Below, piece after piece: positions 1-64,000 of a DNA stretch of 64,000 nt (position 1 is its first letter; every line of letters begins with the position of its first letter). The stretch spans positions 1-64,000 of the IMG/VR virus record IMGVR_UViG_3300020186_000013. One strand, 5' to 3'. Under the pieces are notes generated by a model. The model had not been told where the DNA came from, ran no database searches, and saw nothing but the letters and a program-made list of their open reading frames with translations. The position numbers and the translations under genes are program-made.

Positions 1-815
1 ACCTTACGTTCCTTAGCCACAGGTGGCCGGGCGACGCGGACCGGCGGGTGGGCCATGCCCGGCCGTGGCGGCGGGGCATTAGCCGCCATGTCCCGGAACT
101 CCTCGAACAGGTAGTGCGTCAGCCGGGCGTCGAACTCAGCCCGGTGGGCGTCCGTCATGTCGAGGTTGTACTTCTCTTTGAGCTTGTACTTTTCAACGCA
201 GTGCCGAGTCAGGTTGGAGTGCACACCCGCCCCGCCCAACCGGCCGAGACGCTTGAAGTAGTCCTTCATGGTCTCACCGACAATCGGCAACGCCTTGGCC
301 TGGTCGTAGATCTGGTTGCCCTTCTCGATCGCCGCCGTGTCGAACACGCGGTCGTCGGGCAGGACGAACTCCCGCTTGTAGAACCCGGCCATGTTGTACG
401 CGATCATCTCCTCGTCGAACGCGATGTTATGCCCGACGAAATAGAACCCGCTGTCGATGAGGCCCTGGAGGATCTCGTAGTACAGGTCAAACGCCCGGTC
501 GGGCTCGACACCCTCGTCGGCCATCCGCTCGTAGCTGGTGGTGTAGTGCTGGCCGGTCTTGGCCATGCTCTCCCGGACGTAGTCGAGCCGCTCGCGGAGC
601 CAATGGTCAGGCACCACCTTGTGGTTCCGCCAGTCGACCACGACGTTGTACCGGCTCGTGATCTTGCAGTCCTCGACGATGACGTGACCGAACTCGGTGA
701 TGACGTCAACACCCTTCTTGAACCCCGTCGTCTCGGTGTCGAAACAACAGTACGTGCGAGGCAACTTGCCGCCGTACTGGTCCGTGAACCATTTGGGCCA
801 CATCGGAACGATCAC
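1..815 (-). CDS. DEDDh 3'-5' exonuclease (DnaQ/Pol III epsilon-like), runs off window start
   Basis: Translated manually (not in ORF track): GTG at 815 after AAGGAG. ExoI YCCFDTETTGF, ExoII FVGHNIAFDEEM, ExoIII AHRAEFDARLT. No stop before position 1. Confidence 0.85.
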   Translation of the reverse strand, partial: MIVPMWPKWFTDQYGGKLPRTYCCFDTETTGFKKGVDVITEFGHVIVEDCKITSRYNVVVDWRNHKVVPDHWLRERLDYVRESMAKTGQHYTTSYERMADEGVEPDRAFDLYYEILQGLIDSGFYFVGHNIAFDEEMIAYNMAGFYKREFVLPDDRVFDTAAIEKGNQIYDQAKALPIVGETMKDYFKRLGRLGGAGVHSNLTRHCVEKYKLKEKYNLDMTDAHRAEFDARLTHYLFEEFRDMAANAPPPRPGMAHPPVRVARPPVAKERK

Positions 816-825
816 GCCGACTCCT

Positions 826-1338
826 TTACCGGCCTCGGAGGGCCTTCCAGGTTGCTTCGAGACGAAGTGTGAACCGAACCCAGCGTCGCTTCCACGGCCC
901 CATGGACAGCAACGCCTGGGCGTGGCTGCCGAAGGCCCGGAGGTCCTGGAAGGTCTGGCACGGCCCCTGACCGCCCAGGGTGGCCTCCCGGACTCCCGCG
1001 TAAAAGTACCCGAACATGACCGTACCAATCATCGCACACAGAGCCATCTGGGCCGGGGCTGGGACCTTCCACCACCCCGACCTCTCCAACGCCTCGTGCA
1101 TCTTCTCCTTGGGCAGCTCGGTCGCCGTCTGCACGAACGTGCAGGCTGCGGCACAGGCATCCCCGAGCTGATCCATCGTGATGCCCTCCTTGGTGAGGAT
1201 AGCATCGAGTTCCGGCCACCGCCGGTCCTCCAGGCGAGCCGCGACCTCACGCATCACATCGCCGAAGCAGTGAGCTACGTCTCGATAGGAGTTGTAGAGT
1301 CGCGGATCGTTTTCCGACAGGCGTGCTTGCAGGCTCAT
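826..1338 (-). CDS. hypothetical protein
   Basis: 170-aa ORF in operon-like tiling. Confidence 0.65.
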   Translation of the reverse strand: MSLQARLSENDPRLYNSYRDVAHCFGDVMREVAARLEDRRWPELDAILTKEGITMDQLGDACAAACTFVQTATELPKEKMHEALERSGWWKVPAPAQMALCAMIGTVMFGYFYAGVREATLGGQGPCQTFQDLRAFGSHAQALLSMGPWKRRWVRFTLRLEATWKALRGR

Positions 1339-1348
1339 GTTCAGGTCC

Positions 1349-1364
1349 TAGAAACTGGAATCTA
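1349..1364. promoter_or_regulatory. 16-bp palindromic operator-like site TAGAAACTGGAATCTA
   Basis: Intergenic; identical copy at 55980, variants elsewhere. Confidence 0.65.
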
Positions 1365-1366
1365 CA

Positions 1367-1798
1367 TCAGTACCGCTTGCCGTGCTTAACGGGGCGGGTG
1401 TGGTTGAACGCCATCTTGGCCACGATGGCCTGGCCCAACCGGAGCTTCAGGGCCGCACTCAGGTCCATGATGCGGATCACCGCGTCGGCCAACTCGATCT
1501 CGATGTTAGTGAACTGCGGGCACTTCTCGTCCGTCTCGTCGAAGCCGTGCTTGCGGTGGCTCTCCATCGCCTCAGACAACTCGCTAACCGTCAGCATCAG
1601 CTTCCCGGCGAAGTTCTGCTGCTCGGTCCCGGTGCCGCGACAGTCCGGGCACTTGACCGGGCTGCACTCGTCGCAGTGGACGTCGACGCCGGTTCCCTTG
1701 CACTCCGGGCAGTCCTTCCAGAACTCCTTACTCTTCGCCCACGCCAGAATCTTCTCGCCGTAAGTGTTGACGGCGTCGGCGAACAGTTCGTCACTCAT
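1367..1798 (-). CDS. MazG-like NTP pyrophosphohydrolase with inserted CxxCxGxG zinc finger
   Basis: KLMLTVSELSEAMES...EIELADAVIRIMDL...AKMAFNHTRP.KHGKRY; insert CPECKGTG...CPDCRGTG. Confidence 0.8.
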   Translation of the reverse strand: MSDELFADAVNTYGEKILAWAKSKEFWKDCPECKGTGVDVHCDECSPVKCPDCRGTGTEQQNFAGKLMLTVSELSEAMESHRKHGFDETDEKCPQFTNIEIELADAVIRIMDLSAALKLRLGQAIVAKMAFNHTRPVKHGKRY

Positions 1799-2067
1799 GC
1801 CTTCTTCTTTCCGACGGGCGGTTTCACACCCGGCTTCTTAGGTGGAGGGTTCTCCCAGGCGTCCACAATACGCTGGAAGCGTTCCTTGAACTTCTTCGTC
1901 ATTTTGCCGATCTGGTCGTCGACCTTCGTCTTCTTCGCGTCACTGACGCGGGACTCGAACATCTTGGCCAGTTCCTCGGTCGACTGGCCGTGGGCCACCT
2001 TGAGAGCGGCCAAGAGGACCTTGGCTGCCATGTATCGAGCGGACGGTGTGCGGCTTGCGTTTGCCAT
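1795..2067 (-). CDS. hypothetical basic protein
   Basis: ATG at 2067 with AAAGGGAG RBS; stop overlaps next start. Confidence 0.6.
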   Translation of the reverse strand: MANASRTPSARYMAAKVLLAALKVAHGQSTEELAKMFESRVSDAKKTKVDDQIGKMTKKFKERFQRIVDAWENPPPKKPGVKPPVGKKKA

Positions 2068-2151
2068 CGTAACTCCCTTTAGTGACACGACCGGGGACTC
2101 GGCCACGGTCGTGACGATCATCTCTTTCACGGCACGAAAGATCAAGAGGAG

Positions 2152-4269
2152 CTACGCCTTCAACGCGGCGTCCGCCCGCTTGGCCAGCTCGCCCTGGAGG
2201 GACTCGGTCGTCCAAAACTCCAGTGCCTTCGGGTCGCCCGCGTCGATGTCGTACGGGTTACTCTTCATCCCGTACACCCACAACAGATCGTCGACGATCT
2301 TGGTGCGGGACTTGTACCAGAGCGTGGGGAACTTCGCCCGTGTCAGGTTGAACACCTGCCCGAAGATGTCGCGGATCTCGGTCTCCGCGAACGGTGCGGT
2401 GCGGAGTTGGACGACGTGCCGCAGAGCCCGGATGTTCGCCGTCATGCCGATCTCGTTCGCCTGCCCGTTGGGGGCAATGCGACGGATAGCACTGGTGATG
2501 GCCTTCCGCTTGTCGAAGTTGAACGAGTCGTCCGGCACCCACTTCAAATCCTCGCGGAGCGTGCCTGCCGGGATGTTCGCCCACGCCGCCAGGCACTTCG
2601 ACTCGTTCGGCTTGGCCGTCAGACCCGCCTCGGCCGGGGCGTGCGGGAACTTCGGGTTCGGCTTACGCAGGCCGAGCTTGCACTCGGTCAGGTACACCAG
2701 GTCTTCGATGCACGACAGCCCTTCGAGCCACAGATCCTTCACGGGATTGAGCAGATTGCTCCAGACCAGGTCGATGCTGTCCAGGCGGCAGTACCGCCCC
2801 GACGTCTGCGAGTACGCCCACCCGGCCCGCTGACGCACCTGCTCGTGGGTGTTACCACACCAGAACGCAAGGCCGTGACAGCGAACATAGATAATCCCGT
2901 CCTGCGTCTTCGGACAGTACACCTTCCCGTGATAGTCCTCCTCCCAGAAGTGTTGGGTCTTGATGATCGACACCGACTTACGACTCACACTGACGACCCA
3001 ACTCGGCTTCGTGTGCCGGATGATGCCATCGCGGAAGTCTCGTGTGACGCCGGAGCGGTCGTCTTTTCGCACGTTGGCACACAGACCGAGTCGCCCTAAG
3101 AGAACCTGCCACTGACCGGCGGCGTGCTCCGTTTCGCAGTACAAGGCTTGGTGGCCGTTCGAGTGATGTACGGTCCCGTCACCAGACATTGCCGCAGCGA
3201 AGAAGCCACGAAGAAGTCGCCGACTCAGATTGAACAGATCAGTAACGAAATGCCGCTCCTTGTTGTTAGGCCCGATCATCTGTTTAGCCCACGCCGACAA
3301 CTCACCGTCCGAGATCGTGAAATACTCGATCCGGCTGTCAGAGTACGGGAAATACTCGATCCGGCTGTCAGAGTACGGGCCGTGGTGCCGCCACCGGCTC
3401 CCAAACAACTCGCTCATGAGCGAGTGCAGTGCCGGCAGGTTGCCGACCTTCGACTGGTTGATGACGCACTGGTTCGGACGCTCGACGGAAAAAGTACCGT
3501 CCGTTGCCATCCATCCCAACCACTCCATCAGGCGGTAAGCGTCGTAGGTGTGTTCACCGATCTGGAACTGCTCGCGGTCGTCTTCGGCCGCAAATGAAAC
3601 TTCGTGGTCGATGACGATGGGTTTGCGAAACACCTCCGAGATCGGCACCTTCTCGGAGTAAAGAGCCACGTTCTCGGCCAGCGACAGCCCACGAGCCCGA
3701 CGCGGATTGACGCGAGCCGCCCACAACAAGTGGTCGGGCGTCATGCCGGGCGACACCATCTGCCCGGTCTTCCAACCGAGTAACTTCCCGTCGTAGTCGA
3801 AGCTGTGGACGCTGGCAGGAGTCTGCCACTTAGCCTTCCTGGTGTCCGGGTTCAGCGTCAGGAGTTCATCAGCGACGGTCAAGTCTTCGATCTTCTTCCA
3901 ACCGCTGTTCGTGTAGACTTCCGTGCCCTGCTCGTAGCAGTAGACCCGCGAGCAGTCCGTCACGAGGAAGTTGATGTTGCAGTGCTCGAACACCGAGCCG
4001 TGGCCCGTGTCGAAACAGCTCTCCAGGTTGGCCTTCACCGACCGAACCTTGCTCACGTTCGCGTTCTTGCCCACCACCAGGCTCTTGTAGCACAGCTTGG
4101 CGTACATGGAGCACAGCGACTCGCCGCCGGAGATGCCCGCCACGCGGGCGGCCAGGTAGTCGTCCCAGAAGTCCATCTGCTTGGTCTTCTCCAGGTACGC
4201 CTTCACACCCGGCTCGTGGATCTCCGTGAACCCGGTCAGGAACACTTCCGGCTTAACGAGCTGACCCAT
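2152..4269 (-). CDS. thyX: flavin-dependent thymidylate synthase ThyX, intein-containing
   Basis: GHGSVFEH, spliced SRVY|THEQVRQRAGWAYSQTSGRY, ANIRALRHVVQLR, AETEIR. Confidence 0.9.
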   Translation of the reverse strand: MGQLVKPEVFLTGFTEIHEPGVKAYLEKTKQMDFWDDYLAARVAGISGGESLCSMYAKLCYKSLVVGKNANVSKVRSVKANLESCFDTGHGSVFEHCNINFLVTDCSRVYCYEQGTEVYTNSGWKKIEDLTVADELLTLNPDTRKAKWQTPASVHSFDYDGKLLGWKTGQMVSPGMTPDHLLWAARVNPRRARGLSLAENVALYSEKVPISEVFRKPIVIDHEVSFAAEDDREQFQIGEHTYDAYRLMEWLGWMATDGTFSVERPNQCVINQSKVGNLPALHSLMSELFGSRWRHHGPYSDSRIEYFPYSDSRIEYFTISDGELSAWAKQMIGPNNKERHFVTDLFNLSRRLLRGFFAAAMSGDGTVHHSNGHQALYCETEHAAGQWQVLLGRLGLCANVRKDDRSGVTRDFRDGIIRHTKPSWVVSVSRKSVSIIKTQHFWEEDYHGKVYCPKTQDGIIYVRCHGLAFWCGNTHEQVRQRAGWAYSQTSGRYCRLDSIDLVWSNLLNPVKDLWLEGLSCIEDLVYLTECKLGLRKPNPKFPHAPAEAGLTAKPNESKCLAAWANIPAGTLREDLKWVPDDSFNFDKRKAITSAIRRIAPNGQANEIGMTANIRALRHVVQLRTAPFAETEIRDIFGQVFNLTRAKFPTLWYKSRTKIVDDLLWVYGMKSNPYDIDAGDPKALEFWTTESLQGELAKRADAALKA
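2851..3939 (-). mobile_element. intein (363 aa) with in-frame LAGLIDADG endonuclease in ThyX
   Basis: Starts CYEQGTEVYT, block B TPDH, LAGLIDADG-like WLGWMATDG and FFAAAMSGDG, ends VYCPKT...FWCGN, +1 Thr. Confidence 0.9.
3319..3378. repeat. perfect 30-bp tandem duplication (PYSDSRIEYF x2)
   Basis: GAAATACTCGATCCGGCTGTCAGAGTACGG twice, 3319-3348 and 3349-3378. Confidence 0.95.
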
Positions 4270-4601
4270 TATTTGTTCTCACTGTATTCGGGAGTAGACA
4301 ACACATCCGCACTTGGAACGCACGTCCAACCTGCAACGTGCCATTCGAGCTGCTCTGGCCATTCAGCAACGGTACAAATGTTGCCGTCGCTGCTGTATAC
4401 CTGATCCTCCAACCAACAGACAATGGCTCCCTGCTCGTTGACGGTCACCGATTCAATGCTGGTCGGGTCAGAGTTACGGTCGACTGACACGCCCAAACCG
4501 ACAAAAGGAGCCAACGGCAGGCTCCGCTCTTTGGCATAGAACTTACAAGAACCCGGCACGCCATCGTGCCCAATCAAACGAATCAACCACACCTTATACA
4601 T
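4269..4601 (-). CDS. hypothetical protein
   Basis: 110-aa ORF; stop abuts thyX start. Confidence 0.55.
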   Translation of the reverse strand: MYKVWLIRLIGHDGVPGSCKFYAKERSLPLAPFVGLGVSVDRNSDPTSIESVTVNEQGAIVCWLEDQVYSSDGNICTVAEWPEQLEWHVAGWTCVPSADVLSTPEYSENK

Positions 4602-4625
4602 AGCTGTCTCCAGATCCGATACTCC

Positions 4626-4946
4626 TCAAATACAGTAATCGGGCGGGAACTCGGACACCTTCACAGCAGCCTCGACGGCTGCCCAGGTCGTGTCCGGCCC
4701 GCAGTGGAACTTCCTACCCTTGTAGTTGACACGGTACTGACCGAAGAACAAACCAGACACGTCACCGTCTTCCTCACCCGTATCATCGTCGATGTGCTCG
4801 GCGACATTGTCGATGAACCTGAACTGCGTGCAGGCCGACTCGAACATCGGCACCATCACGACCAACCCGCCCGGAACGTCGTTCTTCCGGGTCCGCTTCA
4901 CCGTCTTAACCATGGACGGCTCGTCGTGCTTGTCGAACACGCTCAC
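4626..4946 (-). CDS. hypothetical protein
   Basis: GTG start after AAGGAG. Confidence 0.6.
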   Translation of the reverse strand: MSVFDKHDEPSMVKTVKRTRKNDVPGGLVVMVPMFESACTQFRFIDNVAEHIDDDTGEEDGDVSGLFFGQYRVNYKGRKFHCGPDTTWAAVEAAVKVSEFPPDYCI

Positions 4947-4949
4947 CGG

Positions 4950-5921
4950 TCACTCCTTCTTGTTACTCTTCCAAGCGTTCTTCATGTAGCATCCCACACA
5001 CGCCGCCTTACTGCGGTCGACATCGAAAGGGACGTTGTCCTCACCGCACTCGTCGCAGTGCTGGAACACGTAGTCGCTGGCGTGCGTGCCGCCGCGACAC
5101 GAGTTGTACCCGTACTTGCACCTATGGCACGGCACCAGATGCGGCAGCTTGCCCATCTTGCACTGGTCGAGCATGGGTAGAGTCCGGTGCCGCAACCGCA
5201 CCTGGCCCAAGTTCCACGCCCGCAGGCTCGGGGGCACGTTCGTCTTGATAAACCCCGGCCGGCCCTCGTAACACGCCTTGGATTCGACGAGCACGTACAG
5301 CCGCATGGTCACGAGCTGCTCCAGGGAGTCGAACGTGCGGGCCGTCACACCCTCGCGGGCGTGGCGGGGAATGTGCTCGAAGCCGAAGGACTTCGTGGCC
5401 ATGTAGCGGCAGAGTTTGCTGCTCCAGAACTTGCGAATCAACAGCGACGCGGGCGTGCCCGCGATCACCTTGAACACAAACGTGGCCCCCGGCTCGCCTC
5501 GCTTATTGAGAGTACGGTTGCACGCCATGATCTGCACCGGCACCCACTCGGGGAACCGCTGCGTGGTCCACGTGCGAACTGGTCGGAGGGCTTTTAAGCG
5601 GGGCTGGTTGCCGGCCAAAAGGTGGCAGGTCATCCGGATGAGGTTCTCGTCCAGCTTGGTGCCGATCAGCGGCCGGAGCGACTCCCGGATGACATCCCGG
5701 AGTATTGACGGAGACAACTGCTCGGCGACCATGTCGACCATGGCCTCGAACCGATCACCCTCCGGGGTCTTCCCCAGGAACTCGTGCATCAGAACTTCGA
5801 CCAGGGAGTTGCGGAGGGTAATAATCGCCTGGATTGGGTAGTTCCATTCGATAGACCCTTCCGTCGGCAGCTGCCCGCTGCTCTGCTCTTCGGACTTTCC
5901 CTTTTTGTACTCGCTCGGCAT
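4950..5921 (-). CDS. hypothetical protein with Cys-rich C-terminus
   Basis: 323 aa; CHRC, CDEC, CVGC. Confidence 0.7.
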   Translation of the reverse strand: MPSEYKKGKSEEQSSGQLPTEGSIEWNYPIQAIITLRNSLVEVLMHEFLGKTPEGDRFEAMVDMVAEQLSPSILRDVIRESLRPLIGTKLDENLIRMTCHLLAGNQPRLKALRPVRTWTTQRFPEWVPVQIMACNRTLNKRGEPGATFVFKVIAGTPASLLIRKFWSSKLCRYMATKSFGFEHIPRHAREGVTARTFDSLEQLVTMRLYVLVESKACYEGRPGFIKTNVPPSLRAWNLGQVRLRHRTLPMLDQCKMGKLPHLVPCHRCKYGYNSCRGGTHASDYVFQHCDECGEDNVPFDVDRSKAACVGCYMKNAWKSNKKE

Positions 5922-6405
5922 GGCGTTCCTGTTGCTTGCGGATCTTCTTCAGCGACGTCTCGGCGTCGATGAACTGATCCTCGACCCACAGAACTGCGTC
6001 ACCGCTCTGATCGGTCGCCACGAACAGGTGTTCGTAGTCGCCGTTGTCGTTCACAACACCCTCGAAGTATTCCCATCCTGGGAACCACCGGTCACCGACA
6101 AGCCCACGGAGCGTCTTCAGGACGACGCCGAGGAGGTTGCCGTTGCCGCCGGTGTTGAAGTACCTGACGACGGACTGGAGTAGCAGCTCCAGCCTTGCAC
6201 AGTCCGCCCGGTCGGCCTGGGTGTGGTTCTCCCACTTCGCGAGCAGCACGGACTGATCCGTATCACCCTTGAAAAGAGGCTGTCGCTCGTCGAGTACCAC
6301 CAAGTAGAGGTACAAAGACAGCGACAGTTCTCCAAGCTCGACCCGCTCGACGCGGTAGCCGTCACGCGGGCTGAGCGGCTTAAAATCATATCGTTCTGTT
6401 GTCAT
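5755..6405 (-). CDS. hypothetical protein
   Basis: ATG at 6405 in ATGA overlap with upstream stop; 3' end overlaps next gene. Confidence 0.55.
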   Translation of the reverse strand: MTTERYDFKPLSPRDGYRVERVELGELSLSLYLYLVVLDERQPLFKGDTDQSVLLAKWENHTQADRADCARLELLLQSVVRYFNTGGNGNLLGVVLKTLRGLVGDRWFPGWEYFEGVVNDNGDYEHLFVATDQSGDAVLWVEDQFIDAETSLKKIRKQQERHAERVQKGKVRRAEQRAAADGRVYRMELPNPGDYYPPQLPGRSSDARVPGEDPGG

Positions 6406-6824
6406 GTTGCCTTCGGTTCCGGAACCGTCAGTGCCCCCTGCACGAGCTTGTACATCTCCTGGGCGTTCTTGATCAGACTGTCGATGGAGGCAAGCATCGT
6501 CTTGCCGTGTGCGTCGCACATGGGGGCAAGGATGTAGTTCAAGTAAGAGGGGTCGATTTCCTTGAGGTCGGACACGACGTCAATCATCTTGACGCCGTCG
6601 ACGGACGCCTTGTAGTGAAAGATCGGCAAGCCCTTGGCCCGCTCGCCGTCGGGGAGGGTGTCGTTGATGGTGTTGAGGGCTCCCGACAGGTAGTTGTACC
6701 CGGCAAGGCTCCGCTCCATCTTGAACAGGTCATCCGTCATGTTGTCGAGGATGTCACGCGGCGTGCGTGACGGGCGAGGTGGCGAGGTTCGCGGGGGAAC
6801 CGGCACGGTCGTGGCAGGGGTCAT
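6402..6824 (-). CDS. hypothetical protein
   Basis: ATGA-coupled ORF. Confidence 0.65.
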   Translation of the reverse strand: MTPATTVPVPPRTSPPRPSRTPRDILDNMTDDLFKMERSLAGYNYLSGALNTINDTLPDGERAKGLPIFHYKASVDGVKMIDVVSDLKEIDPSYLNYILAPMCDAHGKTMLASIDSLIKNAQEMYKLVQGALTVPEPKAT

Positions 6825-7258
6825 TGGTCCGTCCTAAAGGCCACCCCCACATAACAGCGGAAGGCGTCTTCCGGAGACAGGTCCGTACACTCGTGTCCCA
6901 ACACGAGGACCGCTGACTTGGGTGGCAGCGGGTCAATAGACCGTAAAGATTCCGCCGCCGCCAGACCAATCTGGATGCCCAGACCCCAGATCTCCGACAG
7001 TGACCGCCCTTTCGTGCGGTAGGCAAAGATCGGGATGCGGACATACTGATCCGAGTTCGTCACCCCCCACCTAATGTTCTCGATCAAGACCGGCGTCTGC
7101 GGGACCACGTACCGCCCGACGCGGCTCACCTCGGCGACGTTGAACACGCTGCCGTGCGGGTTCACGCCGTGGAGCAACTCACGCTCAATGACGTACGACG
7201 GCGGTACGCCGGTAATCAGGTTGGGCAGTACGTTGCACCACTGCACGTCGAACTTCAT
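6821..7258 (-). CDS. hypothetical protein
   Basis: ATG at 7258 coupled to GT2 stop. Confidence 0.65.
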   Translation of the reverse strand: MKFDVQWCNVLPNLITGVPPSYVIERELLHGVNPHGSVFNVAEVSRVGRYVVPQTPVLIENIRWGVTNSDQYVRIPIFAYRTKGRSLSEIWGLGIQIGLAAAESLRSIDPLPPKSAVLVLGHECTDLSPEDAFRCYVGVAFRTDQ

Positions 7259-8043
7259 GCCTTCCTCGTGATCTCGCAGTCGAACTTTTGGTGGGACAGG
7301 TCCGGCGGGCCGGGCCTGTAGTCCGCCCACAGTGCTTCAATTTTGCCGCTCTCGCCTCGGCGAGGGGCCTTGGACTCTCGGCCCGCATCGTCGGCGTTAA
7401 TGGCGATGCCCTGTCGATAGTTGACCAGGTGCCGCCCACGCTGTTCAAGCAGCTCGCCCAGGATGCGATCGCCTGCTGTGTGGTGCAGTTCAGGGAACGG
7501 GTAGTTCCACTCGTGCAAGAACGATGTCCGAGCCGCCCACCACGCCCCCTGCGGGAACGTGAAGACGTGGTGCCTATTCACGGGCGTCATGCACCAGGGC
7601 TGGGCGTTGATGCCCAGGTGCTGGTTGCCCATCAGCCCCATCGTGTACCGGGCACCCACGACCGTCGAGCCACCGCTGATGTGGTTCTTCGACAGATACG
7701 TCGACACCACCTCAAACACGTACTTGTTGGTGCCAAGCAGATAACTGTCGTCGTCGAACCACATCACGTTCTCGGCGACCGGGTTCGCCGTGTCGTAGAA
7801 CATCCGTCGCATCAGCGGGTACTTGCCGACGTTGCGATCGGGCGTGTACGTGATGAGCGGGCACAACTTCTTGATCGTCCCGCCCAGCAGGTCCACCGTG
7901 GTACAGGTCTCCTCGCCACAAGCGTTGAGGCCGATCCGCACGTCGGCAATGAACTTCCAGTTGGCGTGCTGAATGAGTGAAAGCAACACACGCCGAGCAA
8001 GATCGGCGTGCGAGCCGTACAGGAGTACGCAAACGGAGAACAT
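7255..8043 (-). CDS. GT-A fold (family 2-like) glycosyltransferase
   Basis: N-terminal FSVCVLLYG strand, NVG, DxD motif in MWFDDDSY, C-terminal GDRILG. Confidence 0.7.
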   Translation of the reverse strand: MFSVCVLLYGSHADLARRVLLSLIQHANWKFIADVRIGLNACGEETCTTVDLLGGTIKKLCPLITYTPDRNVGKYPLMRRMFYDTANPVAENVMWFDDDSYLLGTNKYVFEVVSTYLSKNHISGGSTVVGARYTMGLMGNQHLGINAQPWCMTPVNRHHVFTFPQGAWWAARTSFLHEWNYPFPELHHTAGDRILGELLEQRGRHLVNYRQGIAINADDAGRESKAPRRGESGKIEALWADYRPGPPDLSHQKFDCEITRKA

Positions 8044-8058
8044 CCCTGCTCCTGGTTA

Positions 8059-9036
8059 TCAGACCGCAGCGACAGGCTTGCCGGCCTTCTTCTTTTTCTT
8101 CTTGTCGCCCGTCGGCTTGCCGTTGGTTGCGACCGGCTTGCCGTTGGTTACTGGCTTGCCGTTGGCCGCAGCAGCCGGCTTGGTCTTCATCTTGGGGCTG
8201 GTCGCCCGAGCGGCCTCTTCGGCATCCTCGGCGTCCTTCGCTTCCTTGGCCTCGGCCTCAGCCTTCTCCTTCTCTTCGAGCACCGTCTCAACTCGCACGA
8301 TGTTCTTCGCGAGGTACTCCTTGAGGTCACCCAACTCGGTCTCGGTCTTGTCGATCTGGTCTCGCGTCGCGGTCAGCTTATCGAGCAGCGTCGAGGACAC
8401 GTCAGCCGGGGCCAACTCGTCGATGTTTGAGAACACCGACTCCGTGCACGCCTTACCGTAGTTCAGCAGGCCGAGGGCCAGGGAGCCGAGCTTCTGCAAC
8501 CCGGCCATCGGGCTCGCCGGCCGGCTGTGCGGGCGACCGCCGCTGCGGGCGTTCTTGCGGGTCATCGCACCGGACCGAACTTCCGCCTCCACCTGGTTCG
8601 CCGACAGGCCCTCCTTAATGGCCCGCTTCAGCAGCTTCTCGGCATCCGCCACCTTGTCCAACTGGGTGACCGCCAGCCAGTGCGACAGCGTCAGATGCTT
8701 CTGGTACGGCATCGGGCGATCCGTCCACTCCTGCACGTAGTCCTTGTCGAACTTGTCCACGAAGTTCTTCAGGCCGTACAGCGTCGCCGTCGTCTCGCCG
8801 AAGTACGCGGCCATCTGGGCCACCGCCCCGGTGCCGTACGTCGACTCCTTCTTCGGGTCCATCATGTCCCGGACCATCAACCCATCGTTGTACGCTATCA
8901 GCACCGTGCCCACGGCCCGCTTGGTGCTACTGGTCCTCCGGGCATCCACGACCGCCCGCGTCGCGGGTGTCATCGACTCGTACAACTTCGCCAGTTCCTT
9001 CTCCCTCGGTCCGGTCGTCGCCACTTCGCTCGCCAT
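8059..9036 (-). CDS. DUF1016 N-terminal (YhcG-like) helical protein with Lys-rich tail
   Basis: YG.GAV..MA..FG...LY..K.F...LTLSHW...AIKEGLS pattern; K-rich C-terminus. Confidence 0.45.
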   Translation of the reverse strand: MASEVATTGPREKELAKLYESMTPATRAVVDARRTSSTKRAVGTVLIAYNDGLMVRDMMDPKKESTYGTGAVAQMAAYFGETTATLYGLKNFVDKFDKDYVQEWTDRPMPYQKHLTLSHWLAVTQLDKVADAEKLLKRAIKEGLSANQVEAEVRSGAMTRKNARSGGRPHSRPASPMAGLQKLGSLALGLLNYGKACTESVFSNIDELAPADVSSTLLDKLTATRDQIDKTETELGDLKEYLAKNIVRVETVLEEKEKAEAEAKEAKDAEDAEEAARATSPKMKTKPAAAANGKPVTNGKPVATNGKPTGDKKKKKKAGKPVAAV

Positions 9037-9073
9037 CGTCAGTCTCCTAAGTAATGTTCAGACTCTGTGTCGA

Positions 9074-9676
9074 TCAGGCCATGTCCTGCGTGGGACGCCA
9101 GCCGTGACCGTTGTTGTGAATCGCACCCACCAGGGGTGCGAACGGCTGGACGTACAGGAGCTGGGGCTTTTCCTTAGTCCCGCCGAAGTACGTCCAGCGG
9201 AGGCCACGCACCCAATAGGCGTCCAGCCCCCCGTTGTGAATCAACAAACCTTGCTGCACCCCCTTGCGGGGGAAAATAAGCCCTATCGTCCGATCCAGGG
9301 CCTGCCCCGAAACCTGCTCGTAGAACTCCTCGTAGGCTTCAACCCACGGGGCATCCTGAAAGCGTCGGAACAACGCAGGGGTCGTGCACCGGAGATCGGT
9401 ATGCAGCTTCACTCCCCCTAGTCGGGAACAACCAAGAACAATCGGAAAGGTCGGAAACATCTCATTGAAGAGACTCACCGTCAGAAGGTTCTCACCGACA
9501 AGATCGCGAGACTTGCGGAGCATGTCCCACTTCTTGTTCGTGACGCCGAACCTCTTCAACAGGAACTGGACCTTCCCCTCCTCGAAGCGACGGGCCTCGG
9601 AGAGGTTCCACTCGGCCTTCTTGTCACGCCCCTTCTGCATGTCGCCGAAAGGGTGCGGTTTCTCTTTGTCGCTCAC
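9074..9676 (-). CDS. hypothetical protein downstream of recA
   Basis: 200-aa ORF coupled to recA stop. Confidence 0.65.
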   Translation of the reverse strand: MSDKEKPHPFGDMQKGRDKKAEWNLSEARRFEEGKVQFLLKRFGVTNKKWDMLRKSRDLVGENLLTVSLFNEMFPTFPIVLGCSRLGGVKLHTDLRCTTPALFRRFQDAPWVEAYEEFYEQVSGQALDRTIGLIFPRKGVQQGLLIHNGGLDAYWVRGLRWTYFGGTKEKPQLLYVQPFAPLVGAIHNNGHGWRPTQDMA

Positions 9677-11229
9677 GGCATGCCCTCACCCGCTGCCGCC
9701 ATGCTGGCAAGATAGTCGCCCTCAAGTTGCGGTAGTGACCGGATTCGCAGGGCACGCCGCAAGAGAGCCATCAGCTTCGGATCGTTCCGGAGTTTAGCAC
9801 CCATCTCGGAATAACTTAGCGGGTCCTTCTCAGAAACGCCAGCCGCCTTGCTCCACGCCTGACAGTCGACGTGACCGCCAGGATTCTTGAACCCCATGTC
9901 GAAGCCATCCTCCTTGAGGTACTTCCGGAGGCGGATGTTCTTCTCCTTATTGCCCTCCATAATGGACCAGAGAAGGCGTACCATCGCCCAGTCCCAGTCC
10001 CAGATCGTCTTCTGCTTGAACTCACCCGTCTCCTCATCCAGTTCCTCCCACCACAGCACGCGGGTCACGATGCTGCGGTGCGTAGGGCCGAACGAGTTCT
10101 TCGCACAGCTAATCTCGACCTGGAAGCCGTCCCACTCGGACGACTCAATCACCTTCGGGCCGACGCGACGCAGCTCCAACTCGAAACTCTCCTGGAACAG
10201 CGTCTGCTTGCCCCCGGCCATGTTGCGGACGTCCTGACCGGTGTCCGGGTTCTTGTCGAGCTTCAGGTGGTTGACCAGCACGACGCTGAACGGCCACCCG
10301 TCGAGCCACTGGGGCATGGTCTTCATGTACCGCGTGATCTTCAGGGCCTCCACCGGAAAGCCGCGACTCGCCGAGCCCTCCTTCCTGATCGACTCCTGAC
10401 TGTCGTCGCTCATCTTGCCCATGATCGAGTCGACGCCGAACAGGATCGGGAACGTCCGGCCAGGGCCGGGCTTGTCCTTCGTGCCGTCCATCATCTTCTT
10501 CTGGATCTTGACGCCGTCGGTCATGGCCTTCTGCCAATCCTCGACGCTGTTGCACCGCGTCAACACCATCCGCTCGAACGCCTCCTGCCCCATGATGCTC
10601 TCGTACCACGGGGGGTTGAACTTCGTCTCATTTTCTTTTAACTCAAAACCGCCACCAGCCAGATCGTGCCACCGGGCGATCTCAGCCAGCAGACCCGACT
10701 TGCCAGTGCCGTGCGTCGACACCAGGTGCCACACGAGACCCATCGGGAAGCCCTGATTAGCGATCACGAACTCGAACGCAAACGCCGGGACAGGGAACGA
10801 CACCACCAGCTGCTTGCTCTCCGACCCCAAGAATACGCCAGTGTGCCCCGACCCCAGTCGGGCCTGGTCGGCCACGCTCTTCATGTAATCGTCCATCTTG
10901 TGACCGCGTGCCGTACCGCCGCTTCGCCACCCCTTGAGGCTGTCCTGGGCCTTCCGGGTCAGCTTGCGGGGTTCCCCCAGACTGACCGTCTTCGGTCCGG
11001 TCTTCACGGCCTTACCCGCCGACGTCGTCACCGCCTTGGGGGGCGGCACCGGATCGGTGTTCGCTTCTTTCTCGTCATCATCACACGCAACGGTCGGCAG
11101 TTCGAGGGTCGTGACGTCGAAGAAGTCCGTCTCACCCTCTTCCTTGGCCGACACGCCGCCGATCGGTAATCCGTCCCCCTCCGATTTAGGGGCGACGGGC
11201 TTCAGGTAGTCTCTCTTGATCCGAGCCAT
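9673..11229 (-). CDS. recA: RecA/UvsX-like recombinase
   Basis: Walker A STHGTGKS, Walker B ILFGVDSI, VLVNHLK...AGGKQTLFQES.ELELRR, CAKNSFGP; start trimmed to MARIK at 11229. Confidence 0.8.
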   Translation of the reverse strand: MARIKRDYLKPVAPKSEGDGLPIGGVSAKEEGETDFFDVTTLELPTVACDDDEKEANTDPVPPPKAVTTSAGKAVKTGPKTVSLGEPRKLTRKAQDSLKGWRSGGTARGHKMDDYMKSVADQARLGSGHTGVFLGSESKQLVVSFPVPAFAFEFVIANQGFPMGLVWHLVSTHGTGKSGLLAEIARWHDLAGGGFELKENETKFNPPWYESIMGQEAFERMVLTRCNSVEDWQKAMTDGVKIQKKMMDGTKDKPGPGRTFPILFGVDSIMGKMSDDSQESIRKEGSASRGFPVEALKITRYMKTMPQWLDGWPFSVVLVNHLKLDKNPDTGQDVRNMAGGKQTLFQESFELELRRVGPKVIESSEWDGFQVEISCAKNSFGPTHRSIVTRVLWWEELDEETGEFKQKTIWDWDWAMVRLLWSIMEGNKEKNIRLRKYLKEDGFDMGFKNPGGHVDCQAWSKAAGVSEKDPLSYSEMGAKLRNDPKLMALLRRALRIRSLPQLEGDYLASMAAAGEGMP

Positions 11230-11254
11230 TGCAGCCCCTTGAAAGTCACTAGAC

Positions 11255-11286
11255 AAAAAGAAGCCAACCCCATGACTGGGGTTGGC
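11255..11286 (-). terminator. Rho-independent terminator
   Basis: Stem GCCAACCCCA/TGGGGTTGGC with 4-nt loop, then TTCTTTTT on minus strand, just after the SSB-like gene. Confidence 0.8.
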
Positions 11287-11292
11287 ACGACC

Positions 11293-11308
11293 TAGAAGCC
11301 GGTTTCTA
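11293..11308. promoter_or_regulatory. palindromic site TAGAAGCCGGTTTCTA
   Basis: Variant of recurrent 16-mer; overlaps upstream stop. Confidence 0.6.
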
Positions 11309-13384
11309 CTTCTTGTTCGCCTTGCCACCCGCCGCCGGCGGCGGGGTGGCGGCAGGATTCTTGCGAGCCGCAGCACGGGCAGCAGCGGCCTTGGCAGCCT
11401 GAAGCGTGTTCGCCATCTCGGCGTCCTTCTTCTTGGGCGACGCCACGGCCTCAGCCTCCTCGGTCTGCGTCCCCTTCTTACTCGCCGGCTTGGCAGCCGC
11501 AGCGGCCGGCTTCGCAACCGGCTTCGCGACAGGAGCTGCCGGTTTGGCCGCTGGCTTCGCGACCGGCTTGGCGGCGATCACCTCATCGAACACCTCGTCA
11601 CCGCTCGGCTTGGACTTGGGCTTGCCCGCCTTCGGCTTCACCGGGGCGACGACTGCTTCTTCCTCTTCTTCCTCGTCACCCTCCTCATCTACCTCCTCGT
11701 CGTCGTCTTCGTCACCCTCTTCAGCTTCCCCTTCGTCAGCGTCGCCTGCTTCAGGGTCGGCGTCGTCGGCCTCCTCATCGTCCTCAGCTTCGACGTCATC
11801 ATCGTCGTCAGCGTCGTCACCGTCGTCACCGTCGTCACCGTCATCGGCATCTTCGTCTTCGCCATCCTCGTCCTCCTCTTCCTCCTCGTCATCATCGTCG
11901 GCCGGTGGTGGTGGCGGGGGAGGCGTCTTGCCCTTCTTGGTCTTGACCGGTTCCTCTTCCTCAACCGGCGGGTCCTCGTCATCGTCGCCAGCGGTCGTGC
12001 CCGGCAGCGTCGGCTGGCTCACGTCCTTGCCCGCCTTCTTCTTTTTCTTCGGAGCGACCGGCAGCTCGTCATCGTCCGCACCGACCACCACAGTGCCGTC
12101 ATCGTCGTCATCGCCCGTGTCGGCAGGAATGACTGCCTCACCCGGATTCACAAACGACTTCGCGTTCACCAGGATCGGCTTGATCTGCTTGAGCCACTCG
12201 GGGTGATCGTTCAGACCGAAGATCAAAATGCCCGGCTCCTTGGCGAAACACCGAGCCATGACGTCGAGCTGCTCCTCGGGAGTCATAACGCGGACGAGGC
12301 CCTTCTGTATCACCTTGCCGGCGGCGTCGACCATATCGAACCACGGCATGCTCTTGTTGAAAATCTCGTCAACGGCGTCACCTTCGAGATCCGGCGTAAA
12401 CTCCTCGTCGTCGATCTTGACGGACTTGAGCAGGGCGACCTGGTACTTCCAGATGCCATTCTCGCCGCCCTCGGGGGACTTGCCGTCCCACGACGTGCAC
12501 CGGGCCATGCCCTCCTTCTCGGGGTGTAACTTCTTGTTGAACCGGGGATTGAAGACCGCGACGATCTTGCCCCCGACGATCTTGTTCTCCTTCGGGCGGT
12601 ACACGCCCAACGGATCGTGCAGGAACATCTTGCGGTACTCGCCGGGCTGAGCAGCCTCGGCGTCCTTACGCTTGATATTCATCAGGTCCTGCAACCCCTG
12701 GCCGGCCGACGCCGACAGCTCCAGGACCACGAGCGGGTCGCCGGGGTTGAGGCCGTACGGCACCTCACGCGGCTTGCCGTCCTTGATCATGTACGACGTC
12801 GGGCCGACCTTGTAGACGCCGCCCTGGGCCAAGTACATGTCCTTCGGCCACGAGATGCAAGAGCCCTTGTTCTTCGACCCCACCATGTACTTGTTCCACG
12901 ACAGCTTCCACCCATCCGTGCTCTCGCCCTTGATCGACGCCTTGTGGGCGTCGGAGCAGGCGTTAATGAACGGGAAGAACGGACTCAGCGGGCGGATCGC
13001 CTGGTCGATCGTCGGGTCGTGCAGAACGAAGCTCACCTTCGGGCAGTCGGGGTGCCCGAAGTATGCCGCCACAGCCGGCAGGTGACAGAAGAACGGCGTG
13101 AAGCCGGTCAACTTGTCCGACTTACGCCAGCTCCGCAACTGGGTCGTCGGGTTCTCCATGGACAACGCCGGAGCGAGGCGGCAGTACAGCGGCTCGCCGT
13201 CGTACTTGCCACGGATCACCTTGTACTTCGGGATGTTGTCGGAATCGTTGCTCACGTTGAGCACCATGGAGGAACCGCTGCCGCGATCCTCCTTGCCGCC
13301 GTGCTTCTCGTTGTCGTACGTCTCGGTCGTCATCGACGGCAGGTTCCGCTTGATGCGTCCGCGAGACTTATCAGACTCAGCCAT
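11306..13384 (-). CDS. large protein with long acidic tract and AKP-rich tail; candidate ssDNA-binding protein
   Basis: Adjacent to recA; D/E-rich low-complexity region followed by AAKPVAKP repeats; function inferred from context. Confidence 0.55.
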   Translation of the reverse strand: MAESDKSRGRIKRNLPSMTTETYDNEKHGGKEDRGSGSSMVLNVSNDSDNIPKYKVIRGKYDGEPLYCRLAPALSMENPTTQLRSWRKSDKLTGFTPFFCHLPAVAAYFGHPDCPKVSFVLHDPTIDQAIRPLSPFFPFINACSDAHKASIKGESTDGWKLSWNKYMVGSKNKGSCISWPKDMYLAQGGVYKVGPTSYMIKDGKPREVPYGLNPGDPLVVLELSASAGQGLQDLMNIKRKDAEAAQPGEYRKMFLHDPLGVYRPKENKIVGGKIVAVFNPRFNKKLHPEKEGMARCTSWDGKSPEGGENGIWKYQVALLKSVKIDDEEFTPDLEGDAVDEIFNKSMPWFDMVDAAGKVIQKGLVRVMTPEEQLDVMARCFAKEPGILIFGLNDHPEWLKQIKPILVNAKSFVNPGEAVIPADTGDDDDDGTVVVGADDDELPVAPKKKKKAGKDVSQPTLPGTTAGDDDEDPPVEEEEPVKTKKGKTPPPPPPPADDDDEEEEEDEDGEDEDADDGDDGDDGDDADDDDDVEAEDDEEADDADPEAGDADEGEAEEGDEDDDEEVDEEGDEEEEEEAVVAPVKPKAGKPKSKPSGDEVFDEVIAAKPVAKPAAKPAAPVAKPVAKPAAAAAKPASKKGTQTEEAEAVASPKKKDAEMANTLQAAKAAAARAAARKNPAATPPPAAGGKANKK

Positions 13385-13395
13385 GGTTATCCTTT

Positions 13396-14001
13396 TCACT
13401 TCTGTGTGGAGGTACAGAACAGGCCCGTCAGCTCAATGAGCTTGTCGAGCTTGCGGTAGAACTCCAGGTACGATCCATGATTCGAGATCATGAAATCACA
13501 GTCTTCCGCCGCGAACTCCACAGTGGGGTCCACGGCCGCTCGGGGGTTGGCAATCCAGATCGAGGCGTCAATGGTGTTGTCCTTGACCGCCCCGTGCAAT
13601 TCCTGCCGACCCCGAAGCCCGACGGCGAAGTCGCCGTCGCCGAGGATCATCCGGGCCAACAGGCTGAGGTCCTTGCCCCGCACCATGTGGCCGACGGTGA
13701 TCCAAAACTCGCGGTTCTGGTGCCGTTCGGCCCAGACCACGCTCTCTTCCCCTTCCGTCGCGTGTGCCACGAACTTGACCAAGTTGTTCGACGAACTGCC
13801 GCCGTACTTGAGACCCGTCGCGGCACAGATGTACTCTGCGGCCGTGTCCTTCCCGGACCGGCCCATACCGAGGATGGCAAACACCGGGATACCGTGTGTG
13901 GCACGCCACGCCTTACGCTGGCGGTAGTTCTCCTCTTTCTGCTCAATGAACGCCCGATGGACCGTCTTGGCCTCATCGACACGCTCTTGCAAACCGACCA
14001 T
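13396..14001 (-). CDS. deoxynucleoside monophosphate kinase-like P-loop protein
   Basis: ILGMGRSGKDTAAEYI, R..W...G, GLR..QE, CDFMISNHGS; start uncertain. Confidence 0.7.
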   Translation of the reverse strand: MVGLQERVDEAKTVHRAFIEQKEENYRQRKAWRATHGIPVFAILGMGRSGKDTAAEYICAATGLKYGGSSSNNLVKFVAHATEGEESVVWAERHQNREFWITVGHMVRGKDLSLLARMILGDGDFAVGLRGRQELHGAVKDNTIDASIWIANPRAAVDPTVEFAAEDCDFMISNHGSYLEFYRKLDKLIELTGLFCTSTQK

Positions 14002-14078
14002 GCTGTAGTTCACAGAAACACTCCGTTGCAGGAGGACGTATCCTACCCGACCGGCCCAAACCGGCCAAACTCGGTAGG

Positions 14079-17000
14079 TCAGATCTTCTCGCCCCACCAG
14101 GTACAGATCTCCTTGTCGGACCCCAGGTAGTACGGCCCCCGGCCCTCGATCGGCGTGCCGTTGAGGCGGGTCGGGTAGATGGGGACCTGGGTGAGGCTCC
14201 ACGGGATCAGCACGTTGTGGATGTAGTCGCGATACTTCTTCTTGTTGCGGATCAGCAGTGCGTCATGGATCTGCAACTGCCAGTAAAAAATGTACTCACC
14301 GAACTCGGGCAGCAGTCGCTCCCGAGCCTGGTGAAGTACGGACAACCAACGGTCGACGAAGTCCGCAATCATGGACTGGATCGGGAAGTTCATCGCCTGC
14401 CGCTCGAACTCACCCTCCAGCTTGGAGTCGGAGGTCGCCGGGAAGCGACGCATCCGACCAAAGCAGTTGCACAGCCACCCGACGTTGACGGCCCGGAAGC
14501 GGGCCTCCGCGAAGAAGTCTTGCAACTCCGGGTACATCGCGAACACCGCGTCGATGACCGCCTGAGCGTCGTCGACGGACACCTCGGGCTCGCCCGGCTT
14601 CCGCTGCTCCTTCGCCGCCAGTGCAATCGCCTTGGCCTGGCGACCATACGCGATGCCGAAAATCACCGTCTTGGCGATGTTACGCAGGTGAACCTTGCCG
14701 ATCGACGCCAAGCCCGGCTTCGACGGGTGGCACGACAGCTTGAACGCCATCTTGGCGACCGAGCTGTGGATATCGTGGAACTCCGGGTGCGGGTACGGGC
14801 ACGTCTTGCACTTCTTCAGGGGTGCCCCGGCCTCGCCGTGCGTGCACCGCATGCCGTCGATCGAGTACCCGTCCTCGGCGTACGTCAGTGCCCGAGCCGT
14901 GTGGTCGATCATGAGGGTCGAGTTCGACATGATGGCCATGCCCCGAAGCTCGGCCCCCATGAGGTCCCGCTCGCCCAACTCCCACTCGTCCTCGGCGGTC
15001 GTCGCCACCCAGCCCTCGACCTTCTTGCCGTCCTTCCAGAACGTCTGTGGTGTCAGGGTGCCGGGCGGCGGCGACCGGAAGATCGACCGCAGCTTGTGCT
15101 TGTACAGCGTCTTGCCGTCGTCCCCGACCAGCAGCCGCTCGTAGTCCGGGTCGCGGGTCTTGCTGATGTTCTGCAAGTTCGGCCGCGACGACTTCCAGCG
15201 GCCGGTTTCCGCCGTCGGGTACAGGTGGGTCCGGACCATACCGTCGTCGTCGATGCACCCAGCGATACCCTCCGTGAACTCGTACTCCTCCCCGCCCTCG
15301 TCGTCAAGCAAGATGTTGCCCTGCTCGTCCTTCTGGGTGATCCAGTTCTGGTTCGCATCCTCCTCGGGCGTACGGAGCAGGCTCTTGAGCACCTGATCCA
15401 GGAAGCGGTAATCGCGGATCATGTTGATCTGATCCGCCACCTCCGGGTTCTCCTGGGCCAAGATCGCCAGGACCGCTTTGCCCGTGCCCGGCGTGTGGTC
15501 GCGAGTCCGCCCCATGGCGACGATATCGCTCCACTTCTTGGGCGGCTTGTCAGTCGTCAGCAAGGGCTCCACCCGCAGGCACTTAGCACCCTTGGGCCGG
15601 AGGCGAATCGGCTCGCCGTCCTTAGTCACCTTGCCGTTGTACTCGACCCCGAACAGAACCTCCTTTACGTGTTGCACACTGCGGATGTTGAACTCCGGCC
15701 ACCCGAACTCGTCGACAATAGCCTGCTCCAGGCTCGCCCGTGCGGTCGAGAAGTCACGGGTCAACTTCTTCACCCGCTTGATGTCAACGAAGATGCCCTG
15801 CTGGTGGATCTCCAGGATGATCGGCAGCGTCAACATGCTGCCGCCGAACGGCTCCCACACGCAGTTGAACTCGTAGTCCTCGTCGAGGTAGCCCATCGCC
15901 GTGACCGCGATGCGGCGGGTGGCGTCGGCGTCATAGTTGCCATACGGCACCAGGATGTCGTCCGGAATCTTGCCGTACCCTTCGAGGGCCTTCCGCTTGA
16001 TCTTCAACTGCTTACACAGCTCGACGACCGAGTCCTCCAGGGCGATGTCATACCGGGGACAGGTGGTGTACCGCATCGCCACCGACTCCAGTCCCAGCAA
16101 CGCTGTCTCCTCGATCGAGTGAATCATCATGCCGGTATCGAGCCCGCCCTCGCCCTGCATACACCGAACCCAGAACGGCGTGCCGTCCTCGGCGTCCTCG
16201 GTCGGAATGAAGAAACCCTTGCGGAAGTCGAACCCGTGGTAGACGAGGTGCTCCAAGTCAGCCACGAAGAAGTGGCCCACGATCCGGTACTGGTTGACGA
16301 ACTTCGTGGTCGCCTTGGCCAGCCGAGCGGTGGCGTCCTTGCCGTTCTTGTCCTTGAAGCAGCACTTGCCCTCGGTATCGTTGAGGACGAAGCAGATCGC
16401 CTTCTTGTGCCCCCACGACATCTGGATGGTGCGGACGTACGAGTTAGAGTTGACCGGGTGGGTGCCCTCCCACTCGGCGTCGATGGCGATGATGTTCATG
16501 CCTGGCGGCTCGTTCGCCAGGTCGGCAGCCGCCTCCTCCTCCCACGCCAGGTACTCTTCCCACGACGTACACTTGCGGTGGTCGATGTCGGTCTCGGTTA
16601 GCCCCGTCTTGGCCTCCTTGAGCACGAACGCGAACCGGCCGCACCCGCGTTCCAACGTCCGGCGGGACGCAGGGTCACGGGCCACCTGAGCAGGGTGTAC
16701 GACCGTCATGCACATCGCCTGGTGGATGATGGGCTCGCTGTCCTCATCGAAGTGAACCGGGAACTCGAACGGGACCAGCCGCCCCTCCATGTATCCGACA
16801 CCAGCCTTGCTGCCCAGGAGGGCTTTCGAGGCATCGGCCCCAAGCAGGAGGATGTAGTCCGGCTTGACGATGCGGAGTTCCTGGTGGAGCAGCGGCATGC
16901 AGTCCGCGATCCACCCCGACTTGAGCGTGGTCTGGTCGTCGGGGGGCATGAACTTCACCAAGCTGGTGACGTACCAATGGGCCATCTCCTGGCGACTAAT

Positions 17001-17552
17001 GCGGGCCTCGATCATGGCCTCCAACAGGATCTCTCCCGTCGAACCAACCAGGTAGCGGCACTTCTCGCTCTCCTCCTTCCACGGCATCTTGCCAATGACC
17101 ATCACCTTCGCAGGGTGCGGGCCGTCGGTCACCGGTGGCTTTACGTACGGGTCCATCTCAGACTGGATGAACGCCGCCATGTGCTGACCCCAGATGTGTC
17201 CGGGGACAAACGTCACCTCCTTCGGTGGCTGACCAGGGCGGACCTCGACCCGCAACGGGAACAGGGGCTCCCGGAGTGCCCGGCGGTAAAGCGTGTCCAA
17301 CCGCTGGGACGGCCGGTAAATGAGCTTCCCGGTCTTCTTCTCCTTCATGAAGACAGTCTTCAGCTCGGGCGGGTCGTCCTTCTCCTCGTGGTCTGTGAGC
17401 CGCAGGAAGTTCGGCCCCGGCGGGGGCATGCCGGGGGCGTTCCAGTGGTACGCCCCCCGGTTCAACATCATCTTCCGCTGGGTACGGACGACCTTCTTCT
17501 GAAGTTCCGCACCCAGAGTCACGACCCGACGCTTGAGCCGTTCAATTTCCAT
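14079..17552 (-). CDS. polA: family A DNA polymerase with N-terminal uracil-DNA-glycosylase-like domain and 3'-5' exonuclease
   Basis: UDG-like VMVIG...LVG.TG..L...ELRIVKP.YILLLG...VHPA; exo IAIDAE; TGRWKSSRPNLQNI; motif A DLMGAELR, motif B RNIAKTVIFGIAYG, motif C LQIHDAL. Confidence 0.92.
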   Translation of the reverse strand: MEIERLKRRVVTLGAELQKKVVRTQRKMMLNRGAYHWNAPGMPPPGPNFLRLTDHEEKDDPPELKTVFMKEKKTGKLIYRPSQRLDTLYRRALREPLFPLRVEVRPGQPPKEVTFVPGHIWGQHMAAFIQSEMDPYVKPPVTDGPHPAKVMVIGKMPWKEESEKCRYLVGSTGEILLEAMIEARISRQEMAHWYVTSLVKFMPPDDQTTLKSGWIADCMPLLHQELRIVKPDYILLLGADASKALLGSKAGVGYMEGRLVPFEFPVHFDEDSEPIIHQAMCMTVVHPAQVARDPASRRTLERGCGRFAFVLKEAKTGLTETDIDHRKCTSWEEYLAWEEEAAADLANEPPGMNIIAIDAEWEGTHPVNSNSYVRTIQMSWGHKKAICFVLNDTEGKCCFKDKNGKDATARLAKATTKFVNQYRIVGHFFVADLEHLVYHGFDFRKGFFIPTEDAEDGTPFWVRCMQGEGGLDTGMMIHSIEETALLGLESVAMRYTTCPRYDIALEDSVVELCKQLKIKRKALEGYGKIPDDILVPYGNYDADATRRIAVTAMGYLDEDYEFNCVWEPFGGSMLTLPIILEIHQQGIFVDIKRVKKLTRDFSTARASLEQAIVDEFGWPEFNIRSVQHVKEVLFGVEYNGKVTKDGEPIRLRPKGAKCLRVEPLLTTDKPPKKWSDIVAMGRTRDHTPGTGKAVLAILAQENPEVADQINMIRDYRFLDQVLKSLLRTPEEDANQNWITQKDEQGNILLDDEGGEEYEFTEGIAGCIDDDGMVRTHLYPTAETGRWKSSRPNLQNISKTRDPDYERLLVGDDGKTLYKHKLRSIFRSPPPGTLTPQTFWKDGKKVEGWVATTAEDEWELGERDLMGAELRGMAIMSNSTLMIDHTARALTYAEDGYSIDGMRCTHGEAGAPLKKCKTCPYPHPEFHDIHSSVAKMAFKLSCHPSKPGLASIGKVHLRNIAKTVIFGIAYGRQAKAIALAAKEQRKPGEPEVSVDDAQAVIDAVFAMYPELQDFFAEARFRAVNVGWLCNCFGRMRRFPATSDSKLEGEFERQAMNFPIQSMIADFVDRWLSVLHQARERLLPEFGEYIFYWQLQIHDALLIRNKKKYRDYIHNVLIPWSLTQVPIYPTRLNGTPIEGRGPYYLGSDKEICTWWGEKI

Positions 17553-18663
17553 TTGTTGGCACCTTAGCGAACGACACCTCGACGCCCTGGTCTTCCGCCT
17601 CCGCGATCACGTACTCGCGAAGGAAGTCTCGGTCCAGGGAGCCGGGGTCCGTATTGGGGGGCAGCTTGACGACCGCGACGTGCTCCATCCTCGCCTTCAG
17701 CTTCCGGACCAAGTCCTTCGTGGCGACCGTGTCAAACTCCTCGGGGTCGAGGAGCACCACGCCCGCCCGCTTCTTGAACACAGCCACGAAGTCACGTTGC
17801 TGCTGGGACGACAGGGTCTTGCCCAACAGCGGCATGGCCATGGGACCAAACGCGAACACGTCAAACCAGCCCTCGACGAGTACGCCGGTATGGAACTCCC
17901 TGGCGTTGTCGAGGTTCGCCAGGAACGCACTCTTGGGCATATTCGGTTCGGTGAAATACTTCGGCGGGAGGTTACGCTTGTTCGGCCCCTTCCAGTCCAG
18001 CTCCCCGCAGTACCGGGCCTGCCAGCCCACCAACTTGCCCCGGTTACGCATCGGGACAATGATCCTCTTCCGGGCCAGGTAGTGGACGGACTCCTCGCAA
18101 TAACCCACCCCGTAAAACTTCGAGAGGACGACAGGGTCGAGCTTACGGCCCTTGATGTAGCTGTAGGCCGGATGGCCCTTATCCAGCTCATGTAGCGGCG
18201 TCACCACGCCCGGCAGCCTCGCCTTGAGTTTGGACAAGTCGACGACCTTGCCGACCCGGATCGTGGCACGGGCCAGCTTCAGGGTCGGCGAGTACAGCAT
18301 GTCACGTAGGGTCTTGCGGTTGTCCCCTTTCCCCATGCACGACTCGTTGTAGCAAATCGTCATGAAGTCCAAGCTGCGACCGGACTCCTTGTCCTTGGTG
18401 CCGTACCGATGGTTGATGTACAGCCGAAACGTGGTGTCGTTACAGAACGGGCAGCACACCCGGTAATACTCCCCGTCTTGCTTGATCACCATGTAGTCGC
18501 CGCCACGGCTCAGGACCTGACCGTCGCCCTGCACCTGACCGTCGACGGCGGGGGTGTAGCCCGGACGGGAGTACCCGTCAAAGGCTTGGCCCTTGTTGCT
18601 GATCTTAACCCCGCCGAACACCTCCTTCAGCCGGTCGTAAAGGACCTCGTTGAGAGCCGTCAT
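17542..18663 (-). CDS. DNA primase (Zn finger + TOPRIM)
   Basis: CPFCND..C...C, RIIVP...VGWQAR, PKY, LVEGWFD, LLDPE, DPG. Confidence 0.85.
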   Translation of the reverse strand: MTALNEVLYDRLKEVFGGVKISNKGQAFDGYSRPGYTPAVDGQVQGDGQVLSRGGDYMVIKQDGEYYRVCCPFCNDTTFRLYINHRYGTKDKESGRSLDFMTICYNESCMGKGDNRKTLRDMLYSPTLKLARATIRVGKVVDLSKLKARLPGVVTPLHELDKGHPAYSYIKGRKLDPVVLSKFYGVGYCEESVHYLARKRIIVPMRNRGKLVGWQARYCGELDWKGPNKRNLPPKYFTEPNMPKSAFLANLDNAREFHTGVLVEGWFDVFAFGPMAMPLLGKTLSSQQQRDFVAVFKKRAGVVLLDPEEFDTVATKDLVRKLKARMEHVAVVKLPPNTDPGSLDRDFLREYVIAEAEDQGVEVSFAKVPTNGN

Positions 18664-20444
18664 AGGCTCGCCTCCGTGCTCGTGTTGGAGAAGGGCGGTG
18701 CCGCCTTCTCTTTCTTCTTCGGTGCGGTGTTACCCTTCGGCGTGGCGGCAGCACTGTTGTTATCCTCTTCCGGCTCGTTGTCCTTGGCTACGCCGTTGGC
18801 CTCCGCGAGGGTCATGATGGTCGCACCCTGGATGCAGTACAGTTTCGACATGTTCTTAATGCGGTTGAACTCGCCCTCGATCTTGACGATCTTCCGCGAG
18901 TTCGGTGGCTTGCGGCGGTACTTGGTGACATCGAAGACGCAGAACTGATTTCCGTCCTTCGTCGCCGGGCCGGTGACGATGCAGAAGTCCGCGAACATGC
19001 CCACGGTCTTGCACTCGTCGCCGTCGGTGTGATGGAACTGGGCCGAGGGTCCCCGCTCGTTAGCCGACCCGGAGAACTGGTGGACGATCCACACCGGGCA
19101 GCCCAGAGGCACACCGATGAAATCGACGGCCTGCTTCGGGGCACGCTTGAGGATGTGCCGCTTGTTGTCGTCCGTGAACTTGTCGTCCGACCCGACCATG
19201 TTGTCGATCATGGCCGCGAGGTGGTCAATCCACACCACAGTAATCTGGCACTTGTCGAGAGCCGCTTGGGCCTTCAGTCGAGCGGCCAGCTCCAGCATGC
19301 CGCCGCACCCCTTCGGGTTGATCTCCGACCCGACGCTAGTCATGTCCAAGAAGATGCCGTGCTTACGGATCAGCTCGACCGCCGCTTCGACACGCTCCCA
19401 CTCGCCCATCAGCGACGCCGGGTCGACACCCTTCGCGATCTCCGTCGCGTACAACGTCTCCTCGTACTTCTGGAGGGGCAACTCGCCCGTCTTCCGAAGG
19501 TCCTGCATCGTGGCGACGCTGGCGACGCCGAGCATCCGGTCGCGTGAGATGTCGGCCAGGAATGCAAGGCACCGCTGGCGGACCTCGTTCTTCTTGGTCT
19601 CGTACGTGGCGTACACAGCCTTATACAGGACCCGCGTCTCACTGCCCGCCGCCTCGTACGCCGCGTTCTCGGTCACCGTCCGGTCGTGAGCGGCCTTGAC
19701 GCTGACACAGAACGCCTGGACGGCCAGGGTCGTCTTACAGGACGAGAACGGGCCGAAGAACAGGTAACACTCACCTGCCGTCTGCCCGCCAATGAACTCG
19801 TCGAGCACGCTGACGCCAGTGGACTCCAACTTGGGCTGCGTCTCGTGCTGCCAGCCGTCGTCGAACAGGGCGTCGGTCAGGGCGTTAGAGTCCTCAGCAG
19901 CCGACGCGATGGAAGCGACCTTGTCCTGGAGCACCTGCATCAGGTTGTTCGAGACGGTGCCATCGCGAATCAGAAGTGACAGATCCCCGGCCACCAACTC
20001 GTCCTTGAACTGGCGGACGACCTTGGTCGCCTCCTTGGCGTGCATCGTCGACGTGGTGACGTCATAGTCCTGCCAGGTGGCGGGCTCGAAGATGTAGCCC
20101 TTGATGAACTCCTCGCACTCGTCGATCTCGTCCTCGGTCAGGAGGGTCGGGTAGGCGATGAGTTCGTTGTTGACGTCGGTCAGGAGAATCTGTGCGTCGG
20201 GCAGCTGCTGCGTCTGCTTGTAACACTTACGGACGCACCGCCAGATGACGGCGTAGAACTCACCCATCTTCGCGACGTCGGCGTCCTTGAGCACCTTGTG
20301 AGCGAACTCGAACACCGTCGGGTTGCGGACGGCAACCGCGAACATGAGCTGCTTCTTGAGGAGCGACAGCATGCCCCGCCGGCCAATTTTGGCCAAGGGC
20401 TCGCCGTCCTCCGACAAGATCTTGGAGGTCTTATGCTTCGCCAT
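18660..20444 (-). CDS. DnaB-like replicative helicase
   Basis: TGVSVLDEFIGG, Walker A GPFSSCKTT, TYET, Walker B VWIDHL, IVHQ, TKYR; next to primase. Confidence 0.8.
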   Translation of the reverse strand: MAKHKTSKILSEDGEPLAKIGRRGMLSLLKKQLMFAVAVRNPTVFEFAHKVLKDADVAKMGEFYAVIWRCVRKCYKQTQQLPDAQILLTDVNNELIAYPTLLTEDEIDECEEFIKGYIFEPATWQDYDVTTSTMHAKEATKVVRQFKDELVAGDLSLLIRDGTVSNNLMQVLQDKVASIASAAEDSNALTDALFDDGWQHETQPKLESTGVSVLDEFIGGQTAGECYLFFGPFSSCKTTLAVQAFCVSVKAAHDRTVTENAAYEAAGSETRVLYKAVYATYETKKNEVRQRCLAFLADISRDRMLGVASVATMQDLRKTGELPLQKYEETLYATEIAKGVDPASLMGEWERVEAAVELIRKHGIFLDMTSVGSEINPKGCGGMLELAARLKAQAALDKCQITVVWIDHLAAMIDNMVGSDDKFTDDNKRHILKRAPKQAVDFIGVPLGCPVWIVHQFSGSANERGPSAQFHHTDGDECKTVGMFADFCIVTGPATKDGNQFCVFDVTKYRRKPPNSRKIVKIEGEFNRIKNMSKLYCIQGATIMTLAEANGVAKDNEPEEDNNSAAATPKGNTAPKKKEKAAPPFSNTSTEASL

Positions 20445-20463
20445 TCTGTTTCACGCTCCTAGT

Positions 20464-21300
20464 TTACGTTCCTTTACCGAACGTCTCCGTGTAAAGACCG
20501 CGAGCATTGGCCACGAAGTCATCAGGCAAGAGACGACGCCAGTGCTTGAGGTATTGGGTTCTCTTTGACCAGAACTGAATGACCGCCCCTCGTTCGTGCA
20601 GGTTGGCAATCCTGTCGAATTCCGAGTTCTGTTCACTCAGCTCACGAGCAAGGCAATAACGAAACAGTGCGGACAGTTCCAGCTGCGGGTTAAGGAGGAC
20701 CAGGTACTGCGAGTTAAGCATCGTTTGCTTACCGCAGAGGTGCAGGAAGTTGATCTCCCGCATCGCCGTACTGGCTTGGTTCAGCAACGCATTCTTAACC
20801 AACACCCCGTTGGCGTCCGACAGCTCACACTCCCGGTAATAGTTCAGCCACGTTTTCGACAACAGCTGGTTAGGCTCCGGCGGGCAGTGGTCACCAAAGG
20901 CAGTCTTGGCGTGGTTGTCCGACGCATAGCCGAACACGCAGTGCGTGTACTCGACTGGGTCGATCTCCAGGGCTATGAACTTTCTCGCCAACTTCGGCCA
21001 CAAGGGGGCGGCGTTCTTCCCCTCCACGACAACGCCTTCAACCTCCACGGCACCGCCGCCCCGGTCGTAAAGCTGCGGCACCGTGTATCGGGTCAGTGTA
21101 CCGTTCAAGTATGTGTCGAAGGCACTCCGAGCATCAACATACGCTTCCCGCAGACGCAGGCCAATAGCCTCCTCTGCGGCGGTGACCTCCGCAACCGGCG
21201 GGGCCTTCTTCCTCTTGCGTGGCGACGGCTGATCGTCCGTGACGAGCCGACTCCGGGAATGGTCATTTTGCATGGTATTAACCCCACAACATTTTTTCAC
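20464..21300 (-). CDS. hypothetical protein between helicases
   Basis: 278-aa ORF in replication operon. Confidence 0.65.
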   Translation of the reverse strand: MKKCCGVNTMQNDHSRSRLVTDDQPSPRKRKKAPPVAEVTAAEEAIGLRLREAYVDARSAFDTYLNGTLTRYTVPQLYDRGGGAVEVEGVVVEGKNAAPLWPKLARKFIALEIDPVEYTHCVFGYASDNHAKTAFGDHCPPEPNQLLSKTWLNYYRECELSDANGVLVKNALLNQASTAMREINFLHLCGKQTMLNSQYLVLLNPQLELSALFRYCLARELSEQNSEFDRIANLHERGAVIQFWSKRTQYLKHWRRLLPDDFVANARGLYTETFGKGT

Positions 21301-22813
21301 GGAGCGATCCGGGCAACGGAGTATCGAGAGTCTTGATCTTCCACCGCAGAGCCTTGTAACTCTCCTTCCGACCGTCGGACTTCATATTCATCCCACGATT
21401 GAACTTGTCGACGTAGTCGTGAATGATCGCGAACTCCTTGTCCTCGTGCGTACGGCTGGTCCGACCAGGGACCTGGCTGTCGGCGATCCGGCTACCGCCT
21501 GCGTCGCCCCGCACCAACACACTCAGCCGCTTCGAGCTGAACCCGACGCCGAGCACGTCCGTCGAGATGAAGATCGGTATCTCGGCATCCCTGGCCTGCC
21601 GCGTCAGCATCACCCGTCTATCCACTGTCATCTCAGGCAGGTCGTCGATCGGCAGATTCCACCCGCGTAACTTGTTCACGAATGCCGGCGGCAGCTCCCG
21701 CTCCGAGTAGATCAGCGGCGGGTTGACGCCCTTCTTCTGGAACCGGATGAGCAACCGCAGGGCGTGTTCGAGCGTCTTGACATACACCATGACCGGGTCG
21801 TCTGGGTACGACGTCGCGTCCTTGACGATCAGGTCGTTTCGGTAGTCGTTGGACCAGACGCCGTGCCGCAGTTTGTCGGTGCCGATGCGGTCTCCGCAAG
21901 GGTCGACGTCCAGGATCACCTTGCGGAACCGGACCTCGATCGGAGCAACGCCACCGGCGGCGACAGCCTCCTGGTAGTGAACCTTCATCCGCACCGGCCC
22001 AAACATCCCCTCAACCCGCATGTCCTTCCCATCCATCCGCATGTCCATGGTCGCCGACAGGCCGTACATGCGGGGCTGACCGGGGATGAGGCCCATCTGG
22101 GTCGCGTAGTAGTCGGACCCGGCTTCGTGGCACTCGTCGAAGACGATGATGTCGTACGGGTCGTCGGCGACGAGGTGGGGGAGGCAGCCGGCACTGAAGC
22201 ACATGACCCGCTTACCACGGTCACGCTTGCCCGAGCAGACGAGGCCGACGGACGGGAGGTTGAGTCGCAACTCCGGGTAGATCTGGTCCCGGAGAATGGC
22301 GAGCCGCTTGCTCACAATCGCGATGCGGGCCGTCGGGAGCAGCTTGCAGATGCACCGAAGCAGGAAGCTCTTGCCCCACCCCGTCGGGCAATCGAACCGC
22401 CCGTTGTCGTACGTGACCAGCTTGGCCAGAAACTCGTCCTGGCGTTCCTTGAGCACCACGCCACTGTCGAACAGGTGGTCCCACAGCGGCTCGAACACCT
22501 TGGGGTTCTTGTGAGGCGTCAGGTTCTTCTCACGGACGGTGTAGCCCGCCTTCTTGAGCAGGACCGTCAAGCGGTCGGAGAACCCGTACGACGTGGCGAT
22601 CCGCCCCTTGTGGTCGTCCACGAAGCACTCCCATAGATTCTCCTCGAACGGGAGACGACCATTACGCTTCGCGTCGTACAGGTCCTTACCGTACAGGAAC
22701 TCCTTCTCCAAGAACGTCAGGGCCGGCTCGACGATTTGTCGGATGGCCGGCGTGGTCGGCTCAACCACGATCCGGTTCTGGGACCGGAGTAGCATTACTT
22801 CCGGCATTTTCAT
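21278..22813 (-). CDS. superfamily 2 helicase (UvsW/Hef-like)
   Basis: PTGWGKS, DECH, SAT, STDVLGVGF, QVPGRTSR. Confidence 0.9.
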   Translation of the reverse strand: MKMPEVMLLRSQNRIVVEPTTPAIRQIVEPALTFLEKEFLYGKDLYDAKRNGRLPFEENLWECFVDDHKGRIATSYGFSDRLTVLLKKAGYTVREKNLTPHKNPKVFEPLWDHLFDSGVVLKERQDEFLAKLVTYDNGRFDCPTGWGKSFLLRCICKLLPTARIAIVSKRLAILRDQIYPELRLNLPSVGLVCSGKRDRGKRVMCFSAGCLPHLVADDPYDIIVFDECHEAGSDYYATQMGLIPGQPRMYGLSATMDMRMDGKDMRVEGMFGPVRMKVHYQEAVAAGGVAPIEVRFRKVILDVDPCGDRIGTDKLRHGVWSNDYRNDLIVKDATSYPDDPVMVYVKTLEHALRLLIRFQKKGVNPPLIYSERELPPAFVNKLRGWNLPIDDLPEMTVDRRVMLTRQARDAEIPIFISTDVLGVGFSSKRLSVLVRGDAGGSRIADSQVPGRTSRTHEDKEFAIIHDYVDKFNRGMNMKSDGRKESYKALRWKIKTLDTPLPGSLREKMLWG

Positions 22814-22866
22814 CCTTTCAGTTGTGCGGAGCGTTGAAACGGCGTGAGACGACAGCTAGAATTGGC

Positions 22867-23487
22867 TCAGGCAAGCTCGTCTGTTTCACACGAGAATGAG
22901 CCGTCGAGTTGGCAACTCGGCGGCTCGTTCTGTTTCTCCGGACCGCCGGATTCCATGTCTTGTTCGTGCTGCCTCCGTCGCGGACGCAACCCCTCTACCC
23001 CGAAGAAACCGTACTCCCCTGGCTTCCAAGGCGACAAGCCTCGGTACTGCCCAGAGAGTGCCATCAGACGCCAAAAGTCGTCGTCCGTTATTGTACTGGG
23101 GACGACGCAATTCAGCCCCACCACCTGACCGGCCAGAAACGCCTCATGTACGACGTACCGACGCTTCCCGTTGGACGCCCAGTAATACCGCCTATACCAG
23201 CCGTCGCCCTGCGGCAGGCCATCCACGTTGATGTCCCAAAGGATTTTGCCGACCTCGTCCTGATGCTTGCCCAGGAGCTGAGCGGCGAACCGCATATTGG
23301 CATGGTGCCAGCTCGCCAGGAACGTGACAGTCCCCGACGGGCTACGCGGCAGGGTGAAGGAGGCATCCTTCGCCCGACTCTTCACGCTACCCAGGCAATG
23401 CTTGGTGAAACTGATCCGGACCGTGAGTTCTCGCATGGCATCCTGCCCCAGTGTGTCCAATCTACCCGGACATGTCGCACGGCTCAA
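22867..23487 (-). CDS. RAMP (Cas7/Csm3-like) fold candidate
   Basis: N-terminal strand VRISFTKHCLG, FLASW..ANMR, E.F.AG..V.L, C-terminal Gly-rich loop GQYRGLSPWKPGEYGFF. Confidence 0.5.
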   Translation of the reverse strand: MSRATCPGRLDTLGQDAMRELTVRISFTKHCLGSVKSRAKDASFTLPRSPSGTVTFLASWHHANMRFAAQLLGKHQDEVGKILWDINVDGLPQGDGWYRRYYWASNGKRRYVVHEAFLAGQVVGLNCVVPSTITDDDFWRLMALSGQYRGLSPWKPGEYGFFGVEGLRPRRRQHEQDMESGGPEKQNEPPSCQLDGSFSCETDELA

Positions 23488-24470
23488 ACTGCGTTGTCGA
23501 GCGTCCGGAGGTGTACCGAGTAAGCGTCAACCTCTTCCGCACTCTTGAAGAACGACGACGGCAAGAAACCGCCCTCGGGGCGTGGGGCAGCGACTTCGCC
23601 GGACCACACCTCGTACAAGAACCGAACATACCGTCGCGTAGCTGCCATGGTCCCCTTGTGTGCCCCGCCAGCTGCCGCGTGTGCCCGCCACAGGAAGTGC
23701 TGCGGCCGAGTCCTATCCGTAACGCCGGTCCGCCCCAGCCACGACCGCATCAGCACCGTCAACCAATCGAAGTTCCGATCCCTGTCGTTGAAGTTCGTCA
23801 TCCAAGCGTGCATATTCTTGGGCGTCAGTCCCAGGTGCACATACAGCCGGCTCAGCCGGTGGGGCCGGGTCGGGTGCCGGAACCACCTCGGGTCGACGAT
23901 GCGGGCGGCAAGGAGGCACGCCGCGTCGTGGTCGCCCGACGGAATGAACGACACCGCCGGCCACAGCGGGTGGTAGCGGAAGATCCGCCGCACCTGCTCG
24001 TCGACCTCACCCTTGTTGTCTTTCAACGCCGCGATGATGGCGTACGTCGTGTAGTCCTTGTCACTCAGGTCGTGCCAGCACCCCGATGGCAGGACGGCGT
24101 ACTGCTGCCACAGGTGTGACAGCACGCGGGCCGGGCTGCCCCGGTCCTCGGCCGTGGGGCACACCATGGGGCTGCCCAGGACAACCCGCTGCCCGCGAGA
24201 CAGCGACTTGTTACGCACCCGCATATGGTGCAGGTACACGATCAACTCTGCGTTCGACGGCACCCCGAGGAGTCGGATCAGTCGAACCGACCCCAAGTTC
24301 ACGCCCAGCCACTTCAGCTTGTCGAAAAAGACGGCGACGGTACAGCGGGAGTTCTCCCCCACCGCACCGTCGTGCCCGTACCAGACGTGGCCCTGGTCGT
24401 CCGTGTGCAACCGCAGCAAGTCCACGACCGACGCGACGTCTTCTTCAAGCGGGACAAGGGGCATGGTCAC
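23484..24470 (-). CDS. Nop/IS110 C-terminal-domain protein (Tas-like)
   Basis: HPLWPAVSFIP.GD..AACLLAARIVDPRWF...SRLYVHLGLTP and H.G..AA.RR.VRFLYEVW; no DEDD RuvC recognised. Confidence 0.55.
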   Translation of the reverse strand: MTMPLVPLEEDVASVVDLLRLHTDDQGHVWYGHDGAVGENSRCTVAVFFDKLKWLGVNLGSVRLIRLLGVPSNAELIVYLHHMRVRNKSLSRGQRVVLGSPMVCPTAEDRGSPARVLSHLWQQYAVLPSGCWHDLSDKDYTTYAIIAALKDNKGEVDEQVRRIFRYHPLWPAVSFIPSGDHDAACLLAARIVDPRWFRHPTRPHRLSRLYVHLGLTPKNMHAWMTNFNDRDRNFDWLTVLMRSWLGRTGVTDRTRPQHFLWRAHAAAGGAHKGTMAATRRYVRFLYEVWSGEVAAPRPEGGFLPSSFFKSAEEVDAYSVHLRTLDNAV

Positions 24471-26599
24471 GCCTTCAGTTGGATCACCCGGTCGAACGCG
24501 GCCTTCAGCCCCTCGGCGTGGGTGATCACAATGAGTTGCTGCTTGCCCTTCACCTTCTTCGAGAAGTAGGTGATTGCCTGGGCAAGGAACTTGATGTTCT
24601 CGTCGTCCAAGTTGGCCGTCGGTTCGTCAAGCACGAGCATACCAAGACCCGACCGGTAGAGCGAGTTCACTGTGATCCAGAAGGCCACCGAAAGCACGCC
24701 CTTCTGCCCGCCCGACAGGGCCTCGGCCCGGTGCGGCGGGTCGCCCGGCTTGTGCACCAGGAAACTCAGTTCGGTGTCGGTCTCAACCCAGAACGGTGCC
24801 CCGAACAACTCCAACCCCTTGTTGACGTCCCCCTCCATCCGAGTCAGGTTGGCCTGGGCCACGGCCTGGGGCAGGGCCTGTTTGTGGAAGATGTCGCGGG
24901 TCAGTTGCAGGACCTTGGTCATCTCCTTCAGCTTGCGGCTCCGCTTCATGCGGGCCTTGGCCTGCTCGTACTGCGTCTTCTTGGCGGCGATCTGCGTGTT
25001 GATGCCGACCAGCTGGCCCTCCAGGTTGGCGATCTCCAGCTCGGCCGTGCGATGCTCCTTCAAGCGGATTTTGGCCTTCACCAACACCTCGTCGAGTACC
25101 TGGTTCTCGGACGCCGTCGTCAACAACTCGCGGATGTGACTGTCAACCGCAGCGAGCTGGGCCTCCTTCCGCGTCACCAACTTGGTCAGCCCCTCCCACT
25201 GCTTCTTCGCCCCCTCGGTCACCTCGGCGTTCTTCTCGTAGACCCGGATCGTCTCGGCCAGCTCCTCCTTGTCGCCGTCCGGGTACTGGAGGTCCTTGAT
25301 CGCCGCAAGGGCCTCCTCGTTCTCCTTGACCGCTGCGTCGTTGGTCGCCTTCCACTCGTTGTACTTGGCAAGGCTGGACTCGTACTCCTTCCAATGGGAG
25401 ATCAAAGATTGCAACTCGCTGATCTGGCCGGGGCGGTCGTTGTTGATGCCCCGTAGGTGCTTCAAGTGCGACTCAATCGCCGCGATCTCGGTGCTGCACG
25501 TCGGGCAATACATCATGCCCTTCTGGGAGAACAACGCGAGCGTCTTCTTGGCCTCCATCAGCTCCTGCGAGTACGCCGCCAGCTTCTGCTCGGCGTTGAC
25601 CGGCGGGGCCTTGGGCTTGAACGGCGGCTCCTTCTTCACCGTCAACAGCTTCTTACGTTCGAGCAACTTCTGCTTGCGGGCCTGCTGCTTCTCGCACTGC
25701 TCGAACGCCGCCAAGGCCGAGCGGGCCATGGTGGCGGGCTGGGCCATCGCGTCCGTCGCCTTCTTCAACCCCTCGTACGCCTTCTCCTGCTTCTTCGCGT
25801 TGGTGGTGACGCCACGCAACTCCTCACCTAGCGTGTCCGACTCCAGCTTAAGCGGCCCGAGGCGGGTCAGAGCCGCCGCCTGGCGTTCCGCCCGACGCAG
25901 GATCTCCTCGGCGTTCTCCTTGCGGGTCGGTTCGAGCTGCTTCTCCTTCTCCAAGGTGATCCGCAGGTTGATGTCGTCCCTCTGGTCCTTCAGCTCGCCG
26001 ATCTCGTGCGTCAACTCGTCCGTGTTGTCGACGGCCTGGTCGATGGCCTCGCGGTCCTTGGCGATCACCGACGCGAGCACGTCCTGCACCGTCTCGCAGT
26101 GCTCGGTGCCGTTCAAGGCCATGTACGCCTTGGCCCGGATGGCCGGCGTCGTGTGCAGGAAGTCGTCGAGGGCACCATCGACGGTCCCCGGCTGTCGCTT
26201 GAACACGGCGAAGTCAAGGATCTTCTTGTCGATGCCCAGACGCCGCAGCCGCTCCGTGCCTTCCTTGTCCGACGTGATGAGCTTCTCGTCGTTGACCTTC
26301 AGCTCGTACTTCGCCGGCCGCAGGGACCGTTTGATCGCGATGGTAGCGTCGTCGTGAACGATGGTCACCCGGATCGCCGACTCGTCGTCCTTGGTCGAGC
26401 GGTTGTTGATGACGTCCGTCCGGACGCCGTCGAACCGGCTAAAGTCGTTCGTGATGGCCGCGTAGATGGCGTCCACCAGGGTCGACTTGCCGGCCCCGTT
26501 GTCGGCCAAGATCACGTTGGCCCCGCGATCGAACTCGAAATCGTGCCGCCCGTAGAACGGCCCGATGTTCGTCAACGCCGCCTTTGTGATGTACATCAC
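24467..26599 (-). CDS. Rad50/SbcC-like SMC ATPase
   Basis: DNGAGKST, coiled coil with CPTC zinc hook, LSGGQ, LVLDEPT, ITH. Confidence 0.92.
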   Translation of the reverse strand: MMYITKAALTNIGPFYGRHDFEFDRGANVILADNGAGKSTLVDAIYAAITNDFSRFDGVRTDVINNRSTKDDESAIRVTIVHDDATIAIKRSLRPAKYELKVNDEKLITSDKEGTERLRRLGIDKKILDFAVFKRQPGTVDGALDDFLHTTPAIRAKAYMALNGTEHCETVQDVLASVIAKDREAIDQAVDNTDELTHEIGELKDQRDDINLRITLEKEKQLEPTRKENAEEILRRAERQAAALTRLGPLKLESDTLGEELRGVTTNAKKQEKAYEGLKKATDAMAQPATMARSALAAFEQCEKQQARKQKLLERKKLLTVKKEPPFKPKAPPVNAEQKLAAYSQELMEAKKTLALFSQKGMMYCPTCSTEIAAIESHLKHLRGINNDRPGQISELQSLISHWKEYESSLAKYNEWKATNDAAVKENEEALAAIKDLQYPDGDKEELAETIRVYEKNAEVTEGAKKQWEGLTKLVTRKEAQLAAVDSHIRELLTTASENQVLDEVLVKAKIRLKEHRTAELEIANLEGQLVGINTQIAAKKTQYEQAKARMKRSRKLKEMTKVLQLTRDIFHKQALPQAVAQANLTRMEGDVNKGLELFGAPFWVETDTELSFLVHKPGDPPHRAEALSGGQKGVLSVAFWITVNSLYRSGLGMLVLDEPTANLDDENIKFLAQAITYFSKKVKGKQQLIVITHAEGLKAAFDRVIQLKA

Positions 26600-27780
26600 C
26601 CCTCCAGTTGTTTAACACGCCAAGCCTCGATCTCGCGACGGACCTCTTCGGCACTCGTCTTGTTGATTAGAAGCTCGACCAGTTCTGTCACCTCGACCGT
26701 CAACCCCGACATGCCGTTGTCGACCAGGAACTGCTCGACGTACGGCCGGAACGTGTTCTCCAGGGACGCCACGCGGCCCTTGACGTCGACGACCGTGCTC
26801 TTGCCGTCGACCTTCTCCGGGCGTACCTCGCTCGGGAACAGGTGCACCCGGTCGCCGACCGCCTTCTGGATGCGTCGCCACGCCCCAGTCACCGACGCCG
26901 AGTACGCTACCCGCATGAGCGGCCGGAGCATGTCCTCCGGCAGGTTCGCGTTGGCACCCCGAGCGTACGCCTCGTCGATGAACCGCTCGATCTCTTCCAG
27001 GAACTCGGTCATGTCCTCCTCGGATAAGACCGACGCCGTGAGCATCTGCCGGGTGACCAGCGGGATACGGCGGAACGACCCGTCACTGCGGAAGGCGACG
27101 AAGAACTTGTCCTGGGGCTCGATGATGCTCTGGACCGACATCGACCCCGGATTGGTCACCAGGATCTTCTGCCCGTCCTTGCCGATCAACGTCTTGACGA
27201 TGGACTCGCCGTGGTAATCGCCGGTTGCCACGCGAACGATCGGCAGCGGGATGTCTGCGGCCGACATCTGGGGCGACGCGATGCTCCCCATGAAGTCCCC
27301 CCAGCACTGGTGCAGGAACAGCCCAGTCGCCTCACCGGGGATCTCGTTGGTCAGCCAGTCCTGGATTTCCGCCGCCGGGGCGTAGTCGTGGCCGGCCCAC
27401 ACAAAGTCGCCGATGGTGACGACCTTCTTGTGGACGTGCTGCACCATCGCGTCGTTGTCGAACAGCCACGGCAGCACGCCAGGACCGGCGTGGTCGTGGT
27501 TGCCCTGGATGAACAGGAAGTTGACGCCCCCGCCCGCCAGCTCCTTGAGCTTCATGCGGAGGGGGGTGACCGCCATGCTCAGGTTGCGGGCACGGTCCAG
27601 GGAGTCGCCGAGGTCGACGACCGTCTGGACAGTGGGGCTGTTGGTCGCGTAGTCGATGACCTGCTGCAATGCGTGCAGCGAGTCGTCAATGCCGCGACTC
27701 GGGTAGCCGCCCCCGCAGTGGAGGTCGGCGTAGAGCACGGCGATGTCTTTCGGCTCGGTGGTAGCCTTCGTCTTTGCCAT
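26596..27780 (-). CDS. Mre11/SbcD-like metallophosphoesterase nuclease
   Basis: ADLH, GDSLD, GNHD, LHQ, GDYH, NPGS. Confidence 0.9.
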   Translation of the reverse strand: MAKTKATTEPKDIAVLYADLHCGGGYPSRGIDDSLHALQQVIDYATNSPTVQTVVDLGDSLDRARNLSMAVTPLRMKLKELAGGGVNFLFIQGNHDHAGPGVLPWLFDNDAMVQHVHKKVVTIGDFVWAGHDYAPAAEIQDWLTNEIPGEATGLFLHQCWGDFMGSIASPQMSAADIPLPIVRVATGDYHGESIVKTLIGKDGQKILVTNPGSMSVQSIIEPQDKFFVAFRSDGSFRRIPLVTRQMLTASVLSEEDMTEFLEEIERFIDEAYARGANANLPEDMLRPLMRVAYSASVTGAWRRIQKAVGDRVHLFPSEVRPEKVDGKSTVVDVKGRVASLENTFRPYVEQFLVDNGMSGLTVEVTELVELLINKTSAEEVRREIEAWRVKQLEG

Positions 27781-27785
27781 GAATC

Positions 27786-27801
27786 TAGAATCCAGTTATT
27801 A
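27786..27801. promoter_or_regulatory. degenerate palindromic site TAGAATCCAGTTATTA
   Basis: Gene junction; variant of recurrent 16-mer. Confidence 0.45.
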
Positions 27802-28332
27802 GGTCCTGATCTTCTTCACGATCTCTGTCGTACTCATGCCGTCGAGCATCGGGGCGAACAGCACGCACCCGCCGTTCTTGATGACGAAGTCCTCGCCGAC
27901 GATGTCCTCGTCGTCGTAGTAGCCGCCGCCCTTGATGAGCAGGTCGGGCCTAATCGTCTCGATCAGCTGGAGAGGCGTCGACTCCTCGAAGCCCGTCACC
28001 CAGTCCACGCCCTTGACCTGCCGCACAGCCTCGGCCCGCTGCTTGAACGCGACGATCGGTCGGCCCTCGCCCTTGAGCTGCCTCACCGAGTGGTCGGAGT
28101 TCAACGCGACCACGAGCATCATCTTCTCGGGGTCGAGCCACGTCCGCGTCTTGGCGTACCGCAGCACGGCGAGGTGCCCGGCGTGAAGTAGGTCGAAGCA
28201 CCCGTTGACGACGACGACGAAACCATCCATCGCCTTCCATTCCTTCACCCGGTTCTTGAGCGGCCCGTCCTGGTGCCACATGCAGACATTCTCGTCCCTC
28301 AGCATCTCACAGTAACGACTACCCGTGGTCAT
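27799..28332 (-). CDS. rfaE2: D-glycero-beta-D-manno-heptose 1-phosphate adenylyltransferase (HldE domain II)
   Basis: NGCFDLLHAGH, VVALNSD.SVRQLKGEGRP, RPDLLIKGG, STTEIV. Confidence 0.85.
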   Translation of the reverse strand: MTTGSRYCEMLRDENVCMWHQDGPLKNRVKEWKAMDGFVVVVNGCFDLLHAGHLAVLRYAKTRTWLDPEKMMLVVALNSDHSVRQLKGEGRPIVAFKQRAEAVRQVKGVDWVTGFEESTPLQLIETIRPDLLIKGGGYYDDEDIVGEDFVIKNGGCVLFAPMLDGMSTTEIVKKIRT

Positions 28333-29369
28333 CTCTTCTCCTGGTAAGCCTTCCCGAGATCTTCCGTCGTGAGTTTGTAAACCCCCTGATAGGCCACCGC
28401 CAGCGACGCAGCCAAGTTAGCCCGCTTCACGGCACCGTCAATATCATCGCGGTCCGACTCGGACGCCCCCACGAACCAGTCCGCCATCGCCGCCAGGAAC
28501 GTGTCCCCGGCCCCCGTCGTGTCGAGAAGGACTCGGGGGGTCGTCGGCGGCATTCGGGTCAGTAACCCGGTGTCCGTTCCGAAGATGGCACCGTACTGCC
28601 CGAGCGTGATGATCACGTACTCGAACGAAATGTCCGCGTCCTTGGCCATCTTCCGGTATAGGGTGTCAAACAACTGGAAGTGGGACTCCTCGATGTCGAC
28701 CGGCCTATACCGCCGCAACTCTTTGGCCAGCTTGGTGCCCTCCAAGCCACTGAATGCGATCGCCTCATCCAGGTTGCACTTGAAGATCGCCCGGTTGTGA
28801 CTGTACTTATGCCACCCCCGAGGGTCTCGCGGCGGGTCGATCAAGACGGTCAGGTGGTAGAGGCGGGCAAACGACAGCACGGCCCGAACGAACCGTTCCG
28901 ATAGGAAGCCCTTGTTGTAGTCCGAGAACACGATCACAGGTCGACAGCTCTCGACGGCGACGGTCACCTGCGTTAATGCCTCGTCGAACCAGTTGTCGGC
29001 CGGGCTGACGAGCATCTCGCGATCCAGCCGCATGAGTTGCCCGGACCTGGTGACAAATCGGTGCTTTACCGTCGTGACGTGCTCCGGCCAGGCGGCCAGC
29101 CAAGCGTCGATCTTGTTATCCGCACACAACTGCTGCACGATCTTCCCGTGCGTATCGTCGCCAACGAGTCCGAACAGCATCACCCGCCGGTCGAGACCCG
29201 CCAAGTTCGCCGCGACGTTGGCCGCACCGCCCAGGTTGTACGTCGTGCCCTCGTCCTTGAGGACGAGGACGTGATCATGCTCGGGCGACACCCCGCTCAC
29301 CGTGCCGCTAGTCGTAACGTCGAGCATCACGTCACCGATGACGATGACGTGCGGCTTCTCAGAACCCAT
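28329..29369 (-). CDS. rfaE1: heptose-7-phosphate kinase (HldE domain I, PfkB family)
   Basis: VIGDVMLD, LGGAANVAANL, TTVKHR, SDYNKG, DTTGAGDTF. Confidence 0.85.
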   Translation of the reverse strand: MGSEKPHVIVIGDVMLDVTTSGTVSGVSPEHDHVLVLKDEGTTYNLGGAANVAANLAGLDRRVMLFGLVGDDTHGKIVQQLCADNKIDAWLAAWPEHVTTVKHRFVTRSGQLMRLDREMLVSPADNWFDEALTQVTVAVESCRPVIVFSDYNKGFLSERFVRAVLSFARLYHLTVLIDPPRDPRGWHKYSHNRAIFKCNLDEAIAFSGLEGTKLAKELRRYRPVDIEESHFQLFDTLYRKMAKDADISFEYVIITLGQYGAIFGTDTGLLTRMPPTTPRVLLDTTGAGDTFLAAMADWFVGASESDRDDIDGAVKRANLAASLAVAYQGVYKLTTEDLGKAYQEKR

Positions 29370-29380
29370 GCTTACTCCTG

Positions 29381-29614
29381 CTATGTTGAGTCGTTGAAGT
29401 ATCTTCGGATGGCGTTGCGGACGTCGGACATCCTGGCCACCCGCGTCGCGGAGGCGTCCTCGCCCCGCTTACAGCGGTCGCACCGGCGTATCCTCTCCCG
29501 GTCGGGGGAGAGGAACTCTCGGCCGCACTTCATACAGTTACGCTTTCCCGGAACAGAAGCGTGGGGCATCTTGCCCGCACTGCCTTGACCGGGGTCGGGT
29601 CCTTCCGTGACCAT
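29381..29614 (-). CDS. small zinc-ribbon protein
   Basis: RNCMKCGREF.S....RRCDRC. Confidence 0.55.
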   Translation of the reverse strand: MVTEGPDPGQGSAGKMPHASVPGKRNCMKCGREFLSPDRERIRRCDRCKRGEDASATRVARMSDVRNAIRRYFNDST

Positions 29615-29654
29615 ACCCTGGCACCTCCTTGTGCCGGGTATTGTGACCGAACCG

Positions 29655-30536
29655 TCACGCGGGGTCTACTTCTCCTTCGGACTCGTCAACCGGCTTGGGC
29701 CGGCGGATGATCCGCTTCTTCCTCTCGTACACGATCCCATGGGCCTGCTTGCCGACGCTGGGCTTCTTAAACCGCTCCTGCGGGGGCTTGGTCGCCTCCA
29801 GAAAGTAGCCCACCAACCAGCGTTCGGTATCACTCAGGTCGTAGTCGAGCAGGTTGGCGGCGGTGACCATGTCCCGCATCACCTCGACCTGCCGCCGGCC
29901 GTTGTAGTAGTCGCCCTCCAGCGTCACGACGTGGTCCCAGCTGCCGGGACCCGCATCGAGCGTCTCCATGATGCTCTCCAGCAACGCCTTGACGCCGTAG
30001 TTGGTCAGCGTGCAGTACAGCGGACGGCTACACGCCTCACACGTGAGCGGGCTGTCGACCTCGGACGGCATCGCTTCGGGCTCGACGCCGTCCGGGGCAC
30101 AGTCCTCGCAGTAGTTGGCCGCGTTGCACGCATACTCCCTCGACAGAACCGTCCCGGTAGGCACCTTGCTCTCCTCCCCGGCGTACCTCGGCACGAACCG
30201 AGTGTGTTCCCCGCCGCACTTGCAGTGCTGACGGGCGATCTCGCCGTACTTCCCCTTCACCACGCACCGCCTCGTGTCGAAGGACCGCCCATGGGCGGAC
30301 CTGACGCGGGCGTGCTTGCCGAACAGTGCGTGCGTCGACGCCACCGGGTTGGCGTAGCACGGGTGGCAGGACACCGGGGCGGCACGACCGCCCCGGTACT
30401 GCACCCACGCGACGCCGTTGACCTTGTCGCGGAGGATCAGGTAGTCGTCGCTAGTGTCGTCGACGACCTCGATCCGCTTTCCGAGACTGCCGTCGTCGGC
30501 CTTGTTGAACAAGCACCACCTCCCAACGAAAGCCAT
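29655..30536 (-). CDS. hypothetical Cys-rich protein
   Basis: Several CxxC pairs; start set at MAFVG, uncertain. Confidence 0.5.
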   Translation of the reverse strand: MAFVGRWCLFNKADDGSLGKRIEVVDDTSDDYLILRDKVNGVAWVQYRGGRAAPVSCHPCYANPVASTHALFGKHARVRSAHGRSFDTRRCVVKGKYGEIARQHCKCGGEHTRFVPRYAGEESKVPTGTVLSREYACNAANYCEDCAPDGVEPEAMPSEVDSPLTCEACSRPLYCTLTNYGVKALLESIMETLDAGPGSWDHVVTLEGDYYNGRRQVEVMRDMVTAANLLDYDLSDTERWLVGYFLEATKPPQERFKKPSVGKQAHGIVYERKKRIIRRPKPVDESEGEVDPA

Positions 30537-30805
30537 GGCGGTCTCTCCCCGCACCCACGCCAGCACAACTCGATCGTACACCCGCAGTCGCCGGCGTGCT
30601 CGACGAGCTTGGCCTTGACGCGGTCCTCGAAGCAGTGGGCACAGAAGTGCATGACGGTGCGTCGCTTGGCCCGGATGTACTCGAACCACCAGTAGTACGG
30701 CCCGCCGTCGGGGTGCTTTACGCCACAAGTCGGGCAGGACTTGCGTCCGCCCAGTCGAACGCCCTCAAAATACTCGTTGTGATTTCGGACCTTGGTCTTT
30801 GCCAT
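30437..30805 (-). CDS. hypothetical zinc-finger protein
   Basis: CPTC...CAHC; coupled to upstream stop. Confidence 0.55.
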   Translation of the reverse strand: MAKTKVRNHNEYFEGVRLGGRKSCPTCGVKHPDGGPYYWWFEYIRAKRRTVMHFCAHCFEDRVKAKLVEHAGDCGCTIELCWRGCGERPPWLSLGGGACSTRPTTAVSESGSRSSTTLATTT

Positions 30806-31260
30806 TATGAGAAGAACTCGTCGAAGTTCTGGTCGAGCGGGCTGTCGCTCGAACCAGTTATCTCGTAGCCCAGCAACGTCAACATCTCACCCCAGGCGTC
30901 GGCCTGGGTCTCCAGCGACACCGACGGGTCGCTGTTGTACTCCCAGATCGCCAGCGGCTGCCCCGCCCGGCGGGCGATGACCGCGAGGATGCAGCAGAAG
31001 GCGATCTTGCCGACAGGGTCGCCGGCCGGGCGACCCTCGTCGAACGTCAACTCGAACCACTCCGACAGGGGACGCTTGCGACCCGACTTCTTCCCCTCAC
31101 GGCAGATGTCTGCCGCGACGAGACTCGGCACGTCCGCAGGCCAGTCCAACTTCTTGAAGCCCTCGGAGTCGGGCAGGGGCATGCCGTGGGGCCAGTAACT
31201 CGCCCCCCACGGATTACTCTTCGTCGTCGTCTTCTTCGTCATCATCATCCTCGTCCTCAT
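30805..31260 (-). CDS. hypothetical protein
   Basis: Tiling ORF. Confidence 0.55.
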   Translation of the reverse strand: MRTRMMMTKKTTTKSNPWGASYWPHGMPLPDSEGFKKLDWPADVPSLVAADICREGKKSGRKRPLSEWFELTFDEGRPAGDPVGKIAFCCILAVIARRAGQPLAIWEYNSDPSVSLETQADAWGEMLTLLGYEITGSSDSPLDQNFDEFFS

Positions 31261-31759
31261 CGTCCGACGGCCCCTGGCCGAAGGGGTTGTGGTCTCCGAG
31301 ATTGAAGAACTTCGTCAGCGGCCCGAAGAGGGTCTGCTTGATGGCCTCAGCCTGGGCCGTGCTCTGCCTCGCTTCCAGCTGCTCATCAGGCAGGTGGACG
31401 GTGTCGAGTATGTCGGCCACGCGGTGGAGCACGATGTGGCGGTCCTCGTGTGCCCGTGGCGACTCCCAACAGTTCTCGAAGTTGCGGACGACCAGATCCC
31501 AGCCCTCGCGAACCACCCGCATCCCTTGAGCCAGGCAAGCCAGGCGGTGCAAGGAGCACGCGGTGTGGATGTCGAGACTGGCCAGGGGGCGGGGCTGCTT
31601 GACGCACTCCGCACTCTTCCCCACCATCTTGTTCGAGCCGGCCCGGTAGTATTCGAGGAACTTCCCCAACTCCTCCAGGTGGCCGTAGAGTTGCACGGCG
31701 TTCACCGTCATCGACGGGAACGGCGGGCTCTGCACTTCCAATTCAGAATCCTTGCTCAT
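31214..31759 (-). CDS. hypothetical protein with acidic tail
   Basis: Tiling ORF. Confidence 0.6.
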   Translation of the reverse strand: MSKDSELEVQSPPFPSMTVNAVQLYGHLEELGKFLEYYRAGSNKMVGKSAECVKQPRPLASLDIHTACSLHRLACLAQGMRVVREGWDLVVRNFENCWESPRAHEDRHIVLHRVADILDTVHLPDEQLEARQSTAQAEAIKQTLFGPLTKFFNLGDHNPFGQGPSDDEDEDDDDEEDDDEE

Positions 31760-31762
31760 CGG

Positions 31763-32128
31763 TTAAGACTCCAGGTCCGGGTATTCACCGGCATCAAAAT
31801 TTGCGACGAACTTACGAACGGGCTCGGGCAACTCCACGGTCCCGACGGCCCTAAACACACGCGGACGCGGCTCTTCGCAGATCGTGACCTTGTCGCAGCC
31901 GACCATGAATGCGTACAAGTAGTTACCGTCGTCGTCCGTGCTCAGCATCGACTCCAGCCAACGGGCGGCGGGGCAGGTAAGCTCACACTCGGTCTCGCCC
32001 GTGTAACCGTACGCCGTCAGAGTATCGACGACAGCTGTTTCCGTGTCACCAAGCTCCCTCAACTTCTCCTCAACGAGTTTACGCATCTCCTCGTTGATTA
32101 TTCCCTGCTCACAGGGGTTCGCAGGCAT
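31763..32128 (-). CDS. hypothetical protein
   Basis: AGGAGGAG RBS + ATG. Confidence 0.65.
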   Translation of the reverse strand: MPANPCEQGIINEEMRKLVEEKLRELGDTETAVVDTLTAYGYTGETECELTCPAARWLESMLSTDDDGNYLYAFMVGCDKVTICEEPRPRVFRAVGTVELPEPVRKFVANFDAGEYPDLES

Positions 32129-32136
32129 AGCTCCTC

Positions 32137-32694
32137 CTAGAGGTCAGCTGGGTGCACCGAACAGATCGGGCACCCGTTGACCTTACCACAATGCTTGCAC
32201 ACGTCCGGCTCGGGTGGCGGCGGCGGGACAGGTGCGATCACCATATCCTCGATCGTCGTCATGAACCGGAGGATCTCATCACACACGTGTACCTTGCCCT
32301 CGCAGTAGTCTCCGAGGTCCGTGTTACGCTCAGACTTTTCGGCCACCTTCGCCCCGGCTCGAATCGCCTGAATGTGCTTGTAGAGCACGTCGTACAGGCA
32401 CGGTGATGATATGGTCCCAGGCATTACAGTCCTCCGGTGATCAACAAAGGGTTCACCATCTCCGTCTACGGCCCAGCGTGGATTGATGCCTGGGATCGTG
32501 CCGAGGCGAGCCATCAGGTCCTTGGTGGGCGGCTGCACTTTACGGGAAACGATGCTAACGAGAGCCCGGTGCACGCCGAGAGCCCTCGCCAGCTCACTCT
32601 GGTTCCCTTGGAACTTCCGATCTAAGACCAAGCAAACCCGCTTTCGAGCTGCCTCCTGCCATGCAACCCGGCAGGCATTCGGCTTCTTCACCAT
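32137..32694 (-). CDS. XRE/CI-like helix-turn-helix protein
   Basis: NQSELARALGVHRALVS...INPRWAVDGDGEPF. Confidence 0.7.
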   Translation of the reverse strand: MVKKPNACRVAWQEAARKRVCLVLDRKFQGNQSELARALGVHRALVSIVSRKVQPPTKDLMARLGTIPGINPRWAVDGDGEPFVDHRRTVMPGTISSPCLYDVLYKHIQAIRAGAKVAEKSERNTDLGDYCEGKVHVCDEILRFMTTIEDMVIAPVPPPPPEPDVCKHCGKVNGCPICSVHPADL

Positions 32695-32695
32695 G

Positions 32696-32983
32696 TCACC
32701 TCCTCACAGCAACTTGGACGTTGTAACCGATCCTCTTCAGCTCCCTGAGTAGCGGAGCGTACTGCTTGGGAGCGGCCGGGAACGACGTCGTAATGCAGTG
32801 CTCGTAGTCGGCGGCAACGTGACCGCCCACCATGACGTAGCACAAGCACAACCCGTTGTGGGTCGCAGGGTCGTCAGGGAAGAGGGCGTAGACGCCCTCG
32901 CGGTCGGCACGGAACACGACACGCTTACCTAGCTTCTTCTTCGTCTTCGTCTTCGTCTTCGTCTTCGTTGTTTTGTTGGTCAC
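32696..32983 (-). CDS. hypothetical protein
   Basis: VVFR..VYALFP...CY..VGGH...YAPLLRELKRIGY. Confidence 0.6.
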   Translation of the reverse strand: MTNKTTKTKTKTKTKKKLGKRVVFRADREGVYALFPDDPATHNGLCLCYVMVGGHVAADYEHCITTSFPAAPKQYAPLLRELKRIGYNVQVAVRR

Positions 32984-33893
32984 AGAAATACGACTCCATT
33001 CCCCTGTTCAATATCAGGTCCAGCACCCAACAACCGTGAACGTGCGGCCCGTGCCTCCGAGCGTGGGCACCCATCCTCGGGTCCGCCCCGGCGTCGTCCA
33101 GCATGTCCGCCAAAACGGGCATGTCGTGGAAGTCGCCTTTGGCGTACAGACTTTCCGCCATGCCCTTGATAGCCCCGCCGTGCCACAGCAGCAACGACGG
33201 GTCGAACACGGGGGCCGGATCGGGACCTCCATAGTGTTCGCCAAAGATGTCACGCAGCAAGGCAGACTGATAGCGACTGTAACACATCATACCACTAATG
33301 GGGGCGTCGTCCCGCCAGTACCCCCGTGCCGTTTCCTCGTCCACATGGGCCAGGTAACAAAGGGCAGCCGTCACTCTGGTAGCTTCTACCACACGGCGAC
33401 CGTCATACCAATCGCCCGCCAAAGACGTGAAGCCGAGCCGCCACCTCCGCATGTCGATAACGGGTGACGCGACTCGTGTGTGCACGACGTCCATCCGTAT
33501 ACACGATCTGATGCGAGGTCCCACGTACGCTAGGCCGAGAACGGGGGAACAGTCCGACGACTCGAACACGTACTCCGAGTCGTCCATCTCGTCGATGAAT
33601 TCGACCTGCTCCTTAATCCACTTCTCGCACCCCGCCATCGAGCGGTCGAGCAAGCGGCAATAGCACGCGAGCGAGAACAACCGCAACGGACGCAAGCTGG
33701 ACTTATGACGACTGACCACGCCGAGCATCGACTTCACATCCGAGTTCGCACCCCACCGGTCCTGATGCTTAACAAGGGCTTCGACGCGGCTCACCTCGGC
33801 CACGTACCGGTCGGGGTCGTTCGCGTACACGTCCATCGTCCGACGGAACGCGGCGACCTCCGCATCGGACAACTTCGTCGGTTTGGGAGGCAT
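32925..33893 (-). CDS. protein with Gemmata-type C-terminal domain
   Basis: LLRDIFG...DPSLLLWHGG...MPVLADMLDDAG...HGPHVHGCWVLDLIL. Confidence 0.7.
   Translation of the reverse strand: MPPKPTKLSDAEVAAFRRTMDVYANDPDRYVAEVSRVEALVKHQDRWGANSDVKSMLGVVSRHKSSLRPLRLFSLACYCRLLDRSMAGCEKWIKEQVEFIDEMDDSEYVFESSDCSPVLGLAYVGPRIRSCIRMDVVHTRVASPVIDMRRWRLGFTSLAGDWYDGRRVVEATRVTAALCYLAHVDEETARGYWRDDAPISGMMCYSRYQSALLRDIFGEHYGGPDPAPVFDPSLLLWHGGAIKGMAESLYAKGDFHDMPVLADMLDDAGADPRMGAHARRHGPHVHGCWVLDLILNRGMESYFCDQQNNEDEDEDEDEEEAR
32939..32968. repeat. (CTTCGT)5 microsatellite in a gene overlap
   Basis: Reads EDEDED in one minus frame and TKTKTK in the other. Confidence 0.85.
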
Positions 33894-33894
33894 G

Positions 33895-34896
33895 TCATTC
33901 CCTCTTGTTGAGTAACGTATCCAACAGCCAACACCCCCGGTGGTGGTAGCCGCCGTGCCGGGCGTGCTCGACGAAGACCGGCTCGGCGTCGGCCTCTTCG
34001 AGCATGTCGGCCAAGATGGGCATCACCTGGAAGTCGCGGTTGTCGTAGATGTGCTGGGCCATCTGCGGAATCGCACCGCCGTGCCACAATAGCAGGTCGG
34101 GCTTGACCGGTGGGTACATCCGGTAAGGGTTACCCAACGTATCACGGATGACATGGCAAAGTTTGTCAGTGACGCCGTTGTCGTAGGGCGTGCCGTCGCC
34201 ACGATTGAGCACGTTGATCGCCATGGACGCGAGCTTCTTCGAGATGCCCGTCGCCATCACGTGCCGCAGAGTCTGTGACGCTGCGTACTTGGGGTTGTAG
34301 AGGCAAGCAGACCACGCCGCCCGCTCGCAGTACATCCGCCGCCACAGCTTCATGTCCTCCTTGGCCATGTCCCGCTCGAACGACGAGACGCCGCCCGAAA
34401 TCGGTTCGCGACTGATGTAGTAGTCGTCCGAAGAGATCGGACTCGGAACCGGACTGGGCGTATTGCCGATGTTGTAGGCGACGCTGAACGCCCCCAGCAC
34501 ACGCCTGTCGCGACGCATCACCGACTGCCGATGGTTCTCCAACAGAGGCTCCACAAACTCGTAGGGATACTCATCCTCGGCGACGATCTCGGCGACCTGC
34601 ACCAACCTGCGGTGGACTGTGTCGAGCCGCGTCCACGTCAGGCGGCAAAAGGCGACGGCCATCAGACGGTACAGCCGGTCAGGCAGGTTGTCGACGCAGG
34701 CGAGGAGGTTGCACGGGTTGTACACCTCCAACCAAGCCCGCTCGTCGTGTTCGAGGACACGGTCAGTGACCTCGGAGATGCTCCTCGCGGAAGTATAGAT
34801 GTTGTCCACCCGCCGACTATACCGGTTGTAGACCAGAGGCAACTTGAAAGTCAGCAAGTCCTCGTCGTACCGCTCACTCATCATTAGCGTCGACAT
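33895..34896 (-). CDS. paralogue with Gemmata-type C-terminal domain
   Basis: IRDTLGNPY...LLLWHGG.IPQMAQHIYD.RDFQVMPILADMLEEA...HHRGCWLLDTLL; start uncertain. Confidence 0.7.
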   Translation of the reverse strand: MSTLMMSERYDEDLLTFKLPLVYNRYSRRVDNIYTSARSISEVTDRVLEHDERAWLEVYNPCNLLACVDNLPDRLYRLMAVAFCRLTWTRLDTVHRRLVQVAEIVAEDEYPYEFVEPLLENHRQSVMRRDRRVLGAFSVAYNIGNTPSPVPSPISSDDYYISREPISGGVSSFERDMAKEDMKLWRRMYCERAAWSACLYNPKYAASQTLRHVMATGISKKLASMAINVLNRGDGTPYDNGVTDKLCHVIRDTLGNPYRMYPPVKPDLLLWHGGAIPQMAQHIYDNRDFQVMPILADMLEEADAEPVFVEHARHGGYHHRGCWLLDTLLNKRE

Positions 34897-35152
34897 AAAA
34901 GTTCTCCTCGGACTCGGGGCACTCCTCCCGGAGTGTCGCCAGTCCTCGCTTGATTGACTTGTCTCCCACCCCGAACACTTCGACTTCATGGTCGCACCGT
35001 CCGCACTGGACGCAGACCGCGTCTTGCTCGACGCCACGATCGTTCTCCTTCTTGATCTCGGTCACTTCGCACTCGACCTTCATGGCTCTCTCCTTAGCAC
35101 CAGCCGGGCAGGTGGGCGTTGCACACCTGGTACACCCTCTGGTACGAAACAC
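34874..35152 (-). CDS. hypothetical small Zn-binding protein
   Basis: CGRC...ECP; GGAG RBS. Confidence 0.6.
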   Translation of the reverse strand: MFRTRGCTRCATPTCPAGAKERAMKVECEVTEIKKENDRGVEQDAVCVQCGRCDHEVEVFGVGDKSIKRGLATLREECPESEENFYVDANDE

Positions 35153-35375
35153 CGACCTTCCGGGCGATCTCGCGGAGGCTCATCTCCGGGTTATCAGCCT
35201 TGAGCTTCACGATCAACGGCACACGGCTCAACATGCCGTTGTACTTCACCCAACCAGGTAACTTCGAGTTGAGGACCTTGTACACCCGATGCGGGTGCAC
35301 CCCAACCTTGGCGGCGATGACCTTCACCGCCATCTTTGGGTTTTTCTTCTTCAGACTAACGATCTTGTCATCCAT
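35094..35375 (-). CDS. tandem HTH protein
   Basis: IAAKVGVHPHRVYKVL and LREIARKVGVSYQRVYQV. Confidence 0.7.
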   Translation of the reverse strand: MDDKIVSLKKKNPKMAVKVIAAKVGVHPHRVYKVLNSKLPGWVKYNGMLSRVPLIVKLKADNPEMSLREIARKVGVSYQRVYQVCNAHLPGWC

Positions 35376-36313
35376 CAGGCACTCCTCAGTTTGCCGTACG
35401 TCGACATCATCCGCACGCCGTGCACGGCATTCAAATAGTCGATCACCTGAGACGGCTCCGCTCGCCGAATCCAGCCGCCGGGGTACGGGGCCACCCGCAC
35501 CAGAGCGTACAGCAGCTGGGTACGACTCAGTTCCGTCGATCGGCCCCGGAGGTACTTGGTTTTAACGGTCTCCAGCGGGCTCTCGGCGTCCTCGTGGACC
35601 ACGAACAGCCCGCCACGGTAGCGGAGGGGCTGCTCCTTCGAGAAGTCGATCGACTGAATGACCACGCCACCTAGAAACTGGCTTTTAGGGATGTCAACTA
35701 ACTCGCCCTGCCGCTGGCTGACAACGCTGGCGGTCGCGAGACGCAGCTTGTCCCGAAACACCTCGCCGACCGTCATCGCCTCGTGGTAGGGCTTGGCCGT
35801 CACGAAGTCCTGCCGCATCGTCGAGATCAACTTGACCGGCGGCAGGTCGGGCTTCAGCCCCTTGTCAGAGAAGAACGCCTTCTCCATCCGCTTGAATGGT
35901 TCCAAGACGTTGTTCCGGACCCAACAGAACGGGCAGATGTGGTCGAATCGGCACGACTGCCCAGACGCCTTCTTGGTCCGCACTCCCACGGGCGGGCAGT
36001 TCCGGACGAACTGGAACTTCTTGTCGTCGGCCAGCTTGTCCCAGCCCTCATTCCGGAGGTTGGTCAGGAGCATGCGGTACAGTCCCGACGTCCTGACCGC
36101 GAGTCGATCACTGGCGGCGGTCCGCTCCTTGACGTCCATCCCGTCGTAGAGGCGGCGGATCAGACACAGGCGACACGCCGTCTGGCGGTACGACTTGGGC
36201 GTGAAGTTCAACTCCCACTTGATGTCGGTCGGGGATGCGGTGGACACAAGCAACTCCAACTTTAGGTAGTTATAACGAACCAAAGTTTTTTTCCGGTGCC
36301 GAGTACCCCCCAA
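35375..36313 (-). CDS. hypothetical protein with C..C..ICPFC motif
   Basis: 312-aa ORF; start uncertain. Confidence 0.6.
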   Translation of the reverse strand: MGGTRHRKKTLVRYNYLKLELLVSTASPTDIKWELNFTPKSYRQTACRLCLIRRLYDGMDVKERTAASDRLAVRTSGLYRMLLTNLRNEGWDKLADDKKFQFVRNCPPVGVRTKKASGQSCRFDHICPFCWVRNNVLEPFKRMEKAFFSDKGLKPDLPPVKLISTMRQDFVTAKPYHEAMTVGEVFRDKLRLATASVVSQRQGELVDIPKSQFLGGVVIQSIDFSKEQPLRYRGGLFVVHEDAESPLETVKTKYLRGRSTELSRTQLLYALVRVAPYPGGWIRRAEPSQVIDYLNAVHGVRMMSTYGKLRSA

Positions 36314-36570
36314 AACAGGGGGGCATACGAACTAAAGTTTGGTTCGTTAGTAGAATACTACTAAGCTCCCATGGCTCCTGCTCTTCGTTTGGAGCCCAGG
36401 AGGACTTGCAGAAGATAACGACCCTTCGACATGTCGACACCAACAGGGTTGTACGCTTCCTTACTACCATGCTGATGTCGACAGTAACCGCTCCGCACGT
36501 CGACAAAACGGTGGTGGCCCGCGACACAAGACCGGTCTGTACCCACGCACGTTAGACACTGCACCCTCCG

Positions 36571-37317
36571 CTACGCCCACCCACCGACCTGCTCGTCGAG
36601 CGTGTTGAGCATGCCCACCAGGGGATAGATGCCGGGGAACTCGGGGTGCTCGCTGGTCCAATGGAACGAGTAGTTGATACCCGCCGTGGCGTCTTCCAGT
36701 TCCGTGTAGCTGCAACTCTTGTAACGACCCTCCGAGATTGGTACGGGCTCGTTCAAGACCTCGACGATCCGCTTCACGAGGGCCTCGACGTCGCCGTCCG
36801 CCTCGCTACAGCGAACCTCGCACACCCAGTTATCTACGCTGTTCGCGATCTGACGGGGAGCGAAGCTGGGGGATGTCCACGGCTTACTTGCAGTCGCAGT
36901 CCTTCTTGGCAATTCGCCAGAGACCGTCGTTCTTGACCCGACAGGCGTGACACCAGTACCGGACCTTCTGATCGAAGACTCGACCTTTTTCTTTGGCGTG
37001 GATGCCAAAGAGTCGCCGGACTTGGATGGGGCGGACGAAATAGTCAACGTGTCCGCAGGCGTCGCACTTGGGGACGGTTCGTTCTCTGGCCACTTCTCCT
37101 CCTCTCGGTCGCCCTTCTTGATCTCCTTGCGGCGATCCTTGGCGACCTTGCAGTTGTTGTCGATCAGCTCGTGGAGGTTGTTAGCCTCGGTGGGGCTGAG
37201 TTTGAACACTACGGTCTTCACCCCTGTGGCGTCCTCCTTGTGGGCGATGAGGGTGATGAACGTCCCCTCGTTGTTGGTGGACGCCGTGAAGGTAAACCCG
37301 TTAATCGACGTGGCCAT
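36571..37317 (-). CDS. hypothetical protein (possibly two genes)
   Basis: GAGGA RBS + ATG at 37317; middle overlaps alternative ORF 36884..37093. Confidence 0.4.
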   Translation of the reverse strand: MATSINGFTFTASTNNEGTFITLIAHKEDATGVKTVVFKLSPTEANNLHELIDNNCKVAKDRRKEIKKGDREEEKWPENEPSPSATPADTLTISSAPSKSGDSLASTPKKKVESSIRRSGTGVTPVGSRTTVSGELPRRTATASKPWTSPSFAPRQIANSVDNWVCEVRCSEADGDVEALVKRIVEVLNEPVPISEGRYKSCSYTELEDATAGINYSFHWTSEHPEFPGIYPLVGMLNTLDEQVGGWA

Positions 37318-37327
37318 GTAGTCCTCG

Positions 37328-37705
37328 TTAGACGGTTGCTGTGGTCTCGGGGTGCGGTTTCGGCATGTGGCCCGAGTGCCGCTTGCACACGACGTAGTAC
37401 GCCCCCGGCCGCTCGATGCTGTCCGCGATGAGTACCGCCGGGTTGCCGCAGTAGATGGGTCCCGATTGGGGGTAATCGTCACCGATCTGCCGGGCACAAC
37501 GCATGCCGGGCGGTGCTGCCCGGACGTTGGTCATGTCCTCCTTACCCCCGCAGTAGAAGGTCGCCTTGGGGATGTAGTCGCCGTGGAGGAAGTCGTAGAG
37601 GAGTTTGTTGACCCGTGCGAGGGTCTCGGCTTTATTGTCTTTCAAGAGGCCCTGGTTGAATAACAGGGCGGCTGCACCGAGGCACTGTTCTTTGCTGGCA
37701 CCCAA
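37328..37705 (-). CDS. hypothetical protein
   Basis: GGAGG RBS. Confidence 0.55.
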   Translation of the reverse strand: MGASKEQCLGAAALLFNQGLLKDNKAETLARVNKLLYDFLHGDYIPKATFYCGGKEDMTNVRAAPPGMRCARQIGDDYPQSGPIYCGNPAVLIADSIERPGAYYVVCKRHSGHMPKPHPETTATV

Positions 37706-37717
37706 TGGGCACCTCCG

Positions 37718-37945
37718 TTAGTCGTGTCGGTCTTCAAACGCTCTCGCACCGTTCTCGTCGCTGGGGCTCGGGTCGAACCTATCGGGCTGATTCCAGGAGT
37801 CATCGACGTACCGCATGGGCTTCTTATTCGGAACGTGCACGGGGATTCGGCACTGCGGGCACGTCTCGAACGCACTGTCCGCAGAGAACAGGCGGTCGCA
37901 CTTACCGCTGTTGCACTTCTTCATTCCAGGCGGAAGCGGGTCCAT
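37718..37945 (-). CDS. small zinc-ribbon protein
   Basis: C...C...CPQC. Confidence 0.5.
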   Translation of the reverse strand: MDPLPPGMKKCNSGKCDRLFSADSAFETCPQCRIPVHVPNKKPMRYVDDSWNQPDRFDPSPSDENGARAFEDRHD

Positions 37946-37948
37946 GGT

Positions 37949-38290
37949 TCACTTCCTCCGTTTCTTGGGTTCCGTGACCCACCCGACGGGCGGGCTCAGA
38001 CCGAGTTCTCGCAAGGCCGCATTGATCTCGACGAGGGTCTTCTCGCCGAAGTTGGTCATCCCCATGAGGGCCTCGACGGACTGCTCGACGAGGTTGCCCA
38101 CGAGGATGACCCCGTGGTTCTCCAGCGTGTTGACAATCCGCACAGGGATGTTGAGTTCTGCGATGGGCGTCCGCAAGAGTTGGTTGACCCTGTAGACGTC
38201 CCGCTGCTGTTGCGTCCATCCCGCCATGACCTCGTCAGATGGTCCCTTCTCGCGACCTGGGGTGCGGCGGCGTCTGTTCGGCGGGGGCAT
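37949..38290 (-). CDS. stand-alone RNA polymerase alpha C-terminal domain protein
   Basis: LRTPIAELNIPVRIVNTLENHGV..VGNLV...L.GMTNFGEKTL.EI..AL.ELGL. Confidence 0.85.
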   Translation of the reverse strand: MPPPNRRRRTPGREKGPSDEVMAGWTQQQRDVYRVNQLLRTPIAELNIPVRIVNTLENHGVILVGNLVEQSVEALMGMTNFGEKTLVEINAALRELGLSPPVGWVTEPKKRRK

Positions 38291-38796
38291 TACTTGTCCT
38301 CGGCCTGTTCGTCGCCCTCGCCCACCTTGTAGAGGGGTGGAATGTCGGGGTGCGGGGTCGTGTGGATGACGATAGCGAACGGCCGACCGTTCTTCCTGAA
38401 GCCGGAGATGCGGACATGCGGTATCCTGACATCGTCCTCCTCCCGATAGGATGACAGGTCCACCGAAACATAGATGTCGTAGTAGTTCTTCGATTGGAGC
38501 CAGCTCACGAAGCCGCTCAGGCAGAACTCGAACCCCTTGTAGATCAACTCCCCGTCGCGGTGCCCGCCGACCCGCTCACCAGCGGCCTCGCAGAACTGGA
38601 TGGCCCACGCACTCATCGGGTCGGCCGGGTCGGTGTCCTTCCGCAACGCGGCCGAGTACGCGAGCACCGTGTTCTCGGGCACGGTCACGAACTTGAGGAA
38701 CGTCTTGGCGAGCCGTGTTAGCCACTTCCGTGTCTTCGCGTCGCAGTTGGATGGGAACGGGTTGCCGTTGCCGTCGTTGAACTCTGTCTCGTCCAC
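38290..38796 (-). CDS. hypothetical protein
   Basis: Tiling ORF. Confidence 0.6.
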   Translation of the reverse strand: MDETEFNDGNGNPFPSNCDAKTRKWLTRLAKTFLKFVTVPENTVLAYSAALRKDTDPADPMSAWAIQFCEAAGERVGGHRDGELIYKGFEFCLSGFVSWLQSKNYYDIYVSVDLSSYREEDDVRIPHVRISGFRKNGRPFAIVIHTTPHPDIPPLYKVGEGDEQAEDK

Positions 38797-38798
38797 GG

Positions 38799-39128
38799 TT
38801 AGTTCCTACTGTGGTCTCGGAGTTCCGAGATGGTGGAGACCTGTGCCGCTCTGAGTTCGCCTTGGCTGTAGCCCAGCCAGCGATGGGCCTTACCAATGTC
38901 CTGCCCCGGACCCTCCGGGATGAAGGCGTCCAGGCAGCGGCGGCACATCCACGCGAGGTGTGCCGCCAAGCTCCCGACGTCGATGTAGTTGTACCCGTAC
39001 TCGGTCTCGTCCAACTGCTTGGCGGTAACCGGGAACTCTTTGATGAACCGCCCGCAGAACGGTTGGTCGAGCGACGTGAGTGCGTCGTAATAGAACCGCA
39101 ATGTCGACTTCAACTTCTCGTTCGTCAT
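38799..39128 (-). CDS. hypothetical protein
   Basis: ATGA-coupled to dcd stop; GKAHRWLGYSQG. Confidence 0.6.
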   Translation of the reverse strand: MTNEKLKSTLRFYYDALTSLDQPFCGRFIKEFPVTAKQLDETEYGYNYIDVGSLAAHLAWMCRRCLDAFIPEGPGQDIGKAHRWLGYSQGELRAAQVSTISELRDHSRN

Positions 39129-39775
39129 GCCGCGTCCTTTTTTATGAACTCCTTCCAGAAGCCGGAAGGTTTGGGGCCACGCTGCCCGCTGTACTTGCCA
39201 ACGTACGGGCGGCGGGCACCTTCGAGTGTGGAGTAAGCAATCTGACACACAGGGACGTTAGCGTACACCCGCAGCGGGTGCACAACGGTGATCTCCAGCG
39301 TCCACGTCCCGCAGAACCCGTCGTCGCCGAAGCCCGCCGTGATGTGGATGCACATACCCAGGCGACCCACCGACGAGCGGCCCTCGATACACGGCACGAA
39401 GCCGTGCGTCTCGGTGTACTCGTTGGTCGCCGCCAGGTAGAGCGTGCCGGGGAACAGCATGGCCCCGTGCTCGGGGATGATGAGCTGCTGGGTCGGGTTG
39501 TCCTTCTTCATGTCGAGAGCCACGCTCTCCCAGTACCACACGCCCTCTGCTCGGCTGTCGAACGCGGGCGGCGTCGACGCACTCTGCGTCCAGTCGTTCT
39601 GGAAGAGCAGCAGTTGATCGTCGCGGGTGACCAACGGGGCCTTGTACGCCAGCAGCTGCGGCGACATGGTGAGGTTATAGCTGTTCGGGTTCAGCCTCGC
39701 CTCATCGAACGGGTCGATGACGATGTTGCCCTTCTCTATCTGCCTGACGATCTCCGGCCCGCTGAGCAGTCCCAT
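39125..39775 (-). CDS. dcd: dCTP deaminase
   Basis: IDPF....LNPNSYNL, EGRSSVGRLG, TAGFGDDGFCG.WTLEI, Y.GKY.GQ. Confidence 0.9.
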   Translation of the reverse strand: MGLLSGPEIVRQIEKGNIVIDPFDEARLNPNSYNLTMSPQLLAYKAPLVTRDDQLLLFQNDWTQSASTPPAFDSRAEGVWYWESVALDMKKDNPTQQLIIPEHGAMLFPGTLYLAATNEYTETHGFVPCIEGRSSVGRLGMCIHITAGFGDDGFCGTWTLEITVVHPLRVYANVPVCQIAYSTLEGARRPYVGKYSGQRGPKPSGFWKEFIKKDAA

Positions 39776-39965
39776 AGGTATCCTCCAAGACGTTCATCAG
39801 CCCGGTGGGGAAGACTTCCAAGACCTCCCCCGAGCTGAGTTTGGGAGGGTCCCTGTCGATCCAGTAGACGCCATTGTAGATAAACACGAACCGAGGTTTA
39901 CCGTCGGTTCGTGCGTTGGCCAGAGCCTGGTTCAGGGCCTTCTTTTTGTCGTTGCCTGCGTTCAT
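39702..39965 (-). CDS. hypothetical protein
   Basis: Coupled ORF. Confidence 0.45.
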   Translation of the reverse strand: MNAGNDKKKALNQALANARTDGKPRFVFIYNGVYWIDRDPPKLSSGEVLEVFPTGLMNVLEDTYGTAQRAGDRQADREGQHRHRPVR

Positions 39966-40717
39966 CGGTCACGCTTCCGTTCGGATGGGGCTTTGTGGTA
40001 GTCGGCGACACGCCCAACATACTTGCAGGTGTGCGTCTTCAAGTCGACGCCACAGTACGGGCAGAGGCCCTTCCGCAGGTCCTCGTTGCGACGGTCGATC
40101 TCGGTCTTCATGGCGACGGTCGAGACGTCGTCGAGATCTTTATGGTAGCCCACGGTGGTCTCCTTGAATTCTTCCTCGACGTCGAGGATCTCGATCTTTT
40201 CGGGCACGATGAACTCGGCCTCGGCCCTTGCGGGGGCGATCACGGCGTTCTCGGCCAAAGGCGAGCGAGTTGGTTCGATCTGAGACGAGGAGATCTCCTT
40301 GGTCTCCCAGTCGAGGTACAGCTCCATCTCGCCTTCCTGAAGCTCCTTGTTGACGTACTCTATAGCCGCCGGGCCGTTGGCTGCCTGGATGTCCACTTCA
40401 GCGGTGTCGAGGTAGCTGTTGGTTCGCTTCTCCTCCCTCGACACGTGTACGCGGTACACGGGCATAGCTACTCCATGATGGTGACGTTCTTCATCTGGTA
40501 CACGGCGATCCACTCCAGGCAGCAGGCACTGCATAGACTCCCTGTTTCGCAGGGACTGCAAGATCATGTCGGCGATCTCTTCCACCGTCACCTCGGCGGC
40601 GATGGTATCGTAGTCCTCGTCCTCGGTGCCGAGGACGTGCCACAGGTCCTTCATCCGGACCTTCTTGTACGGGCCGTGCATCCGGAACGGCTCGCTCAGC
40701 TTGTGCGGCTTGCTCAT
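39962..40717 (-). CDS. hypothetical protein (internal RBS+ATG at MPVYRV suggests possibly two units)
   Basis: Tiling ORF; C-terminal CPYC. Confidence 0.5.
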   Translation of the reverse strand: MSKPHKLSEPFRMHGPYKKVRMKDLWHVLGTEDEDYDTIAAEVTVEEIADMILQSLRNRESMQCLLPGVDRRVPDEERHHHGVAMPVYRVHVSREEKRTNSYLDTAEVDIQAANGPAAIEYVNKELQEGEMELYLDWETKEISSSQIEPTRSPLAENAVIAPARAEAEFIVPEKIEILDVEEEFKETTVGYHKDLDDVSTVAMKTEIDRRNEDLRKGLCPYCGVDLKTHTCKYVGRVADYHKAPSERKRDR

Positions 40718-40917
40718 TAGAGTGCCTCGTAGGGGTAGTCCTTATCGTCGTTCTTCGTGACCTCGTCCTCGTTGTCTTTGTCGAGATCGTCCCAGTCCCG
40801 CACCTCGACCTCGACGTTCGGCTTGTTCGACAGGACCGTTTGGACGACGCCGCCCTCGACGACGACCAGGATTTTGATCGGCTTCGGTGCCGGTGTCGGT
40901 GCTACTTCGTCAGCCAT
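40717..40917 (-). CDS. small hypothetical protein
   Basis: ILVVVEGGVVQ.V.....VEV.DWD phage-type motif. Confidence 0.6.
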   Translation of the reverse strand: MADEVAPTPAPKPIKILVVVEGGVVQTVLSNKPNVEVEVRDWDDLDKDNEDEVTKNDDKDYPYEAL

Positions 40918-41600
40918 GCTCGGTACTCCTTGGGGGTCTTGAACCCTAGGTTGTGGGCGATCTGCCAACGCAGGCGATCCTGCGTCACTTCAGGGGCCGT
41001 GTAGTCGATCGTGTTGACGATGTCGTAACCCAGACGCTTCAGCTGGCAGGCCACGTCCTGGGCGATCTGGATGCGTTCCTCGTCGTTCGCGTAGGCGTAG
41101 TCGTCGATGCCCCACACGGAGGCTTCGGCGTCGAGGTACTCACACTTGACGCCCCAGTATTCCCAGCCGTCCCTGTACCACTTCACCAGTTGCTCGTACG
41201 TCCGGCGAAGGTTCTCGGCCTCCATCTGCCGGGCGACCTGCGTGGCGTACCCCCGGTGGTGGAAGTACGCGAAGTTGCCGCACGTCTTCTCCCACTTGTC
41301 CTTGTCGATCACGACCAGGTGGCGGCGTCTGTTGAACCAGACCGTGTGCCCCTGGTTGTACTGCGGCTCCTCGTCCTCGACGTTACGCAGCGTGTGCTCG
41401 TACCCGTCGCAGTCCTCCCATGGGGGCTCGCTGCGGTGCTCGTCGACTACGATCTCGCAAGCCTCCAGGATGTCGTTGAAGTCTATGATCGCGTCCGTGG
41501 TGGTCTGGACGAGCGTGGTGATGATCATCTTGTCGCCCTTCCTCTCACGCCGCACCTTCCGCTTGGTCTCTCTCCGGTACTCTTTCTTACGCTTGGCCAT
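40902..41600 (-). CDS. hypothetical protein
   Basis: GAGGAG RBS + ATG at 41600; W.YWGV...ASVWGI. Confidence 0.65.
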   Translation of the reverse strand: MAKRKKEYRRETKRKVRRERKGDKMIITTLVQTTTDAIIDFNDILEACEIVVDEHRSEPPWEDCDGYEHTLRNVEDEEPQYNQGHTVWFNRRRHLVVIDKDKWEKTCGNFAYFHHRGYATQVARQMEAENLRRTYEQLVKWYRDGWEYWGVKCEYLDAEASVWGIDDYAYANDEERIQIAQDVACQLKRLGYDIVNTIDYTAPEVTQDRLRWQIAHNLGFKTPKEYRAWLTK

Positions 41601-41679
41601 GACTCCTCTAGTGTGAACGCGAAGGCCACCCAGATCTGGGTGGCCTTCGCGTATTGAGTAGGGCGGTCCGTCAAGCACG

Positions 41680-42216
41680 TCACGGGACGAGCTTAGCGGC
41701 CTCAACAGCTTCGCGACGACGACGACTAAGGTCCGGTCGGGTAAACCGGAACCAGTAGGCATCCGAGCCGTCCTCGTAGAAACCACGGTCGGTCTCCACG
41801 CAGCTGAACCCCAGGATCTTCCTGGTGAAGAACAATTGAGCCGCCAGGTTGTGTTCACGCACGCGGGCGGTGTACACACGACGACGGTTCGGGCTCTGAG
41901 GTCCTACCAGAGTCCGTACAACGTGGCTTCCAATGCCCTGCCGTTGGAATTCCGGTAGAATAGCAATGCGGGCGATCCTGACCTCATCGGCACTCATCCG
42001 GTAAAGGAAGGAGCCGATGATCTCTTCATCCATGAACACGGCTTTGACGATCTGCCCGGACTTGTTGGCGAACTCTCGGAAGTCCGCCTTAGTCCATCCT
42101 TCCGTGGGGAAGCAAATTCGGTGCACGTGCTCAAGGGCGGCGAGTGCACGGCGGTCATACCACCGCACGTCGACGAACCCTTTCTTAGTCAGCACGGTCT
42201 GCCTCCTTTGTGTCAA
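41680..42216 (-). CDS. GNAT (RimI-like) acetyltransferase
   Basis: RIAILPEFQRQGIGS, VREHNLAAQLFF, GF, FYEDGSDAY. Confidence 0.85.
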   Translation of the reverse strand: MTQRRQTVLTKKGFVDVRWYDRRALAALEHVHRICFPTEGWTKADFREFANKSGQIVKAVFMDEEIIGSFLYRMSADEVRIARIAILPEFQRQGIGSHVVRTLVGPQSPNRRRVYTARVREHNLAAQLFFTRKILGFSCVETDRGFYEDGSDAYWFRFTRPDLSRRRREAVEAAKLVP

Positions 42217-42857
42217 CCGTCGGGGTTGACATCATAGACGGTGCCCGCTTCGGATCGGTTCGCGGGCACACGCTCTTGGAGATTATACTTCCGAAATTCA
42301 CGCCTGGCGAGCTTCGAGAGTTCATCGGCGTATGAATTGAGAGCAACTTCATCCCTTCTTAACCAGTGCCAGTTCAGGATCAGCCCCCGTCTTGCGAGGC
42401 TGTCGAACCTCTCCCACAGAGTCCCATTCTTCTCGACGAGGGGGTTGTTCACCTCCCCCGTCCCTTGCACGTACTGACTGTCCGTCACCACGTGGATCTG
42501 GAGGGCACGTCGGCGGTTCTTGCCCGCCTTGACCCTCTCCTGCTCGCGGTTGGCCAGCCACTCCAGGGGGAGCAGGTAAGCCATTACCTCGGCGACGTTT
42601 ACCGATCCCCGGTTGGCGAACCCCCACCACACCAGCCGCTCACCCGTCTGCCGCTCGACGCTGACCGATCCCCAGCCGCACTCCCGGTTCCAGTTGGAGC
42701 CCGAGCCGTCGCCGAAGATCAGCCAGTCCCAGTCGGTGATACCCATCCGGGCGACGAAGTCATCCAGGGTTTCGTTGGACGTCGGGGGCGTCGTCCCTTT
42801 TGCCTTGGATGGCGGCTTCGAGTCGCTGAAGCTCGGTAGTTTTTTCTTGGATGTCAT
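42213..42857 (-). CDS. ribonuclease HI
   Basis: IFGDGSGS, NVAEVMA, VVTDSQYV, WHW, NSYADELSK. Confidence 0.85.
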   Translation of the reverse strand: MTSKKKLPSFSDSKPPSKAKGTTPPTSNETLDDFVARMGITDWDWLIFGDGSGSNWNRECGWGSVSVERQTGERLVWWGFANRGSVNVAEVMAYLLPLEWLANREQERVKAGKNRRRALQIHVVTDSQYVQGTGEVNNPLVEKNGTLWERFDSLARRGLILNWHWLRRDEVALNSYADELSKLARREFRKYNLQERVPANRSEAGTVYDVNPDG

Positions 42858-43197
42858 TGTGAAGCCTTACGCTTTCTATGGTCATGACCTCGACACTCTC
42901 TCGCAGGTGGGCACCGTAGTCAATGGCCCGTGCGAACTGCTCCTGCAACAGACGCAGGGTCTGGAACATGGAGCCGAAGATGGCATCGGCGGACGACACC
43001 GGACCCTTGTCCGACATCCAGACGCCCTTCTGCACCTGGGCGTCGTTTAACGCCCCGTAGTAGTCAAACGTGACGCCAATGCTCCGCAGCATCGGGAACT
43101 GTTGGAACAACGCCAGGGCCAGTTCCTTCTGGGCGTTACACAGGTGCTCATCGAACTGCACCTTCTCGGTCTCCGGCTGCTCGGGAACATCGCTCAC
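42760..43197 (-). CDS. hypothetical protein
   Basis: Tiling ORF; coiled-coil C-terminus. Confidence 0.6.
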   Translation of the reverse strand: MSDVPEQPETEKVQFDEHLCNAQKELALALFQQFPMLRSIGVTFDYYGALNDAQVQKGVWMSDKGPVSSADAIFGSMFQTLRLLQEQFARAIDYGAHLRESVEVMTIESVRLHNDIQEKTTELQRLEAAIQGKRDDAPDVQRNPG

Positions 43198-43208
43198 GGG
43201 TTGCCCTC

Positions 43209-43224
43209 TAAATTCCAGTTTCTA
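43209..43224. promoter_or_regulatory. palindromic site (reverse complement TAGAAACTGGAATTTA)
   Basis: Gene junction; one mismatch to the 1349/55980 copies. Confidence 0.6.
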
Positions 43225-43566
43225 AGTTTCCACGTCCGGAAGGGTATTCGCTTTGGGCGTCCGGCACCAGTCGTGTCCGGCGTCGTTCATGGCGTTAGCC
43301 AGGCGGCTAACCGCCAGGGCGACGACGAACAGCCAGAACCCGGACCCGGCGTAATAGAACAGGGTTAGGGCGAACCCCGCCCACACCGATGTGCACCAGG
43401 GGCAGCCCAGCATGTCGCCGAGCCACCCCCCGAGCCTCCCGGACCACACCTGGGTGCGTGCCCGCCATCCGGCCGTCAGGATGCTGTGGTGCCAGACCTC
43501 GACGGTCTGCCACACGGCGAGCCCGATGACGACAATTGCCGCCAGTGTGTCACTTCCGCTTTCCAC
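43222..43566 (-). CDS. DUF1360-like membrane protein
   Basis: Hydrophobic helices with LGCPWCTSVWAG. Confidence 0.6.
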   Translation of the reverse strand: MESGSDTLAAIVVIGLAVWQTVEVWHHSILTAGWRARTQVWSGRLGGWLGDMLGCPWCTSVWAGFALTLFYYAGSGFWLFVVALAVSRLANAMNDAGHDWCRTPKANTLPDVET

Positions 43567-43756
43567 GTCGCTTGTCCTTTGCCATCGGCTCGCTGTAGAC
43601 TGCCTTCGCGGCCAGCATGCCCATGCCGATCGCGAGGCCGATCGGCAAGAAGTGAACGAACGCCCCGGTGAGGAGCGTCCAGCCGACCGCAACCACTACC
43701 GCACCGCCGCCGATCATGGTGACCACGGCCAGCGGACCTTTATCGTGAGGCATCAA
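43550..43756 (-). CDS. small membrane protein
   Basis: Two hydrophobic segments, basic tail. Confidence 0.55.
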   Translation of the reverse strand: MMPHDKGPLAVVTMIGGGAVVVAVGWTLLTGAFVHFLPIGLAIGMGMLAAKAVYSEPMAKDKRRGKRK

Positions 43757-43765
43757 AACTCCAGG

Positions 43766-43978
43766 TCACTGGTCGGCCCACGGGTGGGTGATGCCTCGAT
43801 CTGGCGGTGGCTCTCCCTCGTACTTGATCAAGATCTCCTGTAGAGGCCCAGGCGGGCTCGCCAAGGGGATCTTATGAATGAGGAGGTCACCTACCGCCAA
43901 CCGCGAGTTCGGCGGAATGGTGGCCCGCAGGAGGCCGACCCGTTCAAGGAACTCGCGGGGGGATCGAGACACGGCCAT
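43766..43978 (-). CDS. hypothetical protein
   Basis: GGAGG RBS. Confidence 0.5.
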   Translation of the reverse strand: MAVSRSPREFLERVGLLRATIPPNSRLAVGDLLIHKIPLASPPGPLQEILIKYEGEPPPDRGITHPWADQ

Positions 43979-44012
43979 CCGTAGTCCTCCAGCTTGTAAG
44001 GAAAGTTGGGTA

Positions 44013-44204
44013 CTAGTTCTTTTTCTTCTTGGCGTCTTCTGTCGACGTCGAGTATTTTAACAGCTTCCAGGCGATCGCAGCAATGCCGCTGACGAACGCC
44101 CACGTGGCCCCGACAAGGACGAGCATGGCGTTGACCGCCCAGTCGATGGACGAGTCGGTACTGGGGTCCTTGTAGAGATCGAATTTCTTCTTACGACGAG
44201 ACAC
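44013..44204 (-). CDS. small membrane protein
   Basis: One hydrophobic segment flanked by Lys runs. Confidence 0.45.
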   Translation of the reverse strand: MSRRKKKFDLYKDPSTDSSIDWAVNAMLVLVGATWAFVSGIAAIAWKLLKYSTSTEDAKKKKN

Positions 44205-44206
44205 GG

Positions 44207-47200
44207 ATGTCTACCTCCAAAAAGTTGACGATCGCGGAACAGCTGAAGATCAAGAAGAAGAAACAGCAGTCGGCGTTCCTCCAGACGGCGTCCCTCTCCA
44301 AGAAGGAGATGGGCCTGACGGGCTTCGAGGACGAGTGGACCAAGCGACTGATCATTGCCCAGCACTACCTGAAGAAGAGTAACGTCGCCAGCCTGCGGCC
44401 CATCTTGCCCGCCCTCCTCCAGCTCAAGGGCAAGCCGTACCACCTCAACGATCACTTCCCGTTCGAGCCCTTCTTCCGCACCCGCATGCCCTACATGACC
44501 CTCCTCAAGACGGGCCGGCAGGTGTCGAAGTCGACGAGTCTCTCGTCCCAGGGCATCATCTTTAGCAACGCCATCCCGTACTTCTCGACGCTGTACGTCA
44601 CACCGCTGTACGAGATGATCCGGCGGTTCAGCCACAACTACGTCCGGCAGTTCATCGAGACGTCGCCCGTGAAGCGACTGTTCATGAACTCCAAGACGAT
44701 CAACTCCGTCCTCCAGCGGTCGTTCCGCAACGGTTCGACCATGTACTTCAGCTTCGCGTACCTCGACGCCGAGCGTACCCGAGGTATCCCCGCCGACAAA
44801 GTTGTCATTGACGAGAGCGTAAGACTCGGTACAATGATCAGTACCCACACCGGCTCACGCCCGATCGAGACGTTCTCGCCCGGCGACGCGGTCCTGGGGT
44901 TCGACGAGGCTGGTCATGTCCGAAAAGATGAAGTCGTCAAGTGCTCCGACCACGGGGTCCGCGACTGCTACAGGTTCGAGTTCTCCGGCGGGTCGGCGGT
45001 CGAAGCTACTAGCGATTCTTGGCTCGCCACCACCGCCGGATGGAAACGGGTCGAAGCTGTCATCACTGACCTCAGCACAAGAGCAGATGATGCTGGGTTC
45101 GATGTTGGGCGACGGGTATCTGCGGAACACCGGCAAGCATTCGGCGTTCACGAGTCGTCACGGCTGGAAGCAGCACGCCTACAACTGCCGAAAGTTCCAG
45201 GTGTTATCCGAGTTCGTACGCACGCCTCCCAGGAAAGTGAAGAACTACGGCTACGGCGAGTGGTCGAGTCTGTGGCAGACTCGACAATCGGAGGCTTTGC
45301 AGGATATCGCTTCCTTGTGTCTCCGGGACGGCAAGAAGCGTGTGACGTCGGAGTGGCTCGACAGGATGACGTGGGAAGCGGTCGCGTGGTGGTACATGGA
45401 CGACGGCTCGCTCCAACTGCGGACGGCCGTGTTCAACACGCAGGGTTTCACGTCGGCGGAAGTGAAACTCCTGGCGAACTGGTTGACGGTTCGCGGGGTG
45501 GACGCGAAAGCCGCGAGAATCACGTCGCGGCACAACCCGACTGCGAGCTACTGGATCGTGCGACTGTCGGTCGACTCGACGCGTACGCTGGCGGCACTGA
45601 TCCGACCGTACGTGTTCCCGGAGATGACTTACAAACTGGACCTGCCTGCGAAGGCCGAGGCCCTGACCTGTCACTGGTGCTCGAAGGCGTTCGTTCCGGC
45701 TACGAACGGGCAACGGGTGTACGGCACGGGCGAGCAGAAACCGTGCTGCCGCTCGTCAACGTGCAAGGCCGAGCGGCACAAAGAACTCAACGAAACGCTG
45801 ATGGCGAAACCCGGCAAGCGGGGCGAGAAGAACGCCAAGCAGCGGGAGGGCTATGCGACGGACTTGGATACCCGTCGCAAGTACGAGCGGGAGAAGGCAG
45901 CACGCCTGTACGCGAAGAACCGGGAGAAGAGACTGGCGTACAAGAGGGCGTGGCGTGCCTCCAAGAAGTCGATCTCGTCCGGGTGACGTGGACGGGTAAG
46001 CACCGCGTTTTCGATCTCGAAACCAAAAACCACAACACGTTCCTGGCCGGCGGCGTCGCGGTACACAACTGCCAGGAGATGAACTACGACTTCTTGTCGA
46101 TCATCCACGAGACCTTGTCGGGCTCCCCGTTCGGCCTCAAGCAGTACGCGGGCACGCCCAAGTCGCTTGAGAACACGATCGAGAAGCTGTGGACCGACAG
46201 CAGCCAGGCCGAGTTCGCCATCAAGTGCCACCACGGTGGGTGCAACTACTGGAACGTCCCCGCCCTGTCCCACGACCTCGTGAAGATGATCGGGCCATGG
46301 CACTCGGGCATCTCCGAGCAGTGCCCCGGTATCGTCTGTGCCAAGTGTCGCAAGCCGATCGACCCTCGCCGCAACGGCCGGTGGATTCACGCCCAGCCCA
46401 ACGTGCGGTGGTCATTCGCCGGTTACCACATCCCGCAGATCATCATGCCGATGCACTACGCCACCCCCAAGAAGTGGGACATGCTGGTCGGCAAGATGCA
46501 GGGGCGGGGCAACACGCCCATGAACGTCTTCTTCAACGAGGTGTGCGGCGAGAGCTACGACGTGGGGTCGAAGCTGGTGACGGTCACGGAGCTTCAGGCG
46601 GCAGCCTGCCTGCCGTGGGAGAACAAGATCGAGCAGGCCGAGAAGCACCTGGACCAGTACCTGTACAAGATCCTGGCGGTCGACTGGGGTGGGGGTGGCG
46701 GCAAGCTGCGGAACTCGGCTGCCAAGCCCGGCAGCGAGCAGCGGGAGCGGACGAGCTACACCGTCCTGGTGGTCATGGGCATGCGGCCCGACGGGAAGAT
46801 CGACGTGATCTGGGGCCTCCGGTCGCTGCGGACGCACGCCCACGTCCACGAGGCCGAGCTGTGCATCGCCGCCATCCAGCGGTTCAAGTGCAGTCACTTC
46901 GTGCACGACTTCAATGGGGCGGGGGCGATCCGTGAGACCTTGGTGCGTCAGGCGGGCTTCCCGATGGGCAATATCATCCCGATCGCGTACCACGCCTCGG
47001 CCAAGAAAAACATCATGGTACACAAGCCGCCGACCGACGACCTGCCGCGTGACTGGTGGACGGTCGACAAGAGCCGATCGCTCCAGCTCACGTGTGAGTT
47101 GATCAAGTCCGGCCAGCTGCGGTTCTTCAAGGACGACTACCGCAGCTCCGACGACGCCGGGCTGATCCGTGACTTCCTGGCACTCATTGAGGAGAAGACG

Positions 47201-47416
47201 GAGAGGCCATCCGGCGGCGACGTGTACTGCATTACCCGCAACCCGACCGCCTCGGACGACTTCGCCCAGGGGGTCAACATCGGGTGTTGTGCGTTGTTCC
47301 AGTTGAGCGGTCAGTGGCCCGACGTGGCGGCGGCGAACCACCTGATCCTGCCGCTCGACGTCCTGTCCCATGTCCACCCGCAGCACCAGCCGGACTGGGA
47401 CGACGCGGGGAGCTAG
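44207..47416 (+). CDS. terminase large subunit (GpA-like), intein-containing
   Basis: LKTGRQVSKST Walker A, RGIPADKVVIDE|CQE Walker B after splicing, AGTPK, Zn site C..C/CAKCRK, nuclease LAVDWGGGG, DDFAQ. Confidence 0.85.
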   Translation: MSTSKKLTIAEQLKIKKKKQQSAFLQTASLSKKEMGLTGFEDEWTKRLIIAQHYLKKSNVASLRPILPALLQLKGKPYHLNDHFPFEPFFRTRMPYMTLLKTGRQVSKSTSLSSQGIIFSNAIPYFSTLYVTPLYEMIRRFSHNYVRQFIETSPVKRLFMNSKTINSVLQRSFRNGSTMYFSFAYLDAERTRGIPADKVVIDESVRLGTMISTHTGSRPIETFSPGDAVLGFDEAGHVRKDEVVKCSDHGVRDCYRFEFSGGSAVEATSDSWLATTAGWKRVEAVITDLSTRADDAGFDVGRRVSAEHRQAFGVHESSRLEAARLQLPKVPGVIRVRTHASQESEELRLRRVVESVADSTIGGFAGYRFLVSPGRQEACDVGVARQDDVGSGRVVVHGRRLAPTADGRVQHAGFHVGGSETPGELVDGSRGGRESRENHVAAQPDCELLDRATVGRLDAYAGGTDPTVRVPGDDLQTGPACEGRGPDLSLVLEGVRSGYERATGVRHGRAETVLPLVNVQGRAAQRTQRNADGETRQAGREERQAAGGLCDGLGYPSQVRAGEGSTPVREEPGEETGVQEGVACLQEVDLVRVTWTGKHRVFDLETKNHNTFLAGGVAVHNCQEMNYDFLSIIHETLSGSPFGLKQYAGTPKSLENTIEKLWTDSSQAEFAIKCHHGGCNYWNVPALSHDLVKMIGPWHSGISEQCPGIVCAKCRKPIDPRRNGRWIHAQPNVRWSFAGYHIPQIIMPMHYATPKKWDMLVGKMQGRGNTPMNVFFNEVCGESYDVGSKLVTVTELQAAACLPWENKIEQAEKHLDQYLYKILAVDWGGGGGKLRNSAAKPGSEQRERTSYTVLVVMGMRPDGKIDVIWGLRSLRTHAHVHEAELCIAAIQRFKCSHFVHDFNGAGAIRETLVRQAGFPMGNIIPIAYHASAKKNIMVHKPPTDDLPRDWWTVDKSRSLQLTCELIKSGQLRFFKDDYRSSDDAGLIRDFLALIEEKTERPSGGDVYCITRNPTASDDFAQGVNIGCCALFQLSGQWPDVAAANHLILPLDVLSHVHPQHQPDWDDAGS
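44816..46069 (+). mobile_element. intein (418 aa) in terminase Walker B
   Basis: Starts SVRLGTMIST..G.RPIE, ends VFDLETKNHNTFLAGGVAVHN, +1 Cys. Confidence 0.88.
45087..45986 (+). CDS. LAGLIDADG homing endonuclease encoded in +1 frame inside the intein
   Basis: MMLGSMLGDGYL and AVAWWYMDDGSL, FNTQGFT, LIRPYV...MTYKL, C-terminal CHWC/CCRS..C and basic tail; frame open from 44916. Confidence 0.85.
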   Translation: MMLGSMLGDGYLRNTGKHSAFTSRHGWKQHAYNCRKFQVLSEFVRTPPRKVKNYGYGEWSSLWQTRQSEALQDIASLCLRDGKKRVTSEWLDRMTWEAVAWWYMDDGSLQLRTAVFNTQGFTSAEVKLLANWLTVRGVDAKAARITSRHNPTASYWIVRLSVDSTRTLAALIRPYVFPEMTYKLDLPAKAEALTCHWCSKAFVPATNGQRVYGTGEQKPCCRSSTCKAERHKELNETLMAKPGKRGEKNAKQREGYATDLDTRRKYEREKAARLYAKNREKRLAYKRAWRASKKSISSG

Positions 47417-48318
47417 ATTGGTTTTGGCATCGGGTTATCGGGGTAGTATCGAATGGACACGTTACGGTCCTTCTGCCAGGCATTCCAAGCGGAAATGCAA
47501 CAGAACAAGAACTCACGAGGCTTCTTGCTCTTCCCGCCGTTCTTGCTCTTGATGACGGTGACACCCAGCCACTTCGCCAGTTGGCGGGTGGTGACGGTTG
47601 CCGGAGCACCGCTCTCCTCGCGAACTTCAGTCCAGAACTTCGTAGCTCTATTGGCGTCTACCTTGTAACTGCCGAACATCGCGGCGACCACCGGAGCACG
47701 CCGCAGGAAGCGAGCCTTGGTGCTGTTCAGGATGTCCACGCACCACAAGCAGAACGGGACAAAGTGTTGCAGAAGTTGAGCCCGTCTTGGGGCATCACGA
47801 GTACACAGTGTAAGGTTCTCCAGGCCCTCCGGTTCGCATTTGTACGTCGAAACGTACGTGTACAACCCGGACACCAGCAGATCGACCGTCTTGCCGTCGA
47901 GGCTGCACAGTTCCGGGATGATGCTGGCGTACATGCGGTTGATGTCGTTGAACTTACGGACGGATACGGTTGAGTCGAACGTCCCGTAGAGGGCTGCGAC
48001 GTCCTGCATCGTATCGCATTCGTAGTCTTGGACGGTGGCGTAGACCCGCTTGCGACCTTTGGTACTGCACTTCGACAGTGCAGTTGACGTGTGTTTGCCG
48101 TTGAGCCGGTAGATTAACCCTGTCTCGCGACAGAGAACACGTGCCCACTCGACAGCTCGTAACATTCCGGTGGCGACGTTATCCTCGTGAGTTTCGAGCC
48201 GAACGGCATCCTTATCGCGGTCGACTCCTGCCGCCAACATTTGAGACCACTCAGTTGCGACCTCTTGTGTGATGAGCACAATTTCTGGTTTGCCGTTGTT
48301 GAGAGCCCACCAAGCCAT
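47413..48318 (-). CDS. ParB/Srx-like N-terminal-domain protein
   Basis: ITQEVA.EW...DR, LNGKHTSTAL (cf. DGQHR..A), FD....R; GGAGG RBS; visibly lower GC than flanks. Confidence 0.5.
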   Translation of the reverse strand: MAWWALNNGKPEIVLITQEVATEWSQMLAAGVDRDKDAVRLETHEDNVATGMLRAVEWARVLCRETGLIYRLNGKHTSTALSKCSTKGRKRVYATVQDYECDTMQDVAALYGTFDSTVSVRKFNDINRMYASIIPELCSLDGKTVDLLVSGLYTYVSTYKCEPEGLENLTLCTRDAPRRAQLLQHFVPFCLWCVDILNSTKARFLRRAPVVAAMFGSYKVDANRATKFWTEVREESGAPATVTTRQLAKWLGVTVIKSKNGGKSKKPREFLFCCISAWNAWQKDRNVSIRYYPDNPMPKPI

Positions 48319-48344
48319 GTTGCACCTCCGGTGTTTGTGAGCGG

Positions 48345-48399
48345 TGCGAGTGCGGCGTATAACACCGCACTCGCGACGCTGTCATATGCCGCACTCGCA
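48345..48399. promoter_or_regulatory. three GCGAGTGCGG boxes (one forward, two inverted) upstream of ParB-like gene
   Basis: 48346-48355, 48365-48374 (rc), 48389-48398 (rc). Confidence 0.6.
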
Positions 48400-48507
48400 G
48401 CGATGTACGCACAGAGAGACTAGCCAGTCTGTGCACTAATCAGCAAGGTCAGTAGTGACAAAATGATGCTTTTGCGGCAGGACTGTAAACCGTCGTAAAT
48501 ACTGGAA

Positions 48508-48810
48508 TTAGACACATCTGGCTGACACCGTGTCCGACGGCTTGTAGAGCGGGATGCCGACGCACCCGCACGTGAACGTCCACGTAGGGCTCAGGCCGTC
48601 CTTGGTCAGTACGACGGAACCGTGCTGGGCGTCCTTGCACTGCTCGCAGTCGTCGTTGAAGTCTGTGTGGAACGGGCCGGGCCGACCGTTCATCGACTCG
48701 TGGGCCACGCACATCCCCTGGCAGGCGGGCCAGGAGTACGCACACACCGGGCAGTCGTCGTCGACCCCCAGCTGGCAGGTCAGGTCCTTGAAGTCATCCA
48801 TCGTTGCCAT
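48508..48810 (-). CDS. Cys-rich hypothetical protein
   Basis: Multiple CxxC. Confidence 0.5.
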   Translation of the reverse strand: MATMDDFKDLTCQLGVDDDCPVCAYSWPACQGMCVAHESMNGRPGPFHTDFNDDCEQCKDAQHGSVVLTKDGLSPTWTFTCGCVGIPLYKPSDTVSARCV

Positions 48811-49003
48811 CGGAATCCTCTTTCTCGGCGGGCGTGGCGGTCTTGAGTTCGACCGCCAGCCGCCAGTTCTCGGCCTTCACAACGAACTCGTACTCGTCGT
48901 ACGGCAGGGGTGTCACCTCAAACCACTGACTTGCCTCGACGAGACCAACGGCCATACGGTTGGCCTCGGTTGTGTTGTTAGCGATGATCTTGTACAGCTT
49001 CAT
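48794..49003 (-). CDS. small hypothetical protein
   Basis: GGAG RBS + ATG at 49003. Confidence 0.5.
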   Translation of the reverse strand: MKLYKIIANNTTEANRMAVGLVEASQWFEVTPLPYDEYEFVVKAENWRLAVELKTATPAEKEDSDGNDG

Positions 49004-49017
49004 GTTGTCTCCCGAGT

Positions 49018-49617
49018 TCAGTGCTTTCTTCTTCTCTTCTTGGTCCTCTGCCGCATCTCGGCCCGCGTCTCGTTTAGCGACATTTCGACGACGTGCGGCG
49101 GGATCTTGTTGTAGACGTCGATGACCGAGTGGTGGAACTGTTTGTCCTTGCCGTCGTTGATCTCCTTGCCCCACCGGAACCAGTCGACGACCGAGACGAA
49201 GTACGCGGCCTCCGCGTGATATCCAACTTCCGCTACGATGCCCTCCAGCTCCGTCTTAATGGGGACGATGTCGATGCCTTGGAACTCGTTGCAGTCGGGT
49301 TCGAGAGCGTCTGCGACCATGGCAAGGGTGATGTTCAGAAGCTCGACACCTTGCTGGTTGTAGACGTTGCCCGACTCCTTGTCGAAGATGCCCCCGGTGC
49401 GGACGAGTACGACCATGAGCACCCGTTTCAGGTCCCACGACAGTTTCTCGGCGTACAGCATCAAGTAGCGTTTGTAGATCTTGTGGAGTTCCACCCCGAG
49501 CGGGATCGGGTAGCGGTGCTCGGCGGCTTTCTTGATCTTCACCGCAGCCTCTTCAACGTCATCCCAGATCTGTTCTTTGACCACTCTCCATGCCGATGCG
49601 TGCTCTCGCGAATCCAC
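49018..49617 (-). CDS. hypothetical protein, paralogue of 49649..50125
   Basis: WDLKRVLMVV...YFVSVVDW. Confidence 0.65.
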   Translation of the reverse strand: MDSREHASAWRVVKEQIWDDVEEAAVKIKKAAEHRYPIPLGVELHKIYKRYLMLYAEKLSWDLKRVLMVVLVRTGGIFDKESGNVYNQQGVELLNITLAMVADALEPDCNEFQGIDIVPIKTELEGIVAEVGYHAEAAYFVSVVDWFRWGKEINDGKDKQFHHSVIDVYNKIPPHVVEMSLNETRAEMRQRTKKRRRKH

Positions 49618-49636
49618 GTCTGTACCCCTTGTGATG

Positions 49637-49652
49637 TAGAAACTGGCTTTAA
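49637..49652. promoter_or_regulatory. degenerate palindromic site TAGAAACTGGCTTTAA
   Basis: Gene junction. Confidence 0.45.
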
Positions 49653-50125
49653 GGTCTCGGCTGGTCCAGCAGCCTCTCCATTGCTGCCGCGAAGGGAGGA
49701 TGGAACGACGCCCAATCGTCCAGCGTCAGAAAGTACACGACGTCCGCCCCGATGCCGTTCTTCTTAATGAGCTCGTCCAACTCTTCGGCGATCTCCTTGA
49801 TGTTCGCTTGGAAGCCCGGAAACAACTCGGTGTCGGAGTCGCTCGCGTCCATGACCGTGCCCAGCGTCGTCTTCGACGACCGCGACCAGCACTCCTCTTG
49901 GTCCATGGCGGGGTCGAAGCGAGCTTCGTTGTCGCGGATGACGACCATGAGGAGCCGTTTGAGGTTCCACGTCATACCGAAGTTTTGCAGGATGCTGTTG
50001 AACATCTGCAACGACCGGATGGACTTGTGCAGTTCCTTTTGGTTGCGGTTGTGTGCGGCCCTCCGCAGAGTGCCCGCCTCGTTTTCGATCTCCCGCCAGG
50101 CGTTCGCTATCATTCGCTGGTCCAC
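49649..50125 (-). CDS. hypothetical protein, paralogue of 49018..49617
   Basis: WNLKRLLMVV...YFLTLDDW. Confidence 0.65.
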   Translation of the reverse strand: MDQRMIANAWREIENEAGTLRRAAHNRNQKELHKSIRSLQMFNSILQNFGMTWNLKRLLMVVIRDNEARFDPAMDQEECWSRSSKTTLGTVMDASDSDTELFPGFQANIKEIAEELDELIKKNGIGADVVYFLTLDDWASFHPPFAAAMERLLDQPRP

Positions 50126-50660
50126 AGTATGTTCCTCCGTTATCGGTTGAGGGGGTCGCTAAAGTAGTGCACGCCGACGATGGCGTGCACCAGGTTGCTG
50201 ATGCCCCGAACTCAAACAACTCGCGGGCAACCTCTTCGACGGACGCGGCAGTCGGCCTCCACCGGACGTACGTCACCATCTTGCCACGCTGTGTTCGCCG
50301 TGCGACTCGTGTCGGGGTTCTTCTCCCCCACCCGCCGCTGTTGTAACTGTGCAAGTAGTACGGCAGCCAGCTACTGATGTACTGGCGACCGACCCGTATA
50401 GCCACGAACGAGTGTGCGGGCAGGTAGAGCATGATTTTGTTCGCGATCCTTTGCGTCGTCGGCTGGTGGATAGTCGAGTCAAGTAGGGCGTGCAGTGGGT
50501 CGGGCTTGTCGTTCAGGTACAAGAGCAACGCATCGGCCCACGGGTCGTCGCTGTGGACGCTCTCCTTCAAGTGGTCGGCGAACGAGAACAACGCCGTCCG
50601 TTCGAGCGGCTGAGTCATGGCCGCAATGCCGTGCGTCAACAACTCCTGGTCAAGGACCAT
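49764..50660 (-). CDS. hypothetical protein with TIGR02996-like N-terminus; 3' extent doubtful
   Basis: IAAMTQPLERTALFSFADHLKE; C-terminal part overlaps the next gene and looks non-protein-like. Confidence 0.4.
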   Translation of the reverse strand: MVLDQELLTHGIAAMTQPLERTALFSFADHLKESVHSDDPWADALLLYLNDKPDPLHALLDSTIHQPTTQRIANKIMLYLPAHSFVAIRVGRQYISSWLPYYLHSYNSGGWGRRTPTRVARRTQRGKMVTYVRWRPTAASVEEVARELFEFGASATWCTPSSACTTLATPSTDNGGTYCGPANDSERLAGDRKRGGHSAEGRTQPQPKGTAQVHPVVADVQQHPAKLRYDVEPQTAPHGRHPRQRSSLRPRHGPRGVLVAVVEDDAGHGHGRERLRHRVVSGLPSEHQGDRRRVGRAH

Positions 50661-50676
50661 CAGGTTCCTTTCTGCC

Positions 50677-51201
50677 TTATTGCTGAACCAGCAAAGCCGT
50701 GACGTGCATCTCGTCGATGACGTTGCCTTCTTGCAATTGTTGGACGATGTACAGCAATGCTTTTTTCTGCCCGCATCCGGTGGGTAGACTTTTACCTACA
50801 TGTGCGATCGCCAGTAGCAGTTGTGCGATCTGTTGCTTATGTCCTGGACCGTTGTTGCCTCCGATTTTGCCTGCGATCGTCGGCTGTGTGATCACAAACC
50901 AGGGCACCATTCTTCGGTCTTTACGTACGGTGCAGGATCGGATTACTCCTTGTCGCACGTACCCAGCGTGGTGCAGGTCGGTCAGGCGTCGACGCACCTC
51001 TTGTAATTCACGCAGCTCTTTCTGCTGCTTAGCCGTTGCCTTGGTCCACAGTTCGACGGCGGTGCAACCCGGCCTAGCTGCGACCATGCTCAGAACCATG
51101 ATGGCGTGTTTGGCCTGAGCACCGGATGTGACGTGAGCGTGTGCCGCGTCGGAACTTGAACTCGGATCTCCAGTATGGAACAGGGGGTTGTCAAGATCCA
51201 C
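50677..51201 (-). CDS. winged-HTH phage protein
   Basis: DP.SS.DAA...PGCTAVEL...VRRRLTDL...GYV....R.C.V. Confidence 0.6.
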   Translation of the reverse strand: MDLDNPLFHTGDPSSSSDAAHAHVTSGAQAKHAIMVLSMVAARPGCTAVELWTKATAKQQKELRELQEVRRRLTDLHHAGYVRQGVIRSCTVRKDRRMVPWFVITQPTIAGKIGGNNGPGHKQQIAQLLLAIAHVGKSLPTGCGQKKALLYIVQQLQEGNVIDEMHVTALLVQQ

Positions 51202-51204
51202 GTG

Positions 51205-51749
51205 TTATCCTTTCTTTGTTTTCTCCGCAACGAACTCATTCACAGCGTTGAGAGCGTCCGTGCAGTTGCAAGCGTAGCCGTACGTGCCGTCGGGGCGGAA
51301 GACGATCTGCTGGCTGGCCCGGCACTTGTCACACCGCCCAGCACTAAGCCCGCCGAGCATGTACTCGATCTCGGCCGCTGTCGGCTTGCGACCGAACAGC
51401 CGCTTGAACAGGCTTGCGAAGCTCTGCTCCTCCCGCGTGGTCGCCGTCGCGGTCTGCTGGTTGGCTGCGTGCGACGTGGCCATGCAGCAGCTCCGCAGGC
51501 CGTGGAGGATTGAGCTGTAGGCGGCACACACCGTCGCGGGCGTCGATGCTGCCGCCGACCCTTTGCCGACCCGCACGTTCAGCTTCTTCAACCACACCGC
51601 CCGAGTGACGTTGCCGGGGAACTCGACCACGCCCACCCAGTAGGAGTGACCGAACCCGCCCGACACCTTGCGGCGTTCCCGCAAGATCCCGGTCTCGTTC
51701 GTTGTCGTGTCGAACACTTCCTTGCCCTTGTTCTCGTCGGCTGCGTCAT
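51205..51749 (-). CDS. hypothetical protein (possible frameshift at start)
   Basis: RBS+ATG at 51749 is out of frame with the coding-like body. Confidence 0.4.
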
Positions 51750-51751
51750 GC

Positions 51752-51988
51752 CTACTCCTTACCTGTGAGTCCACGATCCTTGCACTCTCTGGCCAGATCC
51801 AGGGCGTCTTCCGGGGTCTCGCCGCGTCCGAGGAAGAACCCGAACGCGACGTCAATCAGGTCCATCATGTAGTCGTCGGCCTTGTCCTTGATTATGTCGT
51901 GGCGTTCACGCCACGCCTCGACGTGGACCTTGACCCACGCAGCGACATCGAAACCTTCTTGACCGAGTTCATTGGCTCGCTTGCTCAT
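51752..51988 (-). CDS. small hypothetical protein
   Basis: GGAGG RBS, ATGA overlap. Confidence 0.6.
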   Translation of the reverse strand: MSKRANELGQEGFDVAAWVKVHVEAWRERHDIIKDKADDYMMDLIDVAFGFFLGRGETPEDALDLARECKDRGLTGKE

Positions 51989-52260
51989 AGATCCTCCCAG
52001 TTGATCTCGGGCAGGCACTTCCACCCGAGCTTCTTCAGGATGTAGTGATTGTGATGGTGGTGAAACATGACTTCGGGGCTGGCGTCCCAGTCCGGACTCA
52101 CCAGCGTGAACGTCCCTCGTCCAGGCAAGATCACGTACGACTGGCCCGTGCGGGGGATGCACCAGATGCCACGTTCGTTTACGTTGCGGATCAGCATGCG
52201 GAAGAACTCCATGTCCTTCTTCGTCGGTTCGTACGGTTTGAGCTTCTTCGTGTCGGCCAT
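51985..52260 (-). CDS. small hypothetical protein
   Basis: AGGAG RBS; first gene after non-coding region. Confidence 0.65.
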   Translation of the reverse strand: MADTKKLKPYEPTKKDMEFFRMLIRNVNERGIWCIPRTGQSYVILPGRGTFTLVSPDWDASPEVMFHHHHNHYILKKLGWKCLPEINWEDL

Positions 52261-52268
52261 ACTGTCTC

Positions 52269-52831
52269 CTAAGTTCGATGGGGATAAAGGTTGACGTACC
52301 TTGATGGCGTTGTCAGAATCTTTCAGTCCTAAGTTCTGTGCGTGCGTGAGCTTACCGCTGAGTTCGATTTGCCCAGTTAAGCACCCGGCGTATCGTGTCA
52401 GGGATTTGCGAGATTTTGTAAGAAAGACGACGGCTAAGTTCGACGTGCGGAGAGTCCCTGATACTCGCGTTGCACATTTCCTGACCGGATAAACTTGGTT
52501 TGAACGTCCGCCCTAAGTTCGATTTCAGACGTATACACCAACACGTACGACTTTCCGATGAACTTCGGGTCAGCATTAAGTTCGAGGCCGATCCGACTGA
52601 GTTCCGACTCCCGGTCTGTTATGGCAGACCCACGACAAAATCTGTCACACGTTCGACAGCTACCTAACTCCTTACACCGCCGCTACTTCTGCCAAGTTCG
52701 AGGGCGGTGTCGGTTTTCCCCGGAGCCTAAGTTCGATGTGCCGGAAATAATGTTTGAAAACCTTCTCTGGATTATTTCCGCCTCGAAGATCCCCCAGCGG
52801 TCGCACGGTGCGACCGCCGGATCGAACTTAG
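52269..52831. repeat. cluster of ~11 CTAAGTTCGA(T)-like boxes plus hairpins; candidate replication origin or major regulatory region
   Basis: Boxes near 52269, 52329, 52358, 52434, 52513, 52576, 52597, 52648, 52692, 52727 and inverted 52821; largest non-coding stretch in window. Confidence 0.7.
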
Positions 52832-52876
52832 AGGAGCCCATCATTCGCTCCAGGATCGCGTTTACGGGGCATTCAC

Positions 52877-54550
52877 CTACGAGTCGCCTTCTGCCCCGCC
52901 CGTGTCGTGGATCGGCTGCTGGAAGCCCAGGGCGGCGGTCATGAGGTGACCGCTGCCGAAGTTGGCCTGGACGTAGAGGATCGCCCCGTTCTGCCGGGCG
53001 ACCTTAACCAGGTACGCGGGCAGGTCATTCTCGACACTGGTTGAGGGTGCCTCGAAGCGGATCTCCTTACCCGCCATTAGCAGCCGCCCGTGGTACTTCG
53101 TGCGGCCGTCTCGCAGGACGATACGGTCGAACCGGAGGTAGGCGTTCATGATCGGCCGCAGGCGGGTCTTGTGGTTCGGACTGTGGTAGTACAGGTTGCC
53201 GCCCTCCTCGACGTACGCGGCGTTGGCCCTCGGGGCCGGGGTCACCCGCCGCTCCTTCGCCGGCTCACACAACCTGTTGGCGATGGCAGCGGCGTCCGAG
53301 GTCAACTCCTTACGGAGGTCACTGATGTCGACCTTCTCCCGTTTGAGCCCCAACAGCAGCCCTTCAGCCTGGTGGTCCTCGGCCCCCGTCAGGAAGGCCG
53401 ACACCGCCACCCGCCACGGCCTCGCTTGCCTGACGATCTTCTGGAACATCTGCCCGGCGTCGCAAGACCGCAGGTAGTGGTCGACGCTCCGCGAGGACAG
53501 GTCCTCGGGTGAGGCGAGGGAGATGTGGCCGTTCACCTTCATGGCGTGCAGCACGGTCGCGGCGTCCATACGCCAACTCCACAGCACCACCTTGCGGCCC
53601 GCCAGGAGCTGCCACGCCCGGTGCGTCCACTGCGTCTCCCCGTGGTGGTAGGCGACCATGGGGAGCGGGTTCATGCTGTTCTTGGCGTTACGGACCTGGA
53701 TGCGGGCCAAGAGCATCGGGCTGTTGACGGCGATGACCGTAGCGTTGGAGGCGTCGGACGGCATGACGCAGTCGAGGCCCGCGAGCCCGACTTCGTCACG
53801 GCCTCGGAGTCCGCCCTTCATGGACTCGATCGACTTGACCACCATGTCCTCCTTCGAGCCGCGTCGGCCTACGAAGAAGAACGCACTGAGACGGTCGGGC
53901 AGGTCGTAGTACGGCACGACGAGGATCTCGTTCCAGCCCCTCCCCCGGAACAGCGGGGTGCCGCTGTGCCGGAGCATGCGGTTCACACCCGGCACGGTCG
54001 TTCGGGGACAAAAGGCTTTGGACGCCAGCCCCGCCAGCGACGCCCCCAAGATCTTGCCAGGGCCACGCCGCCACAGCTCGGGGCTCAGGTTGATCGTCAG
54101 GTGGAACCGGGTAAGGAGAAAGTTGTGGCCGGGGGTCCGCGAGTGGGACTCCAGGTTACGCTGAGCGTTCGCCCATAACCCACGCATCGTGTCGCGGCGG
54201 GCAACGATCTCGTCGACGTGCTTGCGGATGCGTTCGTCGGTGAACGTGCCGTCCGGGACTGCGATCTGGCTCTCGGTAATCTTGAGCAGCGTCTCGGGGA
54301 GTGGTAGTTTCCAGACGCTGGCGGCGAGGTCGATCATGTCGCCCGACGACCCGCAGCCGAAGCAGTTGCACCAGACGGCCTTCCGGATCGGGTCGTCGTA
54401 AACGTGAAACCGATCTCCTCCGCACAGCGGACATACGGTACGCTGGGGAAGTGCCTGACCGTTAGTGGGAATGCCAAGAACGGCAAACACCTCCGTCCAC
54501 CGAAGGTGAACGTCCAGGGATAATCTTAAAGGAGCCCCCATCCATGCCAC
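52877..54550 (-). CDS. primase-like protein (N-terminal Zn-binding domain, degenerate TOPRIM)
   Basis: CPLCGG....CNCFGCGSSGDMIDL, LVVPYYD; no EG.xD catalytic motif seen. Confidence 0.6.
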   Translation of the reverse strand: MAWMGAPLRLSLDVHLRWTEVFAVLGIPTNGQALPQRTVCPLCGGDRFHVYDDPIRKAVWCNCFGCGSSGDMIDLAASVWKLPLPETLLKITESQIAVPDGTFTDERIRKHVDEIVARRDTMRGLWANAQRNLESHSRTPGHNFLLTRFHLTINLSPELWRRGPGKILGASLAGLASKAFCPRTTVPGVNRMLRHSGTPLFRGRGWNEILVVPYYDLPDRLSAFFFVGRRGSKEDMVVKSIESMKGGLRGRDEVGLAGLDCVMPSDASNATVIAVNSPMLLARIQVRNAKNSMNPLPMVAYHHGETQWTHRAWQLLAGRKVVLWSWRMDAATVLHAMKVNGHISLASPEDLSSRSVDHYLRSCDAGQMFQKIVRQARPWRVAVSAFLTGAEDHQAEGLLLGLKREKVDISDLRKELTSDAAAIANRLCEPAKERRVTPAPRANAAYVEEGGNLYYHSPNHKTRLRPIMNAYLRFDRIVLRDGRTKYHGRLLMAGKEIRFEAPSTSVENDLPAYLVKVARQNGAILYVQANFGSGHLMTAALGFQQPIHDTGGAEGDS

Positions 54551-55716
54551 CTCTGTCAGACCACGTCTCCGACGTGAACGGTGAGGAACTGTCCAGGCTG
54601 AGTAAGCTGTACGAGTTCCCCGACTTCGTAAAAAAAGCCAACATGGACCAGGTGTTCAGGCCGAACGACCTGGCCGTCACGGTCTATGCCGACCCCATCC
54701 GCAAGCAGTTCCCCTGCCACAACGCCGCCTCAACCTGGCTGAGCACGGTCTACTTCACCGAGAAGAAGGCCGAGTTCCACCCCAAGGACCAGGTCCGCAT
54801 CAAGCAGCGGCTCGACCACTACGTCGGGTACTGGCGGATCAAGGAGTCGGTCGACAAATATATGGTCAAGCACGCAGAGTATAACAAGGACGCCGAAGCA
54901 GGTCTGCCCGACTCGTCATACGCCTTCGTCTGGACCGACAACGAGACCGGGCGGAAGGACCGTCACCTGCGGATGGTCAACGCCCGTGAGGTCAAGGCGG
55001 CAGCTGATTACCTGCACGAGTACGCCGACCGGTTCACCTTCCGCGATCGTAACACGATTGCCAAGAAGATTCTCACCAAGGCCGCGAGCTTCGGTGCCGC
55101 CGTCGGTAACCGGATCGAGTTCCTGGAGAAGCAGGCCGGGCACGGCGTGTGCGACCCCGACGAGGTCGTCGCTATGCTCACCGACCGGGCCAAGCTGGCC
55201 ACCCTGCCGGCCTTGAAAGACCAGATCCTCAAGCTGGCCCACATCGTCAAGACCCAGCCACGCCAGGCCCTCACGCCCGACATGATGGTCAAGCTGGCTG
55301 AGACCGTCGACCAGATCGACCGGACGATCGGCCTGGCCGGCAAGTACACCGACAAACTGCCCCGCCCCGAAGACGTGATCTTCAAGGCGACCTTCAGCAA
55401 GGCAGCGTCCGACATCGCCGAGCACTGTGCCCTGACCTCGGGCAACATCTACAAGAAGGCCGACTTCGCCAAGATCGCCCTCGACGATGTGCGGTCCCTG
55501 TTCGGGACAGACTTCGCTGAGGAGGTCAAGGCCGGGTTGGACAAGGTCGACCCAGAGAAGATGGCCGAACTGGTCCACACCCTGCCGCGACCCGACGCCG
55601 AGCTGTTCGACCGGCTCATGTCGGACAGCGGCGTGTTCCCGCAGATGAACAAGGCCGCGAGTGCTAAGCAGGGCTTCTCGGCCCAGGAGCTTGCGGCACT
55701 CGCGGCAGGCTACTAA
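54544..55716 (+). CDS. hypothetical protein rich in KxA motifs, possible virion/head-internal protein
   Basis: 390 aa, AAGGAG upstream, strong codon bias, 15 KxA tripeptides. Confidence 0.7.
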   Translation: MPPLSDHVSDVNGEELSRLSKLYEFPDFVKKANMDQVFRPNDLAVTVYADPIRKQFPCHNAASTWLSTVYFTEKKAEFHPKDQVRIKQRLDHYVGYWRIKESVDKYMVKHAEYNKDAEAGLPDSSYAFVWTDNETGRKDRHLRMVNAREVKAAADYLHEYADRFTFRDRNTIAKKILTKAASFGAAVGNRIEFLEKQAGHGVCDPDEVVAMLTDRAKLATLPALKDQILKLAHIVKTQPRQALTPDMMVKLAETVDQIDRTIGLAGKYTDKLPRPEDVIFKATFSKAASDIAEHCALTSGNIYKKADFAKIALDDVRSLFGTDFAEEVKAGLDKVDPEKMAELVHTLPRPDAELFDRLMSDSGVFPQMNKAASAKQGFSAQELAALAAGY

Positions 55717-55970
55717 AGGTGCTGCGGACACTCGCCAAACGCGGCCGGCAGGGCACTAACCTGCCGGCCATCGTCACTTCGCCACATCTCTACGAAACTC
55801 TTCTTCAATCTGGCACCGACCGCACCGACGAACTCACCGTATCGACAGGTAAGGACACGGTCGACCGGAGGCGTCACCGTTGTCACGCCTCCGAAATCGA
55901 CCTTCTCACTTCCGCTCTCCCAACCTCGCGGCGTCAGGTGCCACTCAGTCCACTCGTTAGATAGACTCAC
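55713..55970 (-). CDS. small hypothetical protein
   Basis: EWTEWHLTPRGW. Confidence 0.55.
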   Translation of the reverse strand: MSLSNEWTEWHLTPRGWESGSEKVDFGGVTTVTPPVDRVLTCRYGEFVGAVGARLKKSFVEMWRSDDGRQVSALPAAFGECPQHL

Positions 55971-55979
55971 GGCATCCCC

Positions 55980-55995
55980 TAGAAACTGGAATCTA
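55980..55995. promoter_or_regulatory. palindromic site TAGAAACTGGAATCTA
   Basis: Identical to 1349 copy; gene junction. Confidence 0.65.
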
Positions 55996-56490
55996 CGTCA
56001 CACGACCGCTCATCTGGTGCTGGTTGCGGTCCTTGTGCTCGCCGTAGCAGAACTTGCGGGCGTACATGCCCTCCTTCGCCAGGGCGTCCAGCCACTCCGT
56101 CTCGCCCACCATGCTGTCGCCGTGCTCAAACCCGTACGCCGCCGTGGGGCTGAACATGAACCAGCCCCGCTTCTCCTTCTTCGACTCCTCGGTCAGGCAC
56201 GGCACGTACACGATACGGCAACCACATTCCAGCAGGCCGTAGATGCCGATCGCCATGTACAGGTCCGGGGCCAGCATGATGCTGCCGACGTGGGCCTCGC
56301 CACGGGTAGAGCTGTTCCACGCCTCGGCCAGCTTGAAGTCGGGGATGCCGAACGCCCGCTCCAGGCACTTCTTCCCTTTGGCACTGACGTCACACAGGAC
56401 GCGGTAACCGGTCTTGTCAGCCTCGCCCGTCAGGATGAAGATCCCGAGCTGTTCGAGGTCACGCAGGCAACTGACGACTTTCATGGTCAC
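55993..56490 (-). CDS. hypothetical protein
   Basis: LTGEAD..G.RVLCD phage-type motif. Confidence 0.65.
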   Translation of the reverse strand: MTMKVVSCLRDLEQLGIFILTGEADKTGYRVLCDVSAKGKKCLERAFGIPDFKLAEAWNSSTRGEAHVGSIMLAPDLYMAIGIYGLLECGCRIVYVPCLTEESKKEKRGWFMFSPTAAYGFEHGDSMVGETEWLDALAKEGMYARKFCYGEHKDRNQHQMSGRVT

Positions 56491-56996
56491 TCCTTCTTTG
56501 GCTTCTTACCCTTGCGGGCCTTCTTCACGTCGTCGCAAAACACAGTCGTCGACACCACGTCGTCGATATCGGGGTGATAGCACATACATGCTAGCCGATT
56601 GCCGTGGTAGTCAAGGAGGACTTCACCGAGCTGGTGCCCAGTGTCATCCAACGCGACCACGGAGATGCCGTACGTTTCCTGGGTCACCTTGAACGGGAGG
56701 GACGGTGCCGACGGGTTCCCCTCGTCCGTCATATGGCCACCCGCGAGCGGCTTCGTCTCTCGATCCGTCTTAGTCGGACTCGTCGGCGGGTTGGCACTGC
56801 TCCAACGGAGCAACTCCTTCGGCATCTCCGCCAGGTCGATGGACTCGACGCTCTGCATCATGATCGACATCGACCCGTCTTGGTCGTCGTGCGGGGTCAT
56901 CTCGAAACGGGTGTTACACTCAACGCAGTCCGCGATCTCCAGCTCAGGGAGGTCTTCCACGAACTGGATCGGCTTGCCACAGTTCATACAGAACAT
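56487..56996 (-). CDS. hypothetical protein, N-terminal zinc ribbon
   Basis: CMNC...CVEC. Confidence 0.55.
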   Translation of the reverse strand: MFCMNCGKPIQFVEDLPELEIADCVECNTRFEMTPHDDQDGSMSIMMQSVESIDLAEMPKELLRWSSANPPTSPTKTDRETKPLAGGHMTDEGNPSAPSLPFKVTQETYGISVVALDDTGHQLGEVLLDYHGNRLACMCYHPDIDDVVSTTVFCDDVKKARKGKKPKKE

Positions 56997-57005
56997 GTCA
57001 GACTC

Positions 57006-58175
57006 CTACTTGAAGAACGACGCCATTGCGGCGATATCGAGACCCTTCGTGATCTCCTTCTCTGCCGTTTGCAGCCGGATCAACTCGGCCTTGCTGTCTT
57101 CGATGGCCTTCACGGCCTTGGCCTGGTTCGTGCGGTTGGTCATGAGCTGATCAACCGTCTTGGACATCTCGGCGAACTTCTTCTGGTTCGCGATCAAAAT
57201 CGCGACCGGGTCGGACGCTGCTGGCGGGGTCGCTGCTGCGACGGCGGGTGTCGCAGACGGAACCACGGGCAGCACCGTGGGGACGGGGGGCGGCGGCTGG
57301 ACGACGGCACGGGGGATGGCCGCACGGGCGGCAGCTACCCGGTCGACAGCGGCCTGGTCGGAAACACCGAAATGGCTGGATGGCTTGTACGCGGGGGTGG
57401 TGCTGCGGTGCCCGTTGCCGTTGGCGTGTGGGGCGGGCGTCACTGGAACGATTACCTCCTCGGGGTCAGGCTCTTCGGTCTCTTCAGGCTCCTCCATCTC
57501 TTCGGACACCCGGCAGTCCTGTTCGCTGTCGTCGGCGTGAGCGACAAACTCCAGACCCTTCTGGGTGACCGCGTAATGAGTCTTCTCATCCTTGAGCAGA
57601 CCCAAGCACACTGCATGCTCCAGCACCTCCAACCAATGGGACACGTCGACGTCTTCTTTGGTCATCCGGCGAGCGACCTTATCGACGAACGTGTTCATGA
57701 ACTGGAACCTGCCCTCCGTAACGACCTCGTCGACAGCCTCCAGCAAGAGGACCAAGGTCAGATCGTCGACATCAAGGTCGATGTGGTCGACGCACCGCGA
57801 CTCGGCCGTCTGTGCTCGTTCCTGCTTGAGCTTCTCGTCGAGGAGTTTATACACGTCCTCCGGGGTCTTGTTCTTGTCTTTGGTGACGAGCAGGACGCCC
57901 TTCAACCCTGACCCGTTGTCGCCCGGCTTCAGCCAGAGGGATACACCGTTGACCACCGGTCTCCGGACTTGGATCGGCGGCGTCTTGCCACTGACCCGGA
58001 ACGGCTCCTGGATGCGGAACACCCAGTTGCCGTAGTCGAGACCGGCCTCCTGCAAGAACGTCGTCAGCATATTCGGGCCGTGATTTGTGTAGAACTTGTT
58101 CCGGGCAATGATGCTGCCCGAGGAACCGACTACACAGTCGACATGGAACGGAGCCTTGGGCATGACAGTAGCCAC
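57006..58175 (-). CDS. hypothetical protein with Pro/Ala linker and coiled-coil end
   Basis: 389 aa, GAGGAG RBS. Confidence 0.65.
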   Translation of the reverse strand: MATVMPKAPFHVDCVVGSSGSIIARNKFYTNHGPNMLTTFLQEAGLDYGNWVFRIQEPFRVSGKTPPIQVRRPVVNGVSLWLKPGDNGSGLKGVLLVTKDKNKTPEDVYKLLDEKLKQERAQTAESRCVDHIDLDVDDLTLVLLLEAVDEVVTEGRFQFMNTFVDKVARRMTKEDVDVSHWLEVLEHAVCLGLLKDEKTHYAVTQKGLEFVAHADDSEQDCRVSEEMEEPEETEEPDPEEVIVPVTPAPHANGNGHRSTTPAYKPSSHFGVSDQAAVDRVAAARAAIPRAVVQPPPPVPTVLPVVPSATPAVAAATPPAASDPVAILIANQKKFAEMSKTVDQLMTNRTNQAKAVKAIEDSKAELIRLQTAEKEITKGLDIAAMASFFK

Positions 58176-58227
58176 GGTGATCTCCTCGAAAGTGCCCGGA
58201 GCGGATGCTCCGGGCGGGGATTGGAAC

Positions 58228-58797
58228 CTACACCAGCGACGCGGTCAGAGCAGCTTCCTGCTCGACGGACCAACAAGCATAACCTGGCGTGTCCTTCGGG
58301 AAGAAGGAACGCGGGGCCACCTTCTCGCACCAGTTCTCGTGCTCGCCTTCGAGCACCCACGCATAGAAGCCCTGGAAGGCACCCTGCGTGTACTCGCTGT
58401 CGTAGTCCATCCGGCGTTCGAGGCCCTTCCGCAGGAAGTACCGGCCTCCCTCCTTGCACTCGCGGTTGAAGGACCACACGTCGGCGGCGACGGCGTACTT
58501 GTCGAGCACATCGTTCAGGCCGTCGTTGAAGCCCACCCAATCGGCACCCTCCAGCCAGCTGCCGCACCGGTGCTTCTTCTGCACGAACGGGTTGGCGATG
58601 CAGGCGTTGGGGTGCTGACCGCAGTAGTCCTTCTTCTTCTTGAGCCGCACCGTGTCAATTCGGACGATCGCCTTCCACCGGGGGTGGTACTCAGTCTCCA
58701 CCTTCGCTCGGAACCGGCTCGTCTCCAGAGCCTTGTTGATCAGCCACGCCAGGTCCCCCGGCGACCTCTTCTCCGTCTTGCTCGGCTTAATAAACAT
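58228..58797 (-). CDS. hypothetical protein
   Basis: YCGQHP..C, LEG.DWVGFND. Confidence 0.65.
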   Translation of the reverse strand: MFIKPSKTEKRSPGDLAWLINKALETSRFRAKVETEYHPRWKAIVRIDTVRLKKKKDYCGQHPNACIANPFVQKKHRCGSWLEGADWVGFNDGLNDVLDKYAVAADVWSFNRECKEGGRYFLRKGLERRMDYDSEYTQGAFQGFYAWVLEGEHENWCEKVAPRSFFPKDTPGYACWSVEQEAALTASLV

Positions 58798-59284
58798 TCG
58801 TCTTCTCCTTGGCCGCTCCTCGCGGCAGACCCAACTTGTCCCACACTTCGTCCAGGATGAACGCCGTCCGGCACTTCAGCAGGTGGTCGACCAACTCTTG
58901 CGGCTGCATCACGCGAGTGATGTACTGCTCACTAACCAGCACCCATCCGCCCGTGCGGTGGGGATTCTGCAAGTACGGGCGGAACGGCTTGTTGCCGTAT
59001 CGCATGCTGAGGTAGTGACTCTTCTCGCGTTCGTACGCCACACGGTCACGCTTGTCATCTTCCTCCGCGTTGTTCGACACTGAGATGAGGATGACCCCAC
59101 GCTTCATGTAGCCTTCGCACTTGTCGCACGGATAGTCGTCGAAGACTGTGTTGCGGGGGGCCTCCCGGTCGCCCTTCAACTCGCCCATCAGGATCAGCTC
59201 GTTCTTGGGCTCGTTGCAGAAGTAGCACAGCGGGATGCACGGGTTGACGCCGTGCTGTTTACTTATTCGGATGCTTCCGCTCAC
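58787..59284 (-). CDS. hypothetical Zn-binding protein
   Basis: GAGGAGG + GTG; HGVNP...CYFC...PCDKC. Confidence 0.65.
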   Translation of the reverse strand: MSGSIRISKQHGVNPCIPLCYFCNEPKNELILMGELKGDREAPRNTVFDDYPCDKCEGYMKRGVILISVSNNAEEDDKRDRVAYEREKSHYLSMRYGNKPFRPYLQNPHRTGGWVLVSEQYITRVMQPQELVDHLLKCRTAFILDEVWDKLGLPRGAAKEKTNVY

Positions 59285-59666
59285 GTGGCCTCCTCTTCGG
59301 TTTGTGTGGCCCCTCGTCCGGGGTGGCGGAGTTGAACCATAGGTCACTGTCGTCTTCGGGGAGGGCCGCAGCCGGGGCGTCCTTCGCCGGTTCTGGTTCT
59401 TTCTTCTTCGGTGTCGTCTTGACCTTCACGGGATAGATCTCGATCAGCCCGACGTTCGGCCCCTGCGAGACGTGCTCCAACTCAATGTCGCACGTCTCGC
59501 AGGTCCCGGAGAAGCATGCGTAGCCCTTGCCTCTCATTTGCACCACACCCCGACACTTCGGACACGGCAGGGTCAGCGTCTCGCCTCGTTTGCGTTTCGC
59601 CGCGTCCTGCTTATTGTCCGTCTGCTTGGGGAGTTTGTTCTGACCCCTTCTCCTTGGTTGGGCCAT
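59259..59666 (-). CDS. hypothetical zinc-ribbon protein
   Basis: CPKC...CETC. Confidence 0.5.
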   Translation of the reverse strand: MAQPRRRGQNKLPKQTDNKQDAAKRKRGETLTLPCPKCRGVVQMRGKGYACFSGTCETCDIELEHVSQGPNVGLIEIYPVKVKTTPKKKEPEPAKDAPAAALPEDDSDLWFNSATPDEGPHKPKRRPRERKHPNK

Positions 59667-60057
59667 TGAGTTTTTTCCGTTTAGCGTAGTGCAGGTTCTT
59701 GTACTCCGGGCGGCTTTGTAGCTCTTCCCGACACTCCTTTTGCACGGCATAGCGAGCCGCCTTGAGAAGCGGGAAGCGTGCCCTCCCGTCGTCGAGAGTG
59801 TCTATGTGCAGCGGCCCCAGTGTGCACATGTTTGCCAGCAAGGCACACGGGTACTTGGCCCACCGCAGGACTACCAGGGCGTTGTCGTCGTCGCCGTTGA
59901 GGCACCACGACGTGTCGACGCACGCATGCAGATGGCTAAGAGCCTTCAGATGGCTCCTGACGTGTCCGTTGCGGATGTCCTCGACGACCCCGTCGACGAG
60001 CTTCTGGACCTCCTCCTGGTAGAGGCCCTGCTCCTCCTGCTCTTTCAGGTCGCTCAC
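59611..60057 (-). CDS. hypothetical protein
   Basis: GTGA overlap with sigma gene stop. Confidence 0.55.
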   Translation of the reverse strand: MSDLKEQEEQGLYQEEVQKLVDGVVEDIRNGHVRSHLKALSHLHACVDTSWCLNGDDDNALVVLRWAKYPCALLANMCTLGPLHIDTLDDGRARFPLLKAARYAVQKECREELQSRPEYKNLHYAKRKKLNGPTKEKGSEQTPQADGQ

Positions 60058-60650
60058 TTGTACTCCTCCCACAGCTCGCGTGTGTGTAAGTGCATGTACT
60101 GCTCGCACTTCCGAAGTGCGTTCACGATCCTCTGTCGCACTACCTCCTTGGAGACCGGGATCGGAAACGTATTGCCGATCTCGCCGAGAGTGAGTTCATT
60201 CCAAAACCGCTCGTGGATGACGTGGCGATGCTTGGCGATCAGGTGTCGCAGCATCGTAGCGACATGGTCACGACGTTCCTCGTCCGCCAGGTGCTGCTCT
60301 CCCTCGTTGTCAACGGTCGCAAAAACGGGGGCCGTGCCGAGTACGTACGAGTTTCCTAGCTCACTGAACAATGCGACATACGGCCGACGGTAAATCCGTC
60401 CCCTGCGACGTCGTATCGTGGCGAACCAATGCTGCTCGGCCCGCCACGACAGTATCTCGAAGTACATGCACTTGACGCAGTACGTGCTGAACTTCCCCGG
60501 ACCGGGTTTTTAGTTGTTGACCGCGTGCATGTACCCGATGCCGGCCGGTCCCATTAAGTCTAAGGCAGACTCCCCCGCTCTTTTGAACCGGGTCACGGCC
60601 CAGAAGAGCAGCGGGAGGTGCTTCTCGGAGTCAATCGGTGCCGCCGTCAC
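60054..60650 (-). pseudogene. sigma70-family factor with in-frame TAA at 60510-60512
   Basis: Region 2 HLPLLFWAV...DLMG..GIG...AVNN*KPG.GKFSTY is in frame with region 4 LTLGEIG...VSKEVVRQ; GTG start coupled to upstream stop. Confidence 0.75.
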
Positions 60651-61432
60651 TTGACCACCGAGTCACCCCACCCCCACACGTGCGGCAGGCGGTCCTTGAG
60701 TTTCTGGAACGTCTTGTCGTCGACGGCGTCGCCATACGACGGCCAGATGTCCAGAAGGTAGCGGGTCTCGTCCTGGTCGGTGTCTACCGCCATGAACTCT
60801 AGTACGTCACCCGCCACGTACTTGACCTTGGTCGTGGCCGGGTACGTCTTCTCGATCCGGGGCCGCAGCCAGTCCATCAGGTGGGTGCTGCGTTCGACGA
60901 CGACGACCTCAGTCACGGACGGCTTCTCGCAGACCTTGTTGAGGAACCACCCCATGCCGAGCCCGCCGATGACCACTCGCCCCGTGGCCAGCATGAGCCC
61001 ACGCCGCTGCGTCAGGATTTCGGCCGGCGTCAGGCTCATCCACACCTTAGGCTTGTCCGACCGACTGTTGACCTCGGCCAGCACGGGGATCGTCACGTCG
61101 CCCGTGAAGAACACCCGGCCCCGTCGCCGACCCTGGCGAATGGGCAGAGCCTCGCCACGTGGCAAGATCCGGTTGCAGTACAAGAACTTGCCGCACGGAC
61201 TGTTGACCCCTTGCTTGGGGTCGACGATGTACTCCTTGGGCTTCACGGCCGGCGTGTCAAACAGCCGCTCGGGCTTAAAGGTCTTAGCCTTCAGGCACAG
61301 AGAGTCACGGAACTTCGTCTTGTCCTCGTCCCAGGCTTCCGCGTTGGGTACGAGGGTGTTCTCGAAGAAATCCTTCTCCTGCCGTTCGATCGCGTCAGCC
61401 ATTCCCTGGGACAGCAGAAACATCGGAATCAT
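60647..61432 (-). CDS. class I SAM-dependent methyltransferase-like / spermidine-synthase-like protein
   Basis: WMSLTPAE, VIGGLGMG, VVVVERS, VAGDV, LDIW. Confidence 0.7.
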   Translation of the reverse strand: MIPMFLLSQGMADAIERQEKDFFENTLVPNAEAWDEDKTKFRDSLCLKAKTFKPERLFDTPAVKPKEYIVDPKQGVNSPCGKFLYCNRILPRGEALPIRQGRRRGRVFFTGDVTIPVLAEVNSRSDKPKVWMSLTPAEILTQRRGLMLATGRVVIGGLGMGWFLNKVCEKPSVTEVVVVERSTHLMDWLRPRIEKTYPATTKVKYVAGDVLEFMAVDTDQDETRYLLDIWPSYGDAVDDKTFQKLKDRLPHVWGWGDSVVK

Positions 61433-61582
61433 CCTTCGCCTCCAAGATCGGGACCAAGCTCCTCGGGGAGCTGGTCGTTAGTTGTATCTTCATCGCACGG
61501 CGTGGCGGCTCGGGCCAGGGTCTGTTCCGAGCACGCCTCGCACCGCCCCTGGCAACATGCCTGGGGCGGGATCTCGTTCTGA

Positions 61583-61960
61583 TCACTCAACGACTAACTC
61601 CTTTTTCAGCCGCTCGACCGTCGCCAAGGCGTCGGCGAGCTGCTCCTGTTTGGTCTTAACCACCGCTTCCTTGGCGATGACCAGGTGGTTCATATGTTCC
61701 AACGTCGCGTCGACGTCTCGGCCGATCACGTCCATGATGGTGTTGGCGAAGTCCTGGGCGTAGTCCCACGTCATCTCGGATGTGCCTCCCTCGCACTCCA
61801 AGCCGCACTCTCTGAACGTGTTGTTAATCAGGGAGTGAACGGCGTCGGCAAACCAGCCGTTCATCCTAGACCGGTCGCCCACAGATGCCAGCTTCGGGCT
61901 GACTTGGACCTTGCCGCCTGGCACAACGGACAGGTAGATCGGTTTCGTCGCGTTACTCAT
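61583..61960 (-). CDS. hypothetical protein
   Basis: ATGA-coupled. Confidence 0.55.
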   Translation of the reverse strand: MSNATKPIYLSVVPGGKVQVSPKLASVGDRSRMNGWFADAVHSLINNTFRECGLECEGGTSEMTWDYAQDFANTIMDVIGRDVDATLEHMNHLVIAKEAVVKTKQEQLADALATVERLKKELVVE

Positions 61961-62244
61961 TCCTTTTGATCCTCCTCCACCCAGACGACCGGGCTGATGT
62001 GGTCCCACCCGATCTTCCGGAGGGCGTCAATCAGGTCGTCGTAGCCCCAGCTGTTGGGGCTGCTCTTCTTCACCTTGGCCAGCGTCCGGTTGATGTCGGA
62101 TATGGCCCTCGCCTTCGTCCGCACGGCAGGCGGGGCTACCGCGATGCCGTGCGGATACGTGTCGTCACCCGACTCGTCGTAGAGGGTGACGTAAATCCGC
62201 CCCTGGAAAGGCTTAGATTTGGTGTCCTTGTTCAGGAGCATCAC
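61957..62244 (-). CDS. hypothetical protein
   Basis: GGAG + GTG/ATG. Confidence 0.55.
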   Translation of the reverse strand: MMLLNKDTKSKPFQGRIYVTLYDESGDDTYPHGIAVAPPAVRTKARAISDINRTLAKVKKSSPNSWGYDDLIDALRKIGWDHISPVVWVEEDQKE

Positions 62245-62708
62245 GTCTCCTGCGTGGGGTCGTGCTCGTAGTCGTCGTCTTCCTGGTTGGCCAGCGAGTC
62301 CTTCACGAACTCCGGGTCGGCCAGGCCGATGTTCATCTCGACCGTGGCCACCCAGTAACGATCGTCGCCCTCGACGCGGAACAGCACGGTGGGGTGCATC
62401 CCCGAGCCGTCGAGCATCCGCCCGCCCGCCATGAGCACCTCCGCGATGGTGCCGCCGGGCGTGATCGACAACTCGTCGTCGTCGAGGATGACCTCGCGGA
62501 CCACGGCCGTCTTGGACAACTCGTCCGAGACCGAGTTGCCGTAGTTGATCTTCTCGCACAAGACGTCGATGTCGGACGCCGAAGGAGGGTCGACATCGTA
62601 GAAGTGGTCGCTGTCCTTCATGGCGAGCATCAGGTCTTGGTTGAAGCTCTCTTGAAGGCGTCGGAGGGCGAACAGCACGGCGGCTGTTTCCTGCTTGTTG
62701 AGTGTCAT
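62241..62708 (-). CDS. hypothetical protein
   Basis: ETAAVLFALRRLQ...IDVLCEKIN phage-type motif. Confidence 0.6.
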   Translation of the reverse strand: MTLNKQETAAVLFALRRLQESFNQDLMLAMKDSDHFYDVDPPSASDIDVLCEKINYGNSVSDELSKTAVVREVILDDDELSITPGGTIAEVLMAGGRMLDGSGMHPTVLFRVEGDDRYWVATVEMNIGLADPEFVKDSLANQEDDDYEHDPTQET

Positions 62709-62923
62709 CACAACCTTTCGGTTTGGTCCTTGTCCGCCTTGACGGACTCGGTCTCGCTGTCTTCGACGATCCACGCCTTGGCGGGGAAGCGACCCGACAG
62801 GGCTGCCTGCACGGCGTTGTGCTCGGCCTCCTGCTGCGTCGCCCCCTCGACGGTGATGTCCATCGTCGAGTCAACCTGCTCACGCCGGAGGAGGGTTACC
62901 CGCCACCGCTTTTTCTTTGCCAC
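62708..62923 (-). CDS. small hypothetical protein
   Basis: ITVEGATQQEAE motif. Confidence 0.55.
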   Translation of the reverse strand: MAKKKRWRVTLLRREQVDSTMDITVEGATQQEAEHNAVQAALSGRFPAKAWIVEDSETESVKADKDQTERL

Positions 62924-63116
62924 TGTCCTTCTCCTTGGTGTCGACCAGGAGCCACACGCGGACCCAGACCTGCTCGGTGCCCAGCGACACGTGGTCGGGC
63001 ACGTCGTGCTTGATGCCCTTCTCGGCGAGCATCTTCACGGTCGCGTCGACGTACTGCTGCTTGGTGGCCTCGCGTTGCTCGGGCGTCAACTTTTCGGGGT
63101 CGTATACGATAGGCAC
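62880..63116 (-). CDS. small hypothetical protein
   Basis: VS.G..VWVRVW motif. Confidence 0.5.
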   Translation of the reverse strand: MPIVYDPEKLTPEQREATKQQYVDATVKMLAEKGIKHDVPDHVSLGTEQVWVRVWLLVDTKEKDSGKEKAVAGNPPPA

Positions 63117-63134
63117 GTTTGGTCTCCGGGAATA

Positions 63135-63218
63135 GGGTCATGGTTTTGGAATTCCATGACCCCATAAAAAATCGAACTTAGGGTCGAGTTAGAAACCGGA
63201 TTCTATGTCGAACTTAAG
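63135..63218. promoter_or_regulatory. composite site: hairpin + TCGAACTTA box + TAGAAACCGGATTCTA palindrome + TCGAACTTA box
   Basis: GGGTCATGG/CCATGACCC stem; ATCGAACTTAG at 63171; palindrome 63190-63205; GTCGAACTTAA at 63207. Confidence 0.65.
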
Positions 63219-63720
63219 CCGGCAGCGTTTCGTCTTCGTCCTTCTCGCGGAGTTCGAGCACCCGCTTTATGGCGTCTATGTGGTCGGTTTGCTCGACGCT
63301 GCGACTACCGGCGTCCGGGAAAGCCGCCTCCCTAACAGAGAGTTCTTCCCGAAGTTCCGGGGTGGTTATCAGCTTGTACACACGGATCAACGTGTTGTCG
63401 AACTCCTCCTCTTCTTCTTCCTCGGGGTTCTCACCGAATTGCTCCGTTGCTTCGTAGCGGAGCGTATCCCAGTTGACGCCCTGCTCAGCGTCGTGGTTAC
63501 GGTTCGCCTCCCGCAGCACCTCCATGGCCTGCTCGTCGGTCAGACCGGCGTAAATGCTGTGCACGTCCCTGACGTCCCACGTGATGGCGATTTTATCTTT
63601 CCAGTAGTCCTGAAGGAGTGCCAGGACTGCCTTATTGATCGCCTTCTTGGTCTTGAGCGGCTTCGCGGTCAGCTTCGCTGCGACCAGCTCGGCCATCTTC
63701 TCCAATTGGTGGCTGTACAT
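63214..63720 (-). CDS. hypothetical protein
   Basis: IAITW...DV...LTDEQA.EVL.....HDA..GVNWD phage-type motif. Confidence 0.65.
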   Translation of the reverse strand: MYSHQLEKMAELVAAKLTAKPLKTKKAINKAVLALLQDYWKDKIAITWDVRDVHSIYAGLTDEQAMEVLREANRNHDAEQGVNWDTLRYEATEQFGENPEEEEEEEFDNTLIRVYKLITTPELREELSVREAAFPDAGSRSVEQTDHIDAIKRVLELREKDEDETLPA

Positions 63721-64000
63721 CGTCTCTCCGTTGGATGTAGTTGGCCGTCAGCCAGACGACCTCCGCTTCCTTCGCCACGCCCTCGCGGTCGAACGTGTGT
63801 GTCAGGCAGACCCGGTACTTCTCGTCGCCCGTGGCGTCAGCCAGGTGGCTGAAGTCCACGTAGAACCGACCGGCGTTCGGGCCGTCCTCCACCGTATTGA
63901 TGATGGACGCCCGCCGCCGGCTGGCGGCAAAGTCCGGTCCAAACGCCTTCTCCCATGGGAAGTTGTCGTCGTGGATTGCCCGGACCTTGCCGCCTGGTGA
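63632..64000 (-). CDS. hypothetical protein, 5'-partial
   Basis: Frame open to window end (VRAIHDD...RRAS...). Confidence 0.5.
   Translation of the reverse strand, partial: SPGGKVRAIHDDNFPWEKAFGPDFAASRRRASIINTVEDGPNAGRFYVDFSHLADATGDEKYRVCLTHTFDREGVAKEAEVVWLTANYIQRRDDVQPPIGEDGRAGRSEADREAAQDQEGDQ

What the first reader, a model, noticed from the sequence alone, without database searches (positions are those of the whole stretch)
52261..52876. 600-bp non-coding region with ~11 CTAAGTTCGAT boxes and hairpins: candidate origin
Seen: ten same-orientation boxes (several degenerate) at irregular 21-79 bp spacing, then one inverted box at 52821. Inverted repeats occur at 52742-52780 (CGGAAATAAT/ATTATTTCCG) and 52797-52817 (GCGGTCGCAC/GTGCGACCGC). 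GC is lower than the flanks, and the region lies immediately downstream of a primase-like gene. Inference: an iteron-type replication origin or packaging site. Alternatively, a guide-RNA-like array with a short conserved box and variable spacers that might serve the Nop/RAMP pair.
Basis: partly seen in the sequence, partly recalled or inferred. Interest (0 to 1): 0.7.

Follow-up and report, generated by a model that had tools for sequence, protein, structure and literature searches.

The report
Box-repeat array beside a phage primase
A 616-base non-coding stretch in an uncultivated 208-kb microbial-mat phage carries eleven copies of an 11-base box and a short core conserved in distant relatives, next to a primase gene; it is most likely a protein-binding control site such as a replication origin, but no function is shown.

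Summary
Window 52261-52876 is non-coding and the largest such run in the genome. It holds ten same-orientation copies of CTAAGTTCGAT (three perfect) and one perfect inverted copy. An AT-rich hairpin and a GC-rich hairpin lie between the last direct box and the inverted box. The gene upstream is a true DnaG-type primase by fold, but it is the phage's second primase. The canonical primase-helicase-polymerase module lies 32-43 kb away.

The boxes occur only in this lineage. About 49 relatives, including a complete colinear 224-kb genome, lack them. The array heads a 5.4-kb block of orphan genes that two sequenced relatives lack. However, the spacer between boxes 9 and 10 is an 18-base core found nowhere in IMG/VR outside this phage family. 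It sits 156 bp after the primase stop here and in a 66% relative, where it is flanked by different direct repeats between convergent genes.

Best reading (about 0.35): an iteron-like protein-binding array around a conserved core, an origin-like site. An operator array, an RNA element, a packaging site and a recombination patchwork remain open. The CRISPR-like or Nop/RAMP guide idea has no support. GC skew is uninformative, and no RNA or raw-read data were available.

The parts
52261..52876 (.). Whole non-coding region between the primase stop and the start of the 91-aa gene.
   Evidence: GC is 0.523. ORFs inside have GC3 of 0.52-0.69, against 0.83 for real genes. No gene is called in 8 assemblies. 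It is the largest non-coding-like run in the genome and the only one with a repeated 10-mer.
52269..52279 (+). Box B1, perfect. On the - strand it abuts the ribosome-binding site and ATG of the 91-aa gene.
52329..52339 (+). Box B2 (2 mismatches).
52358..52368 (+). Box B3 (1 mismatch).
52434..52444 (+). Box B4 (1 mismatch).
52513..52523 (+). Box B5, perfect.
52543..52574 (+). Spacer segment copied from another gene. It is 30/32 identical to genome 121016-121047, inside the 312-aa gene 120895-121833, and 29/30 identical to the G001 orthologue.
52576..52586 (+). Box B6 (2 mismatches).
52596..52607 (+). Box B7, degenerate (one inserted base).
   Evidence: read
52647..52657 (+). Box B8, weak (only the GTTCGA core is kept).
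   Evidence: read
52692..52702 (+). Box B9 (2 mismatches).
52705..52722 (-). Family-conserved core ('K-box', CGGGGAAAACCGACACCG), 156 bp after the primase stop and tightly flanked by B9 and B10.
   Evidence: The identical 18-mer lies at the same distance in L042. Two tandem copies lie in the L112 group. In IMG/VR it occurs only in these phages.
52727..52737 (+). Box B10, perfect. It forms the left arm of the dyad.
52742..52780 (.). AT-rich hairpin (10-bp arms, 19-nt loop). It is the lowest-GC segment of the region.
52794..52820 (.). GC-rich hairpin (13-nt arms, 92% complementary) with no T-run on either strand.
52821..52831 (-). Box B11, perfect and inverted. It forms the right arm of the dyad, 45 bp after the primase stop.
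52291..52319 (+). Sigma-70-like promoter match (TTGACG-17-CAGAAT with an upstream TG) pointing into the array. This is a consensus match only.
52877..54550 (-). Second, divergent DnaG-type primase. It has a zinc ribbon and an RNA-polymerase/TOPRIM core. Its C-terminal domain resembles the N-terminal domain of the SaPIbov1 Rep and Cch helicases.
   Evidence: AlphaFold2 pLDDT 90.5. Foldseek and VIA-align match DnaG at Z 13. Residues 433-551 match 8tch at Z 10.5 and 5dgk at Z 9.4.
51985..52260 (-). First gene after the array (91 aa, orphan).
47417..52260 (-). Lineage-specific block of about 10 small orphan genes (GC 0.584), transcribed away from the array. G001 and L042 lack it.
63171..63217 (-). 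Second site. Two direct boxes (63207-63217 and 63171-63181) tightly flank one copy of the genome-wide palindromic motif. The site lies upstream of the 78-aa gene 62880-63116.

Best explanation
The region acts as DNA. It is an array of binding sites for one unidentified sequence-specific protein, built around a short core that this phage family conserves just downstream of its second primase gene.

Proposed mechanism (inferred, not shown):
1. The protein loads on the 11-bp boxes.
2. The oppositely oriented pair B10/B11 brackets the AT-rich and GC-rich hairpins, and B9/B10 bracket the conserved core.
3. Oligomerisation along B1-B9 builds a nucleoprotein complex.
4. This complex distorts or melts the AT-rich segment.

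This would be an iteron-type, origin-like site, for initiation or for control of initiation. The neighbouring primase could prime there. The box copies near the palindromic motif at 63.2 kb and 71.6 kb would be secondary regulatory sites of the same protein.
For: SHOWN.
- The region holds ten direct boxes and one inverted asymmetric 11-bp box, far above chance, in the genome's largest non-coding run.
- The inverted pair encloses the lowest-GC 40 bp, below the genome's 0.1 percentile, and closes a 105-nt dyad with z = -4.8.
- The region lies directly 3' of a gene that is a DnaG-type primase by fold.
- The 18-nt core between B9 and B10 is identical, and at the identical distance (156 bp) from the primase stop, in L042. 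L042's neighbouring 390-aa protein is only 66% identical and its GC differs.
- In L042 the core is flanked by other direct repeats (27 nt x2 and 20 nt x2) and lies between the convergent primase and terminase genes, so it cannot be a promoter for a downstream gene there.
- The core occurs twice, inverted, at the primase stop in the L112 group and nowhere else in 2.9 million IMG/VR contigs.
- Box orientation relative to genes differs between sites, as expected for DNA sites rather than RNA motifs.
- Boxes show no consistent position in predicted RNA structure.

FROM THE LITERATURE. SaPI origins lie directly downstream of the pri/rep genes. They consist of short iterons, some inverted, around AT-rich melting segments (bioRxiv 10.64898/2026.10.17.759575).
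Against: - No initiator was identified. No Rep_3 gene is present. The adjacent primase lacks the winged-helix domain that binds iterons in SaPI Rep. All block proteins are orphans.
- The 11-bp boxes at irregular, unphased spacings of 20-79 bp are unlike classical tandem iterons of 17-22 bp.
- The AT-rich segment is modest (GC 0.38).
- DnaA boxes are at chance level.
- Cumulative GC skew bottoms at 73 kb and GC3 skew follows gene classes. Nothing turns at 52.5 kb.
- The canonical primase/DnaB-like helicase/PolA module lies at 14-20 kb.
- The complete colinear relative G001 has no such array anywhere.
- About 35 relatives show no core better than background, so the family can replicate without it.
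- No read-depth or read-end data could be had; the runs are held as contigs only.
Confidence: 0.35

Rival explanations
1. Operator array. The boxes are sites of a phage transcription regulator that silences or times the lineage-specific operon 52260-47417, and two other promoters. The long array acts as a nucleation or roadblock region rather than as an origin.
For: - The array fills the whole upstream region of the orphan-gene block, and B1 abuts the first gene's ribosome-binding site.
- Array and block are both absent from G001 and L042.
- At 63.2 kb two boxes tightly flank one copy of the genome-wide palindromic promoter/operator-like motif. At 71.6 kb a box follows a terminator hairpin upstream of the next gene.
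- The phage has its own ECF-like sigma gene.
Against: - No promoter was recognised on the gene strand inside the array.
- Sequences downstream of the boxes share no -10 element.
- Ten sites over 560 bp is far more than operators usually need.
- The conserved core lies between convergent genes in L042, where there is nothing to regulate.
- No DNA-binding protein was recognised nearby.
Confidence: 0.22
2. RNA-level element. The region is transcribed either as a long leader of the block (- strand) or as a non-coding RNA of about 500 nt (+ strand). The repeated motif, or the copied 32-nt segment, acts in RNA, for example as a protein sponge or as an antisense RNA against the mRNA of gene 120895-121833.
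For: - The spacer 52543-52574 is 30/32 identical to an internal part of the most conserved shared gene, so a + strand transcript would be antisense to it.
- A sigma-70-like promoter on the + strand lies just upstream.
- The - strand fold has z = -2.3.
- The single inverted box can pair with any direct box.
Against: - There is no Rfam match.
- Boxes are not consistently unpaired or paired.
- The + strand fold is not unusual (z = -1.4).
- Box and K-box orientations flip between sites and lineages.
- Only one of ten spacers matches anything in the genome.
- No RNA run was listed.
Confidence: 0.12
3. Packaging (pac) recognition site. The repeated boxes and the conserved core would be bound by the terminase small subunit.
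For: - In L042 the conserved core lies in the 193-bp gap directly after the terminase large-subunit gene.
- In this genome the terminase gene (44207-47416) is 5.4 kb away.
- Some pac sites consist of repeated short boxes (general knowledge: SPP1, P1).
Against: - No small terminase subunit was identified.
- Contig ends in 14 assemblies do not coincide with the array.
- Read-end pile-ups could not be examined because the runs are held as contigs only.
- The element keeps its distance to the primase stop, not to the terminase gene.
Confidence: 0.08
4. Non-functional patchwork. The region is filler DNA at the junction of an acquired gene block, built by repeated illegitimate recombination or template switching at a short microhomology (AAGTTC), and has no selected function.
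For: - It sits at the border of a low-GC, lineage-specific block.
- It contains a 32-nt fragment of another gene, and that source segment itself carries AAGTTC.
- An unrelated contig in the same mats shares 34 bp with B1 plus its spacer.
- Several boxes are degenerate.
Against: - The 11-mer has four perfect copies here, and further copies lie in two other intergenic regions (perfect at 63171; one mismatch at 71633; two at 63207).
- The 18-nt core is perfectly conserved across lineages at a fixed distance.
- The population carries only one SNP in 616 bp.
Confidence: 0.1

Closest known systems
SaPI (staphylococcal pathogenicity island) replication origin, the pri-rep-ori module
   Same: The origin lies immediately 3' of the primase/helicase genes. 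It has many short iterons, some inverted, around AT-rich melting segments and spans about 300 bp. The C-terminal domain of this primase resembles the N-terminal domain of SaPIbov1 Rep.
   Different: SaPI iterons are 5-7 bp long, in two opposed sets, and are bound by the winged-helix C-terminal domain of Rep. Here the boxes are 11 bp long, ten of the eleven point one way, no Rep helicase or winged-helix domain is present, and the AT-rich part is short.
Phage P4 ori and crr (type I iterons TGTTCACC bound by the alpha primase-helicase); from my own knowledge
   Same: Short asymmetric boxes lie at irregular spacing in a main site, with a second distant cis site. Here that second site would be the box pair at 63.2 kb, 10 kb away. 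A primase gene is associated.
   Different: P4 alpha carries its own origin-binding domain. Nothing shows that this primase binds double-stranded DNA, and the second site here is embedded in a promoter-like motif.
Plasmid and prophage iteron origins (RK2 oriV, P1 oriR/incA, lambda ori); from my own knowledge
   Same: Multiple direct repeats plus an odd inverted one, an AT-rich stretch and a GC-rich palindrome. Arrays can lie downstream of the replication gene (P1 incA).
   Different: Classical iterons are 17-22 bp long, tandem and helically phased, and lie next to a Rep gene. Here the spacing is 20-79 bp without phasing, no Rep_3 gene is present and DnaA boxes are not enriched.
Dispersed asymmetric repressor sites (mycobacteriophage cluster A stoperators, P1 C1 operators, Mu operators); from my own knowledge
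   Same: Asymmetric 11-17-bp sites occur in many copies, including copies beside promoters elsewhere in the genome.
   Different: Those sites are spread genome-wide. Here 11 of about 16 copies are packed into 563 bp, and no repressor is recognised.
CRISPR arrays and phage mini-arrays
   Same: A short conserved unit alternates with variable spacers, and one spacer matches a phage gene.
   Different: The unit is 11 bp (not 23-55), the spacing is irregular (9-68 bp between boxes), there are no cas, RAMP or Nop genes, and the tandem-repeat finder sees no array.

Membership tests
Iteron-type replication origin | Several direct repeats of one protein-binding sequence. | tested here: met
   There are 10 direct boxes and 1 inverted box, far above chance.
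Iteron-type replication origin | Repeats of 17-22 bp, in tandem or helically phased. | tested here: not met
   The boxes are 11 bp long. Spacings are 20-79 bp with no common phase, and the tandem-repeat finder sees no array.
Iteron-type replication origin | An adjacent AT-rich unwinding element. | tested here: inconclusive
   The 40-bp GC minimum of 0.38 at about 52740 is below the genome's 0.1 percentile, but it is short and lies inside a hairpin.
Iteron-type replication origin | A cognate initiator (Rep) gene next to it or elsewhere in the genome. | tested here: not met
   Rep_3 is absent from the genome. The adjacent gene is a DnaG-type primase without a recognisable double-stranded-DNA-binding domain. 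The neighbours are orphans.
Iteron-type replication origin | A compositional strand switch at the site. | tested here: not met
   The GC-skew minimum is at 73 kb. GC3 skew follows gene classes and does not turn at 52.5 kb. Skew is probably uninformative in this genome.
Iteron-type replication origin | Positional conservation in relatives. | tested here: inconclusive
   The boxes are absent from all relatives. The 18-nt core is conserved at the same place in L042 and the L112 group, with other flanking repeats. G001 and about 35 other relatives lack it.
Iteron-type replication origin | Initiation of DNA synthesis at the site. | not testable with these tools
   Only assembled contigs of the runs are held.
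SaPI-type pri-rep-ori module | A Rep helicase with an iteron-binding winged-helix domain encoded upstream of the ori. | tested here: not met
   The protein ends after a domain resembling the Rep N-terminal domain (residues 433-551). The region holds no remnant of the C-terminal extension carried by the 850-930-aa homologues.
CRISPR or guide-RNA array | Regular repeats of 23-55 bp with spacers of uniform size, plus effector genes. | tested here: not met
   The boxes are 11 bp long and irregularly spaced. There is no Rfam hit. No RAMP or Nop domain occurs in the genome.
attP of a temperate phage | Arm-type repeats next to an integrase gene. | tested here: not met
   The genome has no tyrosine or serine recombinase.
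Partition centromere (parS, parC, tubC) | Repeats bound by a ParB, ParR or TubR protein encoded beside a partition NTPase. | tested here: not met
   ParB_N and ParA (AAA_31) are absent. Actin-like and tubulin-like NTPases were not tested.
tRNA gene or tRNA remnant cluster | A T-arm (stem, TTCGAAT-like loop, stem) within a cloverleaf. | tested here: not met
   The box resembles half a T-arm, but the 3' stem is missing. ARAGORN and Rfam find nothing here.
DnaG-type primase (flanking gene) | A zinc ribbon plus an RNA-polymerase/TOPRIM core. | tested here: met
   There are four invariant Cys residues. The model matches Aquifex and E. coli DnaG over residues 7-432 at Z 13.

The most novel reading that the evidence does not exclude
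The array is a Cas-independent 'box-spacer' RNA locus. It would be transcribed from the + strand, and its inter-box segments would be captured pieces of phage genes. One segment is a near-perfect antisense to a highly conserved segment of the family's most conserved gene, in this phage and in relatives. The RNA would then time that gene's expression or interfere with co-infecting relatives. A second novel reading is that the conserved 18-nt core with lineage-specific flanking repeats is the so far unknown origin of this whole family of 200-240-kb phages.
Probability: 0.07. Interest if true: 0.75.

Novelty: new variant of a known kind. Interest (0 to 1): 0.4.

Why it matters
Origins and other cis-acting control sites of uncultivated jumbo phages are essentially unmapped. 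This locus offers a concrete, testable candidate. It has an 11-bp box to use as bait for its binding protein. It also has an 18-nt core that is perfectly conserved between lineages whose neighbouring 390-aa proteins are only 51-66% identical. If the core marks an origin or packaging signal, it would help to orient and compare genomes of a large metagenomic phage family (441 homologues of the neighbouring gene). If not, the finding is an ordinary lineage-specific regulatory repeat.

Tried and rejected
- **Cultured phages.** DNA and protein searches against 50,697 phage records found no match.
- **Identical contigs.** L008, L019 and eight other assemblies of the same phage differ by one SNP (52371) and give no comparative signal.
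- **GC skew as an origin test.** The minimum at 73 kb and the GC3 regimes follow gene classes, although nearly all genes are on one strand. I judged the test uninformative.
- **Remnant of a helicase domain.** tblastn with the C-terminal extensions of 45 long primase homologues found nothing in the region.
- **tRNA remnants.** The box resembles half a T-arm, but ARAGORN and Rfam are negative.
- **Box pairs in bacterial genomes.** The hits examined are tandem repeats, not tRNA genes, in unrelated organisms.
- **Box pairs in IMG/VR and JGI metagenomes.** Only this phage and unrelated low-GC contigs turned up.
- **ECF-sigma or -10 promoter reading of the box.** No shared downstream element was found.
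- **DnaA boxes.** They occur at chance level.
- **RNA sponge.** The boxes are not consistently in loops.
- **Array in G001.** Only coding repeats were found.
- **RNA-seq.** No run was listed.
- **Orphan proteins.** The 91-aa gene has no homologue and no usable Atlas hit. Pfam, PHROGs and NCBIfam found nothing for the block proteins.
- **The 390-aa neighbour.** It folds well but matches no PDB fold.
- **Flank of the foreign 34-bp match.** It is not in IMG/VR.
- **Complex prediction.** Not used, because it gives no verdict for protein-DNA pairs and no candidate binder stood out.
- **Mistyped calls.** Searches returned errors only; one search read an unrelated 60 bases.

Full report
**Source.** The window is the first 64 kb of a 208,145-bp IMG/VR virus record. 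The record is linear, estimated 93% complete and has GC 0.625. It comes from microbial-mat metagenomes. The window carries:
- a PolA-UDG fusion;
- a DnaB-like helicase with an adjacent canonical primase (phrog_47, E 4e-30);
- SbcCD-like genes;
- ThyX with a LAGLIDADG insert;
- a 1069-aa large terminase.

Nearly all genes are on the - strand.

**The observation.** There are ten copies on the + strand between 52269 and 52737: three perfect, two with one mismatch, three with two, and two degenerate. One perfect inverted copy lies at 52821-52831.
- The window holds 16 matches with at most two mismatches, against 7.8 +/- 2.5 in shuffles. Nine of them lie within 563 bp (Poisson P about 1e-16).
- Both inverted repeats are real.
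- With the two flanking boxes they form a 105-nt dyad that folds far better than shuffles (z = -4.8).
- The region is non-coding. Its ORFs have GC3 of 0.52-0.69 against 0.83 +/- 0.06 for real genes. Eight independent assemblies call no gene in it.
- Rfam, ARAGORN and the tandem-repeat finder find nothing.
- It is the largest non-coding-like run in the genome and the only one with a repeated 10-mer.

**More copies elsewhere.** The box also occurs on the gene strand in two other intergenic regions.
- At 63207 and 63171, two copies tightly flank one copy of a genome-wide palindromic motif.
- At 71633, a copy lies directly after a terminator-like hairpin.
- Two further copies lie inside genes, at 141734 and 149385.

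The orientation relative to the genes is opposite to that of the main array. This argues for a DNA site rather than an RNA motif.

**The flanking gene.** The 557-aa protein has only weak profile hits. With 39 homologues it gives a confident model (pLDDT 90.5).
- Residues 7-432 match the DnaG zinc-binding and RNA-polymerase domains at Z about 13.
- Residues 433-551 match the N-terminal domain of SaPIbov1 Rep (Z 10.5) and of the SCCmec helicase Cch (Z 9.4).
- It is therefore a real primase, but a second one. The canonical primase sits beside the helicase at 17.5-20.4 kb.
- Many homologues (850-930 aa) carry a further C-terminal part. No remnant of that part lies in the non-coding region.

**Relatives.** The neighbouring divergent 390-aa gene has 441 homologues, many on contigs of 200-240 kb.
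- The primase, this gene and the terminase gene are syntenic in the complete 224-kb genome G001, which shares 95 of 230 genes colinearly, and in L042.
- The primase and the 390-aa gene are also adjacent in two JGI contigs and in about 49 IMG/VR loci.
- None of them contains the box.
- The four relatives whose gene calls or sequence I read directly (G001, L042 and the two JGI contigs) have no comparable non-coding run after the primase.
- G001 and L042 also lack the 5.4-kb block of orphan genes (47417-52260, GC 0.584) that the array heads.
- G001 has no similar non-coding array anywhere.

**A conserved core.** A short-word comparison then showed that the spacer between B10 and B9 is not random. 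The 18-mer CGGGGAAAACCGACACCG lies 156 bp after the primase stop both here and in L042.
- In L042 it is flanked by two 27-nt and two 20-nt direct repeats.
- It lies there in a 193-bp gap between the convergent primase and terminase genes.
- In the L112 group two copies lie at the primase stop in the opposite orientation, upstream of a small gene. By my own reading of its sequence, untested, that gene may encode a helix-turn-helix protein.
- In all of IMG/VR the pattern occurs only in these phages.
- The other relatives score no better than background.

So a family element exists at this position in at least three lineages, each time with its own flanking repeats. In this phage the flanking repeat has multiplied to eleven copies.

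**A copied gene fragment.** Positions 52543-52574 are 30/32 identical to an internal part of gene 120895-121833. That gene encodes 312 aa, is 85% identical to its G001 orthologue, and has no family assignment. The segment is also 29/30 identical to the G001 orthologue. This explains the odd partial contig matches seen. A different contig in the mats shares 34 bp with B1 plus its spacer, and its flanks are unknown.

**Weighing the readings.**
- The anatomy points to a DNA-level protein-binding array built around a conserved cis element. The relevant features are one asymmetric site in many copies, an opposed pair around the most AT-rich segment, a conserved core between two boxes, and a convergent-gene context in L042.
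- The closest worked-out example is the SaPI origin, which lies just after the pri/rep genes and has short iterons, some inverted, around AT-rich melting points. P4 ori/crr and plasmid iteron origins are also close (my knowledge).
- Defining features of those families fail here: there is no initiator, no phasing, no skew signal, and the element is absent from most relatives.
- I therefore hold the origin-like reading at about 0.35. The rivals are an operator array for the orphan block (0.22), an RNA element (0.12), a recombination patchwork (0.10) and a pac site (0.08).
- The genome has no integrase, resolvase, ParA (AAA_31 family), ParB or Rep_3 gene. It also has no RAMP or Nop domain. This removes the attP and ParAB-type partition readings, and the Nop/RAMP and CRISPR-like guide readings.

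**Limits.**
- The population is nearly clonal, with one SNP.
- No RNA run was listed.
- The public runs are held only as contigs, so depth and read ends could not be used.
- The gene map is from my own simple caller, checked against public gene calls only around the locus.

Noticed in passing
window 1357, 11300, 35680, 43216, 49645, 55988, 63198; genome 71687, 81463, 92026, 111883, 120415, 138447, 148338, 166347, 198529: A quasi-palindrome of about 18 bp, TAGAWKC-CAGTTTCTAG, has 18 copies, 15 of them intergenic, on both strands. It often lies right after a stop codon, with its TAG running into the next gene's ribosome-binding site. G001 has an analogous palindrome (AAAACCGGTTTT core) in about 50 copies. 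It is probably the family's promoter or operator motif, with lineage-specific arms.
   Followed up: partly
window 60054-60650 (-): An ECF-like sigma factor gene (Sigma70_r2 E 6e-8, Sigma70_r4 E 3e-9) has a single in-frame TAA at 60510-60512 inside region 2. It may be a pseudogene, a readthrough or a split gene; this is not resolved.
   Followed up: partly
window 52877-54550 (-), residues 433-551: The second primase ends in a beta-rich domain that matches the N-terminal domain of the self-loading helicases SaPIbov1 Rep and Cch. Many homologues (850-930 aa) carry a further C-terminal part of about 350 aa with no Pfam, PHROG or PDB sequence match.
   Followed up: partly
window 54544-55716 (+): A 390-aa, mostly helical protein is encoded divergently from the primase. 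It is very conserved (441 homologues, 51-92% identity) across metagenomic phages of 200-240 kb. It folds well (pLDDT 83) but has no PDB fold match and no family.
   Followed up: partly
window 52543-52574 and genome 121016-121047: A 32-nt piece of the family's most conserved shared gene (312 aa, unassigned) is copied into the array. It is also 29/30 identical to the G001 orthologue.
   Followed up: partly
window 52269-52302: Contigs in two mat samples (X6, X7) share these 34 bp (box B1 plus 23 nt) but continue into sequence that is in neither this genome, G001 nor IMG/VR. Another element in the mats carries the box.
   Followed up: partly
window 44207-47416 (+) and 2152-4269 (-): The large terminase is 1069 aa. 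Its L042 orthologue has intein and LAGLIDADG hits. ThyX (705 aa) also carries a LAGLIDADG domain. Both are likely intein-containing genes.
   Followed up: no
whole genome: Almost all genes are on one strand, yet GC3 skew has three regimes: negative at 0-36 kb, flat at 36-75 kb, and strongly positive at 75-150 kb. These regimes track gene classes (replication, small genes, the block of genes best conserved with G001), so skew is not a replication signal here.
   Followed up: yes
window 14079-17552 (-): The DNA polymerase A is fused to an N-terminal uracil-DNA-glycosylase-superfamily domain.
   Followed up: no
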